Positions 1-64,000 of a stretch of 64,000 bases of DNA are shown here, one piece after another. The DNA is from a virus (taxonomy: Duplodnaviria > Heunggongvirae > Uroviricota > Caudoviricetes). The stretch lies in the IMG/VR virus record IMGVR_UViG_2529292922_000010. The stretch is one strand, 5' to 3'. The notes beneath the pieces are model-generated. The model was not told the origin of the DNA. It saw only the letters and a program-made list of their open reading frames with translations, and did not search any database. How positions within the stretch are numbered: the stretch's first letter is position 1; each line of letters opens with the position of its first letter. The translations under genes and the position numbers were made by a program.

Positions 1-108
1 ACGTGCGGTGTTTGGGTTGAGATTAAACTCGGCGGCATATTGTGCGATGGTGTAACCACCATCTCGCGCCAGGCGAGCAAAATTCTTCTTGTGATCGTCC
101 CAGGTCAC
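1..108 (-). CDS. pacA: Packaging (pacase/terminase small subunit-like) gene, 5' end only; runs off window start
   Basis: GTG at 108 with AAGGAAG RBS 5 nt upstream and in-frame TAA just before; frame open to position 1 ([36 protein letters not shown]). Lies directly downstream of the lpa-like gene as in P1. Identity by position only. Confidence 0.35.
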
Positions 109-194
109 TTATGCTTCCTTTCGTATAAAACTCTTTTTGACGCGAGGGTAACGAAAGTCACATGTCAAAAGGCCCGGAACGGGCAAGCAATCAA

Positions 195-647
195 TCAGAT
201 ACGTGCGGATGTGGCATTACCGTAATGACGGTGCTGACGGACCACCTTATTGAAAAGTTGACGCGCCATCACCCAAGGCTGGTGCTCCCGGCGTTCCTTT
301 TCGTCCTGCGTCATATAGAGTTCGTTCTGGAGTTTTTCATCAAACCGGCGCGGAGCGCGGCTGCGGCGAAAGAATTCAGGATTCAGAGAGTGGATCTGAA
401 ATCTACGTGGGCGTGTACTGTCATCAATCAAAACAGACGAATACTTAGACACAGCGATAGCCTTTAAGCGCAGATAAACATCGCGCTTATCGACATCCAG
501 ATGCGGGTATTCCTTTTCAAGAATTGCTGCGAGTTCTTTCGCTGATAGAAGAGATTTAGTGCGGATCATGTAATCCGCAATCTCGTACGATGTTATTCGT
601 GAGTGATTTATTTCCATGAAGTGGCGTCCCTGCCAGTTAAGTAACAT
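195..647 (-). CDS. lpa: Late-promoter activator (Lpa)-like protein, 150 aa
   Basis: 150-aa ORF; C1-operator-like 17-mer 71 bp upstream overlapping a TTGCTA-16bp-TATTAT promoter; order DUF968 gene / lpa / pacA matches P1. Assigned by context, not by alignment. Confidence 0.45.
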   Translation of the reverse strand: MLLNWQGRHFMEINHSRITSYEIADYMIRTKSLLSAKELAAILEKEYPHLDVDKRDVYLRLKAIAVSKYSSVLIDDSTRPRRFQIHSLNPEFFRRSRAPRRFDEKLQNELYMTQDEKERREHQPWVMARQLFNKVVRQHRHYGNATSARI

Positions 648-717
648 CCTGTCACCTACTGATTAGCCCATGTCAACTAATCAACGTCGAATATAATACC
701 CTCGATTAAAGAAATAG

Positions 718-734
718 CAATACATTAGAGCAAT
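718..734 (-). promoter_or_regulatory. C1-repressor operator-like site
   Basis: Minus strand reads ATTGCTCTAATGTATTG, 14/17 to recalled P1 C1 operator consensus ATTGCTCTAATAAATTT; upstream of lpa-like gene. Confidence 0.5.
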
Positions 735-735
735 T

Positions 736-1779
736 TTATCTAACACTCGACGAATGACTTGTGATAGCGCCGACTCCAAGCGCGTAATCAAAGAACAATC
801 GTTGATGCATCGCCAGCCTACCGTGCGTCTTCTCCCAATTATCGCGGTCACGCTCAATATCACGCTGGCATGACTGGCACAGAGGAATAGCATAAATGTC
901 ATGCGCGCATAATCGACTATGACGAACGATATAAGGCGTAATGTGAGCGCCAGCTCCCGCAGCTCCACAGCCACAGCATGGACGGGAAGCCACAAAGTCC
1001 ATGTACTCGGGCAATTTTAGCGATTGAAGTTTTGGTATCTTGAAATGCGCCATACCTGGGTCGGAGTCAACATCCACAGGGCATACTTTTGCACGCATCG
1101 GCGCGGCGCGTTCTTCCATCATCTGAACATATGCTGTAGCGCGATCGTCATACGGGCGAATATCCGCCTCTTTCAGAGGTCCGCTATCCTGCGTTGCGGC
1201 TTTCATCTTATTTATTGATATACGGCAAACTTCTTCCGGCATCAGGTGCATCATGTTGCGCATGAAAGCCCACCAGCACAGTTCCTGAATACTTAAATCA
1301 TGGCCATCTGAAAGCCCCATTTCCTGACGGGCGACATCCAGTATCCAGTTAACGCGATTATTATGCAGCGTTTCTTTCAGCTCATTAAAACCACGCATCC
1401 GGTAATGGTTATCGTGATGCCAGCACAACAACACCGCGCTATTGTCTCGTTCTGCGTGGACAATATGGTTGTCACACCAGCTACGATCTGCGGCCTGGCA
1501 TTGCCCCTCTTTCCTGCGCAACCACGCCACCAGCGCGTCAATTCCACCAATACGGCGAAACAGTTCATCGCTGTTAAAAAACGGCTGCAACGCCTCATTT
1601 GTTGCCATAGTTTGCTCGGAAACAACGAGGCCGTCGTCCATGTGCTCGATTAACTCACGCGGCACCGGCTCCATAATAAATTTACGGCCAGCCTCCACCA
1701 GCTTTCTGACTTCCTGATCCACTTTGAATGTGGCGACGCCAAGCTCTTTTTGTACAAAGGGAGTAATTACGGCTTTCAC
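736..1779 (-). CDS. DUF968-like prophage protein, 347 aa
   Basis: Long ORF in same operon as doc; C-terminal Cys/His cluster (CCGCG...H...C..C..C) of the DUF968 pattern. Confidence 0.5.
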
Positions 1780-1806
1780 ATCACACCTTTCATCACTGAT
1801 TGGGCT

Positions 1807-1986
1807 TTATCTGCTGCCCGGCATTCTCTGTTTAAGCACAACCATTTCCTGACGGCATAACACAGCAATAGCAGTCCTGGCTCCAATTTGCTTACCAACC
1901 AGGTATTGCTTTACCTCGCGGCGACTCACGCCATCAAGAAGCATCTTTAACGCTTCACGGGACAATTTGTTGTATTTGCGTGCCAT
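1807..1986 (-). CDS. Small basic protein, 59 aa
   Basis: ATG at 1986 (MARKYNKLSREALKML...); sits between doc and the DUF968 gene; short, weak support. Confidence 0.35.
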   Translation of the reverse strand: MARKYNKLSREALKMLLDGVSRREVKQYLVGKQIGARTAIAVLCRQEMVVLKQRMPGSR

Positions 1987-1990
1987 TAAT

Positions 1991-2371
1991 CTACTCCGCA
2001 GAACCATACAATCTACGTAACGTGTCGGCGACAGAAGATACAGATATCTCGCCAGTCGCAGCGCCTACAGTAAGGTCTGCCAGTTCAGGTGAATCAAATA
2101 CCTGCACCCCGTTACGGCGTAGAAATAACAGCGCACTGTTTAGCGCGGTACGCTTATTGGCATCATTGAATATATGCCCTCTCGCTGTAGCCACCAGGTA
2201 GGTGGCGGAGACTTCGAAAAGGTCGGTGATCTCTTCGTAGGCAACTCTGGCCTGAACTCTCCCGATAATGGCCTCTGCCCTACCCGGATCTGACATTCCC
2301 GGCAGGCCGCCGTAGCGGTTTATATTCGCATCATGAAGCGCAATAAGTTCTTCCGGTGATATATGCCTCAT
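1991..2371 (-). CDS. doc: Doc toxin (Fic/Doc family) of a phd-doc addiction module
   Basis: 126 aa, [16 protein letters not shown]...; start overlaps phd stop by 1 nt (translational coupling). Confidence 0.9.
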
Positions 2372-2592
2372 TATCGGTTAACCAGTTCCTTATTGGTGGA
2401 TTCCAGGGTGTCAAACAGGGATGCAAATTCAGCATCCAGCGCCGCTTTTTTGTAGGCTTCGAAAGTAGCCTTGCTGACAATTACTGCTGGCTCACGGCCT
2501 CTGCGGGTGATTTCAACCTCTTCCCCGGCTTCAACATTGTTGAGCACTTCAGAAAGGTTGCCACGCGCGGTTCGGAAGTTAATGGATTGCAT
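2371..2592 (-). CDS. phd: Phd antitoxin (Phd/YefM family)
   Basis: 73 aa from ATG 2592 ([16 protein letters not shown]...); directly upstream of doc. Track ORF starts two codons earlier. Confidence 0.88.
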
Positions 2593-2664
2593 AAACACCT
2601 CGTGTACTCGTTATGTGTACACAATTATAAACTTCACAGGCATAAAGCACCAGCACTTTGCAGC

Positions 2665-3054
2665 TTAAATGACCGGACAATCATCAAATTCCCCACTTCG
2701 GGCATCATTGATGACATGAGTGATCACACCAAAAACAGCATTACTACCCGTGTAACCATCGTCATCTACTGGTAACGCCTCTTTCTTCCCGGTGCTTAAA
2801 TCCTCCAGGTGCTGGCGCGGATACTTCCTGTATCTCTTTATGCGATATTCACCCTCCATAGCGCACACAAGCAGCGAACCATCAACTGGAGTAAGCGAAG
2901 AATCAACCACCAGCAAAGCACCCTGCAATATTCCCTCACGGTGATGGCTATCAGCTGCCCGCATGAAGTAGGTTGCTGATGGATGTCTAATTATCTGCTG
3001 ATCAAGAGAAATTCGGCTTTCAACATAATCCGCCGCAGGAGAAGGGAAGCCCAT
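2665..3054 (-). CDS. humD: UmuD'-like S24 peptidase (HumD-type translesion polymerase accessory subunit)
   Basis: 129 aa beginning MGFPSPAADYVE, UmuD-type core; length corresponds to the pre-cleaved UmuD' form; SOS box 19 bp upstream. Confidence 0.85.
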   Translation of the reverse strand: MGFPSPAADYVESRISLDQQIIRHPSATYFMRAADSHHREGILQGALLVVDSSLTPVDGSLLVCAMEGEYRIKRYRKYPRQHLEDLSTGKKEALPVDDDGYTGSNAVFGVITHVINDARSGEFDDCPVI

Positions 3055-3072
3055 AGCGTTTTACCTCAAAAA

Positions 3073-3092
3073 TACTGTTTATCCGTACAGTA
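3073..3092. promoter_or_regulatory. LexA (SOS) box
   Basis: TACTGTTTATCCGTACAGTA = CTGT-N8-ACAG; in divergent promoter region between humD and the 3228 gene. Confidence 0.7.
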
Positions 3093-3227
3093 TACATTAA
3101 AGAAGCACCTTTGGTGCAAACGCGTTATGTACATCAACCACCGCAGATGATTTTGTGCGCTTTGCTACTATTCATCACCAACGGATCAGCGTAACCTCAT
3201 TGCCAATCAGTTAATAAGGAATTAGCT

Positions 3228-3800
3228 ATGCCTAATCGCATTCCTCTCGATCCTGTATTGCCCAAAAATTTTGACTGCACTCCTAACGAGAAACGCTCTA
3301 AAGCTCAGCTGGACGCCTGGTGGGACCATCCCTATGGGGTTACAGAACATGACGGGAAAATTGTTGTTTATTGTCTGAATGGTGGCGCGTGGGACCGTCC
3401 ATCCGTGCTGGGTTTGGCAAATAACTATGATGAAGCCTGTGAACTTGCCGAAAGACAGCAGGCTAGATGGGTAAAAACGCGGTCACAGCCGATATTTATG
3501 TACTCACAGGAACCTCCATTTGTGCTGGCGAGAATGCCGCAGCGACCGGATCATCAACAAGAAATTGTTGCTGAATTTTCCTCAATGGATGAGATGAATC
3601 TCTTCTCATTAAAGCAGGAAGAAAGGGATCGCGTCGAAGTGTCTCCAACTCTCGACCACAACCGGATGAACCTGGCCCAACTCGCCTGGTACAGCAAAGA
3701 ATTGGAGATGTCTATTGCCCGGCTTGAAAACGAAAAAGCCGCTATCCAAGCCCAGCATGAAGCTGTCATTGCCAGGATACGAGAAGTTCAAAACGGTTAA
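3228..3800 (+). CDS. Hypothetical protein, 190 aa, divergent from humD
   Basis: AAGGAA RBS; C-terminal coiled-coil-like segment; function unknown. Confidence 0.5.
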   Translation: MPNRIPLDPVLPKNFDCTPNEKRSKAQLDAWWDHPYGVTEHDGKIVVYCLNGGAWDRPSVLGLANNYDEACELAERQQARWVKTRSQPIFMYSQEPPFVLARMPQRPDHQQEIVAEFSSMDEMNLFSLKQEERDRVEVSPTLDHNRMNLAQLAWYSKELEMSIARLENEKAAIQAQHEAVIARIREVQNG

Positions 3801-3806
3801 CTACCG

Positions 3807-4058
3807 CTATTTCTTTACGGCATCATCTTTCTGATATGCCGGATCGCTCCCTTTTGGCAACTGGAGGCTTAACTGCCGGTAGTGTCGTAGCCGTTCCATG
3901 AAATAGGTGCGCAGATTCTCTGGTTGCTCGCGGGCTACCTGTTCAGCTATGACAGGTATGTTCAATCGCTCTTTGTACGCCACACCGCTGGCAGCCAGAT
4001 CAACGTTAACCTTATCCCGTTCTTCCTGACTTTTAGCTGCAATATTCCAGTCGCTCAT
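3807..4058 (-). CDS. hot: Homologue of DNA polymerase III theta subunit (HolE-like)
   Basis: 83 aa; [33 protein letters not shown] closely matches recalled E. coli HolE pattern. Confidence 0.8.
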
Positions 4059-4060
4059 AT

Positions 4061-4333
4061 TTAAGGCTCACATTTCCAGATGGTATTCTGAACACCCGAA
4101 CCGGGCGCTAGATGAGGGTTAGCGTTCGCGCTATGCTGATATACTGCTTTAGACTTCCCATATTGCTGACAGGCTTTATCTGCGGTTTTTTGCAGGCTAT
4201 CCAGGCCATACCAACCATCTGACTGTATGCTTACCTTTTCACCGTCGTTGTATTGCACCATTGCACACCCAGATATAGCCAGTATCGCGCCGACAATAAC
4301 GCTTTTCCATAAAACTCTATGCAACATAGACAA
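4061..4333 (-). CDS. Small lipoprotein, 90 aa
   Basis: Signal peptide with lipobox LAISGC. Confidence 0.5.
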
Positions 4334-4372
4334 AAATCCCCTCTGTGAATTGAGGGGATTTTAGCATGGTGA

Positions 4373-4633
4373 TCAGAGATCAGCTTTATGCAGAATTTTA
4401 TCCACCAGCGATGTGATTTTTTCTGCCAGGTCATCATTACTTACCCAATCCTGGCGGGCAGCCAGAACGGGCGACAAGGCTAATATTAACTCTCGTCGTA
4501 ATGATACGTTCCTTGCTACAGGCGGAATACGTGGTGCTGGTGGTGGTTTAAGCCCCTCGCTCCCTTGTATTTCTGGAGTATTCGGCTGATAGCCATTAGT
4601 TATTTTCGGCGGTATTGGACGAGGACGAAACAT
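4373..4633 (-). CDS. Pro-rich small protein, 86 aa
   Basis: ATG at 4633 with AGGAGG RBS 7 nt upstream; the longer track ORF (to 4753) lacks an RBS. Confidence 0.45.
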   Translation of the reverse strand: MFRPRPIPPKITNGYQPNTPEIQGSEGLKPPPAPRIPPVARNVSLRRELILALSPVLAARQDWVSNDDLAEKITSLVDKILHKADL

Positions 4634-4637
4634 CGCG

Positions 4638-4934
4638 CTACCTCCTACACTCAGGGCAGGTGTTCCCTTCCGCAAAGTAGGGGAAACTGCTATCAAGTTC
4701 ATCACACCATCTGCGATGCTCGTAGCACCAAAAAGCCTCCCACGGTAAACCAAAAGACTTCATCCACCGGGACACTCGATCTGGTATATCTGCTGGTGGC
4801 AGTTCTTCTGGCAATAATTTGCCTGATAATTCCCTTTCCGCCCGCGCCAGCATTCCTTTTAGACTCGCATTCTCTTTTTCAAGAATCTCTATGCGCGCCT
4901 GTAACTCAGCTTTCGTTGGCATGGCCCGCCTCAT
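4638..4934 (-). CDS. Hypothetical coiled-coil protein with C-terminal Cys cluster
   Basis: ELQARIEILEKENASLKGMLARAERE segment plus C...C...CPEC; start ambiguous (4922, 4934 or 5003). Confidence 0.4.
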   Translation of the reverse strand: MRRAMPTKAELQARIEILEKENASLKGMLARAERELSGKLLPEELPPADIPDRVSRWMKSFGLPWEAFWCYEHRRWCDELDSSFPYFAEGNTCPECRR

Positions 4935-5556
4935 GCTTATCAGCCACCAGCGGCAATAAAGCCCTGGCCATCTTATGAACCAATAGTGCATCAATAATGC
5001 CAAGCGTATGCCCCGGCTTAATGTTTAATGCCGCCTCAAGGTGACACCTTTCCAGGCCACTTTTCTCGGCTTGTTTATGATGATCTGGCGTAATAACGTC
5101 GCCCAAAACACGGCTAATTTTTTCTCGTAATTGCTGGGTGCCAGCACACTTGATCGCTGTATCGTGGATGCGGTTAACCAGTTCGCGATAAACATGCGGC
5201 TTAATTCGGATACGTTCACCGGTGACGCCCTTTCCTGGCGCTGGCACCGAACTATCCGGAATATCCGGATAGTTGCCAGCCTCGTAAGCTACCCGCAGCC
5301 AGTGCATGAATGTTTCAGTGGACACACAACCGCAGTCCACATCGATTTTCGCGCGTTGCTGTTCCAGCCACTGCTCAAAATTCAATCTACACGTATTACT
5401 TTCATGTTGCTCTTTTTGTCTCAAGGCCAGCATCTGCTGGGCTATTTCCAATACTTCATCTGCCGTATATCCAGCACCGTGACCATACATTTCGATACGG
5501 GAAATAATCTCTGATATACGCTCTTCAGTGATTCTGGTCATTTCTTTTTGCGCCAT
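4906..5556 (-). CDS. Hypothetical protein, 216 aa
   Basis: Long ORF; short overlaps with both neighbours indicate operon; no recognisable motif. Confidence 0.5.
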   Translation of the reverse strand: MAQKEMTRITEERISEIISRIEMYGHGAGYTADEVLEIAQQMLALRQKEQHESNTCRLNFEQWLEQQRAKIDVDCGCVSTETFMHWLRVAYEAGNYPDIPDSSVPAPGKGVTGERIRIKPHVYRELVNRIHDTAIKCAGTQQLREKISRVLGDVITPDHHKQAEKSGLERCHLEAALNIKPGHTLGIIDALLVHKMARALLPLVADKHEAGHANES

Positions 5557-5912
5557 TTCTTTTCACATTCCTTAGTCCATTTTTCAATGTTCATTTTGGC
5601 AATATCAGTCATTCCATCACCTAAGAAATACTTTTTCCGGTATGTCTTGCACTTAAACCACACTACAACAGCCACCAGCCAGAAAATAAAAGGCCATACA
5701 GCAATACCAACGACAGCCGCGATAAAGCCCAATAGCCATAAATGAAGCTCTCCAACTTCTGTTTCCGGCAATATTCTTAAAGAATTAAACAGCAGGCTGA
5801 ACGAATGGTCGTATGCATTGGCAGTATAAGACATGCAATCCATATAATTAAAGTCATAGCCTGCGGCTGCCGCCCATAATGGGCGGTCAAGAAAATGTTT
5901 TAGTGTCATCAT
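5538..5912 (-). CDS. Membrane protein, 124 aa
   Basis: Hydrophobic span LWLLGFIAAVVGIAVWPFIFWLVAVVVWF followed by Lys-rich tail. Confidence 0.5.
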   Translation of the reverse strand: MMTLKHFLDRPLWAAAAGYDFNYMDCMSYTANAYDHSFSLLFNSLRILPETEVGELHLWLLGFIAAVVGIAVWPFIFWLVAVVVWFKCKTYRKKYFLGDGMTDIAKMNIEKWTKECEKKWRKKK

Positions 5913-5918
5913 ATAAAT

Positions 5919-6212
5919 TTAAGGTTCAGACCAGTTATCTTCAATAGCAATGCTTAATCTTTGTAGCCATTCTGCTAATTTCAGCATTGCTTCTCTTTCG
6001 CTTAAACCACGAGGAAAATCATCAAGTGAAATTGTTGGCTTGAATCCCCCGTAATTATCCATTTCAACTGTCAGATTTTGTTCCAGCACGGTATTTCTTA
6101 CGCGGCTATTGTGCCGGAGCAAATATACTGAACGTGATTTATTGGTTTTGTGGTCTAGCTTATATTCGGTAAGTATCATCTGGCTTTTGCCATGACTATT
6201 ACCTCTCCACAT
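5919..6212 (-). CDS. Hypothetical protein, 97 aa
   Basis: ATG at 6212 has a GAGG RBS; the track ORF start at 6308 has none. Confidence 0.45.
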   Translation of the reverse strand: MWRGNSHGKSQMILTEYKLDHKTNKSRSVYLLRHNSRVRNTVLEQNLTVEMDNYGGFKPTISLDDFPRGLSEREAMLKLAEWLQRLSIAIEDNWSEP

Positions 6213-6219
6213 ACTTACC

Positions 6220-6342
6220 TCACTTAATAAAACAACTCCATGCGTAGTTGATGATTTTTTCCCACGTAATATAAATCTGCACTCCGGCAGTAAAACCAAA
6301 GCCAACAATTGCTGAAAAAATCAAAACATTTACTTTTGACAT
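6220..6342 (-). CDS. Small single-pass membrane peptide, 40 aa
   Basis: MSKVNVLIFSAIVGFGFTAGVQIYITWEKIINYAWSCFIK; absent from ORF track because under 60 aa. Confidence 0.35.
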   Translation of the reverse strand: MSKVNVLIFSAIVGFGFTAGVQIYITWEKIINYAWSCFIK

Positions 6343-6390
6343 TATAAATTTTCTCTCGGTGTCGTAGGTGATAGCACCATAATTGATAAT

Positions 6391-6642
6391 TTAGTGAGTT
6401 AGCAGTTCCATTTTTTGGATGATTTCCGCATGAGCATCATCGTTATCAACACTTAACTCGTTTAATGCCTCTCGCACTACATCAACTTCTTCTGGTTGGA
6501 AGAAGTCATCTCGGTAGTCACCAAATAGAACCGAAACAAGCCTGCCACCAGCAACATCAAGATTGGCGCTAACAGGTGGCTCTTTACCATCCTCAAATTC
6601 GACTACAAAAGTTATTTTTCCCATCGTTACCACCAGCGACAA
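6391..6642 (-). CDS. Acidic hypothetical protein, 83 aa
   Basis: ORF with coding-like composition; no motif. Confidence 0.45.
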   Translation of the reverse strand: MSLVVTMGKITFVVEFEDGKEPPVSANLDVAGGRLVSVLFGDYRDDFFQPEEVDVVREALNELSVDNDDAHAEIIQKMELLTH

Positions 6643-6706
6643 ATTGAATACAAACCCAGTGCTGCCGCCATCACAATTCCTACCGTGGTGAATGCTTCAG
6701 GCCAGC

Positions 6707-7915
6707 TCATTGATTCACCTCCTGCGGCGGTTCTGGTAGCGGCATCCAGTGTGACGGTTTCCACGACGCACCAGGAATTATCCACCCATCATTAGCGTCA
6801 GGATGCCCCGGGATGTAAGTAGCCCATTTCATTCGCCAGTCACCTTTCCTGTCAAACTCCACGGCAACAAGAACGGCTGTTTTGGTATTCGGCATTCGCT
6901 CACTACAGCTTATCCAACCATCCGGAGTTACCGGAGAATTGCCATTTACCAAGTCAGCTCGAACATATAGCGTGTCATCATGGTGCTGATTGTGGCTGCA
7001 CCACGTTAATTCGCTTAACTCGCCATCTTCTGGCCATACTCCAGCTGTTTGCAGCCAGATATGGGCTGGCGCATCCTGGCAAGGTGTATTAACTGGAAAC
7101 TTGTAAGTTTGGCTTACAGGTTGGCTACCCTGAAGCATGGCAGCGTGGCAGGCATACTCAACGCCCTTAACTGCATCTGCGCAGTAGTTATAGCGATTGC
7201 ATTCCACTAATTTCCGTTTGAGTTTTTCAATTGCCTGCGCGACATCAGCCTGTATTACAGGAACTGGCGGAACGGCTGTTTGCTCTCGAACGTCATTAGT
7301 CGCTATCGGTTCTGCTGCCAACTGACTGGCATATTTGTTAATGGTAACGATAAGCTCTTGCTCAGCCTCATCCAGACAATCACCGATACCTCGCCTGTCA
7401 CCGTCAAAATCATCGAAATCAGCACGAATCTTGGCAACCTTCTGGATTGCGGACAACACCTCACTAGGAATTACCGGATAGTTGGTTGACGTTTCCGCGA
7501 TTTCCCGAAAATTATTGGTTGACGAATTCTTGTTTTCCCGAAAGTTTCCGGACTGAAGCATGGCGGCGCGGCAGGCGTTCCAGCCATCAACATAATCAAA
7601 CGTATTGCTATCGTCTGGCTCGATTTCATCCGGCACTACCGGCTCTGGTTGGATAGTGACGTTGGCAAAGGCAGCACGCAAACCGGCCTTAATTTCCTCT
7701 ACTTCATCAGCGCCTAGCGATGAATCTGACAATGCGTGATGGAATGCGTAAGCCATGTCGTCGTTTACTGCAACCGGTTCTGCTTCCAGCGATGCCAGAG
7801 CAATTCGTGCCAGTTCTTCCGCTTCTTCTGCTGGCAGTACAACGTTGCTACCAGGTCCGTATGTTTCGCGCCACTGCTTGATTGTCAGCAGTCGCTCTTT
7901 GGTAATAGTGGTCAT
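6707..7915 (-). CDS. Prophage protein with C-terminal DUF551-like domain, 402 aa
   Basis: C-terminal ~70 aa (DGWISCSERMPNTKTAVLV...HWMPLPEPP) fits the DUF551 pattern. Confidence 0.55.
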   Translation of the reverse strand: MTTITKERLLTIKQWRETYGPGSNVVLPAEEAEELARIALASLEAEPVAVNDDMAYAFHHALSDSSLGADEVEEIKAGLRAAFANVTIQPEPVVPDEIEPDDSNTFDYVDGWNACRAAMLQSGNFRENKNSSTNNFREIAETSTNYPVIPSEVLSAIQKVAKIRADFDDFDGDRRGIGDCLDEAEQELIVTINKYASQLAAEPIATNDVREQTAVPPVPVIQADVAQAIEKLKRKLVECNRYNYCADAVKGVEYACHAAMLQGSQPVSQTYKFPVNTPCQDAPAHIWLQTAGVWPEDGELSELTWCSHNQHHDDTLYVRADLVNGNSPVTPDGWISCSERMPNTKTAVLVAVEFDRKGDWRMKWATYIPGHPDANDGWIIPGASWKPSHWMPLPEPPQEVNQ

Positions 7916-8427
7916 GCCGCGTTTCCTTCTTTCTTATTAACAATTACACCGTCATATATTTCATTAAGGTGCCCTCTCAACTCCATGCGCCTTAATGCAG
8001 ATAACATGTAATCGCATTCAACCTGCTTATTTCCAGTAAATGGCTTATCGTCAGGATTACCCCAACAGCAATTACCCTTGGGCCACCCATGTACTTTCCG
8101 TACTCTTCCGTTAACAACGTGAAGTAATCCCCAGCCAGGTGGTAAATCCTCAATTGAAATAATTCCAGGCTCACTAATAAAGAATCGCCAGTCGCCCATG
8201 CCAAGTGAGGGATTTTTACGGAAACGCTTTTTTCTATCTGCCAACAAGTCAGCACGAGAACACTTCGCCTCTATCAGGCATGATGCTGAATTTCTGAATC
8301 CCATAGCATCTGGCTGTTCTCCGGTACTGGTTACAGCTATAAAGCGGTCATGAAAACAAACCTTGAACCCGTTGCGCTTAAGGAACTTGTACGCAATTTG
8401 ACAGAGTTCGCGGTGTGTTAACGCCAT
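7912..8427 (-). CDS. Putative PD-(D/E)xK-fold nuclease-like protein, 171 aa
   Basis: ATG 8427 with AAAGGAG RBS; D(PDAMG)...IEAK motif. Confidence 0.45.
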   Translation of the reverse strand: MALTHRELCQIAYKFLKRNGFKVCFHDRFIAVTSTGEQPDAMGFRNSASCLIEAKCSRADLLADRKKRFRKNPSLGMGDWRFFISEPGIISIEDLPPGWGLLHVVNGRVRKVHGWPKGNCCWGNPDDKPFTGNKQVECDYMLSALRRMELRGHLNEIYDGVIVNKKEGNAA

Positions 8428-8428
8428 A

Positions 8429-8617
8429 TCACTCTCCTTTAGTGCGCAAATGGTTTTTCCAGCGGTTTTGCGCCGCGCTGGGCTTTTTGCAAAAACCACA
8501 ATCCATCATCCCGTAATATTTCATCAACCCCATCCGTCGGTTGCTGAGTCTCACCCACTGCCAGACGCCAGGAGCGTTTCTACGAACTAACAGAATCTTT
8601 GCTTTACGGTTTTTCAT
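8429..8617 (-). CDS. Small basic protein, 62 aa
   Basis: AGGAG RBS; stop abuts the next start; weak. Confidence 0.3.
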   Translation of the reverse strand: MKNRKAKILLVRRNAPGVWQWVRLSNRRMGLMKYYGMMDCGFCKKPSAAQNRWKNHLRTKGE

Positions 8618-8768
8618 CGCTTTGCTCTCCTGCGTCTCTTTGCTGCTCGTCGTGCCGCTGCAATACCGGTATGGCGGCGCTTTGGTGCCGGGATGATGTT
8701 CTTTGCAATTAGCGCAGAAGCCCAAAAACGAGTCGGATACGGTAACAAGCCGATACATGCCACACGCA

Positions 8769-9416
8769 TTACTTACCTCCTTTGATGCGAATGCCAGCGG
8801 CGCGCTCGGCTTCACTTTGTTCCCAAAACCACTTGTGAAGCGCCATAAGCTTTTCGTCAATCGGTGCATATTTGCGATTAAAGTAGGCCTGAGCATCTTT
8901 CTCAGATTCGTCCGGTAATTCGCCAGGGCCAAACAGTGTGTTATAAATCCATGCTAGTCCGCTCTTAGCGTCGCCAGTTGCCTGCCATTCGATAATGGCA
9001 GCCTGCATGACCAGAATGTTTTTCCCGATTAATAGGTCCAGTTCTTTGTACCGGTTGCGGATGTATGCATTCTCGCTTTGTAATTTTGCGTTGCGCTTTT
9101 CTGAGGCTTCAAGTAACGCCTGCTTATCGCGTAGAGCTTCTTCCAGTTCAGCAACATGGCATTCACTATCAATAAGGTTGTTCTCTGCTGCTTCAAGCTC
9201 AACACGCAGCTTCCCAACCGTAAGCGCAATCTCCTCGTTCTCCTGGTCGCGGCGTTTGATGTATTGCTGGTTTCTTTCCTGTTCATCCAGCAGTTCCAGC
9301 ACAATCGATGGTGTTACCAGCTCATGGAAAAGGTCCGCGTCAAATCCCCAGTCGTCATGCATTGCCTGCTCTGCCGCCTCACGCAGTGCCTGATAGTCAA
9401 TTGTCATTCTCGCCAT
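8769..9416 (-). CDS. Ead/Ea22-like coiled-coil protein, 215 aa
   Basis: Coiled-coil-rich ORF with the pattern of lambdoid Ea22-like proteins. Confidence 0.5.
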   Translation of the reverse strand: MARMTIDYQALREAAEQAMHDDWGFDADLFHELVTPSIVLELLDEQERNQQYIKRRDQENEEIALTVGKLRVELEAAENNLIDSECHVAELEEALRDKQALLEASEKRNAKLQSENAYIRNRYKELDLLIGKNILVMQAAIIEWQATGDAKSGLAWIYNTLFGPGELPDESEKDAQAYFNRKYAPIDEKLMALHKWFWEQSEAERAAGIRIKGGK

Positions 9417-10072
9417 CCTTCACAGTTGTAATCACTACAGCCTTCAAAATCATATGGGCTGTACTGCCAGGTTATTTTTCCGCAATGCGGACAATTCCAA
9501 CGCACCTTCCCGCTTCGCGACTTCTTTCTTCTGTTCTGCTCTTTCAACCAGTCAGGCATGACCAAACCTGCGCCCTGAACCATTGTTCTGCGGTTAAAGT
9601 TATTGATATTGAACGTCCGGCGCTTTGCTGCATCAGCAATGGAAAATGGCAACCAAACTATTCCTGGTTCGTTTTTGTTGACGACGCTAAAGATGGTCGC
9701 TTTACTGAAGTCATCTGTTGGCAATCCACCGTGTTGAAGCCAGTAAACATCGTTGCCGTTCCAGCTACCTTTTTTGTAGGCCACATACTCAGTGCAATCT
9801 GACTCAATCAGGCTTTCTGTAGGGATGTACTGGCAATCAACGTGCCACACAGCCATTGCATCCACACTATCGGCACAAACAGGCTGATCGATATCTCGCC
9901 CACAATTCCAGGCTTTTTGGGCTTCTTCCAGCGTGTAAATATGAGCGCGATCGATATCAGAACTGTAACCATTGCCGTTATGGCAATGGAATGAGGCGTT
10001 ATTACCCACAGTTTCACGCAAGCACATCATGTAAAAACGGTTACTCACTGGTTGCCCCCTGAATACGCTCAA
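9404..10072 (-). CDS. Hypothetical protein with Cys-rich C-terminus, 222 aa
   Basis: CPHCGK...CSDYNC at C-terminus. Confidence 0.5.
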   Translation of the reverse strand: MSVFRGQPVSNRFYMMCLRETVGNNASFHCHNGNGYSSDIDRAHIYTLEEAQKAWNCGRDIDQPVCADSVDAMAVWHVDCQYIPTESLIESDCTEYVAYKKGSWNGNDVYWLQHGGLPTDDFSKATIFSVVNKNEPGIVWLPFSIADAAKRRTFNINNFNRRTMVQGAGLVMPDWLKEQNRRKKSRSGKVRWNCPHCGKITWQYSPYDFEGCSDYNCEGWRE

Positions 10073-22571: not shown

Positions 22572-23942
22572 TTAATAATCCTCTTGCCAGTCAGCACCAG
22601 CATAGTTATCAAACCGTGAGTATTGGCCGTTAAAAGCCAATCTCACCGTGCCAATTGGGCCATTTCGTTGCTTTCCGATAATTACCTCGGCAATGCCCTT
22701 CATTTCGCTATCCGGGTGATAAACTTCGTCGCGATACAGAAACATGATCAGGTCTGCGTCCTGCTCAATTGCTCCTGATTCACGTAAATCTGAATTTACC
22801 GGTCGTTTGTCCGCACGCTGTTCAAGCGATCGATTAAGTTGTGACAATGCCACCACCGGTACTTGTAATTCCTTCGCCAACGCCTTCAGTGAGCGAGAAA
22901 TCTCGGCAATTTCCAGCGTTCGGTTATCTTGCAGCTCGGGAACGCGCATAAGTTGCAGGTAGTCGATCATAATCATGCTCAAACCACCATTTTCTTTATA
23001 AACACGACGAGCGCGGGAACGAAGCTCTGTAGGTGTCAGGGCGCTTGAGTCATCAATAAAAATATTCTGCTTGTCCAACAGAATCCCCATTGCGCCAGAA
23101 ACCCGCGCCCAATCCTCGTCGTTAAGTTGCCCTGTTCGAATACGAGACTGATCAACGCGTGCAAGAGAAGCCAGTGAGCGCATCATCAGCTGGTGGCTCG
23201 GCATCTCAAGGCTAAAAACCAATACGGGCTTATCGTTACGGACTGCGGCATTTTCGACGAGATTCATCGCAAACGTAGTCTTCCCCATCGATGGGCGAGC
23301 GGCGACAATAATGAGATCGGACGCCTGAAGTCCTGCCGTCTTCTTATTGAGATCGGTAAATCCGGTATCAAGCCCCGTTACACCATCATGCGGTCGCTGA
23401 AAAAACTCTTCTATGCGAGATACCGTTGCATCGAGAATGCTGGCGATATCTTTTGGACCACTACCGCTCTTTTGTCGTTTTTCAGCTATTTCAAAAACGC
23501 GGCGCTCGGCCATATCCAGCAATTCATTGCTGCCCCGGCCATCCTGCGCATATCCAGCTTCGGCTATTTCATTTGCGACGGAAATCATTTCACGAACAAC
23601 CGCGCGTTCACGAACGATATCCGCATAAGCACAAATATTTGCCGCGCTGGGCGTGTTCTTTGACATCTCCGCAAGGTACGCAAAACCACCGGCGCGTTCT
23701 AATTTACCGTTCTGTTCAAGTGCTTCAGCAAGTGTTATCAAATCAATCGGTTTGCCATGACTTAATAACCTCTCCATCTCACTGAAAATTTCACGATGAG
23801 CACTGGTATAAAAATCATCAGCCACTATACGATCTGCAACTTCATCCCAGCGGCAGTTATCAAGCATTAAGCCACCAAGTACAGCTTGTTCTGCACTAAG
23901 GGAATTTGGCATGGATTCAAGAGGGGATGCAGACATTAACAC
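22572..23942 (-). CDS. ban: DnaB-family replicative helicase (Ban-type)
   Basis: 456 aa; Walker A ...SMGKTT..., DnaB C-terminal domain pattern. Confidence 0.9.
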   Translation of the reverse strand: MLMSASPLESMPNSLSAEQAVLGGLMLDNCRWDEVADRIVADDFYTSAHREIFSEMERLLSHGKPIDLITLAEALEQNGKLERAGGFAYLAEMSKNTPSAANICAYADIVRERAVVREMISVANEIAEAGYAQDGRGSNELLDMAERRVFEIAEKRQKSGSGPKDIASILDATVSRIEEFFQRPHDGVTGLDTGFTDLNKKTAGLQASDLIIVAARPSMGKTTFAMNLVENAAVRNDKPVLVFSLEMPSHQLMMRSLASLARVDQSRIRTGQLNDEDWARVSGAMGILLDKQNIFIDDSSALTPTELRSRARRVYKENGGLSMIMIDYLQLMRVPELQDNRTLEIAEISRSLKALAKELQVPVVALSQLNRSLEQRADKRPVNSDLRESGAIEQDADLIMFLYRDEVYHPDSEMKGIAEVIIGKQRNGPIGTVRLAFNGQYSRFDNYAGADWQEDY

Positions 23943-24217
23943 TCCACCCTGGTGTGCTGAATGTCAGATATAATCGGCATACTCAAATCACTCCTAACGA
24001 TATGAGTCATCACCAGAAAATCAGGATTAATGCGCCGGACTCTTCCCGGCTGTCACACCGAATCGCCAGGATGGTGAATCCGCAGTCCGACGCTATGAAC
24101 GGGGCTTGCACATTCCGGCTACCTGGTTTGTTGCCTGAGCTAGGGGAAAAGGTAACCCCTTTAACGTCACCAGACCGCTAACGACGCATGTGCCAGACGC
24201 CGTGTTACAACCAATTA

Positions 24218-24293
24218 TGGTGGCCCCTACCGGACTTGAACCGGTGACCGTGCGATTATGAGTCGCCAGCTCTAACCACTGAGCTAAAGGGCC
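24218..24293 (-). tRNA. tRNA-Ile (anticodon CAU, lysidine type); Met reading not excluded
   Basis: 76-nt cloverleaf ending CCA, anticodon loop CUCAUAA; very similar in form to E. coli ileX. Confidence 0.75.
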
Positions 24294-24320
24294 GGATTAC
24301 TGCCAATTTTGCTTACGCTT

Positions 24321-25148
24321 TTATTTCACCGGAACAAACGGAACAGCGGTATTACTGGTCATATACTGCGGTAATGTACCGTTCCATTTGTTGATCGCTT
24401 CCAACTCCATAACACCGGGGTTCTGGCGCAGAGCTTCACCACGTAAACGAATGGCATCAGCTTCGGCCTGGGCTTTTGTGCGAATAGCATCAGCCTGTCC
24501 GGCAGCTTCCGCGCGCAGCATGTTGGCCTCTGCTTCACGTTGTTTGACCTCTTGCTCGCGTTGCAGGGTTTTTTGGTTTGCCGTGACTTTGGCGTTAATA
24601 CTGTCAATAACTGTTGGCGGGTATTCTGGCTTACCTACATAAGAGAGGCTCATCACCTGAATGCCGATTGGCGTCATTTCTTCCTGAATGTCTTTAAGGG
24701 CTGCATCAAGCAATTCGGATTTGCCACCGTCGATAAATTTGTCGGTTGTCATTTTGCTGGCTAACCGGTTCAGAGCATCTGCAACCTTCTGGCGTAGATC
24801 GGTATCAGTAATATCATCTACACCTTTGCGATAGGTCTGAAATACCGTTGTGACTTTTGCTGGATCAACCTTGTAGGCTACGCCGATGTGGTAACCAATG
24901 GTTGTTCCGTCGCTCATCTGGAAGCTGAACGGCTCATCGTATGTCTTCATTTGCTTAAAGGTCGGGAAGATATAAACTTCAGTATTCAAGCCTGTCCAGT
25001 AGCGACCAACGCCAACTACTTCACCGATACCTTTATCATCCCCCAGCTTATTTACTTTGATCCCTACGTTACCTGGCTCTACCCGATCGCATCCGGTCAG
25101 ACATAAAGAACCCAAAATAATCGCTGCACTAATCAACGTTTTTTTCAT
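24321..25148 (-). CDS. plp: SPFH/band-7-like lipoprotein, 275 aa
   Basis: Signal peptide with lipobox LTGC; C-terminal coiled coil. Confidence 0.7.
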   Translation of the reverse strand: MKKTLISAAIILGSLCLTGCDRVEPGNVGIKVNKLGDDKGIGEVVGVGRYWTGLNTEVYIFPTFKQMKTYDEPFSFQMSDGTTIGYHIGVAYKVDPAKVTTVFQTYRKGVDDITDTDLRQKVADALNRLASKMTTDKFIDGGKSELLDAALKDIQEEMTPIGIQVMSLSYVGKPEYPPTVIDSINAKVTANQKTLQREQEVKQREAEANMLRAEAAGQADAIRTKAQAEADAIRLRGEALRQNPGVMELEAINKWNGTLPQYMTSNTAVPFVPVK

Positions 25149-25365
25149 TAATTAATTTCCTGGTTTTTTCACGAAAAAAGACTACTGCGAAAGCTGGGTA
25201 AATGAGCGCGAGAAGGACTCCCAACAATACAAGTATTGTGCTGTTAGATGAGATCATATTTGGCAAAAGCCAAACATACAGAACCAGTGACACAATCAAA
25301 CAGAGGACGGCATAAATATATAACCGCACCCATAGCGTTCGACATTTGTTCGGATTGTTCTGCAT
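25129..25365 (-). CDS. upl: Small two-TM membrane protein, 78 aa
   Basis: Overlaps plp start; position of P1 upl. Confidence 0.55.
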   Translation of the reverse strand: MQNNPNKCRTLWVRLYIYAVLCLIVSLVLYVWLLPNMISSNSTILVLLGVLLALIYPAFAVVFFREKTRKLINEKNVD

Positions 25366-25507
25366 CCTCTCACTCCATTATTTAACGAATAAAAAAGCTG
25401 CGGTGCTGGGTGCCTCCCGGTGTCCTTTGGCTGGTTATCCACCGTGGACGGGGAAACAAGGAGAAATGAATGGACTGATATAACCATTTCCCCGCGTGCG
25501 CTTAGCT

Positions 25508-25596
25508 GCATTCACCGCAACGGAAAGAGCATTCTTGGTGGACCTGTAGATTGGGATATGAACCCGTTACAGGAGAATGCTCTTACCTGTTACGTG
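25508..25596 (-). repeat. tRNA-linked hairpin element E1
   Basis: 13-bp outer stem enclosing GUAACGGGUUCAUAUCCCAAUCUAC core (T-arm-like); ends in CTTACCTGTTACGTG. Confidence 0.5.
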
Positions 25597-25768
25597 CTCC
25601 GTTTCGTGGAGCTAACGGCGGGTGATCGGGCCGCACCAGACTGGACTTATTTCAGCGTTATGCTCATGCCAGAGAATCAAACTGTGATGGTCGGTGCTGA
25701 ACTCCGACACAGGGTTGTAGCAAGCCCCGCAAAGCGCGCACTACTGTAGTTGCGGCACATCAGCCTGT

Positions 25769-25873
25769 GCATTCACCACAATGTTGAGAACACTGGTTGT
25801 CACGCTGCAACGCAACATTTATTCGTAGATTGGGATATGACCCCGTTACGCCAGTGTTCTCAACGTTGTAGTG
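25769..25873 (-). repeat. tRNA-linked hairpin element E2
   Basis: Different 14-bp outer stem (TTGAGAACACTGG/CCAGTGTTCTCAA) around the same core as E1. Confidence 0.5.
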
Positions 25874-26003
25874 CCGGTTACGGTTCCGGCCAGGCCTCTT
25901 CCTCAACGGGGTGTTCTCCATACGGACTACCGTTTATTGGTCGTTCCTGCGGTTTATGTTGTGAAGCCAGATGCTTATCTTCTGGTTGCTTCAAAGAGCT
26001 GCA

Positions 26004-26085
26004 CTTCATCACAACGGTAAGAGCACTCGATGCATTTAAGCCAAGCCCCATAAGGGAGAATGCCCTTACCTGTTGTGTTGTGATG
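26004..26085 (-). repeat. tRNA-linked hairpin element E3
   Basis: CATCACAACGGTAAG...CTTACCTGTTGTGTTGTGATG stem; different loop, no T-arm core. Confidence 0.45.
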
Positions 26086-26197
26086 ACCGGTGCTGATCTC
26101 CGGCTTGCGGTTATTTCAGACTCTCACGGGCGTTTAATTGCCCCGCCGAACAGCTCTTTTCCGCAATAGCTGCAATGTCTTTCGCGCATCAGCCTGC

Positions 26198-26292
26198 GCA
26201 TTCATCACAACGGTAAGGGTACTTCGTAGGGATTCGAACCCTCTGCCAAGCTCGGCGATCTCCGACGTCGCAAAATACCCTTACCTGTTGTG
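26198..26292 (-). repeat. tRNA-linked hairpin element E4 (tRNA-like, non-canonical)
   Basis: 10-bp stem GGTAAGGGTA/TACCCTTACC around AGGGTTCGAATCCCT (canonical T-loop); abuts 3' end of tRNA-Thr; does not fold as full cloverleaf. Confidence 0.5.
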
Positions 26293-26293
26293 C

Positions 26294-26369
26294 TGGTGCC
26301 GATTAACGGACTCGAACCGCTGACATCCTGCTTACAAGGCAGGCGCTCTACCAACTGAGCTAAACCGGC
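26294..26369 (-). tRNA. tRNA-Thr (anticodon UGU)
   Basis: 76 nt, canonical acceptor/D/T arms, ends CCA. Confidence 0.8.
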
Positions 26370-26371
26370 AT

Positions 26372-26447
26372 TGGCGATGGTGGATGGATTTGAACCATCG
26401 ACCCGTTGATTAACAGTCAACCGCTCTAACCGCTGAGCTACACCATC
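26372..26447 (-). tRNA. tRNA-Asn (anticodon GUU)
   Basis: 76 nt, 7-bp acceptor stem, ends CCA; 2 nt upstream of tRNA-Thr. Confidence 0.8.
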
Positions 26448-26912
26448 ACTTGCCGGGTACGTCTCCGGCGAGGGCTTCCACCTCCGTATGCTTTTCGGCG
26501 CACCGCGCCCTAGCTGCAATTCGGTAACAGGGGATGCACAACCCTGGCTTCCAGCGTGATTAGCGCCTTCAGCATGACGGGATATACCCGTAAATTCGTG
26601 GAACTGTACCCAAAGTGCTGTTAAGCACCGCTGTTACGCTGAAAAGAAGACGCAACAGGAAAGGACGCTGACCAACAGATGGCCCCTTCTCGTTCATCTG
26701 GTTAATCACACCAGCGCCCTTACCTGTTGTGCCTCCCCGTTCCCTAATACACAGACGGGGACACTCTGCGGTCGATTTTTTGACGGGGGACGACTCATAC
26801 CCCGTGGCGTCTGGCTTCTTAGGCCGCTACCATCATCAGATCATCGTTTGCATTTACTTTAATGGTCAGTTTTTAAACCGCCGCAAAGTCGCTAACCATG
26901 ACGAAAACCCTG

Positions 26913-26940
26913 AAAAAAAATGCCCACCCGAAGATGGGCA
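26913..26940 (-). terminator. Rho-independent terminator downstream of dmt
   Basis: Minus strand TGCCCA-loop-TGGGCA followed by U8. Confidence 0.6.
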
Positions 26941-27105
26941 AACTGGAAGCTCGTAACGCACTTCGGTGTTGCCACTTAGGCGTATGGTCAACCTGGCAAC
27001 TCGGCGTCATGATGGGGAAGGAGTCACTACCCCGCCATACTTGCCGCCGCGCCTGTCGCGGCTAACAGCTAAATCGCTCTATAAATCACGATTCATTGAG
27101 GCGAT

Positions 27106-27122
27106 ATTACACTAATAAATTT
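27106..27122 (+). promoter_or_regulatory. C1-repressor operator-like site (partner of overlapping pair)
   Basis: ATTACACTAATAAATTT (15/17); overlaps the minus-strand site by 6 bp. Confidence 0.5.
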
Positions 27123-27133
27123 ATTAGAGCAAT
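27117..27133 (-). promoter_or_regulatory. C1-repressor operator-like site, perfect consensus
   Basis: Minus strand ATTGCTCTAATAAATTT (17/17); overlaps dmt stop codon; faces the tRNA-ban block. Confidence 0.65.
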
Positions 27134-29547
27134 ACACCTAAAACGTCATGAGCTACACCTCGAGTATCCCCCTTACAAGACACAGAACGTCTGGCAAAAA
27201 GAGGTTCCACTCTGAAGCCACTGTCATGATAAAGCTCTCTGATATTTGGCGCGCCACTGTTAGTAATTAGAACCTTTGCACCTCGGCGATGAGCATCCGT
27301 CAACAGAGACACCAGGCGTTTTTGCTCTTCAAACTTAAAGTCATGACCGGAATAGTTCGTGAATCCCTCTGTATTTGGGAGCGGTTCATACGGCGGATCG
27401 CAAAAGATGACATCTCCTTCTCCGGCAGCTTCAATCACCGCAGCAAAATCACCACATACAAACTCAGAACGCCCTTCCGCACCAAGGAAGGCTCCCATCT
27501 CCTGCAATGGGAAATACGGAGTTTTATACTTCCCATAACCGACATTGAACTCACCGGCCTGGTTGTAACGCGTCAATCCGTTAAAACAATGTCGGTTCAG
27601 GAACAAAAACGCCGCTGCGCGATGTAAATCATCATAGACTTGTTTGTTAAACGCATTCCGTACTGCCAGGTATCCTTCCTGTGTGTTGTAGTCCTGGAAA
27701 AACCGATGTGCCAGTGTGATAAGTGAATGCGCCTCGCGTTGCAGAGTCTTGTAAAAGTTAATCAGGTCAGCATTCACATCATTTAGCAGATTTTCCTGGT
27801 ATCCGGCATTCATGAAGACAGCTCCGCCACCGACGAAAGGTTCAATCAGGCGCTTCCCTTCTGGCAAATAGCGAAAGATTTGTTCCAGAACACCAAATTT
27901 TCCACCAGCCCATTTGAATATGGACCGTTCGAATTCTGCCGCTGGTTTAACTTTTCGCTCTTTTGTTTCATTCCCTTCATTCTGCCGACATGCAGCCTTG
28001 GTAATCCGATCGCCAATCCAGCGCATTACTGGTATCGCCATACTATTGCCGATCGCTTTGTAACGCGGTCCGTCAGCTGCAAGCATCGCGGCCTCTTCTT
28101 CGCTTAAATCTGGATAGTGATTGCGAAGATATGCCAGTTCATCTGAATTAACTTTTTTACGCTTTTCCGTCGGGATCAACGTATGCACATCAGGAAAACC
28201 TTGCAGCCTTTCACATTCGATAGGGGTAAGACGGCGAACACTCATCATATGAGGTAAGTAACCATTATCACCTAATTCGCCTTTTTCAATACTTTTCTGC
28301 CCCCCAAAAGATAACGCAACGGCGTCAGCTGTAGCGCGGGAATCAAGAGTAAAACTTATCTCTTTTTGCCACCCTTTACCCTGCGGTCCAGCATCATCTT
28401 TTCGCCCAATTTGTGCATGTTGTAGCGAATACGCAACAGCTGGTGGGCATCCCGCGTTTTGATTGCTATTAGCAGAGTTACCAGCTCGTAAAGTTGGGGA
28501 AATCTCAACACCCGCATCCTGCCCATAATTTTTGCTTGTAAACGCAATAGTTTTCTTGCAAGAAAACACAATTGGAGCTTCATGATTACAAGTAAGAGTA
28601 GGTGATGTCCCATCATTTTTTATTTCTGCCCCCCCTTGCCCATGCGCCATGCAATACACAAGTCCGCTGCCTCGCTGCGCAAAAATCTCCTGGTTACTTG
28701 CACCGATCCCACCAGTATTGTGTGACTGGTTAAGTGTCGGGTGAGGATTTACAGGGTTATCCCAATGGCTCCCGCTTTTAATGCCATTTCCAACATTTCC
28801 GGCAACTTCCTTCCCCTCGCCTCTGCTCGGCGCAATATTCCGGCGCACGCCTTCGAACTCAAAAAGTACCGTTGCGGGATCGAGGTCTGTTCGAGCACTT
28901 GCGACAACAAACACGCGTCGGCGTCGTTGTGCCACTCCGAAGTATTGGGCATCAAGGATTCTCCAGGCCACCTTTCGCTGCGGTCCATAAATACAACCAC
29001 ACTGCGGCCACTTTGGAACATGGCAACCGGTTTTGCCATCCCACCGCCAGAACGCGTTGCTTTTTCCTGATTCAGGTCGATCACCTGGTTCAAATGGCAC
29101 ATCTTCTCCAGCCAATCCGGCAAGGAAACATCCGAAGGCGTTATCTGCCGATGACAAGACTCCTGGGACATTTTCCCAGACGATAACGGCTGGTTTGAGA
29201 AATGACTCAGCCCGTTTGTCGTCAATTGCATTTGCAAGCTCCACATACTTTAAAGTTAGCGCGCCACGCTCATCATCAAGCCCACCACCTAATCCCGCAA
29301 TACTGAATGCCTGACAAGGTGTTCCCCCGACGAGCACATCAGGGGATTCGATTTCCCCAGCCAAGACTTTTTGGGCAAGTTTTGTCATGTCGCCAAGGTT
29401 GGCGACATGGGGCCAGCGGTGCGCAAGAACGGCAGATGGAAAAGGCTCGATTTCAGCAAACCACGCCGGACGCATACCCAACGGTTCCCAAGCAATACTC
29501 GCGGCTTCAATTCCACTGCAAACAGATCCATAGCACAGCTCTTTCAC
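27124..29547 (-). CDS. dmt: Bifunctional DNA methyltransferase (C5-cytosine + Dam-like N6-adenine)
   Basis: 807 aa; N-terminal GTPCQAFS and ENV motifs; C-terminal FVGGGAVF and DPPY motifs. Confidence 0.85.
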
Positions 29548-30449
29548 TGTTTAGCCTCTCCACCAAGGGCATTTACCAGAGCATCAACCAGGCACGAAAT
29601 TTCACTGGTCAACAGGAAGAAATCTGCGTCCAGTCGCTGCGCAACATCTTCACTATCAATATCAGAGTTCTGCTCAAGCAATTCATCCGCAAATTTGACG
29701 CTGGTAAGGCTGAAGTTATGGTCCAGTGTAAATTTAATGCGGTTCTGCCAGTCGAGTGCCAACTTAGTGACGAGCTTGCCAGCTTCCAGGTGTGTGGAAA
29801 TTTCATCGCTTCCCAAATCCTGCTTTTTCACCCGGGCAATACCGCCATCCTCAAGCACTGCCTTAAGTTCTGCCGCATCCCCCATTTGAAATCCCTGTGG
29901 AGCACTACCATCACGTACCCAGTCGGTCAGCGTTAATTCAATGGGATTTTCAACACTCAGGGGAACAACAGGAAGAGAACCCAGAGACTTACGCATAAGC
30001 GCGAGCATATCCTCTGCCTGCCGCGCGCTGGCATTGATATAGATACGTTTAGTTGAACCGTCGTAGATCGCCTGGATAACAGAAAACTTTGAAAAAGCCC
30101 GTGGCAGAAGAGAATGCAGAACTTCGTCTTTCAGGGAGTCCTTCTCTGTTTTCTTCAGTTTACGCGCTTGTTCTTGCTCAAGTTTTTCAATTTTTTCTTG
30201 AATAGCTCGCTGGATAACCGGCGGGGGAAGAATTTTTGTTTCGCGCTTTGCTTCAACAAGGATAAAACCATTTCCATGCATAGCGATAACTTCGGAATTA
30301 TCACCAAATGGAGATACAAAACCGAACTTGGCCATATCCTGACTACCGCATGGCGTGAAAAGGATCATTTTCTTTTTATCTTCTAAGTCGGTCAGATCCG
30401 CCTCACGAGAAAGTTTATAAATAGTAATGTTTTTCCAGTGCTTAAACAT
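29544..30449 (-). CDS. hrdC: RdgC-like recombination-associated protein
   Basis: ATG 30449 ([13 protein letters not shown]...); [13 protein letters not shown] and overall pattern of E. coli RdgC; track ORF extends further upstream. Confidence 0.8.
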
Positions 30450-30798
30450 GTTGTAACCCTTGAATATCAACCACAGAAAGCTCGTCTTTGTAGAAAAAGG
30501 CCAGGTTGTGGCACCCCCTCGTTTGAGCGTATGAGCTGGGACCAATTTCGTTCTTCCAGACAAATGGCTTCAAATCCGTACGGCGAAGCATAAAAACGCG
30601 ATTTGTTCCGCTCTGATTCCCAATGAGGCAAAAGCCTTCTTTCACCTTGATAGCCTGCAAGTTGTCGAGTTCACCGCTGGTTACACGGCTATCGAACTCT
30701 TTGCGGCTTATTAGCTCCATCTGCATCTGACGACTCCAAACAAATGCCCATTGAAGGGCGATGGCTGAATGGTACCGAAAATACGACATAAAAAACAA
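30442..30798 (-). CDS. uhr: Hypothetical protein upstream of hrdC, 118 aa
   Basis: Stop overlaps hrdC start; operator overlaps its start codon; no RBS. Confidence 0.45.
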
Positions 30799-30814
30799 TA
30801 TTTATTAGAGCAAT
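30798..30814 (-). promoter_or_regulatory. C1-repressor operator-like site
   Basis: Minus strand ATTGCTCTAATAAATAT (16/17). Confidence 0.55.
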
Positions 30815-30895
30815 TTTGCAATAGCTGAACCCCATGTAGACCACAAACAACCTGAGCTAAAATAACGAAAATCAGAGCAAATAATTGGTGATGAC

Positions 30896-31180
30896 GTGGC
30901 AAGTATTGCAACAAAAGACAGCATTTGTTCGGGGCACGGAGGATTCCCATCCAGGCCTCCTGTAGAGAGTGAACCACTACTTAAAGTCAACGGAGTCGAA
31001 GTGTTAGTTGATGGTAAGCAATATGCACAGCATACCGATGGAAACAGTACGCACGGTGGGCAAGCTATATCAACCAGGGCATGGTTTACCGTCAATGGTA
31101 AAGGGATCGTATGCGTTGGTGACCCTGTTTCATGCGGATCTACCGTAGCGTCCGGAGACGGCCTGGTTCAGGTAAGTTAG
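30896..31180 (+). CDS. PAAR-like small Gly/Cys-rich protein, 94 aa
   Basis: GTG start; HGG...VNGKGI...VGDPVSCG pattern resembles PAAR spike-tip proteins; tentative. Confidence 0.4.
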   Translation: MASIATKDSICSGHGGFPSRPPVESEPLLKVNGVEVLVDGKQYAQHTDGNSTHGGQAISTRAWFTVNGKGIVCVGDPVSCGSTVASGDGLVQVS

Positions 31181-31188
31181 GAGATATC

Positions 31189-31977
31189 ATGCTGGAAAAA
31201 GACTACCAGTTATCCGCATATAAAAAATTGGCCGCCGCCGGTGGGATGAAAACACCTGGTGCCATAACATCGGCACGAAACAGTGCTAACACAGCAAAAC
31301 TGCTTGCAGAAGAATTGACCGGATTAATTCTGGATACAATTGTCTATCCCGACACTATTACCAGCTATGTTTCAACGATCAGAACAACCACAACCGGCTT
31401 AACGAACATTGGAGAACTGGCAACTAAGCACGCGGACCTGTTGGCTGGTTATGCAGATCTGTCAATGCTGCTTCAACTCGATATTGGTTGGGATGTTTAC
31501 TGCCGTGCTAATGAGCGAGAAGTATCAGAACTGCCGATCTCTATTGCCATTGGTGATGTGACTATTACTAAATCGCTTGAGGACGCTGTAAACGCGCTTA
31601 ATACATCAAGTTTAGTCGCTGCTATGGGGGAGATTAACCAGACCCTTAACACTGGCTCAGGAAGCTCGTCAGGCTCTGGTTCAGGCGGCGGCACTGCCAC
31701 TCCCCCACCAGCACTAACAGAAGAGCAAATTGAATCTCTGAAAGTAGCAACTGAACAGTTTGGGGTTGTATTCAACCAGACAACAGCGCCCACAACTGCG
31801 TTACAACAGCAGTATGAACGAGCGAATGAAAGCGCCAATGTAGCCATAACTGCTTATAACCATGCTATCGGTACTGCGCTTGCGGAAGCATCAGCAAATA
31901 AGGCCAGCACAGCCAGCGCAGTTGCTGCTTTGGTTCCTGATTCTGTTCTTGATGAATTAAACAAAGCGGCACAGTAA
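31189..31977 (+). CDS. Hypothetical protein with Ser/Gly-rich linker, 262 aa
   Basis: ATG 31189 with AGGAG RBS. Confidence 0.5.
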   Translation: MLEKDYQLSAYKKLAAAGGMKTPGAITSARNSANTAKLLAEELTGLILDTIVYPDTITSYVSTIRTTTTGLTNIGELATKHADLLAGYADLSMLLQLDIGWDVYCRANEREVSELPISIAIGDVTITKSLEDAVNALNTSSLVAAMGEINQTLNTGSGSSSGSGSGGGTATPPPALTEEQIESLKVATEQFGVVFNQTTAPTTALQQQYERANESANVAITAYNHAIGTALAEASANKASTASAVAALVPDSVLDELNKAAQ

Positions 31978-32016
31978 CAAAGGACTTCATTGATAATTTT
32001 TCTTCAGGAGGAAGAC

Positions 32017-32439
32017 ATGTCATTCTTTTCTACGTTAAAAACAGCTTTGTCTTTGAAGGAGAAACTTGCTGCTACTGGTGTTCTTGTTCTGATTTGCGCA
32101 CTTGTTGGTGCTGGGTTTGCATGGGAACGTCATCAGCTAAAGCAAGCCATCGAGAAAATTGGCAGTCTTGATCAGGCTGTTAAGGAACGTGATAAGTCAA
32201 TAATGGATCTTAACCAGACCATTGAGACGATGAACAAAGCAGAGCAACATTTTCACAGCCAGGAAGTGAAAAATGAATCAGAACAAGCCAAATATGCTGA
32301 CAGGCAAATGGAACGAAAAGCTGAAGTTCAGAAACAACTGGTTGCGGCGGGTAATGTTCGCCAGCGCATTCCTGCTGACACTCAGCGGTTGCTCCGGGAG
32401 TCGATCAGCGAATTTAACGCCGACGCCGACAAAGGTTAA
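32017..32439 (+). CDS. i-spanin (Rz)-like protein, 141 aa
   Basis: AGGAGG RBS; N-terminal TM helix then coiled coil. Confidence 0.45.
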   Translation: MSFFSTLKTALSLKEKLAATGVLVLICALVGAGFAWERHQLKQAIEKIGSLDQAVKERDKSIMDLNQTIETMNKAEQHFHSQEVKNESEQAKYADRQMERKAEVQKQLVAAGNVRQRIPADTQRLLRESISEFNADADKG

Positions 32440-32605
32440 CCACCCTGCCCCCAAAAGTGCATTTATGTGCAGAATGCCAGAGTTTAGCAGTGAATATTTC
32501 GATGATCTGCCAGCGTATATCCTCGATACAGAAACGATGCTGATGGGGATTAACAGGAAGAATCGCAACGTTAATGATTACAACCGCGCTATCAGCGGTA
32601 ACTAA
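32294..32605 (+). CDS. o-spanin (Rz1)-like lipoprotein, overlapping frame
   Basis: Signal peptide with lipobox LTLSGC; starts inside and ends beyond the Rz-like gene. Confidence 0.4.
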   Translation: MLTGKWNEKLKFRNNWLRRVMFASAFLLTLSGCSGSRSANLTPTPTKVNHPAPKSAFMCRMPEFSSEYFDDLPAYILDTETMLMGINRKNRNVNDYNRAISGN

Positions 32606-32616
32606 AAGGGATTTTT

Positions 32617-33009
32617 ATGTCTGATAAAGTAACAGTAAAGCAAACTATCAACAAAGCGACTTCAATCTACAAAATTGAGCACATCACTGTTGGCAAGCCA
32701 GGATCTGAACAATACCGTCATGCTTTCGAGCTTGCCGCTCAGCTTGGTTTAAAACACCCGGATTGCATTGAGCATGTATTTCCGACCTATGCTGATGAGC
32801 AATGTACTCATGTTCTTACCGAAGAGGATTTTTTCAGCACTGAAGAACGAGAAGGCGTTGATCGCTGCATTGGTGTGATTTGCTCTTCAGTGAGTTATGA
32901 GTTATTCCCTAATGTCCATGAAAATGGTGGTATTGGATACCAATTCCTGTACGAAGGCGATGAGCTTAAATGTTATGAACATGGTCTTCTTATCGAAAGC
33001 GTAGAATAA
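32617..33009 (+). CDS. Hypothetical protein, 130 aa
   Basis: ORF with RBS. Confidence 0.5.
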   Translation: MSDKVTVKQTINKATSIYKIEHITVGKPGSEQYRHAFELAAQLGLKHPDCIEHVFPTYADEQCTHVLTEEDFFSTEEREGVDRCIGVICSSVSYELFPNVHENGGIGYQFLYEGDELKCYEHGLLIESVE

Positions 33010-33022
33010 TACCCTTCCTTCC

Positions 33023-33047
33023 AACCGGCTATGTTGGCCGGTTTATT
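33023..33047 (+). terminator. Rho-independent terminator-like hairpin
   Basis: AACCGGC-loop-GCCGGTT then TTTATT. Confidence 0.5.
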
Positions 33048-33051
33048 CAAC

Positions 33052-33060
33052 TTATCCACA
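33052..33060 (+). promoter_or_regulatory. DnaA box at plasmid origin
   Basis: TTATCCACA, exact consensus. Confidence 0.65.
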
Positions 33061-33065
33061 GCATA

Positions 33066-33159
33066 GATCCAATAAACAGATCCCAAAGAGAACCTAGGAA
33101 GATCCAAAGAAGATCCCGGATCGCTGTAAGCCGCGCCGTTCATGGCCTGAAACGGGATC
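33066..33159. promoter_or_regulatory. Cluster of five GATC (Dam) sites at origin
   Basis: GATC at 33066, 33079, 33101, 33112, 33156, mostly in AGATCC context. Confidence 0.6.
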
Positions 33160-33163
33160 AACA

Positions 33164-33268
33164 TTGACTATACGCGATTTTATGTTGACTGTGTGCGATT
33201 TTATGTTGACTGCACGCGATTTATTGTTGACTATACGCGACAGAAACGTTGACTGTACGCGATTTTAG
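33164..33268 (+). promoter_or_regulatory. Five direct 21-bp iterons upstream of repA (incC-like)
   Basis: TTGACTRYRYGCGA at 33164, 33185, 33206, 33227, 33249. Confidence 0.75.
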
Positions 33269-33343
33269 AGCCTGAATATTCACAGCTGTTGATAACAGTC
33301 ATCTAAATTAACGCCAGGCCGCGCCACACATGGAGAAACCACG

Positions 33344-34228
33344 ATGCCGGAAGAAAGTAAAGGCTTCCTTAGCGTTGAAGAAGTTGCAGGAAATACAGGA
33401 GAAATCCACAGCCTGAAGCCCAATAACAACAGCACTATACAACCTATCGCTTTGTTGCGCTTAGGTGTGTTTGTGCCAACCTTAAAATCTACCAATGTGG
33501 CACTACGTCGCGGATCGTCAGTTACTACAAACACAACGAACGCAACCGAAGAACTATCAAGCCTTAAAATTGTTGAGCAGGAAGGCTATGAGGGAATTGA
33601 AATTCATGGCCCACGCCTGGATATGGATACTGATTTTAAGGTGTGGGTGGGCATAACCTCCGCGTTGTTTGACTACGCACCTGATGATGACGGCATAATC
33701 ACCCTGCCATTCTCCGAGTTTGCCGATCGATGCGGCTATCCACGTAAGCGCCTTTCAAAGGCGTTCCGTAAAAGTATTGATGACTCTCTGACACGCATTC
33801 AGCAGACAGTTGTCAAATTCCGCTTCCCGGCGGCAAAAGGTCATCTCAATAACATTAACGTCAACTTGTTGGCATATAGCAGCCTGAATACCGAGCTTGA
33901 TGTTATCGAGATCCAGCCGCAGAAACAGCTATCTGAACTTTACTATGTTGACTATAAGCGAATCCTGAAGCTGAAGATGCTGGATAAGCTCGGGCGCAAA
34001 GAGACGGCCAAGGTACTGTATACATTCTTTGAGGCTCTACCCGCCAACCCGGCACCTGTCAGCATTGAGCGCCTTAGAGCAAGGCTTAATCTCAAATCAT
34101 CCGTTAGCGTGCAAAATAGCGTTATCAGAAAAGCCATGAAAGATTTGGAAGCTATTGAATATCTTAAATTTTCAGAGATAAAAAACGGCAGGAAAATCGG
34201 CTTCCAGATCCATAAGCGCAATCCATAA
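33344..34228 (+). CDS. repA: Iteron-binding replication initiator
   Basis: 294 aa; flanked by direct iterons upstream and bidirectional iterons downstream; GGAGAAA RBS. Confidence 0.8.
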   Translation: MPEESKGFLSVEEVAGNTGEIHSLKPNNNSTIQPIALLRLGVFVPTLKSTNVALRRGSSVTTNTTNATEELSSLKIVEQEGYEGIEIHGPRLDMDTDFKVWVGITSALFDYAPDDDGIITLPFSEFADRCGYPRKRLSKAFRKSIDDSLTRIQQTVVKFRFPAAKGHLNNINVNLLAYSSLNTELDVIEIQPQKQLSELYYVDYKRILKLKMLDKLGRKETAKVLYTFFEALPANPAPVSIERLRARLNLKSSVSVQNSVIRKAMKDLEAIEYLKFSEIKNGRKIGFQIHKRNP

Positions 34229-34230
34229 TA

Positions 34231-34495
34231 TTGACTATATGCGATAGCGAGAAGTTGACTATAGGCGACATTCGTTGACGCTGGTGGATTTTTGCTGGCG
34301 TCAATATTCTGCAAGTCGCTATTGAGATGGCTTTTAGGGTCATTTCATCGCGTATAGTCAACGTTTCTCCCGACAATATCTTACATAGTCGATCTTTGGT
34401 GGAGTTAAATCGACTACAGTCAACTTTTGACTGTAGTCACATCGCGCATAGTCAACTATTCACATTAACTTTCGCGTATAGTCAACATTTGCGCG
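34231..34495. promoter_or_regulatory. Downstream iteron array, both orientations (incA-like copy control)
   Basis: At least 7 copies of TTGACTRTAGKCGA at 34231, 34255, 34348(rev), 34410(rev), 34427, 34443(rev), 34482(rev). Confidence 0.7.
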
Positions 34496-34520
34496 GTTCT
34501 CATCAAGCAGTGGTATTGAT

Positions 34521-35330
34521 ATGCAAGAAGAGAAACAACACTACCTCTACGTTCTGGTGCCGGAGAATGGAGATACTTTTAAAATCGGCATTTCATGTGG
34601 TCCATTGGCACGGTTTAAAGGGCTACAAGTGAGTCCCGATTTTGCGCTTTCACGGGTCTATCGTGGTACGCGTTTGGCAATAGTTAATCTTGAGCGGGCT
34701 TTACACGCAACCTTTTTCCCCTGGAATGCGCCGTGGGAGAAAAGCGCTGGTGGCGGGCATACTGAATGGTTTACACGAGAGTGTCTTGATAAGGTTTTGG
34801 CTCATATCGAATATCTAAATGATATGTGGGGAGGGATTCTCGAGCGCATTAAGTCGAATGATTTACTTCAGCGTCCAGTAGATGCTGCCCGCTCTTTCGA
34901 AAAAGAGCTGGATGTTACTTCTATCGTGACTTTCAAAGATGACGCAGGAATGAGGGACGTGGCTTATGTCTCCATATCTGGCTATGAACCGGACGCGATC
35001 CGCGCTCAATGTGAATTGCTGAAAGCAATGTTTATGCTTCGGACTAAATATTCCTGGGAGACAAGGCGGGTGTGCTTCCCTATGGAAGAGTTAACCGCCA
35101 CCATTGATTCCCAGCTTTACCACGATAATCCAGAGAAGTTTTTTAGCCTTTTAGCCGGTAATGGGCTTAACTGTGTGTCCGGGCTGGGGCGAAGTAGAAT
35201 CCAACATGCCTCGCTCTTCGGTCCCTTCTTTTACGATCGACACGGGTACTTTGAGGCTGAACTTCCGGCGCTTACGCGTGCCATAGATACTATCGATTTC
35301 GAACGATTATTCGCTGCTCTTAGCAAATAA
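34521..35330 (+). CDS. GIY-YIG-like (T5orf172-type) domain protein, 269 aa
   Basis: N-terminal YLYVLVPENGDTFKIGIS...EWF; own terminator; sits between iteron array and parA promoter. Confidence 0.5.
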   Translation: MQEEKQHYLYVLVPENGDTFKIGISCGPLARFKGLQVSPDFALSRVYRGTRLAIVNLERALHATFFPWNAPWEKSAGGGHTEWFTRECLDKVLAHIEYLNDMWGGILERIKSNDLLQRPVDAARSFEKELDVTSIVTFKDDAGMRDVAYVSISGYEPDAIRAQCELLKAMFMLRTKYSWETRRVCFPMEELTATIDSQLYHDNPEKFFSLLAGNGLNCVSGLGRSRIQHASLFGPFFYDRHGYFEAELPALTRAIDTIDFERLFAALSK

Positions 35331-35337
35331 CACTGAT

Positions 35338-35358
35338 GCCCCTGAACGGGGCTTTTTT
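35338..35358 (+). terminator. Rho-independent terminator
   Basis: GCCCC-TGAAC-GGGGC followed by T6. Confidence 0.7.
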
Positions 35359-35445
35359 GTGCCCTCCTTGTAACTCTCAATCGTGCAAAATGAACCAAAC
35401 ATGCAGAGAATGCTATGTACAAGCATCTGTGCATACATTATTATT

Positions 35446-35485
35446 TTATGCAGCATTTTTAATTAAATTCAAAAATACAGCATAA
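35446..35485. promoter_or_regulatory. Imperfect 15-bp inverted repeat upstream of parA (candidate par operator)
   Basis: TTATGCAGCATTTTT ... AAAAATACAGCATAA. Confidence 0.4.
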
Positions 35486-35498
35486 AGGATGGCTTTCG

Positions 35499-36695
35499 AT
35501 GAGTGATTCCAGCCAGCTTCACAAGGTTGCTCAAAGAGCAAACAGAATGCTCAATGTTCTGACTGAACAAGTACAGTTGCAAAAGGATGAGCTACACGCG
35601 AACGAGTTTTACCAGGTCTATGCGAAAGCGGCACTGGCAAAATTGCCTCTACTGACTCGAGCGAACGTTGACTATGCCGTGAGTGAAATGGAAGAAAAGG
35701 GTTATGTTTTCGATAAACGCCCTGCTGGCTCTTCAATGAAATATGCGATGTCAATTCAGAACATCATTGACATATATGAACATCGCGGAGTGCCAAAATA
35801 CCGGGATCGCTACAGCGAAGCGTATGTGATTTTCATCTCCAATCTTAAAGGCGGTGTGTCAAAAACTGTATCGACGGTTTCTCTGGCGCATGCAATGCGT
35901 GCTCACCCTCATCTTCTGATGGAAGATTTAAGGATTCTGGTTATTGACCTTGATCCGCAATCTTCAGCAACGATGTTTTTAAGCCATAAACACTCTATTG
36001 GTATCGTAAACGCAACATCTGCACAGGCTATGTTGCAGAATGTAAGCCGTGAAGAGCTGTTAGAGGAGTTTATTGTTCCTTCTGTTGTACCTGGGGTTGA
36101 CGTTATGCCTGCGTCGATTGACGATGCCTTTATTGCATCCGATTGGAGAGAGCTGTGCAATGAGCATCTACCGGGTCAAAACATCCATGCAGTCCTGAAA
36201 GAAAATGTGATTGATAAGCTGAAGAGCGATTATGACTTTATCCTCGTTGATAGTGGTCCTCACCTTGACGCCTTCCTGAAAAATGCTTTGGCCTCGGCCA
36301 ATATACTGTTTACACCTCTGCCGCCTGCAACGGTTGATTTCCACTCATCGCTTAAATACGTTGCCCGCCTTCCTGAGTTGGTAAAACTCATTTCGGATGA
36401 AGGCTGCGAGTGCCAGCTTGCGACTAACATTGGTTTTATGTCCAAGTTGAGTAACAAGGCAGACCATAAGTATTGCCATAGCCTGGCTAAAGAAGTGTTC
36501 GGTGGGGATATGCTTGATGTCGTCCTCCCTCGCCTTGACGGTTTTGAACGCTGCGGCGAGTCTTTTGACACTGTTATTTCAGCTAACCCGGCAACGTATG
36601 TTGGTAGTGCTGATGCATTGAAGAACGCGCGAATTGCCGCGGAAGATTTTGCTAAAGCAGTTTTTGACCGTATTGAATTTATCAGATCTAACTGA
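35499..36695 (+). CDS. parA: Type Ia partition ATPase ParA
   Basis: 398 aa (P1 ParA length); Walker A KGGVSKT; long N-terminal HTH extension. Confidence 0.9.
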   Translation: MSDSSQLHKVAQRANRMLNVLTEQVQLQKDELHANEFYQVYAKAALAKLPLLTRANVDYAVSEMEEKGYVFDKRPAGSSMKYAMSIQNIIDIYEHRGVPKYRDRYSEAYVIFISNLKGGVSKTVSTVSLAHAMRAHPHLLMEDLRILVIDLDPQSSATMFLSHKHSIGIVNATSAQAMLQNVSREELLEEFIVPSVVPGVDVMPASIDDAFIASDWRELCNEHLPGQNIHAVLKENVIDKLKSDYDFILVDSGPHLDAFLKNALASANILFTPLPPATVDFHSSLKYVARLPELVKLISDEGCECQLATNIGFMSKLSNKADHKYCHSLAKEVFGGDMLDVVLPRLDGFERCGESFDTVISANPATYVGSADALKNARIAAEDFAKAVFDRIEFIRSN

Positions 36696-36711
36696 GGAGT
36701 AAGAAACCCCC

Positions 36712-37713
36712 ATGTCAAAGAAAAACAGACCAACAATTGGGCGAACCCTTAATCCTTCAATATTAAGCGGATTTGATAGTTCTTCAGCCTCTGGCGATCG
36801 AGTCGAGCAGGTATTCAAGTTATCAACTGGTCGCCAGGCCACATTTATTGAAGAGGTAATACCTCCGAACCAGGTAGAAAGCGATACCTTTGTTGATCAG
36901 CATAACAACGGGCGTGACCAGGCATCTCTTACGCCAAAATCATTAAAAAGTATCCGAAGCACTATTAAGCATCAGCAATTTTACCCTGCAATAGGTGTTA
37001 GACGGGCTACAGGGAAAATTGAAATTTTGGATGGTTCCCGGCGTCGAGCTTCTGCCATCTTAGAGAACGTAGGGTTGCGGGTTTTAGTCACGGACCAGGA
37101 GATCAGCGTTCAGGAAGCGCAAAATTTAGCGAAAGACGTTCAGACAGCATTGCAGCACAGCATTCGAGAAATAGGTCTGCGTTTGATGCGAATGAAAAAT
37201 GATGGGATGAGTCAGAAGGATATTGCAGCCAAAGAAGGGCTGTCTCAGGCGAAGGTCACGCGTGCTCTCCAGGCAGCGAGTGCTCCGGAAGAATTAGTTG
37301 CCCTTTTCCCTGTGCAGTCGGAATTAACCTTTTCGGACTACAAAACGCTTTGTGCTGTTGGCGACGAAATGGGGAACAAGAATTTAGAGTTTGATCAGCT
37401 TATTCAAAACATATCCCCGGAAATAAACGACATCTTATCCATTGAAGAAATGGCCGAAGATGAAGTTAAAAATAAAATCCTGCGCTTGATAACAAAGGAA
37501 GCCTCACTACTCACGGATAAAGGTTCTAAAGATAAGTCCGTAGTTACTGAATTATGGAAATTTGAGGACAAGGATCGCTTTGCAAGGAAGCGCGTGAAAG
37601 GCCGTGCATTTTCTTATGAGTTTAATCGACTTTCAAAAGAGCTACAGGAAGAACTCGACAGGATGATTGGGCATATCCTTAGAAAGAGCCTCGATAAAAA
37701 GCCGAAGCCTTAA
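36712..37713 (+). CDS. parB: Partition protein ParB
   Basis: 333 aa (P1 ParB length); parS follows. Confidence 0.9.
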   Translation: MSKKNRPTIGRTLNPSILSGFDSSSASGDRVEQVFKLSTGRQATFIEEVIPPNQVESDTFVDQHNNGRDQASLTPKSLKSIRSTIKHQQFYPAIGVRRATGKIEILDGSRRRASAILENVGLRVLVTDQEISVQEAQNLAKDVQTALQHSIREIGLRLMRMKNDGMSQKDIAAKEGLSQAKVTRALQAASAPEELVALFPVQSELTFSDYKTLCAVGDEMGNKNLEFDQLIQNISPEINDILSIEEMAEDEVKNKILRLITKEASLLTDKGSKDKSVVTELWKFEDKDRFARKRVKGRAFSYEFNRLSKELQEELDRMIGHILRKSLDKKPKP

Positions 37714-37717
37714 ACTT

Positions 37718-37801
37718 TCGCCATTCAAATTTCACTATTAACCTACTGTTTTTAAAGTAAATCCATCTAAAATTTCAAGGTGAAATCGCCACGATTTCAC
37801 C
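37718..37801. promoter_or_regulatory. parS partition site
   Basis: Box B TCGCCA (37718, 37786) and box A ATTTCAC/GTGAAAT (37729, 37780, 37794) flanking an AT-rich spacer. Confidence 0.75.
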
Positions 37802-37938
37802 TTGGATTTTACCTTCCTCCCCTACTCACGAAAAAAATAAAAAAATTGCTTGTCACGAGAAAGTCAACAAGTGACTTTCAATAAAATCTCTTCCGAAAAG
37901 GGATTCACACAAGTGCCTTGTGTTTAAGGAAGAGTAAA

Positions 37939-39645
37939 TTGAGTAACTTACGCGAATACCAGAATCGTATTGCAGATATCGCAAAACGCTCTAAAGCTGT
38001 GCTTGGCTGGGCAAGCACTGCGCAGTTCGGTACTGATAACCAATTCATTAAAGATGATGCCGCGCGTGCCGCATCTATCCTTGAAGCTGCACGTAAAGAC
38101 CCGGTTTTTGCGGGTATCTCTGATAATGCCACCGCTCAAATCGCTACAGCGTGGGCAAGTGCACTGGCTGACTACGCCGCAGCACATAAATCTATGCCGC
38201 GTCCGGAAATTCTGGCCTCCTGCCACCAGACGCTGGAAAACTGCCTGATTGAGTCCACCCGCAATAGCATGGATGCCACTAATAAAGCGATGCTGGAGTC
38301 CGTCGCAGCAGAGATGATGAGCGTTTCTGACGGTGTTATGCGTCTGCCTTTATTCCTCGCGATGATCCTGCCTGTTCAGTTGGGGGCAGCTACCGCTGAT
38401 GCGTGTACCTTCATTCCGGTTACGCGTGACCAGTCCGACATCTATGAAGTCTTTAACGTGGCAGGTTCCTCTTTTGGTTCTTATGCTGCTGGTGATGTTC
38501 TGGACATGCAATCCGTCGGTGTGTACAGCCAGTTACGTCGCCGCTATGTGCTGGTGGCAAGCTCCGATGGCACTAGCAAAACCGCAACCTTCAAGATGGA
38601 AGACTTCGAAGGCCAGAATGTACCAATCCGAAAAGGTCGCACTAACATCTACGTTAACCGTATTAAGTCTGTTGTTGATAACGGTTCCGGCAGCCTACTT
38701 CACTCGTTTACTAATGCTGCTGGTGAGCAAATCACTGTTACCTGCTCTCTGAACTACAACATTGGTCAGATTGCCCTGTCGTTCTCCAAAGCGCCGGATA
38801 AAGGCACTGAGATCGCAATTGAGACGGAAATCAATATTGAAGCCGCTCCTGAGCTGATCCCGCTGATCAACCACGAAATGAAGAAATACACCCTGTTCCC
38901 AAGTCAGTTCGTTATCGCGGCTGAGCACACGGTACAGGCGGCGTATGAAGCACAGCGTGAATTTGGTCTGGACCTGGGTTCCCTACAGTTCCGCACCCTG
39001 AAGGAATACCTGTCTCATGAACAGGATATGCTACGTCTTCGCATCATGATCTGGCGCACTCTTGCGACCGACACCTTTGACATCGCTCTGCCGGTTAACC
39101 AGTCCTTTGATGTATGGGCAACCATCATTCGTGGCAAATTCCAGACTGTATATCGCGACATTATTGAGCGCGTTAAATCTTCTGGTGCGATGGGGATGTT
39201 TGCTGGTGCTGATGCAGCATCTTTCTTCAAACAGTTGCCGAAGGATTTCTTCCAGCCAGCCGAAGACTATATCCAGACTCCGTATGTTCACTACATCGGT
39301 ACCCTGTTCGGTAACGTGAAAGTGTACGAAGTACCTGCTGGTATTTGTAAGAACTTAACGACAGAGAACATTCAGTTCAGCTCGATGGATGTGCTGTGCT
39401 ACGTCCGTGATGAAAATCCGGGTAAAGCAGGCTTCGTGACTGGTGATGCTGTCCCGGCCATCCCGTTCCAGCATCCGACCACTCCGGCGCTGGTCAACCG
39501 TACCACGCTGTGGGGTTCGGCTATCAATGATATGCACCCACGCAACGGCGCTGATTACTTCACTCGTGTAACGCTGACAATGGCCAAAAAAGGCGGGCTT
39601 AACTTCATAAGCGGCGACACGATTGATGCCGGTGACTCTGAGTAA
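37939..39645 (+). CDS. Large virion structural protein (major head or sheath candidate)
   Basis: 569 aa from TTG 37939 with AAGGAAG RBS; first gene after parS; track ORF begins at 37918. Confidence 0.5.
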   Translation: MSNLREYQNRIADIAKRSKAVLGWASTAQFGTDNQFIKDDAARAASILEAARKDPVFAGISDNATAQIATAWASALADYAAAHKSMPRPEILASCHQTLENCLIESTRNSMDATNKAMLESVAAEMMSVSDGVMRLPLFLAMILPVQLGAATADACTFIPVTRDQSDIYEVFNVAGSSFGSYAAGDVLDMQSVGVYSQLRRRYVLVASSDGTSKTATFKMEDFEGQNVPIRKGRTNIYVNRIKSVVDNGSGSLLHSFTNAAGEQITVTCSLNYNIGQIALSFSKAPDKGTEIAIETEINIEAAPELIPLINHEMKKYTLFPSQFVIAAEHTVQAAYEAQREFGLDLGSLQFRTLKEYLSHEQDMLRLRIMIWRTLATDTFDIALPVNQSFDVWATIIRGKFQTVYRDIIERVKSSGAMGMFAGADAASFFKQLPKDFFQPAEDYIQTPYVHYIGTLFGNVKVYEVPAGICKNLTTENIQFSSMDVLCYVRDENPGKAGFVTGDAVPAIPFQHPTTPALVNRTTLWGSAINDMHPRNGADYFTRVTLTMAKKGGLNFISGDTIDAGDSE

Positions 39646-39705
39646 TCAGGGGAAGTTCTCCGTTTAACATAGCGCCCCCGTGCGGGGCGCATAACAGGGA
39701 AAGTT

Positions 39706-41295
39706 ATGTCTCAATATTCAATTCAACAGTCATTAGGTAATGCATCCGGCGTCGCTGTTAGCCCGATCAATGCCGATGCGACGTTATCTACCGGTGTTGC
39801 ATTAAATAGCAGCTTGTGGGCTGGTATTGGCGTATTTGCGCGTGGCAAGCCGTTTACTGTTCTTGCGGTTACTGAGTCCAATTACGAAGATGTTCTCGGC
39901 GAACCGCTGAAGCCGTCTTCCGGCTCACAGTTCGAACCAATTCGCCATGTGTACGAAGCTATTCAGCAAACGTCTGGTTATGTTGTCCGTGCTGTTCCGG
40001 ATGATGCGAAGTTCCCGATTATTATGTTCGATGAATCAGGCGAACCGGCTTACAGTGCGTTGCCATACGGTTCTGAAATTGAACTTGATAGCGGCGAAGC
40101 CTTTGCTATCTACGTTGATGATGGTGATCCGTGTATTTCACCTACCCGTGAGTTAGCCATCGAAACGGCAACAGCGGACAGCGCGGGTAATGAACGCTTC
40201 CTCTTAAAACTGACCCAGACGACTTCGCTCGGCGTGGTAACGACCCTGGAGACACACACTGTGTCTTTGGCGGAAGAAGCGAAAGATGACATGGGCCGCT
40301 TGTGTTATCTGCCTACGGCTCTGGAAGCCCGTTCTAAATATCTGCGCGCGGTTGTTAATGAAGAGCTGATTTCGACGGCGAAAGTAACAAATAAAAAATC
40401 GTTGGCGTTCACTGGTGGTACCAACGGTGATCAGTCGAAAATATCAACAGCTGCGTACCTGCGTGCGGTGAAAGTGCTGAACAATGCGCCGTACATGTAC
40501 ACCGCTGTTCTTGGCCTGGGCTGCTATGACAATGCGGCTATCACCGCATTAGGTAAAATCTGTGCAGATCGCCTTATTGATGGCTTCTTTGATGTCAAAC
40601 CGACATTAACGTACGCAGAAGCACTACCAGCTGTTGAGGATACCGGTTTACTTGGTACCGATTATGTAAGCTGTTCTGTCTATCACTACCCGTTCTCCTG
40701 CAAAGACAAATGGACCCAATCCCGTGTGGTCTTTGGTCTGTCTGGCGTGGCGTATGCGGCGAAAGCTCGTGGCGTCAAGAAAAACTCTGATGTCGGCGGT
40801 TGGCATTACTCACCGGCTGGTGAAGAACGTGCCGTCATTGCTCGTGCGTCAATTCAACCGCTGTATCCGGAAGATACCCCGGACGAAGAAGCAATGGTCA
40901 AGGGCCGTCTCAATAAAGTATCTGTTGGCACCTCTGGCCAGATGATCATCGACGATGCTTTAACTTGCTGCACGCAGGATAACTATCTGCACTTCCAGCA
41001 CGTCCCATCCCTGATGAATGCAATCAGCCGTTTCTTTGTCCAGTTAGCCCGACAGATGAAGCATAGCCCGGACGGTATTACTGCGGCTGGCCTGACTAAA
41101 GGGATGACCAAACTTTTAGATCGCTTTGTCGCCTCCGGCGCTCTGGTGGCTCCTCGTGATCCTGATGCTGACGGTACAGAACCGTATGTGCTGAAAGTTA
41201 CGCAGGCGGAATTCGATAAATGGGAAGTAGTCTGGGCCTGCTGCCCGACTGGCGTAGCCCGTCGTATCCAGGGCGTACCGCTGCTTATTAAGTAA
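39706..41295 (+). CDS. Large virion structural protein, 529 aa
   Basis: Long ORF with RBS. Confidence 0.5.
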   Translation: MSQYSIQQSLGNASGVAVSPINADATLSTGVALNSSLWAGIGVFARGKPFTVLAVTESNYEDVLGEPLKPSSGSQFEPIRHVYEAIQQTSGYVVRAVPDDAKFPIIMFDESGEPAYSALPYGSEIELDSGEAFAIYVDDGDPCISPTRELAIETATADSAGNERFLLKLTQTTSLGVVTTLETHTVSLAEEAKDDMGRLCYLPTALEARSKYLRAVVNEELISTAKVTNKKSLAFTGGTNGDQSKISTAAYLRAVKVLNNAPYMYTAVLGLGCYDNAAITALGKICADRLIDGFFDVKPTLTYAEALPAVEDTGLLGTDYVSCSVYHYPFSCKDKWTQSRVVFGLSGVAYAAKARGVKKNSDVGGWHYSPAGEERAVIARASIQPLYPEDTPDEEAMVKGRLNKVSVGTSGQMIIDDALTCCTQDNYLHFQHVPSLMNAISRFFVQLARQMKHSPDGITAAGLTKGMTKLLDRFVASGALVAPRDPDADGTEPYVLKVTQAEFDKWEVVWACCPTGVARRIQGVPLLIK

Positions 41296-41304
41296 GGGAA
41301 TACA

Positions 41305-42120
41305 ATGAGCAAAAACTTTTTTCAATCCGGGGCATTTTTGGGGAATGGACTGTCTCGTTTCGCTTTGAACTCTGATCCTGTGCAGCTGATGGAGTCTGCC
41401 CGAGCAAGCGCCGAACCGCCAACAGATCCGGTTATTAATAATAATCCGGAACCGGCGGCACAGACTAACGATAACGTTCCATCTGCCCCGGCTCCTGAGC
41501 AAATCCTGGAAGGGAAAGACGGTAAAGAATGGACCGTCGAACAGGCGCACCAGATGATTCTGGAAGCTGCAAATCGAAGTGCTATGCAGAATGCGTTGAG
41601 TGATGCGGCCGACGCCGTTTTCGCCTGGGCTGATAGCGGTGATCTGACTTTCGACTCCCTTGATGGTTTCGTTCAGGCTATCGCTGGTATCTCTGATGAC
41701 GACGACTCCGAAGTTACAGAAGAACAGGACGATGCCTATAACGAAGCATGGGCAAATGTTGCTGACTTCCTCGCAGCATGCGGTGTAGATGATGACCTGA
41801 TCGAAGCACTGGCTGACGATGAAGACGACGACGCAGCTGCTGATGTTGGTGCCTCTATCGCTGGTTTAGATAGCGACGACCGCGACGAACTGGAAGCGGC
41901 GTTTGTTGTTGCTGGCACTTCTGATGAAATGCTGACTGAAGCATTTAAGAAGGTTGTTCGTAACGGTGAGATCAAACTCATCCGTAAACGCCTGCGTAAA
42001 AAACGTCTGACTGCGGCTCAAAAATCGGCGCTGAAAAAAGCGCGTCGAAAAGCCCAGACCGGCGCGGCAAAACTTGCCCGCAAAAAGTCAATGAAACTGC
42101 GCCGTAAGCGCCTTGGCTAA
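41305..42120 (+). CDS. Highly acidic protein with polybasic C-terminal tail, 271 aa
   Basis: Asp/Glu-rich through ~residue 215, then KLIRKRLRKKR...KLRRKRLG. Confidence 0.5.
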   Translation: MSKNFFQSGAFLGNGLSRFALNSDPVQLMESARASAEPPTDPVINNNPEPAAQTNDNVPSAPAPEQILEGKDGKEWTVEQAHQMILEAANRSAMQNALSDAADAVFAWADSGDLTFDSLDGFVQAIAGISDDDDSEVTEEQDDAYNEAWANVADFLAACGVDDDLIEALADDEDDDAAADVGASIAGLDSDDRDELEAAFVVAGTSDEMLTEAFKKVVRNGEIKLIRKRLRKKRLTAAQKSALKKARRKAQTGAAKLARKKSMKLRRKRLG

Positions 42121-42155
42121 AGGAGGAGGCCGGAGAACTCCGGCCTTTAACTTGA

Positions 42156-42737
42156 ATGGCACCTATTCCTTATGGGGTTTACAGCCAGGCTGACGGTGTA
42201 TCGCCATATCTGAAAGTTACTTTAACGAACTCTCAGTACCAGGTTACCGGATATATCAGCCAGGGAGCGGCAATGAACATGGCCCAGAATTGGGAAGCGC
42301 CGTTTACCGGTATGTCCATGGGATCTGTTGCTGGTGCCTTCAGTGGTTTTGCGCAGGTTGGTACTGAAACAACGTCGGTTGCCCGTTGGAACAGCTTAAT
42401 GGTTTGGGAAGGGGGAACACCGCCGACTTTCACGCTGCCAGTAACTTTCATCGCTTTGTTTGACCCATTCACGGAGGTTTCAGGAGCTATCGCCGCATTG
42501 TCAGCGATGATTAGCCCGGAACTTAAAGATGCCAGTATTGGTGGTCGAATCCCGGAGCGTGTGACGCTAAACATTGGTCGCCGGATCAACATCATTGATG
42601 TCGCTATCCAGGACATAAGTTTCGATCTCGATGCGCCCAGGGACAGCAATGGGCATTTCCTGAAAAACACCGTCAACCTCCAGTTGACCGGTTCTTCGAT
42701 ATATAACAGCTCCGATATTGTTCGGGCGTTCCAGTAA
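42156..42737 (+). CDS. Putative tail-tube-size structural protein, 193 aa
   Basis: ORF in structural operon. Confidence 0.45.
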   Translation: MAPIPYGVYSQADGVSPYLKVTLTNSQYQVTGYISQGAAMNMAQNWEAPFTGMSMGSVAGAFSGFAQVGTETTSVARWNSLMVWEGGTPPTFTLPVTFIALFDPFTEVSGAIAALSAMISPELKDASIGGRIPERVTLNIGRRINIIDVAIQDISFDLDAPRDSNGHFLKNTVNLQLTGSSIYNSSDIVRAFQ

Positions 42738-42748
42738 AAGGATTTTAT

Positions 42749-43258
42749 ATGGGGCACAATAACACTAAGGGAAACCGTAAATTTATTAAGGGCCGCTATA
42801 CTGCCAACGCGGCCAAAGGCGAACGACTGGTATCTTCTGAATTCCAGCTCACTTTTGCAGGCCATGAAGATATCAGCGTACTGGTTCGCACGTCGCAAAT
42901 TCCTGAAATGACCCGCGAGGATGTGGAGGACTATGGTCCGAATGGTGTGAAGTTCAACCAGCACGGTCCAATTCGAAACTCTGGGGAAATCCAGGTCCAG
43001 TGCGTGGAGACTATCGAAGGCGATATTCTTCAGTTCATTAAAGATCGCATTGCGGCGAAGGACTATGTTGATATCACGATGGCTGCTACCCCTGAATCCA
43101 AATCTTCCGGGGTTAACGCTGTGACAAAAGCTGCTACAACAATTGAAATGTTGGACTGCAAAATCTACAGTGATGCAATCGACTTTAGTACCGAAGATGT
43201 GACTGCCGCTGTGCGCCCGTCACTTCGTATCGTCTACAACTGGATTGAGTGGGATTAA
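42749..43258 (+). CDS. Putative structural protein, 169 aa
   Basis: RBS AAAGGA; terminator follows. Confidence 0.45.
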   Translation: MGHNNTKGNRKFIKGRYTANAAKGERLVSSEFQLTFAGHEDISVLVRTSQIPEMTREDVEDYGPNGVKFNQHGPIRNSGEIQVQCVETIEGDILQFIKDRIAAKDYVDITMAATPESKSSGVNAVTKAATTIEMLDCKIYSDAIDFSTEDVTAAVRPSLRIVYNWIEWD

Positions 43259-43277
43259 GAGTCATCCCTTGTATTTT

Positions 43278-43304
43278 AAAGCTCCTTCGGGAGCTTTTTT
43301 ATTT
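43278..43304 (+). terminator. Rho-independent terminator
   Basis: AAAGCTCC-TTCG-GGAGCTTT then T-run. Confidence 0.7.
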
Positions 43305-43374
43305 GGAGAGGAAAGGGTGCATTGAGGATACCTGACACACGAAGAGTGGCGAGGATCTCTCCCCGCCAGGTCTC

Positions 43375-43530
43375 TTACCTTTCAGATTCGTAGGCTGTGA
43401 AGACAGTGACCTCCGTCTGGCCGGTTCGGATTCGTACCTCGCAGAGGTCTTTCCTCGTTACCAGTGCCGTCACAATGACGGTTAAACAGATGACGATCAG
43501 AGCGATTAACATCGCTTTTTGCTGCTTCAT
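43375..43530 (-). CDS. hok: Hok/Gef-family type I toxin
   Basis: 51 aa MKQQKAMLIALIVICLTVIVTALVTRKDLCEVRIRTGQTEVTVFTAYESER; AAGGAG RBS; overlapping mok-like frame 43382..43588. Confidence 0.85.
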   Translation of the reverse strand: MKQQKAMLIALIVICLTVIVTALVTRKDLCEVRIRTGQTEVTVFTAYESER

Positions 43531-43711
43531 AGCCTGCTTCTCCTTGACCTTTTGGTCGGTAAGAGGCTAATCTACGTATGCTAAGCATAGATGTGGCCTC
43601 AGATTAATGTTAAGCGTCTTGCAGGACGCGTAATGTTATCTGGGGCTTTCTTCTATCTGCTTTTCGGGTAATGCCTGAAGCAGATAGCCTCAAGCACCCG
43701 CAACGATTGTA

Positions 43712-43957
43712 TCAATGTCTGGCTTTTTTTCTATAGAAATCACCTGGAAGGGTGAATATCCACATCAGAAGAAATGTTGCAGCAAACATGATCCCTAATG
43801 GCCAGACCGCGCCAAAGAAAATCCATACTAAGATCTCCTCTGCTTGTTCTTTGCGGTCGATATCGACAAGCATTTTTCGGCTGATCATGTATACACAGAA
43901 GCCAATACAAACATATCCTGCAAAAGCGATCGCTAACTGTAAAAAATCAGATTGCAT
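43712..43957 (-). CDS. Small two-TM membrane protein, 81 aa
   Basis: ATG 43957 with GAGG RBS; track ORF starts at 44011. Confidence 0.4.
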   Translation of the reverse strand: MQSDFLQLAIAFAGYVCIGFCVYMISRKMLVDIDRKEQAEEILVWIFFGAVWPLGIMFAATFLLMWIFTLPGDFYRKKARH

Positions 43958-43987
43958 CTCCGACCTCAAACTGAAAACGCCAGGTGA

Positions 43988-44004
43988 CTCCAGATTAGAG
44001 CAAT
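43988..44004 (-). promoter_or_regulatory. Partial C1-operator-like site
   Basis: Minus strand ATTGCTCTAATCTGGAG; first 11 of 17 positions match. Confidence 0.3.
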
Positions 44005-44007
44005 CTA

Positions 44008-44853
44008 TCACCCTCTAAATCCTGCCGGTATACCCCATTGTTCGTTATCTTTATTTTTGGCTAAAACCGCATTAAGAGCTTCGTTTACCGTCATGCAATG
44101 CGGCAAATTATCGAAGTTTGATACCCCGCCAATATCAGGAGAACGCTTGTTCTTCAGGTAAGCATATTTCCGCGCTGCCGCCTCTACTTTCTGCTTGAAC
44201 TCATGTTTTTGAGCGCGTTTTTTGGATAACCGCAGATTGTCAGCCTTTGCTTTTGCCTCGGCGATCCATGAAGTCAGTTTTTTGAGGCTGGTCGTTTCGG
44301 CACCGCCGGAAACTGATCTTTTTGTTTTTTTAATTTGTGACTTCTTATTCTTTATTGCCACGTCATCCTGACAGGGGGAGGGGGTATCATTTTGACATGG
44401 GGGTGTGGATAAAAAATTAAATAAAGCCAATGTCTTAGCGAGAACAGCTTTAACCTTGGTTGCCGCTGAAGAGATCTTTAATTTGCTTTCAATCAGCGCA
44501 TTTTTGGCTTGTTGTGCGAAGGCCAAAAAGGATGGTGTAAACCGGTACAGGTTAGCGCGACGTTCACGGTGATCGCCGATAACAATCTCTACAGACAGGA
44601 TTCCTTTGTTTACAGCTTCACGGAATGCACGAACGACGGTTGATTGGCTATAACCAGTTTCTGCCGCGATCAGGCGGTGAGGCTTGTGAATGAAGTATTC
44701 ACTGGTTGTTGCCGCGAGATTTGCACATTGCGACAGGATATGCCCGGCGCTACGGGATAGACCGGAGTGTGTTACAAAGCAGGCCAATTCATAGCCAGAA
44801 AAAGTAAAATCGCTCATCGTTATACAGCTCAGGAAAGTGACTTTAGCCAGCAT
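44008..44853 (-). CDS. repL: RepL-like lytic replication protein
   Basis: 281 aa; last gene of the kilA operon as in P1; HTH-like N-terminal region; start uncertain. Confidence 0.55.
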   Translation of the reverse strand: MLAKVTFLSCITMSDFTFSGYELACFVTHSGLSRSAGHILSQCANLAATTSEYFIHKPHRLIAAETGYSQSTVVRAFREAVNKGILSVEIVIGDHRERRANLYRFTPSFLAFAQQAKNALIESKLKISSAATKVKAVLAKTLALFNFLSTPPCQNDTPSPCQDDVAIKNKKSQIKKTKRSVSGGAETTSLKKLTSWIAEAKAKADNLRLSKKRAQKHEFKQKVEAAARKYAYLKNKRSPDIGGVSNFDNLPHCMTVNEALNAVLAKNKDNEQWGIPAGFRG

Positions 44854-44882
44854 TACAATGCTGGTGGTTCTTACTACGTCTG

Positions 44883-45683
44883 TTAGCGCGTTGCCGCGAC
44901 AGGTACCAGCACACCAGCATCAAGCAATCGCTTCATCAGCCACTGCTGACCTTTGCCGGTTATACGAGTCGTGAAAGAAATCCTGCTTCCATTGCTTGTA
45001 TCGATCACGGTTTCTTTAAGGGTGAAATACCCACGGGATATGTATTCTTGTTTGGGGACGTTCCTGCGTTCACCGGTTGCGATCAGAATTCCGTTATCAC
45101 GCAACCAGGTGAAGAGATAGTTTTGGCCCAGGCCGAGCACTTTGGCATAGTTGCCGATTAGAACCCCGCTGGCGGTAGCAACGCGTTCGGCGAATTCGAC
45201 TTTAGGTGCATCCATAAGCATTTTTTGCTCCAGCCGTTGCTTTTGCTCTGCCAGGTCGGCAGCCAAACGGAGAGCTTCAGGGAGACTCTGCGGAATAGCA
45301 GGTTGTAATCTTCCGGCTCGATAGTCGATAAATGTCTGGTTTACCTTCAGCCGAAACGCGGGAGAAATCCAGCCTGCGTACTCCACAGCGAGCAATTCAT
45401 GGGCAAAAGTGCCGCCGCCACGGCCTTCGAACGAAACTATGCAATTCTGCATAGTTTCTTTTTCAAGCTCTTCGATGAGCTGTTTTGCTGACAGCGTTCT
45501 TAGCCATTGAGCTGGCGCTTTATGGGCACCGAGTCCGCTCGCTCTGTGTAGAGCATTAAGGTTGTAACGGCCAGCGCGGTCGGTCGTAATTTCAACACCA
45601 CAAATAACGGGCAGAGTGGTTGAAGGATCGACATTTTGATGAAGGTTTGATATATTCATATCCGCATTGAATGTTTGTTGCAT
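44883..45683 (-). CDS. kilA: KilA (KilA-N domain protein)
   Basis: 266 aa; KilA-N-type N-terminus; C-terminal domain near-duplicate of ant C-terminus. Confidence 0.75.
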   Translation of the reverse strand: MQQTFNADMNISNLHQNVDPSTTLPVICGVEITTDRAGRYNLNALHRASGLGAHKAPAQWLRTLSAKQLIEELEKETMQNCIVSFEGRGGGTFAHELLAVEYAGWISPAFRLKVNQTFIDYRAGRLQPAIPQSLPEALRLAADLAEQKQRLEQKMLMDAPKVEFAERVATASGVLIGNYAKVLGLGQNYLFTWLRDNGILIATGERRNVPKQEYISRGYFTLKETVIDTSNGSRISFTTRITGKGQQWLMKRLLDAGVLVPVAATR

Positions 45684-45752
45684 TTTTTCTCCAAATTTGC
45701 ATCAACCTTCAATCACCAGCTCGAAATGGTGATTCTTTGCACTTAGAAAACG

Positions 45753-45769
45753 AAATTTATTAGAGCAAA
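45753..45769 (-). promoter_or_regulatory. C1-repressor operator-like site upstream of kilA-repL
   Basis: Minus strand TTTGCTCTAATAAATTT (16/17). Confidence 0.6.
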
Positions 45770-45847
45770 TTTTTCTGACTCGATCCAGATCGGGTTGGAC
45801 GATCTGCTCAGAAACCTGCCAGTTTGCTGGCAGGTTTTTTTCTTTTG

Positions 45848-46885
45848 TTAACCTATTGCTACTGGTTTTAACAAACCAGCATCAAGTAGCTTGCGAGTTA
45901 ACCACTGCTGGCCTTTACCCGTTAATTGGGGCGTCAGCCGTATCTGGTAGCCATTTTCATCATCCAGCACCACTTCTTTCACCGTGAAATACCCGGCGTT
46001 GATGTACTGTTGGCGCGGTACGTTTTTGCGCGCACCAAAAGCCATGAGAATGCCGTTCTGGCGCAACCATGAGAAAAGGGCGTTTTGCTTAAGTCCAACG
46101 ACCTTTGCAAAGTTCCCGATCAGGATTCCATTAGCCACTGATACCCGGTCGGCAAAATCGACTTTAGGGGCTGCGGCCACCAGCTGTTGTTCCAGCTGCA
46201 TTTTCTGTTCTGCCAACTCGGCAGCCAGGCGTAGAGCTTCTGGTAATGTTTGGGGGATCGATGGGGCAGGGGAGTTTGTCTGCTGCAATTCTTCCAGTTT
46301 GTCGATCAGCGAACGGCGGACCGCTTTTGACTCGCGCGCGGCGACTCGCAGGGCTTGTTTGAAAGTCATGGTTATGACAAGCATTGATGTTTTGTTCATT
46401 TTTTCCACTACACTTTTTGTGTAGTGCTCACCATCAAGCTCATCGAGTATTTTTTCGATGAATTTGTTGTTCCGAACCTCTGGTTCCCCACATAACTTAC
46501 GCGCTTCATTGACCATCTTTAACAGTGTCAGGCTGTCGATTGTGTCTCCGGTGTTGGAGATAACATTCACTGCTGGTGATGGCGTAGCTGAAGCAACAGG
46601 TGCTGGTTTTTCAACATTCAAATTATTACCGGTCATTCTGCGCGCCTCCTTTCTCATTTCTGCTGCCACTGTTGCGTAACGTAGACGTCCTTGTTCAATC
46701 AAATAATCCCTGATCTCGGCTATCAGTAGCCTGTTGATCACAGCCTTATCTGTTCGGGTATAAAAACGTCTGGTTATCATGAAATAGTTGGCAATTGCGC
46801 CGGGGATCTCCCGTGTCGGCATACAGGTTGTATGCAAAGCGATCGCTTCGGCTATTTCATTACGGGTGACGAGAGGTGTTTTCAT
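45848..46885 (-). CDS. ant: Antirepressor with KilA-C/Bro-C-like C-terminal domain
   Basis: 345 aa; C-terminal ~130 aa parallels KilA (ALRLAAELAEQK...GKGQQWL). Confidence 0.75.
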   Translation of the reverse strand: MKTPLVTRNEIAEAIALHTTCMPTREIPGAIANYFMITRRFYTRTDKAVINRLLIAEIRDYLIEQGRLRYATVAAEMRKEARRMTGNNLNVEKPAPVASATPSPAVNVISNTGDTIDSLTLLKMVNEARKLCGEPEVRNNKFIEKILDELDGEHYTKSVVEKMNKTSMLVITMTFKQALRVAARESKAVRRSLIDKLEELQQTNSPAPSIPQTLPEALRLAAELAEQKMQLEQQLVAAAPKVDFADRVSVANGILIGNFAKVVGLKQNALFSWLRQNGILMAFGARKNVPRQQYINAGYFTVKEVVLDDENGYQIRLTPQLTGKGQQWLTRKLLDAGLLKPVAIG

Positions 46886-47103
46886 AAACCCCCCTGAACG
46901 TTGGCAGAGAAGGGGAGGCTCCAGTAACTAAGTGAATTGCGCGAGTCAGTTGAAAAACGGGCAGTAAAAATGCAGGGGCCATCAGGCAATTGAGAGCGTG
47001 CTTCGTCTTCAGTTGCTGCGATAACGAAGTGATAGTGGTGTTTTTTACAGGAATAGAAACGCCAGATGAATTCTGGGCGTGCGCAAGGATTGGCATTAAC
47101 CAT
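46882..47103 (-). CDS. icd: Icd-like small protein of immI operon
   Basis: 73 aa; stop overlaps ant start. Confidence 0.5.
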   Translation of the reverse strand: MVNANPCARPEFIWRFYSCKKHHYHFVIAATEDEARSQLPDGPCIFTARFSTDSRNSLSYWSLPFSANVQGGL

Positions 47104-47417
47104 AGTTACGGCCTCACAATCAGGTTTAACAACCTGCTACCCGCTGCTAAACAGGTGGCAGGACGTGACGGGGTTAGCAGACTGGCGATTGTGAAACCAG
47201 CAGGCCGAAGCCTCCCCATCACGCCCCACCATAATTTGGGCGTAACGCGGTTTTACGGACACAAAAATACCGCAATATCGGATATCTGCGGCTGTCCGCA
47301 CAATCATTCAGGCTGCTAAACCCGGTCGCAGAATTTGCTACGACGGCGGAACTATAAGCCTGAACGATTAAAAGGTCAATATGATGCGAAAAGATAGCAT
47401 TCGCGACTTAAAAATAC

Positions 47418-47434
47418 AAATCTATTAGAGCATT
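47418..47434 (-). promoter_or_regulatory. C1-repressor operator-like site at head of immI region
   Basis: Minus strand AATGCTCTAATAGATTT (15/17). Confidence 0.5.
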
Positions 47435-47530
47435 ATCTGATTAGTAAATACACAACTGGATCTAATAACCTCTTTTTTTTAAAGGCGAAAATATGTACCC
47501 TAAATGAGTTATAAGGCAGGTGAGGTTATA

Positions 47531-48178
47531 ATGAGAAAACTATTACTACCGTTATTATTTATGGCTGGGACTGTTAATGCAGCATCAAGCGTAAAGGAGA
47601 TTTGTACCGATTATACGAAATACCTTGGGCACGTTTACGGCTTTGCTGTCAGTCAAGACGAATCCATGCGCAAGAAGTTACTGTCAGATATGAAACGCCT
47701 TAAACTTTCTGAAGCGATGGTGCAGCAAGAACTGTATAAAGTCGCAACCAACGAAAATGCTAAATATCAATATTCTCGCCTGTTAAATCCCGACGCAAAC
47801 GAGATCAATCGAAGCTCTTTCGATTATATGGTAAAGGCATGCGAAACCGCTCCTGATTTTGCTATTCCTAGCTGGGGTGTGCTGGTGGCGAGCAATGCCG
47901 TTAATAAAGAAGACGTTGGAAGAAATGGCATTGATTCAATCAGAAACTCACCGGGAATGCGCCATCAAAACGTTCAGGGTACGCTTGAAGAACGGGCCAG
48001 GGGGCCGGGTACAAACTCCCCAATGGGAAACCTCTCCCCGGAGGAATTGCAAGAGTATAACCAACGGATGGAGCAGTATGAGAAAGCTGCACGCGAAAAA
48101 ATGGAACAACAAAAAAACGGATCTCTTAATACTTTCCAGCAAGGTTTAAAAGCGCTTAATTTACCCTATGAATGGTGA
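47531..48178 (+). CDS. Secreted protein, 215 aa
   Basis: ATG 47531 with GGTGAGG RBS; signal peptide MRKLLLPLLFMAGTVNA; shares a motif with Sit. Confidence 0.5.
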   Translation: MRKLLLPLLFMAGTVNAASSVKEICTDYTKYLGHVYGFAVSQDESMRKKLLSDMKRLKLSEAMVQQELYKVATNENAKYQYSRLLNPDANEINRSSFDYMVKACETAPDFAIPSWGVLVASNAVNKEDVGRNGIDSIRNSPGMRHQNVQGTLEERARGPGTNSPMGNLSPEELQEYNQRMEQYEKAAREKMEQQKNGSLNTFQQGLKALNLPYEW

Positions 48179-48229
48179 ATATATGGTGGTTAACTAATTA
48201 AAATATTAATATCCAAAGGAGATAAATTA

Positions 48230-48706
48230 ATGCGCATCAAACGATTTTTACTAGTTATTGCTTTGCTTACTCCGTTTTCATCAATGGCAAATGTAAGCAA
48301 ATGGTCAACCGGCGAGACTCATGGTGTTCGTTCTTATGCTGTTTCCAGCAAAGATAATTATACGCTTACATTTGAGTGCGATGTTGGATTTAATAATACG
48401 GATCCCAATCAAGTAGGAACACGACTACTCACTCTCATGAAAACAGAACCTGGCGGTGAGTCATTTGATGCTAAAAAAGAACAAATAACGCTGAAAGTTG
48501 GTGATGATGAATATCCTATCAGTTCTATCGGTTCCTCTGTGGGTGATAGTTACTGGTATGGTTTTTGGTCAGATACCCCTGATATGGAAGTTAAAACATT
48601 CGATGCATACGTAGACGGAAAAAAAATCGCAACATTTACGCTACGTAAGGCCGCAGAGCTTTTCAACGCGGCACCTGAAGATGGCTGCCTGAAGCGCGCA
48701 AAATGA
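48230..48706 (+). CDS. Secreted protein, 158 aa
   Basis: Signal peptide MRIKRFLLVIALLTPFSSMA; AAGGAG RBS. Confidence 0.5.
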   Translation: MRIKRFLLVIALLTPFSSMANVSKWSTGETHGVRSYAVSSKDNYTLTFECDVGFNNTDPNQVGTRLLTLMKTEPGGESFDAKKEQITLKVGDDEYPISSIGSSVGDSYWYGFWSDTPDMEVKTFDAYVDGKKIATFTLRKAAELFNAAPEDGCLKRAK

Positions 48707-48740
48707 CCTGTCACAAATGACTACTCGTAGAATCGGTTAA

Positions 48741-49331
<591 letters not shown>

Positions 49332-49341
49332 GGGGGCTGAT

Positions 49342-49953
49342 ATGGGGCTTAATGTTGCTTCAGTAAAGTCTTATGTATCTTCGGCATTAACGACGACATT
49401 ATTTGGCTCCGGCGTTGGTGAGCGGGAAGTTGGTAAGCTGACGTCAATCATCATGAACAAAATGCTGTTCGCGCAAGGATGGCAGTTCTCTGTCGAAGTT
49501 GATGGTCTGGAGGGGGCAGACTTCTTTGCTAAAGACATTACCTACCACGATTACAGCATCGAATATGAAACGATTAAAATCGGCGGAGGGAATATCCTTC
49601 AGCCAACGGAGCGTTCGCCTGGGCAGATAACAATGATGGTCAGGGATACCGTTGATGGCCTCGTTTTGGACTGGTTTAAGACGGCAAAAGGTCGGGTGAT
49701 CAATCCGGACGGTACCGGGAATATACCGTCTAAATATTTGCTCAATGTGCGTATTTATCGGTTGCTGTCCTCCGGTTTAACCAAACTGGAAAATGAGATG
49801 ACGGTATTCCCGGTCACTACCGGCGATGTCACCTATGCGCGGGATCAGGTTACGGAATTTAAGTCATTCCCAATGACCTTCGCATTGCACAGCACGTTTA
49901 ACCAATCCTCAAGTTCTTTAGCTTCCCTTCTGGGCTTTAGTTTTTCTCTTTGA
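49342..49953 (+). CDS. Hypothetical late protein, 203 aa
   Basis: ORF in late operon. Confidence 0.5.
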   Translation: MGLNVASVKSYVSSALTTTLFGSGVGEREVGKLTSIIMNKMLFAQGWQFSVEVDGLEGADFFAKDITYHDYSIEYETIKIGGGNILQPTERSPGQITMMVRDTVDGLVLDWFKTAKGRVINPDGTGNIPSKYLLNVRIYRLLSSGLTKLENEMTVFPVTTGDVTYARDQVTEFKSFPMTFALHSTFNQSSSSLASLLGFSFSL

Positions 49954-49967
49954 ATTAAGGAGCAAGG

Positions 49968-50849
49968 ATGCTTTTACCTCTTTTCCCGCTACCATCGCGG
50001 CCAACTGAATTGATCCAGTTCCGTCAGCCAAATATTGCTGATGCGATGCGTTTCAACTCGATAACACCGGAGGAACAAGAACAACAGACAACGGCGTATT
50101 TAAAAGCCTTGCTGGCTGAACCCGCGAAATATGATCCCCTGACATGGACGGCGCAGGACCGGATTACCGCGTTATGGTGGATATTTACTGGCTCCCGTGA
50201 AACACCGGTCGAGACATTCACCTACACCTGTAAACATTGCGGTAAAGAGCATTATTACGATTGCGATATGAATGCTCTGGCTGAAGATATCCAGGTCCTG
50301 GAAGTGGAACCGTTCATTGACGATATTGAGGTGTCTGTAGAGGGCGTGCCTTATCAATGGCGTATCGTGCCGCTTGATGGTTGGGCAATGGAAATGCTGG
50401 AGATGCGCCGTGCAGCATTGCCACCTGAAGACGACGCGGAATTCAAAGAAGCGATCGTTGATTTGCGTTTTTGGGAATTCGCTTATCAGTGTGAACTTTA
50501 TAACGATGTTAGCGGTACTCGTGAAGAGCAGGCTGAGCGTCGTTATGAAACGATCAAACGGATGGCCATTGATACTGAATTTATGAAGCTGGCGGCACAC
50601 ATCCGGCTGGCTCATGAAAAGCTCGAACATGGTTTACCGTGCTACATCGATAAAGGCGAAATGCGTCTTCGTCTCCCGCCGCACAAATGCCCAAACCAGG
50701 ATACAAAGGAGTCCACAGAGGGTGCGTATACCCGTCTGTGGGTGCCCTTTCGGGCTACCGACTTCATTCCACAGGTGGGGATTGAAAAGCTATCAGACCT
50801 TAGTGTCCAACCTGGTTTTGTATGGGGGTATACCGATTCAGGACGCTGA
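49968..50849 (+). CDS. Hypothetical late protein with CxxC pairs, 293 aa
   Basis: AAGGAG RBS; CKHCGK...CDM; immediately upstream of sit. Confidence 0.5.
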   Translation: MLLPLFPLPSRPTELIQFRQPNIADAMRFNSITPEEQEQQTTAYLKALLAEPAKYDPLTWTAQDRITALWWIFTGSRETPVETFTYTCKHCGKEHYYDCDMNALAEDIQVLEVEPFIDDIEVSVEGVPYQWRIVPLDGWAMEMLEMRRAALPPEDDAEFKEAIVDLRFWEFAYQCELYNDVSGTREEQAERRYETIKRMAIDTEFMKLAAHIRLAHEKLEHGLPCYIDKGEMRLRLPPHKCPNQDTKESTEGAYTRLWVPFRATDFIPQVGIEKLSDLSVQPGFVWGYTDSGR

Positions 50850-50930
50850 AAGGCTCACTGAATCCTATGCGTTTTTCCTGTTGGAGAAACTGGAAGAAAA
50901 ACTTAAACCGAAGCGGTAGGCGATAAGATC

Positions 50931-53900
50931 ATGGAAAGAAAAAACGCCAACATTGACGATGTGATAAGGACGGTTGAAACCGCCAGCGCAAAAGAGCTGG
51001 AAGAGCTTGCAGGTATTCGGGAAGCCGTTGAAGATTTGAAAGGTGGGCGAGTTGCTACAGTTGATCCTGTCTCTCGCAGTGTGTCGGCATTAAATCGCAC
51101 AATCGAAAATTCCCGGCCAGACTTTGTGGCCAATGCGCCATCAGTGGACCCTATTGTTGAGGCAATGAAACGGCTTAATTTAGGGGACGTTTCTCGTGTA
51201 GTTCAGGAGGATGTTGCTCTACAGGAACCGCAGGCCAAATCAACTACGCGAAAGGGTAAAAAACGACGCAAGAAGGCTATAACAGAAGATGTAAAGGCGC
51301 AACGGACCGAAGCAGCCGAACACGCTCGCGAAATGTTCGGTCAAAAAGGCGGTGCGCAAAAAAGCCAAAACCAACGCGATGCGCGTGGTCGTTTTATTGG
51401 AAAGTCAGGGAGTAAGGCCGCAGCGGAAGATGCCCGTGCTGAACGTGCTGAAAAGGCCAGGCGCAAAGAGGATGATGAGCGTCTAAATGCTGAATCAGGT
51501 TTATTAAAAAAACTGTCAAAAGTAGCTGAAGGCATAGGTAACCCTTCAGAGACTCGTGCCGTCGATGCGTTAGGTTATGCCGTTGCTGGTCCATTGTGGG
51601 CAGCAGGGAAGGAGCTTGGCGGGATATCAAAAGAAGTTGGTGGATCGCTTAATGGTGCCAGAAAGTCTATTGCCGATGTGATTCGTGGCAATGACGATAA
51701 CAGCCGTAGAAAAGGTTTTTTTAGGCGTAAATCGCAAAATAGTGCCGATGTCGTTCAGGTTAACACCCAAAAACGGACGGTTCAGGAACTTCAGGAGCAG
51801 ACCAGCGAAATTAAAGAGGGCAATGACAAGATTCTCCGCGCCCTTGATCAGATAGCCAAAAACACCGGGAAAAAGAAGGGCGGCTTGCTGTCCAAACTAT
51901 TTAGCCTGTTAGGGAAGGGGGCCGGTGGCGTCGCGTCGTTGTTAATGGGGCGTGGCATGCTGAAAAAAGCTGGAGCACTCGCTTTTGGCGCTCTGGGGGC
52001 AAAGAAACTTGTAGGAATGCTACGCGGTGGTGGCAAGAAGACTCTCGCCCATGAAGGCGGAGATTTGGCTGCCCGGGCAGCAGGTAAACTTGGATTAAAG
52101 GCAGTTGGTAAAGGGGCGTTACGCGCAATTCCCCTAGTCGGCACAGTGGCTGGAGGTATTTATGATGCGGTAACCGGTTGGAATGATACAGAAGCGCAAC
52201 GTCGAGCGTTTGGGCTTAAATCAGGACAAGATCCATCATTCCAGCAAAAAGCCGCTTATACGTTAGCTAATGTTCTTGATATGGGGGGACTGGTATCTGG
52301 TATTAGCAGCGCCATTGGTGAGGTTCTCAAATCACTTGGATTTGAGGATATCGGCAATATGTTGCAATCATTTTCGACGGAAAGTATTGCCCAGGCCATT
52401 GATAGTGGGATTACCAACTTAGAAACATATATTTCTAACCTTGGCGACACCATTTCTACCAAGTTCGATGATTACACAGCAAAGATTGGTGATGCTGTTT
52501 CAGCATGGTTTAGCGATACATCTAATAAGCTGCTTGAAAAGCTGGATGCCATCAAAGACTTCTTTACTGTCGATAACCTGAAACAGGTTTTCAGTGATGC
52601 AATTGATAGTGCAATTGATTTCATTAAGAACCCAGGGAAACATATTAAAGAGGCGGCTGGTAATATTTGGGATGGGGTTAAAAATTTCCCCGGTAAAGCA
52701 TTAGATGCAGCGGTTGATGCCGTTAAAAATACCCCTGCGGCAATGATTGTATCAAAAATACCCAATCCGATCGGCGAGGCTAATGCGAAAGAAATCACTC
52801 CAGAGTTAAAAGCTCCGGTTAATAGCCACCAGGAGACATCTGATTCTAAAACTGAATCCGATGCCAAACAGACTAATATTGTTACCCGCGTGATAAATGC
52901 GGCACTGGACACGGCGAAAGATAGCAATAAAACAGTTAAAGAAACTGCTAATCAGATTATCAATGCAAATGCCGTAGAAACGGGCAATAGCGCGTTGCAG
53001 AAAATTGATAAAGCTATTGGTCAAAATAGCTCGTCATCATCGTCGCTTAATACCACTGGCACCAGGAATGACATTCAGAAAGCTGCGGATACCTACAACA
53101 ATGGCAACTTGGATGTAAAAGTCGGAAGTCTTGGCGCTGAAGGTAAGGCAAATCTCGATAAGTTGGCTCCGTATTTTGCCGAACTAGAGAATAAATACGG
53201 TCTTCCAGAAGGCACTCTTTACGCGATTGCTGCAACTGAATCTGGTGGTAATCCGTATGCAAAATCCCAAACCGGTGCTCTGGGGATGTTTCAGTTCACG
53301 GGGATTGCTCGTGAAGAGACTGGCTTAGCTGAAGGTGAATCGTTTGATCCTGTGAAATCGGCAGAAGCTGCGGCTCTTCTCATGAGCAAATATCTGAAGC
53401 AAGCCAATGGAGACTTAAACGAGGCCATCACTGCATATAATGCTGGGTTTGGCACTATCAATAAGTGGAAAAAAGGCACAGGTGACTTATCGAAAGAAAA
53501 CCGTGAGTACGCGATCAAGGTCAATACTCATCGTGCTCGCTATTTAGGTGGTGAAATCTATACACCTGGAGCAGGAGCACAGGGTGGGGCGCAATATGGA
53601 GTGAGGGGACCACTGCCTGATAACGCTGTTATCGATCAGTCTACTGGCCTGGCGTTTACCCCTGGTGATAGCCCGTTTGAGAAAGGCGGTCTGGTAGACA
53701 AAATTGGCAATGCTGTTGGCGTTAACGATCTGGTCAACAAATTCATGAATGGCCGGGGTATGCGTCGGGAAGTCGTTCAGGGAACGCTCGAAGAACGTGC
53801 ACGAGGGAAGGGGACCGCAACAGCAGCTGGCAATGTGTATGTTGATACTCCGATGCCAGTTGAAGAGGCGCGTCCGGTGGCCAGCAACTCAAGTTACTTT

Positions 53901-54323
53901 GACCAACTCGGCGCACAAATGGGGATTGATGGACTATTTGATAAACTCCGCAACTCGCCGGGGATGCGGAAAAATAATGCGCCTGAACCAGCCTCCACGT
54001 CCCAGGTGACGACTGCCGCCAACGATTTGCAGCAACCAACCGGTCGTATGCAGATAGACGGACAGGTTATTAGTGACCTTGGCGGCTCCGGTGCCAAGCC
54101 GACAATGCAGTTGGCTGATAATACCGTTTCACTTGATGGTGAAACGAAGCGGCTGTTTGCGCAGATGACCTCATTGCTTGCCAGGATTGAAGAGCACACT
54201 AAAGACTCGGCGAAAGGCCAGGGAACTGTCGTAAAGGTCAGCACGCCTCAACCGGGCGTTATGCGCACGGTGCCACTGTCAATTGATGATCCGTTGATGA
54301 ATGACTACGCGAGAGTTGATTGA
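50931..54323 (+). CDS. sit: Sit-like tape-measure / injection transglycosylase
   Basis: 1130 aa; internal lytic transglycosylase motif (AIAATESGGNPYA...GALGMFQF...YNAG). Confidence 0.8.
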   Translation: MERKNANIDDVIRTVETASAKELEELAGIREAVEDLKGGRVATVDPVSRSVSALNRTIENSRPDFVANAPSVDPIVEAMKRLNLGDVSRVVQEDVALQEPQAKSTTRKGKKRRKKAITEDVKAQRTEAAEHAREMFGQKGGAQKSQNQRDARGRFIGKSGSKAAAEDARAERAEKARRKEDDERLNAESGLLKKLSKVAEGIGNPSETRAVDALGYAVAGPLWAAGKELGGISKEVGGSLNGARKSIADVIRGNDDNSRRKGFFRRKSQNSADVVQVNTQKRTVQELQEQTSEIKEGNDKILRALDQIAKNTGKKKGGLLSKLFSLLGKGAGGVASLLMGRGMLKKAGALAFGALGAKKLVGMLRGGGKKTLAHEGGDLAARAAGKLGLKAVGKGALRAIPLVGTVAGGIYDAVTGWNDTEAQRRAFGLKSGQDPSFQQKAAYTLANVLDMGGLVSGISSAIGEVLKSLGFEDIGNMLQSFSTESIAQAIDSGITNLETYISNLGDTISTKFDDYTAKIGDAVSAWFSDTSNKLLEKLDAIKDFFTVDNLKQVFSDAIDSAIDFIKNPGKHIKEAAGNIWDGVKNFPGKALDAAVDAVKNTPAAMIVSKIPNPIGEANAKEITPELKAPVNSHQETSDSKTESDAKQTNIVTRVINAALDTAKDSNKTVKETANQIINANAVETGNSALQKIDKAIGQNSSSSSSLNTTGTRNDIQKAADTYNNGNLDVKVGSLGAEGKANLDKLAPYFAELENKYGLPEGTLYAIAATESGGNPYAKSQTGALGMFQFTGIAREETGLAEGESFDPVKSAEAAALLMSKYLKQANGDLNEAITAYNAGFGTINKWKKGTGDLSKENREYAIKVNTHRARYLGGEIYTPGAGAQGGAQYGVRGPLPDNAVIDQSTGLAFTPGDSPFEKGGLVDKIGNAVGVNDLVNKFMNGRGMRREVVQGTLEERARGKGTATAAGNVYVDTPMPVEEARPVASNSSYFDQLGAQMGIDGLFDKLRNSPGMRKNNAPEPASTSQVTTAANDLQQPTGRMQIDGQVISDLGGSGAKPTMQLADNTVSLDGETKRLFAQMTSLLARIEEHTKDSAKGQGTVVKVSTPQPGVMRTVPLSIDDPLMNDYARVD

Positions 54324-54679
54324 TGGCCAACAATAACGAAATTGATCCTTTGCTGACGCTGGAGTTATCCGGCGTAAAAACGTATGAGTCCCAGGAGGAG
54401 GCCTGGGGCGCTCGTTTATATGAGTGGCTAAACACTTATCAGGGTGAGGTATACGGAGATCCGTCATGGGGCAATGTTTTACCGCAGTTTAAACACGAAC
54501 CGACCAACTTGTCGCATGTTCAAATTGCGGTTGAGGCAATGCTTTTGCAAAAACTGACGGTAGATTTACCCGACATACCGATTTCTGGCTTGTCAGTAGC
54601 CGAGGGAGATGCTTTTGATAAGTTGAAAATATCCATTCGTATCAGGGATATAACTATCACACAGGACGTGGTGCTATGA
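54320..54679 (+). CDS. Baseplate wedge gp25/gpW-like protein, 119 aa
   Basis: Size and position right after tape measure; start overlaps sit stop. Confidence 0.5.
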   Translation: MMANNNEIDPLLTLELSGVKTYESQEEAWGARLYEWLNTYQGEVYGDPSWGNVLPQFKHEPTNLSHVQIAVEAMLLQKLTVDLPDIPISGLSVAEGDAFDKLKISIRIRDITITQDVVL

Positions 54680-56109
54680 GTAAAACAACACCTACTAAAG
54701 ACAGTATTCGTGCAGAGTTTGAAGAGCTTGTCGAGAAAGATTCATTCTGGTCGAAGTTTGTCGGCTCTCAATTTGTCTCGATGCTGACATTGTTTATTAC
54801 CCAGATTGTCTACAGGTGCTTTCAGTATGCCGATGCGGCGCTGGCTGAAGGCTTTATATCGACCGCGACGCGGCGTTCTTCTATCCTGGCAGCGGCAGAA
54901 ACGAATAGTTACGTTGGTACCAAGCCAACACCGTCATCGGGGATGATTGAGATCACCGCCACAAGTGAAGATGCCCCAGCGGTAATCCCCAAAAATATGC
55001 CTTTAATATCTGACGACCAGTATCCTTACATGACTATGGATGTATGCAGGTTGGTTGACGGCACCGGTACGGTAGAAGTGGCACAGTTGGAAATCCAGGA
55101 GGTGACATATACCGTTACGGCAGCCAAAGAATTTCTGGAAGTCGTGTTATCAAAGGCTCTCACTGCTGTCTGCTATAAGCTGGAAGTATTCGTGACGACC
55201 GATGGTAAGACCACGCAGTGGTCTTCCAGCACTATGTTCCGGTTAGCCGGTAGTAAAAGCCAGGTCTACGTTGAGTTTTATAAACCATCCGAGCAGTTGG
55301 GGGTTCGATTCGGTGATGGGCTAATTGGGCAAATACCGCCAGAAGGCTCGACCATTACGCTTAAGGTATGGTGCACCAACGGCGATATAACCCTGGTTGC
55401 TGGCCAAAACCTGACGCCTGTCGATTCTGCGGCTAATTTAGCTAATTTGATTTCAGTTAAGACAACGACACCTATAACCGCAGGTACCGATGCCGAAACA
55501 ACGGAGATCACACGTAACCGTGCACAATATTACCTTGCCTATGATGATCAGGTCGTATGGGGCGGGGACTATACGTATTTTCTGGTGCGTAACATCCCGG
55601 GACTGTCCTGGGTAAAGGCATGGGGCGAAGGCCAGCAAGAGAAATTAGATGGTGCTTATAATGTTCGGAATATCAATAAGATATTTATTTCAGGATGGCA
55701 TCCAAACAAAAGCCAGTCAGAGCTTGAAGAAATGATCCTGGCTGCCTTTAAGAAGGTGCCGAATGAGTTGAACAAGAAATTCTCGTATAAAGAGGTCAGA
55801 AAACTCCCCTTTAAGATCACCATCACTGGGCGGATATCGGCAAGCCTGACCATTGAGAACGTGACTGATGAGCTGAAGTCGGCACTGGAAACAAAATTTG
55901 GGCGTGACTCAACTTTCTTTGATCCGAACCGTGTCGGCAAGTACATCCTAATCAAGAAAAAAGACGTTTGGGCATTTATCGAAACGCTGGGTTATTTCCG
56001 CGACTTTTATCTGGAATTTGTCGAGTGGAATGAGTCCAACGGCTTTTACGATTTCGTTTATCTGGATACAGAAAACTCCACCTTTAATATTTCGTATGAG
56101 GAGGAGTGA
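54676..56109 (+). CDS. Baseplate J-like protein, 477 aa
   Basis: Size and position; overlaps neighbours by 4 nt. Confidence 0.5.
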   Translation: MSKTTPTKDSIRAEFEELVEKDSFWSKFVGSQFVSMLTLFITQIVYRCFQYADAALAEGFISTATRRSSILAAAETNSYVGTKPTPSSGMIEITATSEDAPAVIPKNMPLISDDQYPYMTMDVCRLVDGTGTVEVAQLEIQEVTYTVTAAKEFLEVVLSKALTAVCYKLEVFVTTDGKTTQWSSSTMFRLAGSKSQVYVEFYKPSEQLGVRFGDGLIGQIPPEGSTITLKVWCTNGDITLVAGQNLTPVDSAANLANLISVKTTTPITAGTDAETTEITRNRAQYYLAYDDQVVWGGDYTYFLVRNIPGLSWVKAWGEGQQEKLDGAYNVRNINKIFISGWHPNKSQSELEEMILAAFKKVPNELNKKFSYKEVRKLPFKITITGRISASLTIENVTDELKSALETKFGRDSTFFDPNRVGKYILIKKKDVWAFIETLGYFRDFYLEFVEWNESNGFYDFVYLDTENSTFNISYEEE

Positions 56110-56945
56110 TGCAGCGTTCCTGGTTTAATAACCGGCTTACATCAGCTAAGCAAAAGTCATTACTTTATAAATCATTGGCTGATTTGGTTCAGTCAATGAT
56201 GGACACCTTTGTTGACCCATGGTTGGAGCGAATTACCAACCGGAAGTCTATTTTCTCCATGAGCAAGGAGGATCTGGAGACTAGGACAAATGAACTTGGC
56301 CAGTTTTTTACTATCAGAACGTCGAATTCATCTTCCGTTCCGATGTTGTTACAACAGCGGTTTGATGAGATCCATTTTAAGGGTACTGAACGCCCTATAA
56401 ACCAGACAATTTATCGCGAATTTAACGGTATATCGGTTTTATGGGATCCCATATATGCTCCGGTGGACTTTGAACGTCATCCCTATGGCACGGTCCTGAT
56501 TCCAGAAAGCACACTGGAAACCACCGGCGGCACATTCGGCGAGATGTTTCTGACTTCCAGAGGAATGATCAGTATTCCCATAAACGACCTGGCCCGGACA
56601 ATGGGTATTACTGGAACGATAGATCAGTCCGCAATTACAGAAGAAATTCTCAGAAAGTTTAATCAGTTCGTAAAGCCTCTACTGCCACTGCATATAGTGT
56701 TTGATGGGCTTACGCTCTATTTGTCGGTTGTTGTAAATGAACAGGCCGACATGATCACTTTGAATGAGATTTCTGATACCGAAAAAGCATTCTGCTGGTT
56801 TGAAACTTCGGATACAACTTCGCTTACTGAAGTTACGTCGATTAACGCCCCGATCACTGCAACGCCGGGCGGCACTATTGTGAAAGCAACGCCTACGTTT
56901 GATCGCACCCGCGCAGATGATTTGCTGTTGGATAGCGATGCGTGA
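56106..56945 (+). CDS. Baseplate/tail-fibre-associated protein, 279 aa
   Basis: Translationally coupled to upstream gene. Confidence 0.45.
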   Translation: MMQRSWFNNRLTSAKQKSLLYKSLADLVQSMMDTFVDPWLERITNRKSIFSMSKEDLETRTNELGQFFTIRTSNSSSVPMLLQQRFDEIHFKGTERPINQTIYREFNGISVLWDPIYAPVDFERHPYGTVLIPESTLETTGGTFGEMFLTSRGMISIPINDLARTMGITGTIDQSAITEEILRKFNQFVKPLLPLHIVFDGLTLYLSVVVNEQADMITLNEISDTEKAFCWFETSDTTSLTEVTSINAPITATPGGTIVKATPTFDRTRADDLLLDSDA

Positions 56946-57023
56946 CAATCACCCCGTCCGCAGGGCGGGGTGACAAGTTACTTATCTTACAATGAGGCTT
57001 CACAACATTGATTAGGGAAAATC

Positions 57024-57458
57024 ATGTCTGACGTCTCAACAAACCTCTATAAGAGTCAGTTGTTGGACTATTACTATCAGCGGCGCGCTGAATCGTCCAT
57101 TAACAAAGGCTCTCGATTTTTAATCAGCAAGGCCGTTTTCGGTACCAGTTCACTGGTTACTAAGAAAGGAGATGGCACTTATGAGATTGGAGAACTGCCA
57201 AAGGCTTTCGATCTGGCAGAACTGACCAGTCAATTTTGCACCATCAACCTCGTCCCAACCTACTCAGGCGGGATAATTACTGTCCGAATGGACCTTGATC
57301 AAAGTCAGTTGCAGGAAGGGAAAAACTACCCATTCAACACTCTGGTTGTTCTGGATAACGAGAATAAGCCAATCGCCATTATTTGTGTCCAGGAAGACTC
57401 GCTGTATGTGGGCAAAACATATACCGCAGTTATGGCCATAAACTCGACTACAGCATAA
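57024..57458 (+). CDS. Small tail protein upstream of fibre gene, 144 aa
   Basis: Position of P1 gene R. Confidence 0.45.
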   Translation: MSDVSTNLYKSQLLDYYYQRRAESSINKGSRFLISKAVFGTSSLVTKKGDGTYEIGELPKAFDLAELTSQFCTINLVPTYSGGIITVRMDLDQSQLQEGKNYPFNTLVVLDNENKPIAIICVQEDSLYVGKTYTAVMAINSTTA

Positions 57459-57469
57459 GGATATGCTTG

Positions 57470-59326
57470 ATGAATGACGTTACAGTTGTTACATCGGTTA
57501 CTTACCCATCACCCGAGTCGTTGGCTCTGGTGGCTGATGTGCAATACCACGAACCATATCTGTCAGCCGCTCTAAACCGAAAATTCAGGGGAATTGTTGA
57601 CCCGGGATTTTATGCTGGTTTCTTGCCTAAGCCTGGCGGTGGGATGAACCTGTTAATCACCTCAGTGGATGGAGATAAAACCGCTGGCGCGGCGTCAGTG
57701 GATATTGGTGAATTCTACCAGGTAACTATTCAGCATCGTAAGGATATCTCTCTTGCACTTAACGCAGGCAAGAAATATGCAATTGTGCTGAAGGGAAGAT
57801 ACCTTCTTGGAGAAGATACCTATCAGGTTAATACCGCGTCACATATTCATGCAGCTGAATTTGTTGCCAGAACCTATACCGATTCATATCAGTTAGGTGA
57901 TGGGGAACTGCTGGTTTGTACGGTGAATATCCCTGCTGGCGTATCTACCATTACTCAAGAGATGATTGATACATCCGAGCGTATCAACCGCACGATCGGC
58001 ATTGATATTTCAGACTCTGTAACCAGTACCAGAAGTGATGTTGCTGCGAGTTCGCTGGCAGTTAAAAAAGCCTACGATCTGGCGAAAAGCAAGTATACGG
58101 CGCAGGATGCAACCACGACACAAAAAGGGATAGTTCAGCTCAGTAGCGACACCAACAGCACTTCTGAAACATTAGCTGCAACTCCAAAAGCGGTTAAAGC
58201 TGCATACGATCTAGCAGCCGGAAAGGCACCATCCAGTCATACACATCCCTGGAATCAGATCACTGGTGTGCCAACAGCTTCATTGACAGCGAAAGGCATC
58301 ACTCAGCTCAGTAGTGCCACTAACAGTACGTCCGAAGTGCTGGCCGCCACACCGAAAGCTGTCAAGGCTGCATATGATTTGGCTAACGGGAAGTATACAG
58401 CCCAGGATGCAACCACGACACAAAAAGGGATAGTTCAGCTCAGTAGCGACACCAACAGCACTTCTGAAACATTAGCTGCAACTCCAAAAGCGGTTAAAGC
58501 TGCATACGATCTAGCAGCCGGAAAGGCACCATCCAGTCATACACATCCCTGGAATCAGATCACTGGTGTGCCAACAGCTTCATTGACAGCGAAAGGCATC
58601 ACTCAGCTCAGTAGTGCCACTAACAGCACGTCTGAAGTGCTGGCCGCCACACCGAAAGCTGTCAAGGCTGCATATGATTTGGCTAATGGAAAGCAAGCGG
58701 CAGACGCTACGCTCACTGCTCTAGCGGCACTAGCTACAGCAGCAGATAAACTCCCTTATTTCACAGGTGTTGATCGTGCCGCGTTAACTGCATTGACAAG
58801 TGTTGGACGCGCCATTCTTGGTAAGACCAGTATTCAGAGCGTTCTTGATTACCTTGGTTTAGGGGAAGGCTCGGCGCTGCCCGTTGGTGTACCTGTTCCA
58901 TGGCCCTCAGCCACACCGCCAACGGGGTGGCTGAAATGCAATGGTGCAGCATTTTCTTCTGAAAAGTACCCAAATCTGGCAAAGGTTTACCCTACTAATA
59001 AATTGCCGGATCTACGGGGCGAATTTATTCGCGGCTGGGATGACGGGCGGGGGATTGACTCTGGCCGTAATTTATTATCTGCACAGAATGATGCAATTCA
59101 GAATATTGTTGGTTCTTTCGGGCGTACTCAGCTTTTTAGAGATGTACTTAGTTCAGGGCCATTTAGTCAACATGGTCAAGTATTATCTACAGGCCTAAAG
59201 GAAACGGAAATTATTGAGGGTTATGGCTCTTATAACTGGACATTCGACGCCTCTCGCTCAGTTCGTACAGCATCTGAAACCCGCCCCCGTAATATTGCAT
59301 TTAATTACATCGTAAGGGCGGCATAA
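57470..59326 (+). CDS. Tail fibre protein (constant shaft + currently expressed cassette 1)
   Basis: 618 aa from ATG 57470; repeated GIxQLSS.TNSTSE.LAATPKAVKAAYDLA motifs; receptor-binding cassette 1 occupies 58853-59326. Confidence 0.8.
   Translation: MNDVTVVTSVTYPSPESLALVADVQYHEPYLSAALNRKFRGIVDPGFYAGFLPKPGGGMNLLITSVDGDKTAGAASVDIGEFYQVTIQHRKDISLALNAGKKYAIVLKGRYLLGEDTYQVNTASHIHAAEFVARTYTDSYQLGDGELLVCTVNIPAGVSTITQEMIDTSERINRTIGIDISDSVTSTRSDVAASSLAVKKAYDLAKSKYTAQDATTTQKGIVQLSSDTNSTSETLAATPKAVKAAYDLAAGKAPSSHTHPWNQITGVPTASLTAKGITQLSSATNSTSEVLAATPKAVKAAYDLANGKYTAQDATTTQKGIVQLSSDTNSTSETLAATPKAVKAAYDLAAGKAPSSHTHPWNQITGVPTASLTAKGITQLSSATNSTSEVLAATPKAVKAAYDLANGKQAADATLTALAALATAADKLPYFTGVDRAALTALTSVGRAILGKTSIQSVLDYLGLGEGSALPVGVPVPWPSATPPTGWLKCNGAAFSSEKYPNLAKVYPTNKLPDLRGEFIRGWDDGRGIDSGRNLLSAQNDAIQNIVGSFGRTQLFRDVLSSGPFSQHGQVLSTGLKETEIIEGYGSYNWTFDASRSVRTASETRPRNIAFNYIVRAA
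58091..58690 (+). repeat. Near-perfect tandem duplication (2 x 300 bp) in fibre shaft
   Basis: 58091-58390 and 58391-58690 nearly identical; encodes duplicated 100-aa shaft module. Confidence 0.8.
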
Positions 59327-59813
59327 AAACGTTGGTTTGGGGGAAGGCTCAGCATTGCCCGTTGGCGTGCCCGTTCCGTGGCCCTTAGAAACACCGCCAA
59401 CGGGGTGGCTGAAATGTAACGGAGCAGCATTTTCTTCTGAAATGTATCCCAAACTGGCAAAGGCCTACCCCACCAATAAATTACCGGATTTACGGGGAGA
59501 ATTTATTCGCGGCTGGGATGATGGGCGCGGGGTGGATGCGGGACGTGCTTTATTGAGCATTCAGACAGGAATGCTGGAAAAGCACCGACATATTGTTGTA
59601 GCCAATGATGGTTACGACACAAAAGATGAATGGGAGCTGGCGACAATTTTCAAAAAAACATACACACAAGGACGGGGGCTTGATGCCTCAAATACAGGAG
59701 GGAATTTGATTCCATCACCGACACTTCATTCTCGAGGGAGTATTGGTAATACTGGCGGGAGTGAAACCCGTCCACGAAATATCGCATTTAATTACATCGT
59801 AAGGGCGGCATAA
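59327..59813 (+). other. Silent tail-fibre C-terminal cassette 2 (intact frame)
   Basis: Begins with junction AAACGTTGGTTTGGGGGAAGG, ends ETRPRNIAFNYIVRAA-stop; 5' 200 bp identical in type to inverted cassette 9. Confidence 0.7.
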
Positions 59814-60290
59814 AAACGTTGGTTTAGGGGAAGGCTCGGCGCTGCCCGTTGGTGTACCTATTCCATGGCCCTCAGCCACACCGCCAACGGGGTGGCTGAA
59901 ATGTAACGGTGCAGCATTTTCTCTGAAAAGTACCCAAATCTGGCAAAGGTTTACCCCACTAATAAATTGCCGGATCTACGGGGCGAATTTATTCGCGGCT
60001 GGGATGACGGGCGGGGGATTGACTCTGGCCGTAATTTATTATCTGCACAGAATGATGCAATTCAGAATATTGTTGGTTCTTTCGGGCGTACTCAGCTTTT
60101 TAGAGATGTACTTAGTTCAGGGCCATTTAGTCAACATGGTCAAGTATTATCTACAGGCCTAAAGGAAACGGAAATTATTGAGGGTTATGGCTCTTATAAC
60201 TGGACATTCGACGCCTCTCGCTCAGTTCGTACAGCATCTGAAACCCGCCCCCGTAATATTGCATTTAATTACATCGTAAGGGCGGCATAA
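59814..60290 (+). pseudogene. Cassette 3, frameshifted near-copy of cassette 1
   Basis: 1-bp deletion (TTCTTCTG to TTCTCTG); variable region identical to cassette 1. Confidence 0.65.
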
Positions 60291-60764
60291 AAACGTTGGT
60301 TTGGGGGAAGGCTCAGCATTGCCTGTTGGCGTACCTGTTCCGTGGCCCTCAGCCACTCCGCCAACGGGGTGGCTGAAATGTAACGGAGCAGCATTTTCTT
60401 CTGAAAAGTACCCAAATCTGGCAAAGGCTTACCCTACTAATAAATTGCCGGATTTACGCGGTGAATTTATTCGTGGCTGGGATGACGGACGTGGTGTGGA
60501 TGCCGGGCGACAATTATTATCTTCACAGGGGGAGTGCAATAAGAAATATTGAGGGGTTCGCAGATGGCGGGATTGGCATGTCTTTTGATGCAATCAGAGG
60601 GCGTTTTTATGATGCAGGAACACGATCTGCGAGAATGCCGAATAACACAACTGATATAGGCAAACCGATGACCTTGGATTCGACGCCTCTCGTGTCGTGC
60701 CAACAGCTAATAGAAAACCGTCCTCGTAATATTGTCCTTTAATTATATCGTAAGGGCGGCATAA
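60291..60764 (+). pseudogene. Cassette 4, multiply frameshifted copy of the cassette-10 type
   Basis: Premature stop at 60550 and further indels; intact counterpart is the inverted cassette at 63825-64000. Confidence 0.65.
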
Positions 60765-61277
60765 AACGTTGGTTTAGGGGAAGGCTCGGCGCTGCCCGTT
60801 GGTGTACCTGTTCCATGGCCCTCAGCCACACCACCAACGGGGTGGCTGAAATGCAATGGTGCAGCATTTTCTTCTGAAAAGTACCCAAATCTGGCAAAGG
60901 TTTACCCAACGTTAAAATTACCTGATTTACGCGGTGAATTTATCCGTGGCTGGGATGATGGGCGCGGGGTGGATGCTGGCCGCGCTTTGCTTAATTGGCA
61001 GCCACACACAATTTTGGACCATGCACACTATATGGAATTATGGACAGGGGACGGACTCGCCGCAGGAAGTGCACGGGAAGGCGTAAATCCAGGAATACTA
61101 GCTACATACGGTGACGGGGGAATAGTTAAAACGGACGAACCCGGTCATAAGGTGCCTTCCTCACTACGAGCTATTAGCTCTCGTAGTGTTAAACGTTATG
61201 GTGAAATTAGTGGAAATGTAGGTACAGAAACTCGCCCTCGCAACGTTGCATTTAATTACATCGTAAGGGCGGCATAA
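60765..61277 (+). other. Silent tail-fibre C-terminal cassette 5 (intact frame)
   Basis: Open frame from junction to RPRNVAFNYIVRAA-stop. Confidence 0.65.
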
Positions 61278-61790
61278 AAACGTTGGTTTAGGGGAAGGCT
61301 CGGCGCTGCCGTTGGTGTGCCTGTTCCGTGGCCCTCCGCCACACCACCAACGGGGTGGCTGAAATGTAACGGAGCAGCATTTTCTTCTGAAAAGTACCCA
61401 AATCTGGCAAAGGTTTACCCAACGTTAAAATTACCTGATTTACGCGGTGAGTTTATCCGTGGTTGGGATGATTCGAGAGGGATTGATACAGGGCGTTCAT
61501 TGCTAAGTGGTCAGACTGCAACATTTATTCGTACAGCTTTGCAGGATTATTACGGTGTCGATCTGACTACTAATGTCAAAGTAGGTATCGCTTATGCTAC
61601 TGCTGATTCTGTTATAACTGTTGGAAACCCTGCTAATCCTAAAGCAGGAGATAATAGCGATTATGTTCCAGCATCATCAGATAACTCCATAACAGGCACT
61701 CAAAGGACGGCAGAGGATAATTTTACCGGGGCATGGATATCAATGCGCCCCCGCAACGTTGCTTTTAATTACATTGTAAGGGCCACATAA
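61278..61790 (+). pseudogene. Cassette 6, frameshift at 5' conserved region
   Basis: 1-bp deletion (GCTGCCCGTTGG to GCTGCCGTTGG); rest open. Confidence 0.6.
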
Positions 61791-62230
61791 AAACGTTGGT
61801 TTAGGGGAAGGCTCGGCGCTGCCCGTTGGTGTACCTGTTCCATGGCCCTCCGCCACACCACCAACGGGGTGGCTGAAATGTAACGGAGCAGCATTTTCTT
61901 CTGAAAAGTACCCAAATCTGGACAAAGGTTTACCCCACTAATAAATTGCCGGATCTACGGGGCGAATTTATTCGAGGTTGGGATGATGGACGAGGTGTGG
62001 ACAATGGGCGAGCATTATTAAGCAGCCAAGAGGCTACAAACTTTTCTCAGCGTGCCGGAAATATAGGCGATGGTGCAGGGCACGCAATTAATTTTCATGA
62101 TGGCATCGTCGGAAATCAGCCAGGATTTTCACGATTTAATTTCACCAGTAACTCTGTAGGTGATGGTATAAATTTTGTTGCTGTCAGGCCGCGAAATATC
62201 GCATTTAATTACATCGTAAGGGCGGCATAA
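61791..62230 (+). pseudogene. Cassette 7, frameshift in 5' conserved region
   Basis: 1-bp insertion (CTGGCAAAGG to CTGGACAAAGG). Confidence 0.6.
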
Positions 62231-62737
62231 AAACGTTGGTTTAGGGGAAGGCTCGGCGCTGCCCGTTGGTGTACCTATTCCATGGCCCTCAGCCACACCG
62301 CCAACGGGGTGGCTGAAATGCAATGGTGCAGCATTTTCTTCTGAAAAGTACCCAAATCTGGCAAAGGTTTACCCAACGTTAAAATTACCTGATTTACGCG
62401 GTGAGTTTATCCGTGGCTGGGATGATGGGCGAGGGATTGACTCTGGTCGCTCTATTTTAAGCGAGCAAGGATATGCAACGGAGGATCATGCTCACGGATT
62501 ACCGTCAAAATCAACCGTAGCAACTGACCGCTCAATTAATTTCTACTTTGACGAGGCATGGGCTACTAGTGGTAATACGGGAGTTATCAGATGGGGGAAC
62601 ACAAGCGATGCAGGATTGCCAGCCCCTAATTATGGAACTTTTAAAACATATAAACAGTCCGTAGCTAATTTAGGTACTGCTGGCTTAGAAACCCGCCCTC
62701 GTAATATTGCATTTAATTATATTGTGAGGGCGGATTA
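62231..62737 (+). other. Silent tail-fibre C-terminal cassette 8 (intact frame)
   Basis: Open frame from junction to RPRNIAFNYIVRAD-stop. Confidence 0.65.
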
Positions 62738-62743
62738 ATTATA

Positions 62744-63355
62744 TCAACTGGCTGTAGAAAGTTGTTTTTCAGGCCAGTTGAGAACTGGTGCCGTGGTTAA
62801 ATCCATCGCGTTCAGCTCGTCTATATAATCTAGCACGGAGTTAAGCTGCGTGGTTTCTGCCTGCGTCAACTTCCGTCCAGCCCGTAATTTCAACTGAATC
62901 AGACTAATGGAATCCATCGCAGTATCAATCAATGACTGACGTTTTGTTTCTGCTGCCTCTACAGCTGCACTATGTTGAGCCTCAGTATCAACCACCCATT
63001 TCTCTCCATCCCATTTGTCGTATGGTGTTAGCGGGGCGATAGTGGTTGTATTTTCCGGATAGTCACCCAACACCGTGATTTCTTCGGGATTCCCAGTGTC
63101 AATGCTATAGACAGTTTCGCCACGATGATCTGGCACATACTCCCATGAACTTAAATCCTCTGAACGGAGAATCGCATAACCTGCTTTATGTGAGCCTGGA
63201 GCATCCAAACAAGAATTTGCCGGAATACCAACGCCAACAGCAAGATATTCAGTTGATGCAGAAATATATTCCCGATTACCACCATCATAGTTATAAACGA
63301 TAATGTTTCCTGCCTGTATGGCTATAAGTTCGCTATTTAATATCGCATTATCCAT
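62744..63355 (-). CDS. Tail-fibre assembly (Tfa/U-type) chaperone
   Basis: 203 aa with Tfa-family pattern; start overlaps stop of inverted cassette 9; convergent with cassette 8. Confidence 0.7.
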   Translation of the reverse strand: MDNAILNSELIAIQAGNIIVYNYDGGNREYISASTEYLAVGVGIPANSCLDAPGSHKAGYAILRSEDLSSWEYVPDHRGETVYSIDTGNPEEITVLGDYPENTTTIAPLTPYDKWDGEKWVVDTEAQHSAAVEAAETKRQSLIDTAMDSISLIQLKLRAGRKLTQAETTQLNSVLDYIDELNAMDLTTAPVLNWPEKQLSTAS

Positions 63356-63824
63356 TATGCTGCTCTCACAATATAATTGAAGGCAATGTTACGTGGGCGG
63401 GTTTCATTCCCCCCAGATAACTCCGTTCTGTATTGACTGGTAAATTTACCATTAATCGCTCCTTGCCGGACGGCGTTATCTGTCGACAACAGACTATCCC
63501 CCCCTCTGTCATTTGGCACCAATACCGTGTTATCCCACGCGTCCCATGACCGAATATTATGATAATGACTTCCTGTTAACCACCCCTGTATGCTTAAGAT
63601 GACCCTTCCCGCATCCACACCTCGCCCATCATCCCAACCACGGATAAACTCACCGCGTAAATCCGGTAATTTATTGGTGGGGTAGGCCTTTGCCAGTTTG
63701 GGATACATTTCAGAAGAAAATGCTGCACCATTGCATTTTAGCCAGCCCGTTGGTGGTGTTTCTAAGGGCCACGGAACGGGCACACCAACAGGCAGTGCAG
63801 AGCCTTCCCCCAAACCAACGTTTT
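63355..63824 (-). other. Inverted tail-fibre C-terminal cassette 9 (intact)
   Basis: Minus-strand GEGSALPVGVPVPWPLETPP...ETRPRNIAFNYIVRAA; same junction motif at its 5' end. Confidence 0.7.
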
Positions 63825-64000
63825 TATGCCGCCCTTACGATATAATTAAAGGCAATGTTACGAGGACGGTTTTCATTAGCTGTTGGCACGACACGAGAGG
63901 CGTCGAATCCAAGGTCATCGGTTTTGCCTATATCAGTTGTGTTATTCGGCATTCTCGCAGATCGTGTTCCTGCATCATAAAAAGCCCCTCTGATTGCATC
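63825..64000 (-). other. Inverted cassette 10, 3' part only (window ends)
   Basis: Minus strand ends ...ENRPRNIAFNYIVRAA-stop; intact version of decayed cassette 4. Confidence 0.6.

Follow-up and report, generated by a model that had tools for sequence, protein, structure and literature searches.

The window, by which I mean the whole 64,000-nt stretch of Caudoviricetes DNA analysed here, holds one copy of a hok toxin gene, on the minus strand at 43375-43530. Its product, 51 residues long, has the size and character of the small hydrophobic Hok/Gef toxins (about 50 residues), and its ATG is preceded at a distance of 9 nt by the Shine-Dalgarno sequence AAGGAG (43546-43541). The initial annotation had called this ORF as a Hok/Gef toxin with that ribosome-binding site, and both calls stand: the translation is the same, and it matches Pfam HOK_GEF (PF01848) with E=2.4e-22 and 78.7 bits (cutoff 22) as well as PHROG 251, 'MokW-like host killing', with E=5e-32. 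Its match to the NCBIfam Hok subfamily falls under the curated cutoff (49.5 vs 73). Alignment to the hok families places the protein closest to HokW and to the Hok of the Rac prophage, each sharing 47 of its 51 residues; identity to the Hok of plasmid R1 is 42%. This Hok is a member of the chromosomal/prophage clade (hokD, hokW, Rac), not of the plasmid clade.

A second minus-strand frame of 68 aa (43382-43588) starts upstream of hok and overlaps it out of frame. It had been noticed as lying in the mok position; it matches phrog_37205 (E=8e-21) and has GAGG as its Shine-Dalgarno sequence (43600-43597). Conservation was assessed on an alignment of the transcript-equivalent regions of 34 loci, comprising the window, phage 933W, Rac and chromosomal loci from Escherichia, Shigella, Kluyvera, Citrobacter, Photorhabdus, Erwinia and others. 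Across these loci the A and T of the mok ATG are invariant and its G is conserved at 90% or above.

A candidate hok promoter was found by the promoter scan on the minus strand at 43706-43733, with 9 of 12 consensus matches. It consists of the -35 hexamer TAGAAA (43733-43728), a 16-nt spacer and the extended -10 TGaTACAAT (hexamer at 43711-43706). The -35 is located within the 3' end of an upstream ORF of 81 aa, the TGA stop of which abuts the -10 hexamer and provides the TG of the extended -10. The -10 itself lies inside a block, reaching 43711, that is homologous to the hok loci of Rac and 933W. Position 1 of the Rfam model aligns at 43699 and other hok loci become homologous from about 43700-43702 on, which marks the 5' end of the mRNA; at the other side, homology to chromosomal and prophage hok loci ends at 43315. 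These limits and the fold define a predicted full-length hok mRNA of about 385 nt (43315-43699, minus), which runs from the tac element at its 5' end to the fbi element at its 3' end. The 400 nt from 43300 to 43699 fold with an energy of -154.7 kcal/mol (z=-7.35). No clear minus-strand terminator was seen beyond fbi; the hairpin closest to it is that of the bplB terminator, whose stem is followed on the minus strand by no more than UUU.

Two local hairpins stand out in this transcript. The leader carries a hairpin with a 10-bp stem at 43653-43687 (minus), exactly at the coordinates first given for it; this helix (helix 2) is 98.5% paired in the 34-locus alignment, with one pair changed on both sides. 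Just past the hok stop codon, a GC-rich hairpin, GGCGGGGAGAGAUCCUCGCC (43348-43367, minus), comprises helices 8 and 9, which are 96-98% paired and each show one both-side change. Following the R1 hok paradigm, I take this hairpin to be the 3'-processing stop of the truncated, active mRNA.

The two ends of the predicted transcript are complementary. The tac element GGGUGCUUGAGG (43688-43699, minus) pairs with the fbi element CCUCAAUGCACCC (43315-43327, minus) in a duplex of -21.2 kcal/mol, a value that none of 200 shuffled sequences equalled. This 5'-3' duplex is kept in 31 of the 34 loci, the end-pairing being broken in three chromosomal homologs (L015, L020 and L046), and one of its pairs, 6/418 in the alignment, covaries (U-A in 22 loci, C-G in eight). 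The window has GGGUGC/GCACCC where Photorhabdus has GGGCGC/GCGCCC. The tac-fbi pairing was tested explicitly by per-sequence duplexes, which are cleaner than the alignment because the Photorhabdus sequence is displaced by one column in the distal half of fbi when aligned with MAFFT. When applied to the 34 loci, RNAalifold did not return tac-fbi and chose a competing local stem, in which tac is predicted to pair with AAGCCCC (43648-43642), a pairing that is invariant in 33 of the 34 loci. In this model the local stem is the expected alternative conformation of a hok leader. Both the long-range tac-fbi pairing, seen as a duplex and by covariation, and the alternative 5' tac-stem, as an RNAalifold prediction, are therefore found at this locus. 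For the named structure as a whole, 95.8% of alignment cells are paired, as compared to 39-51% in a control in which the partners were slid, and 11 pairs show compensatory changes on both sides.

The antisense partner is predicted on the plus strand, at 43580-43650. This Sok RNA gene, about 71 nt long, is placed by its base-for-base collinearity with SokW as annotated in 933W (L003, 1767-1837). It has a 5' tail complementary to the mok start region, then a long terminator-like hairpin (-34.4 kcal/mol, z=-4.83), then GGGGCUUUC. Its predicted 5' end spans the mok ATG (43588-43586) and the mok Shine-Dalgarno sequence. The initial annotation had proposed a plus-strand antisense promoter made of TTGACC at 43545, a 17-bp spacer and CTAATC. 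A plus-strand candidate is indeed present there (43544-43573); its -35, TTGACC, starts at 43544 (43544-43549), however, and TAATCT (43568-43573), preceded by an 18-nt spacer, makes a better -10 than CTAATC, which is off by one base. The consensus promoter scan of the locus did not report this site, since its -10 matches at only three of six positions. The assignment as a candidate sok promoter is based on positional homology, 933W having TTGCCT...TAACCT at the same position, just upstream of its annotated sokW. At the level of sequence features, then, the locus holds an antisense Sok directed at the mok start region with a putative promoter and a terminator hairpin of its own. For sokW, the RNA has been shown by experiment to be the antitoxin (PMC8621323).

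The covariance-model search agrees with these assignments. Rfam RF01794 ('sok') matches 43525-43699 on the minus strand over its full length (1-157), scoring 114.8 bits (gathering score 59; E=2e-25). With this score and the z of -7.35 for the transcript fold, the features listed above are not attributable to chance. This 'sok antitoxin' family is matched in the hok-sense orientation, up to and including the hok AUG, to which the last model positions align; what the match marks is the hok leader, that is, the complement of Sok. Matches to RF01794 are easy to misannotate for this reason, the Sok gene lying on the opposite strand, within the matched leader. The range of 43340-43700 first proposed for the module holds the features that had been listed for it, but it is too narrow, leaving out fbi (43327-43315) and the hok promoter (43733-43706).

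A further conserved element lies within the hok coding sequence. The codon for Tyr47 (43392-43390) is embedded in CUACGAA (window 43393-43387), an instance of the motif YUACGAA, of which UACGAA is invariant in all 34 loci (alignment columns 320-334). The 3-bp stem that flanks it covaries through synonymous changes (C-G in 17 loci and U-A in 16; G-C in 23 and A-U in eight), and is a competitor of the long-range helix in which the hok start codon is sequestered. The motif is the same as that of the tRNA-Arg2 anticodon loop. In hokB, hokC, hokD and hokE, A-to-I editing by TadA recodes a Tyr codon to Cys, and the motif and stem seen here fit such an editing site.

Taken together, the Pfam and RF01794 matches, the collinearity with SokW and the tac-fbi pairing support the hok/mok/sok identification made initially. 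The locus is very probably, by its sequence, a complete hok/sok (hok-mok-sok) type I toxin-antitoxin of the prophage hokD/hokW lineage. With its regulatory architecture intact, and with a closest homolog proven to be a type I toxin-antitoxin, it is, by analogy, in all likelihood active. The post-segregational killing role that this identity brings to mind is much less certain.

The module is part of a replaceable cassette. Compared by BLAST with P1 (NC_005856), the window is homologous up to 43300 and again from 43994, leaving 693 bp (43301-43993) that hold hok/sok and the 81-aa predicted membrane ORF; the P1 counterpart is 1826 bp long and carries pmgF-rlfB-rlfA. This canonical gene set between bplB and repL, present at the cassette position in P1, P7 and JL22, is missing from the window, in keeping with the earlier remark that canonical P1 has no hok module. 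The segment replaced at window 43301-43993 includes the P1 genes rlfB and rlfA, for 'replication-linked function' (L002, 1905-3073). The left junction falls directly after the bplB terminator (43278-43297), the right one inside the C1 operator Orlf (Op55, 43988-44004), whose conserved half, ATTGCTCTAAT, survives, whereas its distal 6 nt are not those of P1; the promoter PrlfA has gone with the replaced segment. The module had been described as an extra one, acquired alongside phd-doc. The phd-doc genes are indeed present (1994-2592, minus), but the event was an allelic replacement, 693 bp for 1826 bp, and not an added insertion. Elsewhere in the window (24221-26447 and 47151-47357, minus), Rfam matches the C4 antisense RNA with its a1/b1 targets and three tRNA genes, the usual immunity and tRNA features of P1, which confirms a P1-type backbone. 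The bplB-repL slot corresponds to the published 'variable region 5' (rlfA-rlfB-pmgF); the literature counts eight such highly variable regions in P1-like phage-plasmids. The published descriptions of that region come without the hok/mok/sok identification, RNA-element analysis or allele counts given here.

The second gene of the cassette is the 81-aa ORF (43712-43957, minus), a predicted membrane protein with hydrophobic segments and a GAGG-N6-ATG ribosome-binding site. It matches phrog_3772, which has no assigned function, with E=6e-54, as residues 19-99 of a 99-aa ORF. That 99-aa mechanical call, which starts in P1-homologous sequence, is probably too long and the 81-aa version is preferred. 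No match to Pfam, PADLOC or NCBIfam was obtained. It is not a regular partner of hok: its tblastn matches in the phage collection come from P1-type records throughout, and lambdoid phages gave none. The ORF is found in both hok-bearing and hok-less alleles, the SJ46 version being 44% identical. It is part of the cassette, not of the toxin-antitoxin.

The transcriptional setting of the cassette raises a first alternative to addiction. The kilA, repL, 81-aa and hok genes are all on the minus strand, with hok directly downstream of kilA-repL, an operon under C1 control. A single weak terminator-like site (43755-43740, 5 bp) separates repL from hok, and the promoter scan found no promoter-like site for the 81-aa ORF. 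The module could therefore act as a lysis helper upon induction, in the manner of hokW-sokW of phage Sp5, Sok falling, Hok rising and membrane damage speeding lysis and raising phage yield; in that case, read-through from kilA-repL upon derepression could collide with the convergent sok promoter and so lower Sok. The half of a C1 operator that is kept at the right junction goes in the same direction, as does the identity of 47 of 51 residues to HokW: deleting hokW-sokW cuts Sp5 release by half, and mitomycin C reduces sokW RNA and increases HokW in a way that depends on RecA, the only role shown for HokW being faster lysis with twofold higher phage release after this treatment. However, the read-through and its interference with sok are here purely inferred, P1 has a holin and an endolysin of its own, and a read-through transcript would still contain tac and fbi and could stay closed. 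Moreover, about 45% of P1-type plasmids carry other alleles than the cassette, which makes hok dispensable for the lytic cycle. I therefore regard a role in lysis as possible, though rather unlikely.

These allele frequencies come from PLSDB, where a junction-spanning query finds the cassette with both its junctions, at up to 99.6% identity, in 262 of 507 repL-bearing plasmids (about 52%). The canonical P1 allele, pmgF-rlfB-rlfA, is carried by 99 of the 507 and a third allele, of the type found in phage RCS47, by 125 (about 25%). The cassette is also present in 235 of 5,426 complete E. coli genomes, the best matches again at 99.6%. Among phages, six records (five distinct genomes) have the hok module at 98.9% identity or above, and the same six match a wider 3.6-kb region, including both junctions, at 98.6-99.2%. 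The module is thus not particular to this phage-plasmid. The initial annotation had named as its counter-hypothesis an ancestral module shared by all related P1-type genomes; the distribution leans towards an ancestral or widespread state, with the cassette in about 52% and the RCS47-type allele in about 25%, although not all relatives carry it. The laboratory P1 allele is the minority one at this locus. Three contigs that are very short or of odd taxonomy, from Acinetobacter idrijaensis (L017, 275 bp), Xanthomonas pisi (L029, 431 bp) and a 'Candidatus Scatousia' MAG (L054), encode Hok segments with 100% identity to the query. L017 is also 100% identical at the DNA level to the hok mRNA region of the window. 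These contigs look like E. coli or P1-plasmid contamination of the assemblies.

The RCS47-type allele holds a remnant of the module. RCS47, SJ46 and 673R5 (vB_EcoM-673R5) keep the sequence from about 43565 rightwards, namely the Sok body, the hok leader and the 81-aa ORF (window 43565-43830; L005 2040-2230 and the equivalents in L006 and L007), while the hok coding sequence and the 3' UTR with fbi are replaced by an opposing ORF of 171-210 aa that has no family match. The 198-aa version of RCS47-type phages has no match in PADLOC, Pfam or NCBIfam. The hok -10 is degraded in RCS47, and the hok Shine-Dalgarno sequence is kept in RCS47 and SJ46. Another small toxin was sought behind this retained site, and the one candidate, a 53-aa minus-strand ORF, was dismissed: it is hydrophilic and antisense to the 198-210-aa gene. 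Upstream of the orphan Sok, TTGCTC-18 nt-TAATCT is conserved in RCS47-type phages. Judging from this, the orphan Sok may still be transcribed, and the RCS47-type allele could be a Sok-only 'anti-addiction' allele. The remnant was seen in these three phages and the 125 plasmids were counted by the replacement segment; if the 125 resemble the three phages, a hok-bearing state is ancestral to about three quarters of P1-type plasmids, since a truncated module derives most simply from a complete one.

The module might also be a selfish or decaying passenger that hitch-hikes with the cassette, silenced like most chromosomal hok loci and of no benefit to the phage-plasmid. Given that the allele with the leader and without the hok coding sequence is found in about a quarter of P1-type plasmids (as judged from the three phages examined), loss of hok appears tolerated and recurrent, and the end-pairing is broken in the chromosomal homologs mentioned above. 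In the window, by contrast, none of the known regulatory elements is damaged, and hundreds of plasmids keep the cassette at up to 99.6% identity, so that I consider a mere passenger improbable. Its occurrence at up to this identity, junctions included, in 262 PLSDB plasmids and 235 complete E. coli genomes suggests that the cassette is maintained by selection. A bolder proposal combines the hok-less alleles with the position of hok behind kilA-repL: hok/sok would be wired to the lysis-lysogeny switch and not to plasmid loss, derepressed kilA-repL transcription running across the 81-aa ORF into the convergent sok promoter would deplete Sok and make Hok a lysis accelerator or suicide trigger, and the hok-less alleles would confer Sok-only anti-addiction immunity against hok-bearing relatives. 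I think this distinctly improbable.

The occupants of the slot also invite a reading in terms of defence. They comprise a candidate defence system, hok/sok and the opposing ORF of no assigned function, to which SJ46 adds an Ail/Lom outer-membrane protein (L006, 2518-3033); this last is labelled 'replication protein' in KU760857, but 'Lom outer membrane protein' in NC_031129. The candidate anti-phage system with which hok/sok alternates is that of P1, where RlfA and RlfB match the PADLOC models PDC-M04A and PDC-M04B (E=1e-95 and 1.3e-51). Hok could likewise serve phage exclusion by abortive infection: a lytic phage would shut off host transcription, the unstable Sok would be depleted and Hok would kill the cell before the invader matures, thereby protecting sister lysogens. 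A preprint surveying Hok proteins reports that hok is enriched in prophages, as this would have it, but saw no enrichment of hok near defence systems, and Hok itself matches no PADLOC model. Phage exclusion is an unlikely role, though like help with lysis it stays in contention.

The reading that I rank first is the classical one, in which an intact hok-mok-sok in a variable slot is a second addiction system, for post-segregational killing, beside phd-doc. The following scheme combines the architecture described above with steps inferred from the R1 and hokW paradigms. The weak promoter at 43733-43706 would give a stable mRNA of about 385 nt, in which the 5' tac paired with the 3' fbi would render the message untranslatable and closed to Sok. 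Slow trimming of the 3' end to the GC hairpin (43367-43348) would free tac, so that the 5' end could refold and expose the mok start region. As long as the plasmid is present, the short-lived 71-nt Sok (43580-43650, plus) would pair with that region, block the translation of mok and the coupled translation of hok, and mark the duplex for RNase III. Once the supply of Sok ends, Hok would be made, insert into the inner membrane and kill the cell. A low-copy plasmid prophage is the context in which addiction modules pay off, and post-segregational killing is for this reason the default and most likely role. It is weakened by the membership of this Hok in the chromosomal/prophage clade and by the shown role of HokW in lysis and release; the Hok survey preprint also notes that chromosomal hokA, hokB and hokC failed to mediate post-segregational killing. 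On balance, I give the addiction reading about an even chance.

As a toxin-antitoxin the module is already known: it is a textbook system, labelled in hundreds of database records, as hokD by PGAP in the PLSDB copies and as MokW in one of the six phage records (MH422554), and Venturini 2019 labels it 'antibacterial toxin'. Literature searches found no paper specifically on hok/sok in P1-like phage-plasmids, the matches to 'hok' with 'P1-like' being concerned with other plasmids of the same strains, and neither P1 nor phage-plasmids come up in the Hok survey preprint. In nature, the majority of P1-type plasmids have hok/sok or the allele with its remnant, and the laboratory P1 reference represents a minority state. 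This is relevant wherever P1 serves as the reference gene set, and is useful for modelling the stability, incompatibility and competition of P1-like plasmids with antimicrobial-resistance genes.

Comparison with known systems points to a prophage origin of the hok unit, since the closest loci are those of Rac and the Stx phages and homology stops exactly at the transcript ends. The hok/sok locus of R1 (parB) has the same parts as the window, namely hok, an overlapping mok that is separate and out of frame, a Sok directed at the mok start, tac and fbi, and the 3' hairpin, and the window's leader matches the Rfam model that was built on the R1 family; the Sok hairpin of the window has an extra insert of about 16-18 nt relative to R1. 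Post-segregational killing is proven for R1, whereas the role in the window is assigned by analogy. Outside P1-type elements, the highest DNA identity is to the hok/mok of the Rac prophage (90.8% over 43315-43711), which has the same arrangement, with a 68-aa out-of-frame mok. The flanks of the Rac/hokD (relF) group are unrelated to those of the window, homology ceasing at the ends of the transcript; K-12 hokD itself, to my knowledge, lacks the upstream mok/sok part. The hokW-mokW-sokW locus of the Stx2 phages 933W and Sp5 (VT2-Sakai) is 86.5% identical over 43315-43711, and in 933W has the same leader hairpins, Sok body and promoter positions, with TTGCCT instead of TTGACC as the sok -35. The annotated MokW of 933W (L003, 1563-1775) is an in-frame N-terminal extension of HokW, which is due to a 1-nt deletion in the spacer (GG-CAAGG). 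HokW shares 44% with the Hok of R1. Toxicity of HokW, its neutralisation by Sok and a dependence on RNase III and Hfq have been shown by experiment, which makes hokW-sokW a working type I toxin-antitoxin (PMC8621323). The two differ in the element that carries them, an integrated lambdoid phage for hokW-sokW of 933W and Sp5 and a plasmid prophage for the module in the window.

Follow-up and report, generated by a model that had tools for sequence, protein, structure and literature searches.

A c4 antisense RNA gene of the P7 type in the immI leader of a P1-like phage-plasmid

The locus analysed here raises the question of what is encoded by a leader of some 300 bp that lies ahead of icd-like and ant genes and holds no long open reading frame. 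We examined a window of 64,000 nucleotides of viral DNA (IMG/VR record IMGVR_UViG_2529292922_000010), in which this leader occupies 331 nt at positions 47104-47434 and is read on the minus strand. A first-pass annotation, made from the letters alone, had described the leader in these terms and had proposed that it probably encodes an antisense RNA of the C4 type. The description holds: the leader contains mechanical open reading frames only (two on the minus strand, of 56 and 38 aa, and one of 109 aa on the plus strand), and family models confirm the identity of the genes that follow it. The proposal is also supported, and we conclude that the leader almost certainly encodes the P7 specificity variant of c4, as part of the immunity operon immI in a P1-like phage-plasmid (Punavirus). 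The feature is an already described gene, present as a copy identical to that of P7, and there is nothing new in the gene itself; the mildly new material is a by-product only, namely the modular a'/b' address repertoire of P1-like elements.

Over the 521 bases around c4, the window matches Escherichia phage vB_EcoM-Ro157c2YLVW (Punavirus) and several E. coli plasmids, some 95 kb in size, at 100% identity. Over this stretch identity is 95% with phage P1 and, from the operator onward, 98.8% with phage P7. In PLSDB, 599 plasmid records give a match. Of 5426 complete E. coli genomes, 536 (about 10%) carry the leader, taken as a 341-nt segment, and 656 of the 665 places at which it occurs there are on plasmids. 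Given the identities to Punavirus, P1 and P7 and the plasmid location of the leader, the window is therefore, judged by its sequence, a P1-like phage-plasmid.

Layout of the immI operon and its control region

The leader stands in the context of a canonical immI operon, which runs from a C1 operator and two promoters through c4, icd and ant1/ant2 to kilA and repL. The features outside c4 and its pairing sites are as follows.

47434..47418, minus strand: predicted C1 repressor operator AATGCTCTAATAGATTT, equivalent of P1 Oc4 (former Op51)
47420..47391, minus strand: predicted promoter equivalent to P1 P2c4 (P51a), with -35 TTTGTAT at 47420..47414 and -10 TATCTT at 47396..47391, overlapping the operator
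47379..47351, minus strand: predicted promoter equivalent to P1 P1c4 (P51b), TTGACC-17-TATAGT
47103..46882, minus strand: icd, 73 aa, first gene under predicted C4 control; NCBIfam NF033153 Icd-like, 52.3 bits
46885..45848, minus strand: ant1, 345 aa; Pfam ANT/KilAC PF03374, 106 bits
45753-45769, minus strand: C1 operator-like site TTTGCTCTAATAAATTT, upstream of kilA, one mismatch to the consensus, corresponding to P1 Op53/OrepL
45683..44883, minus strand: kilA, 266 aa, with KilA-N and KilAC domains
44853..44008, minus strand: repL-sized open reading frame, 281 aa, in the same gene order as in P1 and P7
718, 10921, 13014, 13063, 16687, 27106, 27117 and 30798: eight further operator-like sites, scattered in the window

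An operator-like site does head the leader, as had been suggested. Apart from a single A->G change it aligns with Oc4 as annotated in P1; it is thus one mismatch away from P1 Oc4/Op51 and two away from the C1 operator consensus ATTGCTCTAATAAATTT. Shuffles lead one to expect 0.29 C1-operator-like sites in the window, and ten occur. The A->G change, at operator position 13, is rare, occurring in 3 of the 71 copies with a recognised operator, a count that includes both the window and the identical phage record; the change may affect how C1 controls the upstream promoter. Both promoters have annotated counterparts in P1: the P51a hexamers are identical to those of the NC_005856 annotation and fall in the same register in the alignment, and P51b, which gives 10 of 12 matches in a promoter scan, is identical to the annotated P1 hexamers.

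Downstream, Icd shares 69 of 73 residues with P1 Icd and the same number with P7 Icd, and Ant1 shares 321 of 345 with P1 Ant1 and 310 of 345 with P7 Ant1. The ant1 start overlaps the icd stop in the sequence ATGA. An in-frame internal start for ant2 lies at 46636, with AGGAGG ahead of it, 249 nt into ant1 and at the same offset as P1 ant2.

Several other features of the window were recorded alongside the operon. Upstream of the operator, 47531-48706 on the plus strand carries two divergently oriented open reading frames with signal-peptide-like N-termini, one of 215 aa (phrog_3933) and one of 158 aa (phrog_3429). A Pfam PTPlike_phytase match to an upstream frame was ignored, at 26.6 against a cutoff of 27. 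The first 88 nt or so beside the operator match the end of P1 simA at 95%. Shortly downstream of the repL-sized frame, at 43375-43699 on the minus strand, is a toxin-antitoxin module of the hok/sok type, in which 43699..43525 (minus strand) matches the sok model of Rfam (RF01794) with 114.8 bits and a Hok-like frame of 51 aa, beginning MKQQKAMLIALIVICLTVIVTALVTRKDLCEVRIRTGQTEV, occupies 43530..43375 (minus strand). Three tRNA genes, for Met (CAT anticodon), Thr (TGT) and Asn (GTT), lie on the minus strand at 24218-24293, 26294-26369 and 26372-26447.

The c4 gene, its fold and its pairing sites

Within the leader we locate the gene, a conserved upstream motif, two recognition elements in the RNA and four target sites, all on the minus strand.

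47230..47154, minus strand: c4 gene, 77-nt C4 antisense RNA of the P7 specificity type, 100% identical to P7 c4 (AF503408, 51057-51133)
47357..47305, minus strand: c4-a1b1 leader motif (RF03163; gathering score 46.7), matched with 55.5 bits and E = 2.7e-11
47194..47187, minus strand: b' element UCACAAUC (C4 nt 37-44), which the second hairpin presents in its 9-nt loop, unpaired in the minimum free energy (MFE) and centroid structures, complementary to b1 and b2
47180..47174, minus strand: a' element CUGCUAA, in a single-stranded junction (C4 nt 51-57), unpaired in the MFE structure, complementary to a1 and a2
47319..47313, minus strand: predicted a1 target UUAGCAG, exact complement of C4 nt 51-57, aligning to the annotated P1 a1
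47305..47299, minus strand: predicted b1 target GAUUGUG, exact complement of C4 nt 38-44, aligning to the annotated P1 b1
47150..47144, minus strand: predicted a2 target UUAGCAG, 4 nt past the C4 3' end, aligning to the annotated P1 a2
47121..47114, minus strand: predicted b2 target GAUUGUGA, overlapping the icd Shine-Dalgarno sequence and aligning to P1 b2, annotated as "repression of icd ant translation"

The check put forward in the first-pass annotation, a search by Infernal with the C4 model of Rfam, is positive. The RF01695 match, at 47236..47151 on the minus strand, reaches 69.6 bits where 45 is the gathering score (E = 1.7e-11); it spans the full model (1-87 of 87) without truncation, and no non-canonical pairs are flagged. 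Upstream of c4, the RF03163 match encloses a1, and b1 begins at its 3' edge. The exact ends of the RNA had been said to be beyond fixing by eye, and none were given; they are set here by identity with the annotated P7 c4, at 47230 and 47154, and the length of about 77 nt that had been suggested equals that of the annotated P1 and P7 genes.

The 77-mer has a predicted MFE of -44.9 kcal/mol (z = -5.7), and none of 200 shuffles was equally stable. Its MFE and centroid structures are one and the same, consisting of a long closing stem and two hairpins, as in the RF01695 family, with a UUCG-type tetraloop on the first hairpin and a 3' ACC tail left beyond the closing stem. The same C4 domain forms when the 251-nt leader is folded as a whole. 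Because the stems vary little among the close relatives sampled, support for this fold comes from the Rfam model and from energy rather than from new stem covariation. As some records have two places per record, a second copy of c4 was sought in the window; there was none, with one Rfam match, one pattern match and only the self-match by blastn.

In NC_050153, the record of the identical phage, c4 is apparently unannotated and the Icd-like protein alone lies under the match; among the matches listed for RefSeq E. coli plasmids, likewise, the Icd-like protein is shown and a c4 RNA gene is not. The unannotated c4 nevertheless scores above the Rfam gathering threshold.

The complementarity from which the first-pass annotation had argued is real. 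In the minus-strand transcript, TCACAATC at 47194..47187 falls within the span then indicated (47185-47200), and its complement GATTGTGA at 47121..47114 within 47105-47125. The latter was correctly placed in the ribosome-binding region of icd, since it overlaps the GAGG Shine-Dalgarno sequence at 47115..47112 (minus strand), which lies 8 nt ahead of the icd ATG (47103..47101). The analogy to P1 C4 was also apt, since the P1 reference record annotates the very pair that had been spotted, as the b'/b2 interaction. What had been missed are the a' element, its a2 target and the upstream duplicate targets a1 and b1. The exact matches extend over 7 nt for a'/a2 and 8 nt for b'/b2. The cognate b'/b2 duplex is predicted at -15.1 kcal/mol, and P1 x P7 cross pairs at about -9.8 kcal/mol; these weaker modelled cross duplexes are consistent with heteroimmunity. 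Even the P1 record gives the role of a1 and b1 as "putative".

Two further sites of complementarity were considered and set aside. The sequence AGCCUCCCC (46920..46912, minus strand), about 27 nt before the ant1 start, is a perfect 9-nt complement of C4 nt 14-22, which lie in a stem. Chance alone would supply roughly 0.15 matches of this kind (some 566 target positions x 69 C4 positions / 4^9, an approximate reckoning), and the complementarity is probably fortuitous. A second a-like site, GGGUAGCAG (47140..47132, minus strand), was picked by duplexfold; it is invariant between P1 and P7 and therefore does not covary with a', and it was not adopted.

Covariation across related loci and the rival explanations

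We scanned IMG/VR with a pattern in which the stems were fixed and the loops left free, after checking the pattern on the window itself, and retrieved at least 120 loci. The scored set comprises 118 c4 copies with enough flanking sequence, drawn from these loci and from phage records; the loci are mutually related, and the pattern demanded conserved flanks. Among the 118 copies are eight b' cores and two a' cores, which combine in 13 ways. Every one of the 118 has a1, b1, a2 and b2 sites that complement its a' or b' exactly over 7 nt, and the complement of another b' type was found in none of 826 cross checks. Despite the kinship of the loci, such repeated three-way compensation at short sites cannot, from the sequences compared, be explained without pairing. 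The P7-type address of the window is the commonest among the sampled loci (29 of 118).

An Icd homologue follows in 108 of the 109 copies with at least 400 nt of downstream sequence, and in all but two of these (106 of 108) its start lies 50-52 nt beyond c4. An Ant homologue is next in 88 of the 109, and other cargo in the remaining 21.

Some IMG/VR contigs (within loci L006-L125; for example L017/L082, L020/L058 and L061/L069) carry two c4 copies, and in both pairs whose types were read the b' types differ. Two c4-icd modules in one element have been reported for a D6-like plasmid (PMC6799933). Phages D6 and SJ46 show new types in which a third b' is joined to the P1 or the P7 a'. In this comparison, the C4 recognition elements of P1-like phage-plasmids behave as a modular two-part address, with at least eight b' loops and two a' junctions in at least 13 combinations. 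It is possible, though on balance doubtful, that this repertoire is still uncharted; immI immunity groups could then become predictable from sequence alone, and the element in the window would be a recombinant that joins a P7-type address to a P1-like Ant and a rare operator variant. We found no published catalogue of the a'/b' repertoire in the literature searched, though part of the ground may be covered by a 2018 Virology paper on phage D6.

Three other accounts of the leader have to be weighed against a functional c4 RNA gene. One is that c4 encodes a small repressor protein, from either the 56-aa frame at 47307..47137 or the 38-aa frame at 47222..47106, both on the minus strand; these frames do exist mechanically, and c4 is to this day entered as a CDS in X15639, an old P1 record. 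The 56-aa frame, however, is not conserved, with no ATG at the equivalent place in 16 of 56 distinct leaders and lengths of 29 to 74 aa in the others, and P1 carries a 1-nt deletion in it relative to the window, which shifts the frame. Moreover, variation is concentrated in a' and b' and mirrored at the four non-coding targets, which is the signature of RNA-RNA pairing. In P1/P7, a stop codon in the c4 open reading frame that leaves a', b' and the stems intact has been reported to leave immunity in place. Because the frame is unconserved and shifted in P1, and because the variation obeys RNA pairing, we exclude a C4 protein, and would give it hardly any probability. The published conclusion of Citron & Schuster (1990), as PMC8198154 cites it, also assigns the c4 repressors to the antisense RNAs. 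Still less probable is that the leader is a plain 5' untranslated region and its 8-mer complementarity a coincidence. About 2% of random 30-mers from the window (411 of 20000) contain eight consecutive bases that complement the 77-nt RNA at one place or another, so that this complementarity, taken alone, is suggestive and not decisive. It becomes conclusive because of the a'/a2 pair, the duplication of the targets at a1 and b1, the covariance-model matches and the loop-target covariation in relatives. Two independent models match above their gathering scores, two element/target pairs are each present twice, and three-way covariation is perfect over 13 specificity combinations; with the model matches and the covariation in hand, chance is excluded.

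The account with most left to it, though still a very improbable one, accepts a genuine c4 and supposes that this copy is silent or decayed, as in a defective prophage or through an altered operator or promoter. The rare A->G substitution in the operator would fit such a history, as would the fact that many P1-like plasmids are rearranged (PMC6906374). Against it, the bases from 47401 to the icd start codon are identical to those of functional P7, the icd-ant-kilA-repL frames are intact, and the identical 521-nt segment is carried by an isolated phage, vB_EcoM-Ro157c2YLVW, and by many plasmids. We consider a silent copy unlikely because of the identity to functional P7 and the intact operon, and we retain the reading of the leader as a P7-type c4 locus that is probably functional.

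Proposed mode of action and comparison with known systems

We propose a mechanism that builds on the sequence, fold, complementarity, covariation and operon layout described above, and on published work on P7 (identical in c4) and P1 (near-identical), from which we infer C4 processing, action in trans and the coupling of transcription to translation. Two sigma-70 promoters, the upstream one overlapped by the C1 repressor operator, would produce one minus-strand RNA that carries the leader, c4, icd and ant1/ant2. The 77-nt C4 (47230..47154) would be cut from the leader, with its 5' end made by RNase P as for the identical P7 sequence, and would fold into a long closing stem bearing two hairpins. 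Its b' element, in a hairpin loop, and its a' element, in the junction, are predicted to pair with b2 and a2 just downstream in the mRNA of the same operon, where b2 covers the icd ribosome-binding site. Translation of icd would thereby be blocked, and that of ant, which appears translationally coupled to it through the ATGA overlap, would be shut off too. With no Ant antirepressor made, the C1 repressor would stay active and the prophage would remain lysogenic and immune. In this scheme, the identity of a' and b' would set the immunity group.

In P1/P7, loss of icd translation is reported to lead to premature termination of transcription before ant. Expression of ant needs icd expression (P1 record note; PMC8201110). 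C4 antisense RNA is described as required for full repression of ant in PMC8198154 and PMC8201110, both citing Citron & Schuster (1990, Cell 62:591), and the P1/P7 C4 precursor as a substrate of RNase P in Hartmann et al. (1995, PNAS 92:5822), as cited in PMC4919922. Repression of icd and ant in trans, and immI immunity itself, we infer for the window from its identity to P7 c4 and from this literature (PMC8198154, PMC6906374). The heteroimmunity of P1 and P7 has been traced to minor differences in immI (PMC6906374). The a'/b' sequence predicts the P7 immI immunity group for the element in the window, and hence homoimmunity with P7, but heteroimmunity with P1, at immI. C4 is a textbook case of a processed, co-transcribed antisense RNA controlling an antirepressor, and the present copy, identical to that of P7, matters little beyond correct annotation.

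The closest known system is that of P7 (AF503408 / NC_050152), in which a1, b1, a2, b2, P51b, the P51a -10 and the icd ribosome-binding site are identical to those of the window and the operon order is the same; every base is equal from position 47401, so that the P51a -10 is included, to the icd start codon. The differences from P7 are confined in this region to the A->G change in the operator and one more base between the operator and the P51a -10. Elsewhere, the Ant1 of the window is closer to that of P1 than to that of P7, and the genes upstream of the operator differ in all three elements, with upf50.0/upf50.5 in P7, simABC in P1 and the two secreted-looking open reading frames in the window.

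P1 c4 (NC_005856, 48343-48419) has 72 of 77 bases in common with the window and shares its length, fold, position, promoters, operator and mechanism. The five bases that differ comprise two in b' (CACUAAC in P1, CACAAUC in the window), two in a' (CUGUCAA in P1, CUGCUAA in the window) and one in a stem, C in P1 and U in the window, where pairing is kept as G-C or G-U. P1 carries compensating changes at all four targets, and these joint changes in a', b' and their targets imply a different, heteroimmune immI specificity. At every specificity position in the alignment the window equals P7 and differs from P1, which places it in the P7 type.

The c4 genes of D6 and SJ46 (Rfam RF01695, clan CL00128) score similarly with the C4 model (69.6 and 70.8 bits) and share the c4-a1b1 motif. 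Both have CGUAAGU as the b' loop, combined with a P1-type a' in D6 and a P7-type a' in SJ46, and the downstream cargo of D6 is annotated as a Roi-like antirepressor, not as Ant1/2.

A more distant parallel is the sar RNA of the immI region of Salmonella phage P22, likewise a small RNA of a secondary immunity region that blocks translation of ant mRNA at the ribosome-binding site. We know of no sequence or structural relationship between sar and C4, and the two reach their target differently. Whereas sar is encoded on the opposite strand across the ant start and is a true cis-antisense RNA, C4 precedes its target on one strand and in one transcript, from which it is freed by processing, and it pairs by means of two short loop elements.

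Follow-up and report, generated by a model that had tools for sequence, protein, structure and literature searches.

A short peptide shared by an exported sim-locus protein and the Sit tape-measure protein of a P1-like phage

The sim locus between Oc4 and LPsit

The window analysed here (the whole 64,000-nucleotide stretch of virus record IMGVR_UViG_2529292922_000010) carries, in the slot that holds simA-simB-simC in P1, a gene for a 215-aa protein with signs of export, called the exported protein below. The slot is variable from phage to phage; it lies between the equivalent of the C1 operator Oc4, which forms the edge toward the divergent c4-icd-ant (immI) region, and LPsit, the start of the late pmgC-tub-pmgB-sit operon, and among P1-like phage-plasmids it has been listed as variable region 4 (PMC9603915). 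Its features, and those of sit, are as follows.

47418..47434, no strand assigned: equivalent of the C1 operator Oc4, AAATCTATTAGAGCATT, one mismatch against P1
47440..47466, plus strand: position equivalent to PsimA, a predicted sigma-70 promoter in P1; from the P1 annotation and mapping, prediction only
47531..48178, plus strand: open reading frame of the exported protein, 215 aa, phrog_3933 (PHROG match E=1e-136), an intact 'long SimA'
47531..47581, plus strand: Sec-type signal peptide, MRKLLLPLLFMAGTVNA followed by AS, putative cleavage site VNA/A, read directly from the sequence
47588..47905, plus strand: N-domain, aa 20-125, all-helical and conserved; C25 and C104 are invariant
48230..48706, plus strand: second open reading frame for a putative exported protein, 158 aa, phrog_3429, similar to a YfjT-family (PF27224) protein
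48715..48733, plus strand: late promoter LPsit, AAATGACTACTCGTAGAAT, a 19-mer identical to the annotated P1 LPsit
50931..54323, plus strand: sit, tape-measure protein/structural injection transglycosylase, 1130 aa, phrog_2533, 97-99% DNA identity to P1/P7 sit
53172..53501, plus strand: SLT lytic transglycosylase domain of Sit, aa 748-857 (Pfam PF01464, E=9e-27)

The Oc4 equivalent was placed from the P1 annotation through the constant offset of the colinear alignment. At the PsimA equivalent the -10 element TCTAAT is conserved and the -35 element reads ATTAGT versus TTTAAT in P1; a consensus promoter scan did not pick up this position, which is at best a tentative promoter, transferred from the P1 annotation. 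The sequence-only reading of this DNA had assigned the exported gene and sit to one late operon, an assignment that has to be given up because LPsit lies downstream of the exported gene.

How does the exported gene relate to simA? An alternative ATG upstream, at 47504, is the start used in the P1 simA annotation, and from there the first 143 nt match P1 simA with isolated mismatches only (e.g. GGC/GCC); the two diverge from about 47647, after which P1 simA stops. P1 SimA and the exported protein share 94% identity over 50 aa in BLASTP, and database relatives of the latter are named 'simA domain protein'. By this alignment, the gene is the ortholog of simA in intact form, and the 52-aa P1 simA is its 5' remnant. 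The window has no simB or simC; where P1 has these genes, it carries instead the YfjT-family-like gene, whose neighbourhood with the exported gene recurs in most related loci. The product of this second gene is 34% identical to that of a YfjT-annotated (PF27224) gene in one related locus, L009 (E=7e-34), and had no match in the local Pfam copy.

The downstream side, pmgC-tub-pmgB-sit, recurs in 10/10 related loci, and sit is syntenic with P1/P7 sit, between pmgB and pmgA/bplA. Upstream of the exported gene, the ant/icd region is found in 7/10; in two loci without ant (L007 and L008) the structural operon directly abuts the exported gene, and in L015 the contig starts just upstream of it, so that the downstream side alone is visible. 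In this last locus a long simA is followed by SimB-like and SimC-like genes.

The signal peptide has no lipobox cysteine, and N16, A17 and S19 are invariant across the aligned family. C25 and C104 likely form a periplasmic disulfide, and this invariant pair and the signal peptide together are apparent signs of export. The predicted model is an all-helical domain of about 105 aa. A PTP-like phytase assignment (PF14566) was rejected: the score is 26.6 bits versus a Pfam gathering cutoff of 27, the CX5R loop is absent, the sole candidate cysteine (C104-ETAPDF) has no arginine at +6, and the all-helical model lacks the beta-sheet core. Searches of PADLOC, Pfam, NCBIfam, PDB and BFVD gave no match.

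A predicted disordered peptide shared with Sit

Three peptides had been picked out in the sequence-only reading, and all are present at the places it gave: IRNSPGMRHQNVQGTLEERARGPGT in the exported protein (nt 47939-48013, aa 137-161 of 215), NGRGMRREVVQGTLEERARGKGT in Sit (nt 53748-53816, aa 940-962) and a second partial Sit copy, LRNSPGMRKNNAPEP (nt 53946-53990, aa 1006-1020). The sharing holds; the estimated length of about 25 aa does not, as the common segment comprises about 34 aa and extends to ...G-x-G-T-x-x-x-M/A-G-N. The full extents are:

47933..48034, plus strand: Sit-like linear motif of the exported protein, aa 135-168, DSIRNSPGMRHQNVQGTLEERARGPGTNSPMGNL; BLASTP and profile-profile match
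53736..53837, plus strand: Sit motif copy 1, aa 936-969, NKFMNGRGMRREVVQGTLEERARGKGTATAAGNV; BLASTP and profile-profile match, pLDDT<50
53919..53990, plus strand: Sit motif copy 2, partial, aa 997-1020, MGIDGLFDKLRNSPGMRKNNAPEP

The similarity is far above chance. In pairwise BLASTP the exported protein matches Sit copy 1 with 23/47 identities (E=6e-9) and copy 2 with E=0.006; the Sit family profile phrog_2533 finds the exported protein (E=1.2e-7), and phrog_3933 finds Sit (E=6.7e-6). Alignment of the two family profiles by hhalign yields one 34-column match (56% identity, probability 94.9%, E=4.3e-8), which spans aa 135-168 of the exported protein and aa 936-969 of Sit; beyond it neither the profile comparison nor BLASTP detected a further significant segment shared by the two proteins. 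The consensus reads F-x-N-[SAG]-[RP]-G-M-R-H-[QE]-x-V-[QE]-G-T-L-x-E-R-A-[YR]-G-x-G-T-x-x-x-M-G-N. When all six frames of the window were scanned with a motif profile, the three known sites scored and no fourth did; since the profile includes both long copies, the scan is informative only on a fourth copy. An exhaustive search of 1.84 billion representative proteins with the motif HMM returned 11 matches: tape-measure proteins of the Sit type, members of the exported family, fragments of both and one spurious repeat protein, which makes the motif private to this pair of families.

Sit is the tape-measure protein of P1, and its SLT domain provides the cell-wall-cleaving activity of the tail (PMC9024508); the protein is essential (PMC10695390). 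About 270 residues follow the SLT domain, which is the sole confidently folded part of an AlphaFold2 model of Sit aa 735-1130, and motif copy 1 falls in the disordered stretch between SLT and the C-terminal domain. Among 11 Sit relatives down to 33% identity, only GMR, G, R and G are invariant in this stretch; the motif is thus its sole invariant feature, and it is this feature that has been copied at the exclusion locus. Because the motif is also predicted to be disordered in the exported protein (pLDDT 45-62), it looks like a short linear motif in both.

What could such a peptide do? The sequence-only reading had offered a processing site, a shared interaction peptide or a peptidoglycan-targeting element, and the second fits best, given that the motif is predicted to be disordered and exposed in both proteins. 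An envelope-anchoring or peptidoglycan-binding peptide, which would bring both proteins to a common periplasmic structure without setting one against the other, would suit the position of the Sit motif after the peptidoglycan-cleaving domain, as well as its repetition, since repeats are typical of polymer-binding modules. Copy 2 is limited to the E. coli P1/P7 lineage and was not found in the 1074-1094-aa Sit of Salmonella and Klebsiella relatives; one distant Sit (P0052) likewise has the motif twice. This explanation is nevertheless rather improbable: the motif matches no known cell-wall-binding family, 34 residues of predicted disorder are unlike known peptidoglycan-binding domains, and the privacy of the tag to two families among all the proteins searched would go unexplained.

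The chances are slimmer still that the motif is a common processing or chaperone-recognition site, through which one protease or chaperone would act on Sit (in assembly or after ejection) and on the exported protein. A linear, disordered element conserved between domains in both proteins would be well placed for such a role, and the tape-measure proteins lambda gpH and T5 pb2 are processed at their C-termini. However, maturation would take place in separate compartments, for Sit in the cytoplasm as tails are assembled and for the exported protein after Sec export, so that a common enzyme could meet both only in the periplasm after ejection. Moreover, the P1 virion proteome paper, which gives no peptide map, has Sit at its predicted full-length mass of 120.6 kDa and does not mention cleavage.

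Constraint on the motif

Diverged relatives of the exported protein and of Sit retain the motif, and recent local duplication, which the sequence-only reading had named as an alternative, does not explain it, as synonymous divergence is saturated and amino-acid constraint strong. Between the exported and the Sit motif, about 15 residues with degenerate codons are identical, and no more than 2-6 of them use the same codon; nucleotide identity is 47-61%. pS is 0.8-0.9, and within the motif pN/pS is about 0.19-0.23, versus 0.42-0.43 in the flanks; in the exported protein the linker just upstream stands at 0.42, so that the motif is about twice as constrained as this linker and equals the folded N-domain (about 0.2). 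The motif is therefore under purifying selection in both proteins, and recent gene conversion has left no sign.

These figures bear on whether the shared peptide might be a mere relic, a piece of sit copied into a neighbour by an old illegitimate recombination and now without function. The two genes are separated by only 2.7 kb in a recombination hot spot (PMC9603915), the exported gene is often truncated, and in some database variants a frameshift falls at the motif, all of which would be expected of a relic. On the other hand, a peptide whose synonymous sites are saturated has kept the constraint of a folded domain, and the GMR core persists in exported-family members with only 50% overall identity and in the remote homolog P0050, which leaves the relic very unlikely.

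If the motif is functional, in which protein does it primarily act? In two distant P1-like phages (L013 and L014) no gene lies between the upstream structural operon and pmgC, and the Sit motif is still present; its primary function therefore lies in Sit, and the exported protein carries the copy. The exported protein itself is dispensable, as P1 and many relatives retain the stub alone. In about half of the exported family only the core N-x-x-G-M-R-x-Q is kept, with divergence after it, and a decoy would then require just the core. Two motif copies taken from one genome do not resemble each other significantly more than two from separate genomes do (permutation P=0.06-0.08 with n=5, P=0.2-0.4 with n=10); covariation between copies of one genome is not supported.

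Proposed exclusion by peptide mimicry and its alternatives

The route of P1 DNA across the periplasm and the way in which the sim locus keeps superinfecting P1 out have both been open questions since the 1980s. Sim is processed and exported. In P1, SimC is the protein experimentally tied to exclusion; its hydrophobic, signal-peptide-like N-terminus recalls that of the exported protein, to which it nonetheless shows no homology (best BLASTP E=26; PHROG 3933 versus 14355), and it has no similarity to Sit either. The label 'accessory superimmunity' given to P1 SimA is based on position only. Among the sim-locus proteins, resemblance to a virion protein is confined to the exported protein.

Other exclusion systems offer a precedent for action on tape-measure or ejection proteins. 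HK97 gp15, TP-J34 Ltp, Tuc2009 Sie2009 and P22 SieA are prophage-expressed, envelope-located proteins that block DNA entry after adsorption, and they are escaped when tape-measure or ejection proteins change (PMC10883804). T4 Imm binds the tape-measure protein directly and stops genome delivery (bioRxiv 10.64898/2026.03.06.709160). Like Imm, which is a phage envelope protein acting on the ejected part of the tape measure, the exported protein would concern the equivalent region of Sit; unlike it, Imm is integral to the inner membrane, has a folded helical-bundle domain as its binding target and carries no copy of the tape measure. No sequence or fold similarity was detected between the exported protein and the described exclusion and defence families (Imm, gp15, Ltp, SieA; PADLOC set), and we propose that mimicry would be a principle different from Imm binding.

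The leading explanation, somewhat short of an even chance in our estimate, is that the exported protein mimics the Sit peptide in the periplasm and so hinders superinfecting P1-like phages in delivering their genomes. In such a scheme, the prophage in a lysogen would express a Sec-exported periplasmic protein in which a small helical domain is followed by a flexible linker that presents the Sit peptide. When the tail of a related phage contracts, the SLT-to-C-terminal part of Sit would enter the periplasm, where the resident peptide might compete for the partner of the Sit peptide (some component of the host envelope, or a different part of Sit) or, alternatively, join the incoming Sit itself; by either route cell-wall passage or channel formation would stall and the DNA stay out. 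Exclusion by mimicry finds support in the significance of the 34-column motif, its purifying selection, its privacy to the pair, its retention in Sit where the exported gene is absent and its predicted disorder, as well as in the sim-locus position, the signs of export, the resemblance to a virion protein and the precedent just described. Against it count the role of the unrelated SimC as the P1 exclusion determinant, the unsupported covariation, the reduction to the core in about half of the family, the weak promoter prediction, the dispensability of the protein and the negative database searches. That the prophage in fact protects its host from related phages with an exported decoy of its own tape-measure peptide is more doubtful.

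Could the helical domain, rather than the peptide, be the active part? T4 Spackle, a small, exported, helical protein, inhibits the tail lysozyme gp5 in the periplasm. It is aimed at tail-borne cell-wall cleavage, for which the P1 counterpart is the SLT domain of Sit (PMC9024508), and by analogy the N-domain of the exported protein might inhibit SLT or another ejected component, with the peptide serving just to dock it on the incoming Sit, either by association of one peptide with the other or by filling an intramolecular docking site. Such an inhibitor, which seems unlikely, would act by exclusion too, without competition for a third partner. Spackle, unlike the exported protein, has no peptide in common with its target, and no structural or sequence similarity between the two was detected.

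The mimicry reading, if true, would establish a new principle of superinfection exclusion, with a decoy of the target in place of a binder of it, and would open a route to the partner, of host or phage origin, with which a myophage tape-measure protein interacts; under the decoy reading, the Sit residues GMRHQ-V-G-T-L-x-E-R-A would be those that engage a periplasmic or inner-membrane partner needed for P1 genome delivery. The motif is a defined target for mutagenesis and the exported protein a defined candidate for testing, and together they give a lead on both the sim-locus proteins and Sit. Should mimicry fail, the annotation is still corrected, with simA as a gene remnant, its intact form placed outside the late operon and the Sit motif defined.

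The sim locus and the intact simA gene

The window belongs to a P1-like phage-plasmid (Punavirus); its segment 46800-54700 is 99.1% identical to Escherichia phage vB_EcoM-Ro157c2YLVW and, one replaced block excepted, 97-98% identical to P1 and P7, from whose annotations the gene order was assigned:

45848-47103 and RNA region, minus strand: ant1/icd/c4 (P1/P7 annotation)
47418-47434: C1 operator Oc4, between ant1/icd/c4 and the exported ORFs (P1/P7 annotation)
47531-48178, plus strand: exported ORF 1 (long simA)
48230-48706, plus strand: exported ORF 2 (158 aa, phrog_3429, signal peptide)
48715-48733: late promoter LPsit, a 19-mer identical to that of P1
48765-49331: pmgC (P1/P7 annotation)
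49342-49953: tub (P1/P7 annotation)
49968-50849: pmgB (P1/P7 annotation)
50931-54323: sit, then pmgA and bplA (P1/P7 annotation)

The sequence-only reading had assigned the exported protein of ORF 1 and the tape-measure protein Sit to one late operon, a view that falls with the position of LPsit downstream of both exported ORFs. Where, then, does the exported gene belong? Colinearity between the window and P1 covers the c4 promoter/Oc4 region through the first 143 nt of simA, past which P1 simA diverges and terminates, with simB and simC next in P1. Counted from the upstream ATG, the breakpoint lies at about 143 nt (window 47504-47647; simA at 2204-2362 of the P1 record L001). P1 SimA and the window protein share 94% identity over 50 aa. 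The 52-aa SimA of P1 (annotated as a 'putative superimmunity accessory function') is thus what remains, at the 5' end, of a gene that is intact here and encodes 215/224 aa, which also explains why relatives are named 'simA domain protein' in databases. This establishes a corrected gene model: P1 keeps only a remnant of simA, and the intact form of the gene is not part of the late operon. Among the 267 P1-like plasmids in PLSDB that match, 84 carry at least 80% of the exported gene; others combine the N-domain and the motif described below with a different tail, and many retain a 48-aa stub alone.

The order pmgC-tub-pmgB-sit follows the exported gene in all 10 fetched relatives. Upstream of it lies the ant/icd region in seven of the 10 and, directly, the structural operon in L007 and L008, while the contig of L015 begins just before the exported gene, its upstream side falling outside. 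Long simA is followed by a YfjT-family gene in 8/10 related loci (two copies in L016), and the window ORF at 48230-48706 shares 34% identity with a gene of L009 annotated as PF27224 (YfjT); the long-simA product and the YfjT-family protein may work as a pair. In the Salmonella-type locus L015 (480-2214), long simA (179 aa, full motif) precedes a SimB-like 114-aa ORF and a homolog of SimC with 44% identity to the P1 protein, which suggests that simA, simB and simC formed one operon in an ancestor, most of simA having since been lost in P1.

GC content drops to 0.36-0.43 at the window's sim region, which is recognised as a variable, low-GC part of P1-like phage-plasmids (PMC9603915) and where simABC is non-essential; sit is essential (PMC10695390). 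Toxin-antitoxin modules, either PrlF/YhaV or of the Gp49/HI1420-downstream type, stand beside ant and adjoin the sim slot in the Salmonella P1-like loci L006, L009, L010 and L016 (~4500-6200), a further sign of accessory-gene build-up around this slot.

A conserved peptide common to the exported protein and Sit

All three peptides that the sequence-only reading had picked out in the two proteins are present where it had placed them. The exported protein aligns with Sit with 23 identities across 47 residues (E=6e-9) and with the second Sit copy at E=0.006, and the two PHROG families match each other at exactly the motif segment. Comparison of the family alignments (A1 vs A6) by hhalign returned a single 34-column match, exported aa 135-168 to Sit aa 936-969 (56% identity, probability 94.9%, E=4.3e-8), and none outside this segment. 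The motif is absent from every other reading frame of the window, searches of PDB sequences using motif and family profiles gave no match, and we found no published description of the motif or of the intact simA gene. The exported protein has no homology to SimC, SimB or P7 Upf50.0/50.5, nor do these show any to Sit.

In the AlphaFold2 model of the exported protein, a confident helical bundle (aa 20-125, pLDDT ~90) and a C-terminal helix (aa 170-208) flank the motif region, whose pLDDT is 45-62; in that of Sit aa 735-1130, the SLT domain alone is confident, and everything beyond ~aa 875, both motif copies included, falls below 50. Given these low-confidence, disordered surroundings in both models, the peptide looks like a short linear motif. 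A PTP-like phytase assignment (PF14566, precomputed on relatives) was rejected, being below threshold, without CX5R and at odds with the all-helical model.

Could the resemblance simply reflect recent duplication, as the sequence-only reading had allowed? Recent duplication and gene conversion were both rejected, since the two copies use the same codon at only 2-6 of 14-16 identical degenerate residues, about the chance level. In the five genomes with the full motif in both genes, 15-17 of 29 residues are identical at a nucleotide identity of 47-61%; a comparison of ten P1-like genomes shows synonymous change at saturation (pS 0.8-0.9) and little non-synonymous change in the motif:

Ratios of non-synonymous to synonymous change (pN/pS)
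Exported protein: 0.19 in the motif core, 0.23 in the full motif, 0.17-0.18 in the folded N-domain and 0.42 in the linker immediately before the motif
Sit: 0.19 in the motif and 0.43 in the segment before it

The motif is thus selectively retained in the exported sim-locus protein, and these selection data speak against the disfavoured view that it is a functionless relic. Between the SLT domain and the conserved C-terminal domain, 11 aligned Sit relatives (identity down to 33%) have no invariant residues other than G-M-R, G, R and G, all within the motif, and a conserved motif in Sit is now defined.

Distribution of the exported family and of the motif

The exported family is a small one, with 28 clusters at E<=0.001, and its larger contigs (~90 kb) come from Escherichia, Salmonella and Klebsiella. 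Its members all have a signal peptide, a variable-length linker and a conserved helical N-domain in which C25 and C104 are invariant, together with the core N-[AS]-[PR]-G-M-R-[HQ]-Q, which continues as V-[QE]-G-[TS]-L-x-x-R-A-[RY]-G-x-G in about half of the family and diverges into cysteine-containing tails in the remainder. Several database relatives (P0002, P0007, P0008), all from read-archive assemblies, show a frameshift at or just past the motif and read on in the +1 frame (47859-48149 ORF); either assembly errors or true pseudogenes may account for them.

An exhaustive search of 1.84 billion representative proteins with the motif HMM (A3, E<=0.001) superseded an uninformative word-indexed search with a 42-aa motif profile, whose 12 candidates missed even Sit. 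It gave 11 matches in total: four full-length Sit-like tape-measure proteins, exported-family members including the remote P0050 (176 aa), fragments of both kinds, and one evidently spurious repeat protein. One Sit C-terminal fragment with the motif (P0041, 194-aa partial) is labelled Bacillus altitudinis in NCBI/UniRef; its close resemblance to the enterobacterial-type Sit P0047 indicates that it probably stems from contamination or a mislabelled contig.

The distant Sit P0047 retains RNAPGMRHQVATGSMADRAYG, and another, P0052, carries GMRHQV twice, independently of the second copy in the P1/P7 lineage. In the distant P1-like phages encoding these two proteins (L013 and L014), the upstream structural operon (genes of 567/529/271/191/166 aa) reaches pmgC without an intervening gene, no ant/icd or exported-protein genes being called there, and the Sit motif is kept. 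As Sit keeps the motif in phages without the exported gene, the motif is primarily that of Sit, with a copy in the exported protein. The remote exported P0050 (GSMAERARG) and the remote Sit P0047 (GSMADRAYG) could not be paired: P0050 contigs are ~1 kb long and the P0047 locus lacks the gene. The second, partial Sit copy (53919-53990; LINARGMRSNNSPQP in P1 vs LRNSPGMRKNNAPEP in the window and P7) is limited to the E. coli P1/P7 lineage, inside extra sequence unique to this Sit type (1130-1140 aa vs 1074-1094 aa elsewhere).

A possible role in exclusion

What might an exported copy of a Sit peptide do? Through its SLT domain, the tape-measure protein Sit provides the cell-wall-cleaving activity that is missing from the P1 spike (PMC9024508). 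After contraction in T4, the tape measure exits the tube with its C-terminal part first, and this part engages the inner membrane and is bound by Imm, an exclusion protein (bioRxiv 10.64898/2026.03.06.709160); tape-measure or ejection proteins are targets of further exclusion proteins as well (PMC10883804). The only place where the exported protein and virion Sit would meet is the periplasm of an attacked cell. There, the exported copy might act as a mimic of the Sit peptide, either competing for the peptide's partner or docking onto incoming Sit, and either action would block genome delivery. We put this forward tentatively, as a possibility somewhat short of even, and as the simplest reading of a conserved, exposed Sit-peptide copy at a locus known for exclusion. 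If true, such mimicry would represent a new form of tape-measure-directed exclusion; the question is niche, yet long-standing and now directly testable. In a variant that we consider unlikely, the N-domain would be the inhibitor and the Sit-like peptide its tether. The peptide might alternatively be an anchor to the envelope or peptidoglycan shared by both proteins, or a processing site common to them.

Several observations count against both the mimic and the tether. SimC, the proven exclusion determinant, is unrelated to the exported protein. The exported gene is often truncated. Cognate copies show no significant covariation, their co-evolution having failed a permutation test; the window's exported protein matches Salmonella/Klebsiella-type Sit at 21-22/35 positions and its own Sit at slightly fewer (19/35), and P7 has a Sit segment identical to the window's, yet no exported-protein gene. 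Finally, the promoter of the exported gene is only weakly predicted. Its -35 element would lie 6 bp from Oc4, which differs from that of P1 by one mismatch (AAATCTATTAGAGCATT vs AAATTTATTAGAGCATT), so that C1 might bear on the expression of the exported gene.

Follow-up and report, generated by a model that had tools for sequence, protein, structure and literature searches.

A tail-fibre cassette array that is very probably a Min-type multiple DNA-inversion region of a P1/p15B-like phage-plasmid

We analysed a 64,000-nt stretch of viral DNA (the window), which makes up the terminal part of a WGS draft contig of 68,145 nt and, like that contig, ends inside a tail-fibre cassette of type C. The features of its right end are collected in Table 1. 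The constant part (Sc) of tail-fibre gene S encodes five Phage_fiber_2 repeats, is ca. 95% identical to Sc of P1 and P7 and contains a 300-nt tandem duplication (58070-58369 and 58370-58669). In a relative with an identical 618-aa fibre protein (L032), the syntenic gene of R bears the Pfam domain Phage_P1_tail_fiber_R, and the P1 and P7 matches are annotated as R. The reading frame runs from the shaft into the first cassette (...DYL|GLGEGS...), with the TT core of the first site lying within the Leu codon. Because c1 is fused in frame to the shaft, this type A cassette is the expressed tip.

A sequence-only reading of the window had described eight + strand cassettes after the shaft, then a tfa gene in convergent orientation and at least two - strand cassettes. 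All of these are present, the - strand carrying two cassettes, with nine 26-bp sites between them, and both the cassette repeat family (8 copies at a spacing of 440-514 nt) and its inverted copies were recovered. Cassettes encode ca. 155 aa; their collar head and tail (...RPRNIAFNYIVRAA) are conserved and the middle part varies, similar to the tip of T4 gp37. Six of the ten are open in the shaft frame (c1, c2, c5, c8, c9 and the visible part of c10), and c3, c4, c6 and c7 are frameshifted by 1-nt indels as sequenced. Type A is present twice (c1 and its duplicate c3), as is type C (the inverted c10 and its duplicate c4), so that the ten segments amount to eight types; type I is not among them. 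Over the compared part, c10 is 100% identical to type C of four relatives (L001, L003, L004 and L008). The tfa gene is located in the hinge and co-oriented with cassette H.

Table 1. Genes, cassettes and crossover sites at the right end of the window.
Feature	Position	Strand	TT core	Remarks
Gene R (P1-type tail-fibre structure/assembly protein)	57024..57458	+		ORF; directly upstream of fibre gene
Tail-fibre gene S, constant part (Sc), start codon to TT core of first site	57470..58855	+		
Shaft-side fixed site, TTCTTGATTACC-TT-GGTTTAGGGGAA	58842..58867	+	58854-55	25/26 to p15B mixQ''R'
Cassette c1, type A	58856..59326	+		Intact, in frame with shaft; Collar domain
Internal mix-type site, GGCATAAAAACG-TT-GGTTTGGGGGAA	59320..59345	+	59332-33	Left half carries c1 stop codon, right half encodes first c2 codons
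Cassette c2, type B	59334..59813	+		Silent, intact; identical to L008 type B
Internal mix-type site	59807..59832	+	59819-20	26/26 to p15B mixO''P' and mixP''Q'
Cassette c3, second type A copy	59821..60290	+		1-nt deletion, frameshifted as sequenced; 99% repeat match
Internal mix-type site	60284..60309	+	60296-97	25/26
Cassette c4, second, degraded type C copy	60298..60764	+		Frameshifted; 4 indels and 2 substitutions vs canonical C
Internal mix-type site	60757..60782	+	60769-70	1-nt deletion: left half AAAA, not AAAAA
Cassette c5, type D	60771..61277	+		Silent, intact
Internal mix-type site	61271..61296	+	61283-84	26/26
Cassette c6, type E	61285..61790	+		Frameshifted by 1-nt deletion, C-run at codon 9
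Internal mix-type site, left half CACATAAAAACG	61784..61809	+	61796-97	Left half is type E 3' end; 25/26 to p15B mixN''O'
Cassette c7, type F	61798..62230	+		Frameshifted by 1-nt insertion
Internal mix-type site	62224..62249	+	62236-37	26/26
Cassette c8, type G	62238..62738	+		Intact; left member of invariant hinge G> tfa< H<
tfa, array's only tail-fibre assembly chaperone gene	62744..63355	-		Pfam Caudo_TAP 1e-28; PHROG 105
Cassette c9, type H	63355..63816	-		Intact; right member of hinge
Inverted mix-type site	63805..63830	-	63817-18	Sole window site able to pair with the eight + sites
Cassette c10, type C, 3' part	63824..64000	-		Cut by source contig end

Eight copies of a 22-nt motif, AAAACGTTGGTTTRGGGGAAGG, were counted in the window compared with 0.00 expected (100 shuffles), and none lies outside the array in the whole 64 kb. 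The junctions were compared with the experimentally defined mix sites of p15B (PMC3241671 Table 3). Eight of the nine window sites agree with these at 25-26 of 26 positions, representing recombinations of published half-sites, and the ninth carries a 1-nt deletion. Further, the crossover TT of the window sites lines up with that of the annotated P1 sites cixL and cixR. At the junction of shaft and cassette 1, where only a right half-site had been recognized from the sequence, we observed the same; of the 14 typed arrays, 13 (the window's among them) have a single copy of the left half-site on the shaft side. With eight sites on the + strand and one on the - strand, the window contains sites in the opposite orientations required for inversion. 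In the relatives, a fixed terminal - site adjoins the invertase gene.

The invertase gene itself had been reported as missing, and a tblastn search for a serine invertase in the window indeed returned no match at E<=10. This absence results from the source contig ending at position 64000, inside the array. In L032, a Cin-like serine invertase is encoded 68 nt past the terminal site of an array of nine intact cassettes, and an invertase gene is found beside every complete array typed (truncated in L001). Most relatives encode an intact 190-aa enzyme, while some, such as L001 and L002, have a truncated or split gene. Its Resolvase and HTH_7 domains identify the relatives' invertase as a serine recombinase, with 74% identity to P1 Cin. 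A candidate Fis-dependent recombinational enhancer, located outside the window, lies in the 5' region of this gene, which agrees with the annotated cin enhancer of P1 in 58 of 72 positions.

We typed 13 complete arrays (12 plasmid records and one 94.5-kb WGS contig), giving 14 arrays together with the window; 238 PLSDB plasmid records matched in all. The 13 related arrays share largely the same ca. nine types (A-I) but differ in their order. In each of the 13, cassettes left of the hinge point right and those right of the hinge point left, and the shaft-side and invertase-side half-sites are fixed. A breadth-first simulation of inversion between + and - sites reproduces this convergent-arm rule and yields 240 isomers for six sites, which is reportedly the number published for p15B. 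Left-half markers (CACATAA for type E, CATGA for type I) remain linked to the cassette on their upstream side even where a different cassette follows, placing the exchange in an interval of ca. 14 bp around the core. The plasmids pS13-1 and pD72-mcr1, both 96,320 bp long and with backbones that are 99.88% identical, differ in the orientation of a 5,281-bp block, which is inverted core to core, has 99.98% identity and lacks chimeric cassette heads. A 5-kb Min-like segment was reported earlier on a plasmid 99.8% identical to the right end of the window (PMC5786510). In addition, the cassette heads fall into two haplotypes whose combination with the types varies from plasmid to plasmid, indicating that homologous exchange or gene conversion also acts.

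Based on this evidence, the region from 58842 to the window end is very probably a Min-type multiple DNA-inversion region of a p15B/P1-like phage-plasmid. Site identity and architecture support this assignment, as do naturally permuted isomers and core-to-core breakpoints, the last two taken from relatives. Several observations weigh against it, namely the four frameshifted cassettes, the lack of an invertase match in the window, the damaged invertase genes of some relatives and the reassorted heads. Further, tfa is antisense to the fibre operon in the window's isomer and a promoter search gave no signal above chance. The mechanism put forward in the sequence-only reading, a multi-site array of tail-fibre tips shuffled by an invertase of the Hin/Gin/Cin/Min family, is borne out by mix identity, P1 cix alignment and permuted relatives, but its exceptional size and repertoire of ten tips are not. 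An array of this extent is not unusually large for a P1-type backbone, as the 13 complete arrays comprise 6-17 cassettes or sites (median 9). As a switch that exchanges the receptor-binding tail-fibre tip, Min is an already known system and ordinary among P1/p15B-type phage-plasmids.

Each cassette is preceded by a 26-bp mix site, of which the left half contains the stop codon of the upstream element and the right half encodes the first codons (GLGE) of the cassette. In the proposed mechanism, a Cin-like serine invertase (Min) would pair a + site with a - site and exchange strands at the central TT. The segment between the paired sites would then flip, with two convergent arms persisting around the fixed hinge G> tfa< H<. 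Any cassette could come in frame behind the shaft, by one inversion from the - arm and by two from the + arm. Cassette c9 (type H) would be one inversion short of expression, with tfa then following. The array in the window is probably functional; inversion would be expected to continue in the window's own plasmid, and tip exchange may change the host range.

With respect to the cassette count, the two duplicates, the four frameshifted cassettes and the nine unique, intact cassettes (type I included) of the contig with the identical fibre protein argue against ten distinct tips. Draft assembly through a repetitive array, probably of mixed isomers, is the most likely source of the second A and C copies and of the four frameshifts, and the plasmid itself probably has nine cassettes, as is usual. 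We lean towards regarding the ten-cassette order and number as an assembly artefact of a real plasmid with nine cassettes (A-I), a question that concerns the count and not the nature of the system. The contig stops mid-array, within cassette C, and type I is missing from the window. Both duplicates, c3 and c4, are among the four indel-bearing cassettes, and c4 alone has four indels whereas the other C copy is 100% canonical. Of the seven indels, ca. five alter the length of a homopolymer run. The array contains 7 indels in ca. 5 kb compared with 3 in 12 kb of backbone, and its B, G and H cassettes do not differ from their L008 counterparts. Mixed tail-fibre isomers are known to give rise to spurious contigs and artefactual duplications, and 20 indels separated 454 and PacBio sequences of such a region (PMC4134206). 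However, c3 differs from c1 by four head substitutions besides one indel, and duplicated cassettes are also found in assemblies labelled complete (L007, L029, L004), so that real unequal exchange is possible.

A more tentative explanation is that the duplications are real. Unequal exchange at mix sites or heads would then also let Min arrays grow and shrink (6-17 cassettes), with heads and cores being traded between plasmids and prophages, resulting in an open-ended tip store. We counted at least 15 cassette types across the 14 arrays, and an array of nine sites would have ca. 80,640 isomers. If true, such a growing and shrinking store would exceed the closed six-way switch of p15B.

It is improbable that the window's array is a frozen relic whose invertase is lost or defective and whose silent cassettes decay without any switching. 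The four frameshifted cassettes, the one altered site, the truncated or split invertase genes of some relatives and the lack of an invertase gene in the window's contig by tblastn would fit such a relic. However, substitutions are nearly absent where indels occur, which is better explained by sequencing error than by decay, most relatives have an intact 190-aa invertase, and an invertase of Min's family that is encoded by another prophage can act in trans (PMC4134206).

Finally, that the relatives' rearrangements reflect RecA-dependent homologous recombination between the 200-270-nt heads, the junction motif being merely conserved coding sequence, is highly unlikely: long inverted repeats (83-87% identity), differing type A heads (window, L001 and L005 vs L003, L004 and L008; also the shaft-fused type I in L004) and the inability of inversion alone to change copy number speak for it, but left of the core the shaft and cassette 3' ends lack homology, the inverted 5.3-kb block of L003 vs L030 shows no chimeric heads and a single mismatch, markers on either side of the core segregate independently within ca. 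14 bp, the sites match experimentally defined mix sites and a dedicated invertase gene lies beside every complete array (truncated in L001).

The Min array sets the receptor-binding tip of a P1-type phage-plasmid and hence, presumably, the enterobacterial strains that can be infected. P1-type phage-plasmids carry resistance genes such as mcr-1; in two relatives, mcr-1 lies within the invertible block itself. For genome work, Min arrays break draft assemblies and attract indel errors. Because they may also yield spurious duplications, cassette counts based on drafts are not trustworthy. The array raises no new biological question beyond earlier work on p15B Min.

Min multiple inversion was reportedly described for the E. 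coli 15T- plasmid p15B by Sandmeier, Iida, Arber and co-workers in 1990-1992. The window shares with it the 26-bp half-sites (25-26/26, one site with a 1-nt deletion) and the shaft-side mixQ''R', and the invertase-side half-site mixMl''L' is found in the window's relatives. Both systems combine a constant 5' fibre part with alternative 3' ends on a P1-related backbone, and one inversion model, with 240 isomers from six sites, covers both. In p15B, six sites extend over ca. 3.6 kb (PMC3241671 Table 4), whereas nine sites and ten cassette segments are seen in the window up to the contig end, with nine being the common state in relatives. P1 Cin and Mu Gin belong to the same serine invertase subfamily as the relatives' enzyme (74% identical to Cin), and their homologous 26-bp sites share the central crossover dinucleotide and serve to swap the fibre 3' end. 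However, P1 and Mu have two sites, two states and an own chaperone gene (U or U') per alternative, while the window array has many sites, one tfa and much shorter, gp37-like tips. Further, P1 cin converges on its segment and overlaps cixL, whereas the invertase gene of the window's relatives points away from the array. A two-state C-segment of the P1 Cin type was rejected on account of the nine sites, the single tfa and the missing U/U' pair. The R64 shufflon of IncI1 plasmids likewise permutes 3' ends behind one constant gene by multi-site inversion, but it uses the tyrosine recombinase Rci and sfx sites, targets the PilV adhesin of the conjugative pilus and is unrelated in sequence. An R64-type shufflon was also rejected, as the window sites are Din-type and the relatives' enzyme is a serine recombinase (Resolvase, HTH_7). 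In Bifidobacterium prophages, the Rin shufflon places several alternative C-terminal cassettes behind the constant part of a receptor-binding protein (PMC6109161); it differs in its tyrosine recombinase and 11-bp rix sites, and its proteins are unrelated to those of the window. The cassettes match the T4 gp37 tip (PDB 2XGF, E = 1e-17) both in the head and in the C-terminal ...NIAFNYIVR.A motif, which accounts for the conserved ends around the variable middle. The T4 tip, with its long needle, is single, fixed and ca. 240 residues long, while the window's cassettes comprise ca. 155 residues and are exchangeable.

The window belongs to a phage-plasmid of P1/P7 type, with R, S and upstream baseplate genes that share ~95-99% identity with those of P1, P7 and numerous IncY-type plasmids of E. 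coli. Three tRNA genes (Met-CAT, Thr-TGT and Asn-GTT) are clustered on the minus strand at 24218-26447, and the same set (Asn, Thr, Met) has been reported for the related plasmid pMCR_SCKP-LL83 (PMC5786510). From the TT at 58854-58855 onward, the locus is repetitive with a period of 440-514 nt (repeat family D1, 8 copies). The tail-fibre array proposed here by the sequence-only reading was recovered at the coordinates it had assigned, with eight plus-strand cassettes, a convergent tfa gene and two minus-strand cassettes. Within the fibre shaft, a 300-nt segment is duplicated in tandem (58070-58369 and 58370-58669, 96% identity); this duplication is absent from the elsewhere ~98.7% identical pMCR_SCKP-LL83, and shaft length thus varies between close relatives. 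A promoter and terminator scan of 57000-64000 returned counts at or below chance, with no promoter signal above chance.

Features of the fibre locus in the window
Feature	Position	Strand	Remark
Fibre gene S	start 57470; constant part up to TT 58854-58855	+	
c1	58856-59326	+	
c2	59334-59813	+	
c3	59821-60290	+	
c4	60298-60764	+	
c5	60771-61277	+	
c6	61285-61790	+	
c7	61798-62230	+	
c8	62238-62738	+	
tfa	62744-63355	-	convergent; Caudo_TAP match
c9	63355-63816	-	
c10	63824-64000	-	

Each cassette carries an N-terminal Phage Tail Collar domain and matches the crystallised T4 gp37 tip (2XGF, E = 1e-17) at its head and at its C-terminal ...NIAFNYIVR.A end. In the gp37 tip, the N- and C-terminal ends of the chain lie against each other close to the shaft, and receptor binding falls to the distal part, built from the middle of the chain; this would explain the conserved-variable-conserved layout of the cassettes.

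The cassettes are joined by a 22-nt motif, AAAACGTTGGTTTRGGGGAAGG, found seven times on the plus strand, once on the minus strand and nowhere else in the 64 kb. A chance repeat can be ruled out given eight occurrences against an expectation of 0.00 (100 shuffles). The reference was the p15B Min system, whose six mix sites were defined by experiment (PMC3241671, Table 3); read as reverse complements, they include GGCATAAAAACG-TT-GGTTTAGGGGAA, CACATAAAAACG-TT-GGTTTGGGGGAA, the shaft-side site TTCTTGATTACC-TT-GGTTTGGGGGAA and the invertase-side site AAGACTAAAACG-TT-GGTTTGGGGGAA. Eight of the nine window sites match p15B mix sites at 25-26 of 26 positions, each pairing left and right halves that are both among the published ones. 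The exception is the site at 60757-60782, where one A is lost from the left-half A-run (AAAA instead of AAAAA). This site directly follows the indel-rich c4; if real, the deletion would alter the distance between the half-sites and might make the site non-functional. Alignment with P1 cixL and cixR puts their annotated crossover point in the same TT. The junctions are identified as invertase crossover sites, as had been suggested. At the shaft junction only the right half of the 22-nt motif is kept. The stop codon of the upstream cassette sits in the left half of a site, and G-L-G-E, with which the next cassette begins, is encoded by the right half; at the shaft, the Leu codon of ...DYL/GLGEG... 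contains the core. The exact site is present in 16 IMG/VR contigs, mostly short fragments that gave no information additional to the plasmid records.

No invertase gene was found when the invertase of related plasmids was compared with the whole window by tblastn, in line with the original reading. The exact 618-aa fibre protein is present in two contigs, AIEX01000036.1 (GCA_000249095.2) and the WGS contig L032 (GCA_012777275.1). The last 16,531 nt of AIEX01000036.1 (68,145 nt) are identical to window 47470-64000 and the contig stops exactly at window 64000; this record thus holds none of the 1-2 kb downstream in which the original reading proposed to look, and the invertase gene must be on another contig. 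In L032 the locus is complete: S is followed by A C B E I D G, tfa, H and F (letters denote cassette types by variable core), and 68 nt separate the terminal site from the start of a 190-aa protein in which Resolvase and HTH_7 domains were recognised; the lysis genes come next. The relatives' invertase is 74% identical to P1 Cin, and its gene agrees with the annotated cin enhancer at 58 of 72 positions in the corresponding part. The gene is truncated in pGPEC128-620c (L001, 11565-11894) and split into two ORFs annotated Hin1 and Hin2 in phage vB_EcoM-673R5 (L002, 7491-8062). Some arrays are not switchable by their own enzyme.

Natural isomers and their breakpoints are seen among relatives. We typed the arrays of 13 of these (12 plasmid records and L032) and found largely the same nine types, A to I, in differing order, for example, with a slash for tfa, F D A I E B G/H C in pMCR_SCKP-LL83 (L008), G/H C I B A E D F in pS13-1 (L003), H/G E D B I C F A in pD72-mcr1 (L030) and A C B E I D G/H F in L032. 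In every typed array the half-sites at the shaft and next to the invertase do not vary, tfa is flanked convergently by G and H, and cassettes left of this hinge point right while those right of it point left. Exactly these rules emerge from an inversion model in which a plus site is paired with a minus site (breadth-first search). The model yields (n-2)! x (n-1) x 2 arrangements, corresponding to 240 at six sites, 80,640 at nine and 725,760 at ten. For p15B, Sandmeier et al. reportedly described six variants and 240 isomers. Further, the 3'-end markers ...CACATAA of type E and ...CATGA of type I stay with their upstream cassette while the downstream cassette varies, confining exchange to ~14 bp around the core. 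One natural pair of isomers is pS13-1 and pD72-mcr1, 96,320 bp each, from pigs in Henan and with backbones 99.88% identical, in which a 5,281-bp hinge block is inverted core to core at 99.98% identity without chimeric heads. Both carry an ISApl1-mcr-1 unit within the G-tfa-H hinge block (L003 23400-27100, L030 23100-26900), making mcr-1 part of the invertible segment and placing it in opposite orientations in the two plasmids.

We propose that the invertase would pair a plus site, at the shaft or elsewhere, with a minus site and exchange strands at the TT core, flipping the segment in between. Minus-arm cassettes (H and C in the window) would then be one inversion away from expression; plus-arm cassettes would need two. 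In the window isomer type A is expressed and tfa lies antisense to the fibre operon. Inversion is presumably active in the window's strain and would depend on Fis and the enhancer, and by analogy with the p15B and P1 literature it may alter host range.

The claim of at least ten cassettes holds only in part. Ten segments are present, in the order A B A' C' D E F G/H C by variable-core typing, but they represent only eight types, A and C occurring twice, and four are frameshifted. Translation in the fibre frame showed that only c1, c2, c5, c8, c9 and the visible part of c10 are open, with c3, c4, c6 and c7 disrupted by 1-nt indels. Compared with L008, types B, G and H are identical, D differs by two substitutions, and E and F differ solely by one indel each. 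In comparison with the near-identical L008 cassettes, c4 carries four indels and a CG/GC swap. Cassette c3 repeats c1 but has one deletion and, in the head, four substitutions. About five of the seven indels change the length of single-base runs.

Inversion cannot alter copy number, yet duplicate cassettes occur in the window and in the related records L029, L007 and L004. Cassette heads also form two haplotypes that have been reshuffled between types from one plasmid to another, and homologous exchange or gene conversion is therefore at work too. For the window's own duplicates we judge an assembly artefact the likelier source: the draft contig breaks within the array, the indel-rich cassettes include the duplicated copies, type I was not found in the window, and all nine cassettes of L032, which encodes the identical fibre protein, are unique and intact. 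Invertible fibre regions are documented to yield spurious contigs, artefactual duplications and numerous indels (PMC4134206). Among records labelled complete, L007 (NZ_CP135665.1, 2700-11700) has 17 cassettes, among them four copies of B and three of N, and L029 reads E B E B; these stem either from genuine unequal exchange or from an assembly that merged mixed isomers. L004 (NZ_LR882977.1, 1-750) has an extra mix-type site and a partial type D cassette outside the normal array, ~2.9 kb beyond the invertase and lysis genes, which could reflect a larger rearrangement or an assembly problem. Array size may truly change by duplication and deletion, which would be the residual novelty.

Site identity and architecture are shown here, as are the permuted isomers and core breakpoints of relatives, and they support a multi-site, shufflon-like inversion array. 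A P1-type two-state C segment was rejected as its identity. So was an Rci-type shufflon, which relies on a tyrosine recombinase, since the enzyme found with these arrays belongs to the serine recombinases. The suggestion that the array is unusually large for a P1-type backbone was not borne out, since more sites are the usual state (6-17 in the 13 typed relatives, median 9). The array matches 238 PLSDB records, and related cassettes occur in 2,136 of 5,426 complete E. coli genomes. In the literature searched, which covered sources outside subscription journals, we found no description of the nine-cassette form as such. The array is the Min system of p15B, termed a shufflon-like multiple inversion system (PMC6109161). 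A Min-like system was previously recognised on a P7-like mcr-1 plasmid (PMC5786510) whose array end is 99.8% identical to that of the window. From p15B Min itself, the window array differs only by its larger number of sites.

Follow-up and report, generated by a model that had tools for sequence, protein, structure and literature searches.

The DNA-inversion switch that underlies the locus analysed here has been known since the work on p15B and P1 in the 1980s and 1990s, and the Min system of p15B, a plasmid with six crossover sites, was reportedly described by Sandmeier, Iida and Arber between 1990 and 1994. In P1 (Cin and its C-segment) and Mu (Gin and its G-segment), a pair of sites serves two alternative Sv+U sets. 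Min, which PMC5903667, PMC6906374 and PMC4134206 cite, belongs to a P1-related IncY plasmid prophage, with more than two 26-bp sites delimiting overlapping invertible segments, a constant 5' tail-fibre part with alternative 3' parts, and a Din-family serine invertase adjoining the array. An invertase 98.5% identical to Min is found in a related P1-like plasmid (PMC6906374). The chromosomal prophages of EC958 carry simple two-site switches, in which Phage_fiber_2 repeats are followed by an invertible Collar domain, and at such invertible tail-fibre loci assemblies have been described as differing by clustered indels and substitutions and as containing spurious duplications (PMC4134206).

We analysed a stretch of 64,000 nucleotides (the window), which is the last 64 kb of the draft contig AIEX01000036.1 (GCA_000249095.2): the window tail is byte-identical to the contig, and both end at the same position, inside the tenth cassette of the array. 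Cassettes were delimited as starting at the GGT of a crossover site and were read in the frame carried on from tail-fibre gene S (..L-G-L-G-E-G-S..), and the letters A to H denote cassette types. The array is composed as follows.

57470..59326, plus strand: tail-fibre gene S, an ORF of 618 aa, constant part to ~58853
58842..58867, plus strand: crossover site within S, TTCTTGATTACC TT GGTTTAGGGGAA, joining the constant part to the cassette
58856-59326, plus strand: expressed cassette C1, type A, the 3' part of S
59320..62249, plus strand: seven further direct 26-bp sites, GGCATAAAAACG TT GGTTT[A/G]GGGGAA
59320-45, 59807-32, 60284-309 and 60757-82, plus strand: the first four direct sites, the last being an A4 variant
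61271-96, 61784-809 and 62224-49, plus strand: the last three direct sites
59334..59813, plus strand: silent cassette C2, type B, intact, with no differences from the sibling copy
59821..60290, plus strand: silent cassette C3, second type A copy, T lost at ~59922 (TT undercall)
60298..60764, plus strand: silent cassette C4, second type C copy (as C10), multiply frameshifted
60771..61277, plus strand: silent cassette C5, type D, intact
61285..61790, plus strand: silent cassette C6, type E, one C short (CC for CCC) at 61309-10
61798..62230, plus strand: silent cassette C7, type F, surplus A at 61922
62238..62738, plus strand: silent cassette C8, type G, intact, the same as the sibling copy
62744..63355, minus strand: tail-fibre assembly gene tfa, 203 aa, Pfam Caudo_TAP, downstream of C9
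63355..63816, minus strand: silent cassette C9 in inverted orientation, type H, intact, with its own site at 63805-63830
63824..64000, minus strand: inverted cassette C10, type C, 3' end only, the visible 177 nt intact, truncated by the contig end

The window carries nine crossover sites, eight on the plus strand and one on the minus strand, all with a central TT and the right half GGTTT[A/G]GGGGAA, and a tenth is implied for C10 beyond them. The site within S aligns with P1 cixR and cixL and with the Phi2 sites of EC958: cixR reads TTATCCAATACC TT GGTTTAAGAGAA where the homologous site here reads TTCTTGATTACC TT GGTTTAGGGGAA, and the EC958 Phi2 site is nearly the same, TCCTCAATTACCTT GGTTTAGGAGAA (PMC4134206). 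The S frame passes through the site as D-Y-L-G-L-G-E-G-S, and C2, C5, C8 and C9 are open in this frame to a common end ...RPRNIAFNYIVRAA*. The S protein, which an identity look-up found encoded exactly by two NCBI contigs, has five Phage_fiber_2 matches and a Collar domain in Pfam, and a Collar domain was found in every intact cassette scanned, i.e. C2, C5, C8 and C9 as well as types C, E and I of a relative. Together with the relatives, the system comprises the domains Collar, Caudo_TAP, Resolvase and HTH_7.

The sites are thus 26 bp long with an identical central dinucleotide, are present in inverted orientation, and one lies inside the fibre ORF, as in Din-family systems; there are more than two of them, delimiting overlapping segments on a P1-related plasmid, as in Min, with which the locus also shares the constant 5' fibre part and the alternative 3' parts. 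It differs from p15B in its at least nine visible sites (up to 13–16 in relatives), in the single tfa visible here and in the invertase, which for this plasmid is not on the contig. With P1 it shares the backbone genes sit, bplA, 16, R and S and the position of the switch; unlike the paired sets of P1 and Mu, the array consists of many short Collar-domain cassettes that lack a chaperone gene of their own. The R64-type shufflon (Rci, sfx, pilV) follows the same logic, inversions shuffling the C-terminal ends of a surface-recognition protein, but relies on a recombinase of the tyrosine type and on sfx sites of 19 bp; the cix-like sites and the serine resolvase/invertase of the relatives rule out membership of the Rci family. 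Gene conversion from pseudogene cassettes, as in pilS or vls, and diversity-generating retroelements were likewise rejected, because every cassette has its own crossover site for site-specific recombination, which suffices.

No invertase gene was found in the 64-kb window, since the array is cut off by the contig end. A sibling plasmid (GCA_012777275.1) encodes an identical S protein followed by nine cassettes, all intact, and then a 190-aa invertase that is 74% identical to Cin; in this sibling and in five further relatives the array is directly followed by an intact gene for a Resolvase+HTH_7 protein of 190 aa, in the neighbouring position also held by the Min invertase, while it is truncated in a sixth. 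The relatives' invertase matches Gin structures (E=1e-92), and we infer that an active invertase is present in this particular plasmid too. Among plasmids with closely similar P1-type backbones (more than 99% identical in the one measured) the G/tfa/H module can lie either way round with respect to S, and the cassette at the expression site varies; as far as sequence comparison goes, both features are consistent with inversion. PGAP calls frameshifted or pseudogene cassettes in several related plasmids. Some relatives among the P1-like phage-plasmids carry resistance genes such as mcr-1.

We regard the locus as the silent-cassette part of what would be an ordinary switch of the Min/Cin type, working by multiple DNA inversion and placed at the 3' end of a P1-like gene S. 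A Din-family serine invertase would recombine pairs of inverted 26-bp sites, each embedded in the codons for L-G-L-G-E, so that a constant shaft of 462 aa could be joined in frame to any one of some ten Collar-domain tips of ~155 aa, and exchange of the tip would be expected to alter receptor specificity.

In the sequence as deposited, four cassettes, C3, C4, C6 and C7, are out of frame, as the sequence-only reading had pointed out. C3 is a near-identical copy of C1, from which it differs by four substitutions, all within the first 140 nt, and by a missing T (TTCTTCTG to TTCTCTG at ~59922), the core being that of C1. C4 is a copy of the type of inverted C10, with four indels and a swap relative to the sibling's type C: three insertions (+G at 60534, +A at 60712, +T at 60735), one deletion (-A at 60662-4) and the GC/CG swap at 60602-3. 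C6 has lost one C at 61309-10, 24 nt past the crossover site, but for which it equals the sibling's type E and the intact copies that five further loci carry; C7 has one extra A at 61922 and otherwise equals the sibling's type F and four intact copies spread over three further loci. Over about 2.8 kb the window cassettes differ from the sibling's by six or seven indels and 0–2 substitutions, and C2, C8 and C9 show no differences at all. Comparison with related phage-plasmids, which the sequence-only reading had proposed as a way to find intact versions, thus finds all of them in the sibling.

We conclude, with a probability of about 0.8, that the frameshifts are 454-type consensus errors in the draft of this already known kind of array and not decaying genes. 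Pyrosequencing base-calling errors would have persisted in the consensus when the draft was assembled around 2012, and only in the repeated, probably inverting array, where usable coverage per path would be low; we infer both the sequencing platform and the low or heterogeneous coverage. In a flow model with the order TACG, in which the lagging base of a homopolymer of at least 3 is read out only when its own nucleotide is flowed again, the incomplete-extension positions match four of four insertions and also the swap (chance 3.3% per insertion, about 1e-6 for four), and all four deletions are homopolymer undercalls, in TT, AAAA, CCC and AAAAA. Applied as a control to insertions in the broken cassettes of other assemblies, the same model fits 1 of 11. 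The TT to T undercall of C3 is a less typical 454 error. Residual nanopore or PacBio error was also considered; it suits other assemblies, such as E1624 p3 with one cassette carrying 13 single-base deletions, but not a draft from around 2012, and for this contig flow order is the better fit. The sequence-only reading had itself allowed that the indels might be errors in homopolymer or repeat context, and the lesions have this character.

The damage is confined to the array, which carries eight indels in 2.4 kb as against no coding indels in the backbone. The backbone has no indels relative to the sibling in 11.9 kb, and 24 kb of it match P1-like plasmids at 99.6% identity; over about 44 kb aligned with NZ_CP128965, gaps occur at only four places and shift no frame, two being intergenic poly-A length differences, the third three clustered 1-nt insertions (net +3) that lie shortly beyond the nearest long ORF, and the fourth a compensating +1/-1 pair within the S repeats. 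Broken cassettes make up 4/9 in the window and 9/118 across 20 related arrays (Fisher p=0.006). They are absent from 71 cassettes on short IMG/VR draft contigs but amount to 9 of 52 in complete circular plasmid records (p=3e-4), where we assume the former to be short-read and the latter long-read based. Seven of eight lesions fall in conserved blocks, which alone is not significant (p ~0.07).

Most of the lesion alleles are private to this contig. Those of C3 (deletion), C4 (+G and +T) and C7 (+A) were not found in 5,426 genomes of E. coli or in 72,556 plasmids; the C3 and C6 deletions and the C7 insertion were not found in IMG/VR, where a wild-type control returned 32 copies, nor was the C7 insertion found in the GTDB representative genomes. 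In the searches of the E. coli genomes and the plasmids the allele probes were joined by mismatching spacers, and no query 28-mer matched any fetched locus except the window. The truncated 77-aa product of C4 is seen only on this contig. Public assemblies otherwise lack the lesion alleles, save two homopolymer undercalls in other contexts. CCC to CC occurs at the same cassette offset in NZ_LR882977, in a different cassette type, and NZ_OP242274 holds a near-match to the CCC-deletion probe. The recurrence in NZ_LR882977 means that this one change may be either a genuine allele open to conversion or an error that recurs.

The lesion spectrum is moreover unlike that of neutral mutation: indels exceed substitutions, with a probability of 3e-6 to 2e-3 for at least seven indels among 9–19 events if 10% are indels, the alleles are mostly private, and C2 and C9 diverge only synonymously. 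The sequence-only reading had noted that they share their first ~200 bp; their first 71 aa are identical, while the DNA differs at 20/213 nt, all synonymous and none non-synonymous, and the shared start is a common block type rather than the product of recent exchange. These substitutions indicate that silent cassettes are under purifying rather than relaxed selection. The sequence-only interpretation holds in part: the recombining reservoir of alternative tail-fibre 3' ends is supported, cassette types being shared, reordered and flipped from one near-identical plasmid to another and duplicated in relatives, but decay under relaxed selection is not borne out, since the indels fit 454 errors, the sibling copies are intact and C2/C9 divergence is synonymous only. 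The lesions are truly in the deposited sequence and probably not in the plasmid itself, where the four cassettes are most likely intact.

Compatible with the 454-error explanation is a further reading, which we consider possible but less likely than not, that the duplicates C3 (of C1) and C4 (of C10) are themselves assembly artefacts from mixed inversion isomers. The contig would have been threaded through segments of different isomers, so that single-copy A and C appear twice, the second pass being built from few reads. Among the nine cassettes of the sibling, A and C are single, in an adjacency A|C that matches C3|C4 here; errors sit in the extra copies, C4 being the worst; the contig breaks inside the array; and artefactual duplications are cautioned against at invertible tail-fibre loci (PMC4134206). 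Yet C3 differs from C1 at four positions in the 5' block and so is not simply C1 read twice, and duplications (E-A-E-A, C-I-C, F twice) also occur in complete circular relatives, where they are probably real if those records rest on array-spanning long reads, as we assume.

It is unlikely, in our estimate, that the indels are real and very recent frameshifts in silent, partly redundant cassettes, tolerated under relaxed selection during a mainly plasmid life. Other P1-like plasmids are annotated with broken cassettes, and even with broken expressed cassettes and invertases, and real decay exists in the family, pGPEC128-620c having a truncated invertase and premature stops in its expressed cassette; C3 and C4 are redundant with intact twins, so that losing them costs nothing; and the clean backbone implies that the assembly is not generally poor. 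Against this stand the ratio of six or seven indels to 0–2 substitutions, which is far from any natural spectrum, the match of each of four non-adjacent +1 insertions to the 454 flow model, the privacy of most alleles to one draft contig, and the purifying selection seen on silent cassettes. We know of no natural mechanism that yields an X-run, then Y, then +X. Still less probable is the generalization that would follow from real indels, namely that expanded Min-type arrays (10–16 cassettes) of P1-like phage-plasmids lose cassettes by an indel-prone local process, for which error-prone repair synthesis during recombination of diverged repeats, in an element kept as a plasmid, is a candidate. 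That the frameshifts are functional, as programmed OFF states or slippage-prone phase-variation tracts giving fibre-less or decoy particles, is highly improbable, as nothing specific speaks for it beyond the few relatives with broken cassettes at the expression site, the lesions lie outside long or conserved repeat tracts at positions that, one CCC run excepted, are not conserved among plasmids, and the sibling lacks them.

The 454-error reading carries a caution, that invertible repeated tail-fibre arrays are hot spots of consensus error and possibly of artefactual duplications too. In EC958 such artefacts were traced with reads (PMC4134206), whereas here they are deduced from the consensus; "frameshifted" or "pseudogene" calls in such arrays, when made without reads, should not count as biology. 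The plasmid probably has a repertoire of 8–9 intact alternative receptor-binding tips, and the size of this repertoire matters for predicting or engineering the host range of P1-like phage-plasmids; if the indels were real, a sizeable part of it would be cryptic or dead.

The tail-fibre gene S lies downstream of the P1-type genes sit, bplA, 16 and R, and its 3' part belongs to an array of 430–510 bp units that starts at 58856. Each unit is opened by a 26-bp site, present eight times on the plus strand of the window and once on the minus strand, which reads GGCATAAAAACG TT GGTTT[A/G]GGGGAA in the silent units and TTCTTGATTACC TT GGTTTAGGGGAA within S; the units share the 3' end ...RPRNIAFNYIVRAA-stop. 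The cassettes are named C1 (expressed, within S), C2–C8 (silent, plus strand) and C9 and C10 (inverted), the last being interrupted by the window end, and their cores are assigned to types: A (C1, C3), B (C2), C (C4, C10), D (C5), E (C6), F (C7), G (C8) and H (C9).

57470–59326, plus strand: tail-fibre gene S, 618 aa, with five Phage_fiber_2 repeats and a C-terminal Collar domain (Pfam)
62744–63355, after the minus-strand C9: tail-fibre assembly gene tfa (Caudo_TAP)

Among its Phage_fiber_2 repeats, the constant part of S contains two tandem copies of a 300-bp segment (58070–58669; 96% identical). Since the gene ranges from about 1.65 to 2.5 kb in relatives, shaft length seems to vary with repeat number. 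Both PGAP and the collection's gene caller give silent cassettes gene models of their own, named "phage tail protein" and starting at internal TTG/GTG codons (59337–63813 in the window, and in relatives); these ORFs are promoterless gene fragments, not genes.

The crossover sites align with P1 cixL/cixR, with a common central TT and an ACC/ACG-TT-GGTTTA core, and near-identical 26-bp sites are listed in PMC4134206 for the invertible tail-fibre genes of E. coli EC958 prophages. Backbone identity to ~95-kb E. coli P1-like plasmids reaches 99.6%. In all seven relatives examined, a serine-invertase gene directly follows the array, ahead of holin and darA; the enzyme is an intact 190-aa Resolvase+HTH_7 protein in six and truncated in pGPEC128-620c, and it matches Gin structures (E=1e-92). 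No invertase gene is present in the window, where the contig stops inside the array; that of a sibling plasmid (the contig of GCA_012777275.1 with an identical S protein) shares 74% identity with P1 Cin. The locus is a Min-type multiple-inversion system, a host-range switch of a kind reportedly first described in plasmid p15B, and corresponds to the Cin/C-segment switch of P1 extended to many sites. An Rci shufflon is ruled out because neither the recombinase class (serine in the relatives) nor the sites fit.

The cassettes were translated in the frame continuing S, and lesions were placed by alignment to the nearest intact copies. C2, C5, C8 and C9 are open, and eight indels fall within the 2.4-kb stretch holding the broken cassettes.

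Lesions in the silent array
C3, about 59922: −T; frame lost after 33 codons
C4, 60534: +G
C4, 60602–3: GGGGC to GGGCG swap
C4, 60662–4: −A
C4, 60712: +A
C4, 60735: +T; four frame changes in C4
C4/C5 junction, 60763–6: A5 to A4
C6, 61309–10: CCC to CC; frame lost after 8 codons
C7, 61922: +A; frame lost after 41 codons

Taken as deposited, the sequence bears out the description given by the sequence-only reading: C3 is a copy of C1 with a 1-bp deletion, identical in the core and with four substitutions, all within the first 140 nt; C4 copies the C10 type with several frameshifts; and C6 and C7 carry single-base indels. Broken cassettes are enriched here, at four of nine versus 9 of 118 in 20 other arrays (p=0.006). 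The left half-site ahead of C5 (site 60757–60782), CGGCATAAAACG TT, is one A short, with four rather than five; as this variant also occurs in about seven other plasmids, it may, unlike the other indels, be a real site polymorphism.

The indels are confined to the array, which counts against their being biology. Over about 44 kb of backbone, comparison with NZ_CP128965 gives more than 400 substitutions and gaps at four places only: two intergenic poly-A length differences, at 11470 and 37837 (A8 versus A7), three clustered 1-nt insertions (net +3) immediately beyond the closest long ORF, and a compensating +1/−1 pair within the S repeats. None of them shifts a reading frame, and the 11.9 kb of backbone compared with the sibling hold no gap. 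The A8/A7 tracts, the sole single-base homopolymer-length differences in this backbone, could reflect either real polymorphism or additional miscalling of homopolymers.

The lesion alleles are also private to this contig, the main exception being CCC to CC. With validated probes, every 28-mer of which was forced to span the lesion, the C3, C4 +G, C4 +T and C7 alleles were absent from 5,426 complete E. coli genomes and 72,556 plasmids. Exact-pattern scans of IMG/VR found none of the C3, C6 and C7 alleles (32 copies of the wild-type control), the C7 allele was absent among GTDB representatives, and a search across 153 billion gene positions placed the truncated 77-aa C4 product on this contig alone. 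Once the indels are disregarded, intact cassettes elsewhere match exactly: copies in five other loci for C6, and four copies in three other loci for C7. The CCC to CC change recurs in NZ_LR882977 (9001–9431 of locus L103), at the same offset of 24 nt past the crossover site and in a cassette of another type that occupies the expression site, so that S is split; a probe near-match lies in NZ_OP242274.1 (48427–48476). Either this motif is prone to a recurrent miscall, or conversion between 5' blocks has spread the allele. An AAAA to AAA change is shared with the type-C cassette of E1624 p3 (NZ_JBXYCD010000004.1, 8672–9123). That cassette has 13 single-base deletions and two substitutions relative to intact copies, with S marked as frameshifted; the array of this recent assembly clearly carries an unpolished consensus. 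Broken cassettes appear to track the kind of assembly, with 0 of 71 in short IMG/VR draft contigs versus 9 of 52 in complete circular plasmids (p=3e-4), if these records are grouped, as we assume, into short-read drafts and long-read assemblies.

The exact S protein was found on two contigs, the 94.5-kb sibling and AIEX01000036.1 (GCA_000249095.2; 68,145 nt), which we take to be a member of a 2012 draft-genome collection. The last 16.5 kb of the latter are byte-identical to the window tail, so the window is the end of a draft WGS contig broken inside C10. The sibling, arranged S-A, C, B, E, I, D, G, tfa, H, F, invertase, supplies the intact versions sought in related genomes: all nine of its cassettes are intact. 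C2, C8 and C9 show no difference from its copies, C6 is its type E minus one base, C7 its type F plus one base, and C4 its type C with four indels and the swap. Over about 2.8 kb, the two arrays differ by 6–7 indels and 0–2 substitutions (binomial tails for the indel excess, 3e-6 to 2e-3), a ratio that, to our knowledge, no natural mutation spectrum produces.

When extension of a homopolymer is incomplete in pyrosequencing with the flow order T-A-C-G, its base is called once more when that nucleotide next flows, by which time the main template population has incorporated one or two further runs. Insertions predicted from incomplete extension were computed on both strands of intact reference cassettes, giving 141 of 4,314 possible non-adjacent insertions (3.3%). 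Each of the four insertions seen belongs to this set (chance about 1e-6).

Insertions both predicted and observed (inserted base in brackets)
GGGGG-A-[G]
[A]-G-AAAA, reverse-strand reading
[T]-CC-TTT, reverse-strand reading
[A]-C-AAA, reverse-strand reading

The GGGGC to GGG-C-G swap is predicted as well, and all four deletions are undercalls in homopolymers of 2–5. The test is specific, since only 1 of 11 insertions in broken cassettes of other assemblies fits. We therefore infer, with a probability of about 0.8, that the indels are errors of a flow-chemistry platform, so that decay under relaxed selection is probably not what they record. They match the outcome that the sequence-only reading itself gave as refuting its view of decay, namely errors in homopolymer or repeat context. 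Real, recent frameshifts are an improbable explanation; we know of no natural mechanism that places an extra base one run away from a homopolymer of that base.

Restriction of such errors to the array would be expected if an active invertase made the culture a mixture of inversion isomers. All cassettes are 82–97% alike over the 5' 200 nt and the 3' 50 nt, and some are duplicated, so that few reads would back any one path and short reads could not correct it. Clusters of indels and substitutions are documented at invertible tail-fibre loci, with a warning of artefactual duplications (PMC4134206). It is accordingly conceivable, though rather unlikely, that the extra copies C3 and C4 reflect a chimeric assembly path through two isomers: the sibling holds types A and C once each, side by side, but four 5'-block positions distinguish C3 from C1, and duplications also occur in complete circular relatives, where they are probably real if, as assumed, those records rest on array-spanning long reads.

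Related arrays draw 5 to 13–16 cassettes from a common catalogue (29 core types among 178 intact cassettes counted), in varying order and orientation and with different types at the expression site. One tfa serves the whole array, always after the type-H cassette and abutting the 3' end of type G. As this G/tfa/H module takes either orientation relative to S (window 62238–63816; related loci L082, L085, L102, L103 and L105), most cassettes would be expressed with tfa wrongly oriented for the late S operon. The largest array seen, in pPEC399_2 (5981–12750 of locus L084; 13–16 cassettes), has tandem two-cassette repeats (E-A-E-A, C-I-C), which point to growth through unequal crossing-over between conserved 5' blocks.

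The 5' part shared by C2 (59334–59546) and C9 (63604–63816) is borne out, with the first 71 aa identical. Between the blocks, 20 of 213 nt are changed, every change being synonymous (18 third-position, two first-position Leu), which indicates a common block type under purifying selection rather than recent exchange and is a strong sign of such selection on cassettes silent in the present arrangement. The switch type is already known, and nothing at the locus counts as new biology. Decay is found elsewhere in the family: pGPEC128-620c (locus L001; 5548–6045 and 10565–10894), with its truncated invertase and an expressed cassette carrying premature stops and a 9-nt deletion, has probably undergone a genuine loss of both switch and fibre.

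Follow-up and report, generated by a model that had tools for sequence, protein, structure and literature searches.

How a single tail fibre assembly gene can serve a tail fibre gene with many alternative ends, when it lies antisense to that gene, is the question raised by this locus. In the 64,000-nucleotide stretch of DNA analysed here (the window), the only tfa gene is located at 62744-63355 on the minus strand, and the tail fibre gene S is read from the plus strand at 57470-59326. At least ten cassettes, candidates for the 3' end of S, are placed around tfa. The locus is probably a multiple-inversion tail fibre array of the p15B Min type, carried by a P1-like phage-plasmid and equipped with one generalist tfa whose expression would depend on its orientation. 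A system of the p15B Min or e14 Pin kind is already known.

The region is that of a P1-like phage-plasmid, in which the order of the tape-measure, baseplate, gp16, R and S genes is collinear with P1. Gene R, for the tail fibre R protein of P1, is an ORF at 57024-57458 on the plus strand (PF26881, Phage_P1_tail_fiber_R, is given for the identical gene in two related sequences, L085 and L086), and the first 1.2 kb of the query, which covers R and the 5' portion of S, was ~95% identical to P1 and P7. The S protein has Pfam Phage_fiber_2 repeats followed by a Collar domain, a tip of ~150 aa at the end of the protein. According to a frame check, S consists of a constant part, Sc (57470-58853), whose DNA is ~95% identical to that of P1 Sc, and of cassette 1 (58856-59326, type D), which continues it in frame. 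Sc also contains a 300-bp tandem duplication (58070-58669, 96% identical), which extends the Phage_fiber_2 repeat region, and the length of S varied widely across relatives. Positions 47470 to 64000 are identical to the terminal 16.5 kb of the draft contig AIEX01000036.1 (GCA_000249095.2, the same sequence as L086). The window therefore stops where this contig stops, inside cassette 10, and neither the rest of the array on the right nor the invertase gene is in view.

The tfa gene encodes a protein of 203 aa with a Pfam Caudo_TAP domain (PF02413, E=1.2e-28, residues 78-197); PF28596, Caudo_TAP_N, is also given in a record of the same protein. Its ATG overlaps the stop codon of the inverted cassette 9, and its own stop codon lies 5 bp from the stop codon of the direct cassette 8 on the plus strand. 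A GAGAG element resembling a Shine-Dalgarno sequence is found 8-9 nt upstream of the ATG. By its domain and its position after a fibre-tip cassette the ORF is a bona fide Tfa, of the functional class of lambda Tfa, Mu U and T4 gp38, for which chaperone activity is predicted. With a profile made from the sequences of Tfa, U, U', TfaP and TfaE, no second homologue was found in all six frames of the window (next best match, E=0.07), and a sequence search gave no relative of Tfa in the PDB. The repeats, the start/stop overlap and the profile search thus bear out what the earlier note had described from the letters: one tfa on the minus strand directly after inverted cassette 9, convergent with eight direct cassettes and, in the present isomer, antisense to the S operon.

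A motif scan of the window for the 16-nt core TTGGTTT(A/G)GGGGAAGG found eight copies on the plus strand, at 58854 (within S), 59332, 59819, 60296, 60769, 61283, 61796 and 62236, and one copy on the minus strand, at 63818. Each copy opens a cassette of ~0.47 kb with a conserved N-terminal collar and the end ...RPRNIAFNYIVRAA-stop, and the C-terminal motif ETRPRNIAFNYIVRAA is common to all cassettes. The N-terminal part of the cassettes matches the collar regions of T4 gp37 and gp12 and a 'short tail fiber' chain, 9cuy.

Downstream of S, six silent direct cassettes, 2 to 7, occupy 59332-62230 on the plus strand, each preceded by one of the six sites from 59332 to 61796. Cassette 2 (type B, from the site at 59332) and cassette 5 (type C, from the site at 60769) are intact. 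Cassette 3 (59821-60290, D-like), cassette 6 (61285-61790, I-like) and cassette 7 (61798-62230, F-like) are frameshifted, and cassette 4 (60298-60764, H-like) has two frameshifts. Cassette 8 (62238-62738, plus strand, type E) is intact, stands tail-to-tail with tfa and is 83% identical to StfE of e14. On the minus strand beyond tfa lie cassette 9 (63355-63816, type A), which is intact, and the 3' part of cassette 10 (63824-64000, type H), which is cut by the contig end. Cassettes 1, 2, 5, 8 and 9 are thus in frame and intact from site to stop, and the other four of the nine complete cassettes carry frameshifts. In its variable part, cassette 3 is a 99% copy of cassette 1; cassette 4 repeats cassette 10 in degraded form (96-97% identity), with substitutions as well as indels. 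The frameshifts could be real decay or the product of a chimeric assembly of mixed isomers. They had been considered as proof of misassembly, a view that was softened by the annotated frameshifted or partial cassettes found in complete plasmids.

The crossover site within S (58854-58869, plus strand, from the motif scan) reads GATTACC TT GGTTTAGGGGAAGG and resembles cixL and cixR of P1. With their left halves, the nine sites of the window read ...AAACG TT GGTTTAGGGGAA; P1 cixL is ATCCTAAACC TT GGTTTAAGAGAA and cixR is TCCAATACC TT GGTTTAAGAGAA. Judged by sequence, the window sites are close to P1 cix, being imperfect dyads of ~26 bp with a central dinucleotide, related to cix, gix and hix.

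Because the sites are located at the 5' ends of the cassettes, the array is divided into single-cassette segments between direct sites and one central segment between inverted sites. The central segment (62238-63816) contains cassette 8, reading rightwards, then tfa and cassette 9, both reading leftwards. It is bounded by a left site at 62236-62251 (plus strand) and a right site at 63803-63818 (minus strand, from the motif scan), which have a 24-bp context in common. Hin-family invertases recombine inverted sites. It also follows from the position of the sites that cassettes on the A side, that of cassette 9, are co-oriented with tfa and that those on the E side, that of cassette 8, are convergent with it. 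Inversions move cassettes between the two sides of tfa and flip the central segment relative to Sc. When 62238-63816 alone was flipped in silico, tfa came to lie on the plus strand, at 62699-63310, with the stop codon of S 3.4 kb upstream of it; cassette 1 was still fused to Sc, and cassettes 2-7 and cassette 9 stood between S and tfa on the same strand.

To see which orientations occur in nature, we compared 34 related arrays, drawn from IMG/VR contigs found by the Tfa protein, from complete plasmids of E. coli and Salmonella, and from L085. Cassettes were typed by their variable regions, and an array was called ON when tfa was co-oriented with S and OFF when it was opposite. The orientation rule ('+' on the A side of tfa, '-' on the E side) had no violation among the 204 cassettes of the 34 arrays. 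tfa was ON in 18 arrays and OFF in 15, in a comparison of different strains rather than of molecules from one culture. Types D, B and C, which are those of cassettes 1, 2 and 5, and also types F, H and I, were present on both sides of tfa. ON arrays include L083 (Sc-I>H>D>G>A>tfa>) and L093 (Sc-C>D>F>B>K>A>tfa>). Type E alone was always convergent with tfa, in 17 of 17 arrays. Type A was directly upstream of tfa in most arrays; it was replaced there by a K-type cassette in L094 (NZ_CP163450.1) and by an O-type cassette in L010, thus the linkage of A and tfa is not absolute. The cassettes were intact in 187 of 204 cases and disrupted in 17, complete assemblies included.

These arrays qualify the claim that no inversion can ever bring tfa downstream of cassettes 1-8. 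For cassette 8 the claim stands, as its type was convergent with tfa wherever it was found; for cassettes 1-7 it is contradicted by the flip of the central segment in silico and by natural isomers such as L083 and L093. The doubt whether the array is invertible at all did not survive the finding of both orientations of tfa and of cassette types on both sides of it. The earlier note was right about a single tfa: 33 of the 34 arrays have just one, L015 being the exception. The second, direct tfa that it had named as a refuter was found neither in the window nor in L085, a complete relative on a 94.5-kb contig whose S protein is identical to that of the window. The order in L085 is Sc-D > H > B > I > K > C > E > < tfa < A < F, with one tfa and nine intact cassettes; only the two inverted cassettes stand between tfa and the invertase gene. 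L085 shows tfa antisense to S together with intact cassettes, and the antisense state is therefore real in nature. A tblastn search with Tfa over 72,556 plasmids gave 616 places in 590 records, nearly all with one tfa, and similar arrays were found in 586 PLSDB plasmids.

The array called L015 (8058-11164) has the palindromic arrangement B> <tfa <A|A> tfa> <B, in which two A copies overlap head to head. It was the sole 'two-tfa' array, and is probably a chimera in which the assembly joined the central segment in its two orientations. A second prophage family, represented by IMG/VR contigs within L009-L021, has the same multi-cassette, single-tfa design (Tfa 81-84%, Sc ~61%, invertase 97%), and its tfa-convergent cassette is type B, not E. 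Among the ~20 arrays with visible Sc, the central segment adjoined Sc more often than random shuffling suggests: A was fused or adjacent to Sc in ~5, and E or its equivalent was fused in ~3. This excess may reflect site preference or sampling. In L001 (CP047090.1, pS13-1), ISApl1-mcr-1 is located at 9970-13722, inside an Sc-fused type E cassette beside tfa, so this colistin-resistance plasmid has a truncated expressed fibre tip.

Wherever that end of the array was visible (L085, L001, L081-L095), an invertase gene was located beside the last site; the window itself stops in cassette 10. The L085 invertase (16377-16949) has 190 aa with Resolvase (PF00239) and HTH_7 (PF02796) domains and begins 66 bp beyond the last site; the gene is at 18206-18778 in L001, and cin is at 2161-2721 in P1 (L084). 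In systems of this kind the 5' part of the invertase gene holds a recombinational enhancer that depends on Fis. The 5' 100 nt of the L085 gene aligned with P1 cin, where an enhancer is annotated at nt 18-89, and with e14 pinE, at a mean column identity of 91% in the three-way alignment. In arrays of the p15B Min type the invertase gene is co-oriented with S and read away from the array, like pinE of e14.

The orientation of tfa would matter through the promoters that can reach it. The late promoter LPs (AAGTTACTT-N4-TACAAT; AAGTTACTTATCTTACAAT) is located at 56975-56993 on the plus strand, upstream of R, and is identical to the annotated LPs of P1. A motif scan found no other P1 late-promoter motif on either strand within 57000-64000, and none in or reading into the array in the window and five relatives; near the arrays of the relatives, the late promoters were LPs, upstream of R, and LPdar, beyond the invertase gene, and each of them points in the direction of S. 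Two further matches to the motif with one mismatch each, divergent from one another, were seen far from the array at 37869-37887 (plus strand) and 37949-37931 (minus strand). In ON isomers, tfa would thus be a sense gene at the end of the LPs-R-S late operon, expressed by read-through of the silent cassettes. In OFF isomers such as that of the window, tfa has no known promoter, and little or no Tfa would be made from the phage's own late promoters. Fibre assembly in OFF isomers may then be impaired or rely on another source of Tfa, which is the least certain step. A single inversion of 62238-63816 would be enough to switch tfa on with cassette 1 remaining fused to S.

An independent promoter for tfa was also sought. 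The late-promoter scan was empty, the sigma-70-like matches in the array numbered 9 against 11.5 expected in shuffled sequence, in consensus scans that can miss real promoters, and terminator-like matches in a consensus scan were not above chance. Taken together, these scans are uninformative and do not amount to a negative result.

Would one Tfa suit all of these tips? T4 gp37 needs gp38, and Tfa of lambda can replace gp38. In simple prophages, Tfa proteins 77-81% identical to that of the window are encoded directly after cassettes of various types (B, C, D, E/N, G, I and others), and the start of tfa again overlaps the stop of the cassette. Like these, e14 has StfE followed by TfaE, which is 77% identical to the window Tfa, and StfP with its own TfaP. 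Conservation of Tfa is even along its length across the different cassette partners. From tfa of the same family after so many cassette types in simple prophages and e14, the even conservation, the common C-terminal motif, and K and O cassettes standing in for A, we infer that the single Tfa would act as a generalist chaperone for the whole cassette set.

Against a generalist chaperone it may be argued that most cassettes fold without Tfa, which would be needed only for the translationally coupled cassette A, or would be a non-essential cap or modifier. In most arrays type A is the cassette next to tfa on its upstream side, and the stop codon of the one overlaps the start codon of the other; this fits, as does the conservation of type E without tfa in cis; some phage fibres are also known to work without a cognate chaperone, and Tfa of Mu remains on the fibre tip (PMC10579305). 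Yet in simple prophages each of types B, C, D, E/N, G and I has a tfa of this family directly after it, and the E-like StfE of e14 has TfaE, which weakens the argument; K-type (L094) and O-type (L010) cassettes can take the place of A upstream of tfa, and all cassettes have the same C-terminal motif and a gp37-like collar. Among the options that the earlier note had offered for cassettes with no chaperone downstream, folding independent of Tfa is therefore the less likely, and as a general account of the array we hold it quite improbable. It is rather unlikely, too, that tfa is expressed in either orientation, from an unrecognised promoter in cassette A or in the conserved 5' region of the cassettes, or that Tfa comes in trans from resident prophages, such that OFF isomers are fully functional. 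Some cassettes, A among them (63764-63735, 9/12), do contain weak sigma-70-like matches that point in the sense direction, and the GAGAG element before the ATG would allow independent translation, but matches of this kind were no more frequent than in shuffled sequence, and no P1 late-promoter motif was found on the tfa strand within 57000-64000. Supply in trans is favoured by the abundance of close tfa homologues in E. coli (598 viral-contig matches; a 3-kb array/tfa query was matched by 1790 of 5426 genomes); resident tfa genes are, however, normally repressed, and their presence depends on the host. Expression free of orientation would also agree with the natural isomers of different strains, 15 OFF to 18 ON, and with purifying selection on type E, a type that was never co-oriented with tfa.

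A different objection is that the arrangement in the window is in part an assembly artefact, in which mixed isomers were joined into a chimeric draft contig, and that the row of eight cassettes and the orientation of tfa may correspond to no real molecule. The window ends at the end of a draft contig, inside a cassette; of its nine complete cassettes, four carry frameshifts, and two of these four duplicate others (cassette 3 duplicates cassette 1, and cassette 4 duplicates cassette 10); and a palindrome such as that of L015 is the kind of structure that such chimeras give. On the other hand, the OFF orientation is also present in L085, with the identical S and nine intact cassettes, and in the complete plasmids L090, L091 and L094. 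Disrupted cassettes occur in complete assemblies too, and cassettes 4 and 10 differ by substitutions, beyond indels. An artefact of this sort is possible for the window, if doubtful, and the probable reading is still a Min-type array with a single generalist tfa.

Type E poses a puzzle for that reading. It was intact in 17 of 17 arrays and had a pN/pS of ~0.10 at a pS of 0.18, like type A (0.15) and others. By this measure type E is under purifying selection though it is never found with tfa in cis, and this does not sit easily with the view that E-tipped fibres cannot work unless Tfa is made in cis. Likewise, ~45% of natural arrays were OFF, which would mean a large cost in infectivity if OFF isomers were defective. 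The ratio of ON to OFF arrays was rejected as functional evidence, since flipping in the plasmid state would equilibrate it whatever the fitness of the phage. Three readings of the puzzle remain. Some Tfa may be made independently of orientation or come from resident prophages; Tfa may be dispensable or modulatory for some tips; or OFF may be a state of low infectivity, with cassettes kept intact by selection in other contexts. Folding independent of Tfa, Tfa in trans and a low-activity state, the three possibilities that the earlier note had listed, all still apply to OFF isomers.

A further idea, which we consider improbable, is that the orientation of tfa is a second binary switch, independent of the choice of cassette, by which tips are expressed with or without Tfa, E being Tfa-free and A Tfa-bound. 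If it were true, and if Tfa stays on the tip as in Mu or gates assembly, there would be about twice as many adsorption phenotypes as cassettes; alternatively, the switch would serve as a built-in bet-hedge that turns infectivity on and off. Neither the switch nor the bet-hedge was found in a limited literature search, whose scope did not extend to the original Min papers.

The Min system of p15B from E. coli 15T-, attributed to Sandmeier, Iida and Arber (1990-1992), reportedly has six sites and six alternative ends that give 240 isomers. Four single-cassette segments and one two-cassette segment give 5! x 2 = 240 isomers, matching the figure reported for p15B. Like p15B Min as described, the window array has a P1-related backbone with LPs-R-Sc, several sites at which a single constant 5' part is joined to different 3' parts, a central segment of two cassettes beside segments of one, and, in its relatives, an invertase gene co-oriented with S. 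Unlike p15B, the window has at least ten cassettes as against six, four of them frameshifted and two of them duplicates. The Tfa of NZ_MG288678.1 is 99.5% identical to that of the window; this record we take to be pMCR_SCKP-LL83, the plasmid of PMC5786510. For that P1/P7-like plasmid, a region 99% identical to p15B min was reported, with a single tfaE listed beside pin (PMC5786510).

The Pin P segment of e14 in E. coli K-12 has close counterparts of cassette 8 and of the window Tfa in StfE and TfaE, the same GLGEGSALPVG junction at the crossover site, and pinE co-oriented with the fibre gene. e14, however, has two cassettes, each with its own tfa (stfP-tfaP and tfaE-stfE), whereas in arrays of the window type the E cassette no longer has a tfa, and a single one is shared by about nine cassettes. 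The C segment of P1 with Cin and the G segment of Mu with Gin are alike in that Sc is fused to alternative Sv parts by a Hin-family invertase; P1 has the same backbone and similar sites. They differ in having two sites that work as a simple flip-flop, Sv parts that are large and unrelated, and a chaperone, U or U', for each orientation, and P1 cin is convergent with S, reading into the silent Sv'-U'. The window array has many sites, small collar-type tips and a single tfa. The design of P1, Mu and e14, in which each alternative end is followed by its own tfa or U (two each in P1 and e14), was thus not found here, where one tfa accompanies at least ten cassettes. The shufflon of R64 puts alternative C-termini on pilV by means of Rci, a tyrosine recombinase, and only its inverted sites recombine. 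It resembles the window array by analogy, in that multiple inversions place alternative C-terminal segments on one constant gene; it uses a tyrosine and not a serine recombinase, has different sites, acts on a pilus adhesin and not a phage fibre, and has no chaperone gene.

Min arrays are now seen in hundreds of P1-like phage-plasmids, among them carriers of mcr-1. In the reading corrected here, the central invertible segment carries the chaperone gene, which would serve the whole cassette set. The fate of isomers with antisense tfa, and that of the E tip, bears on the prediction of host range and on the engineering of P1-like vectors.
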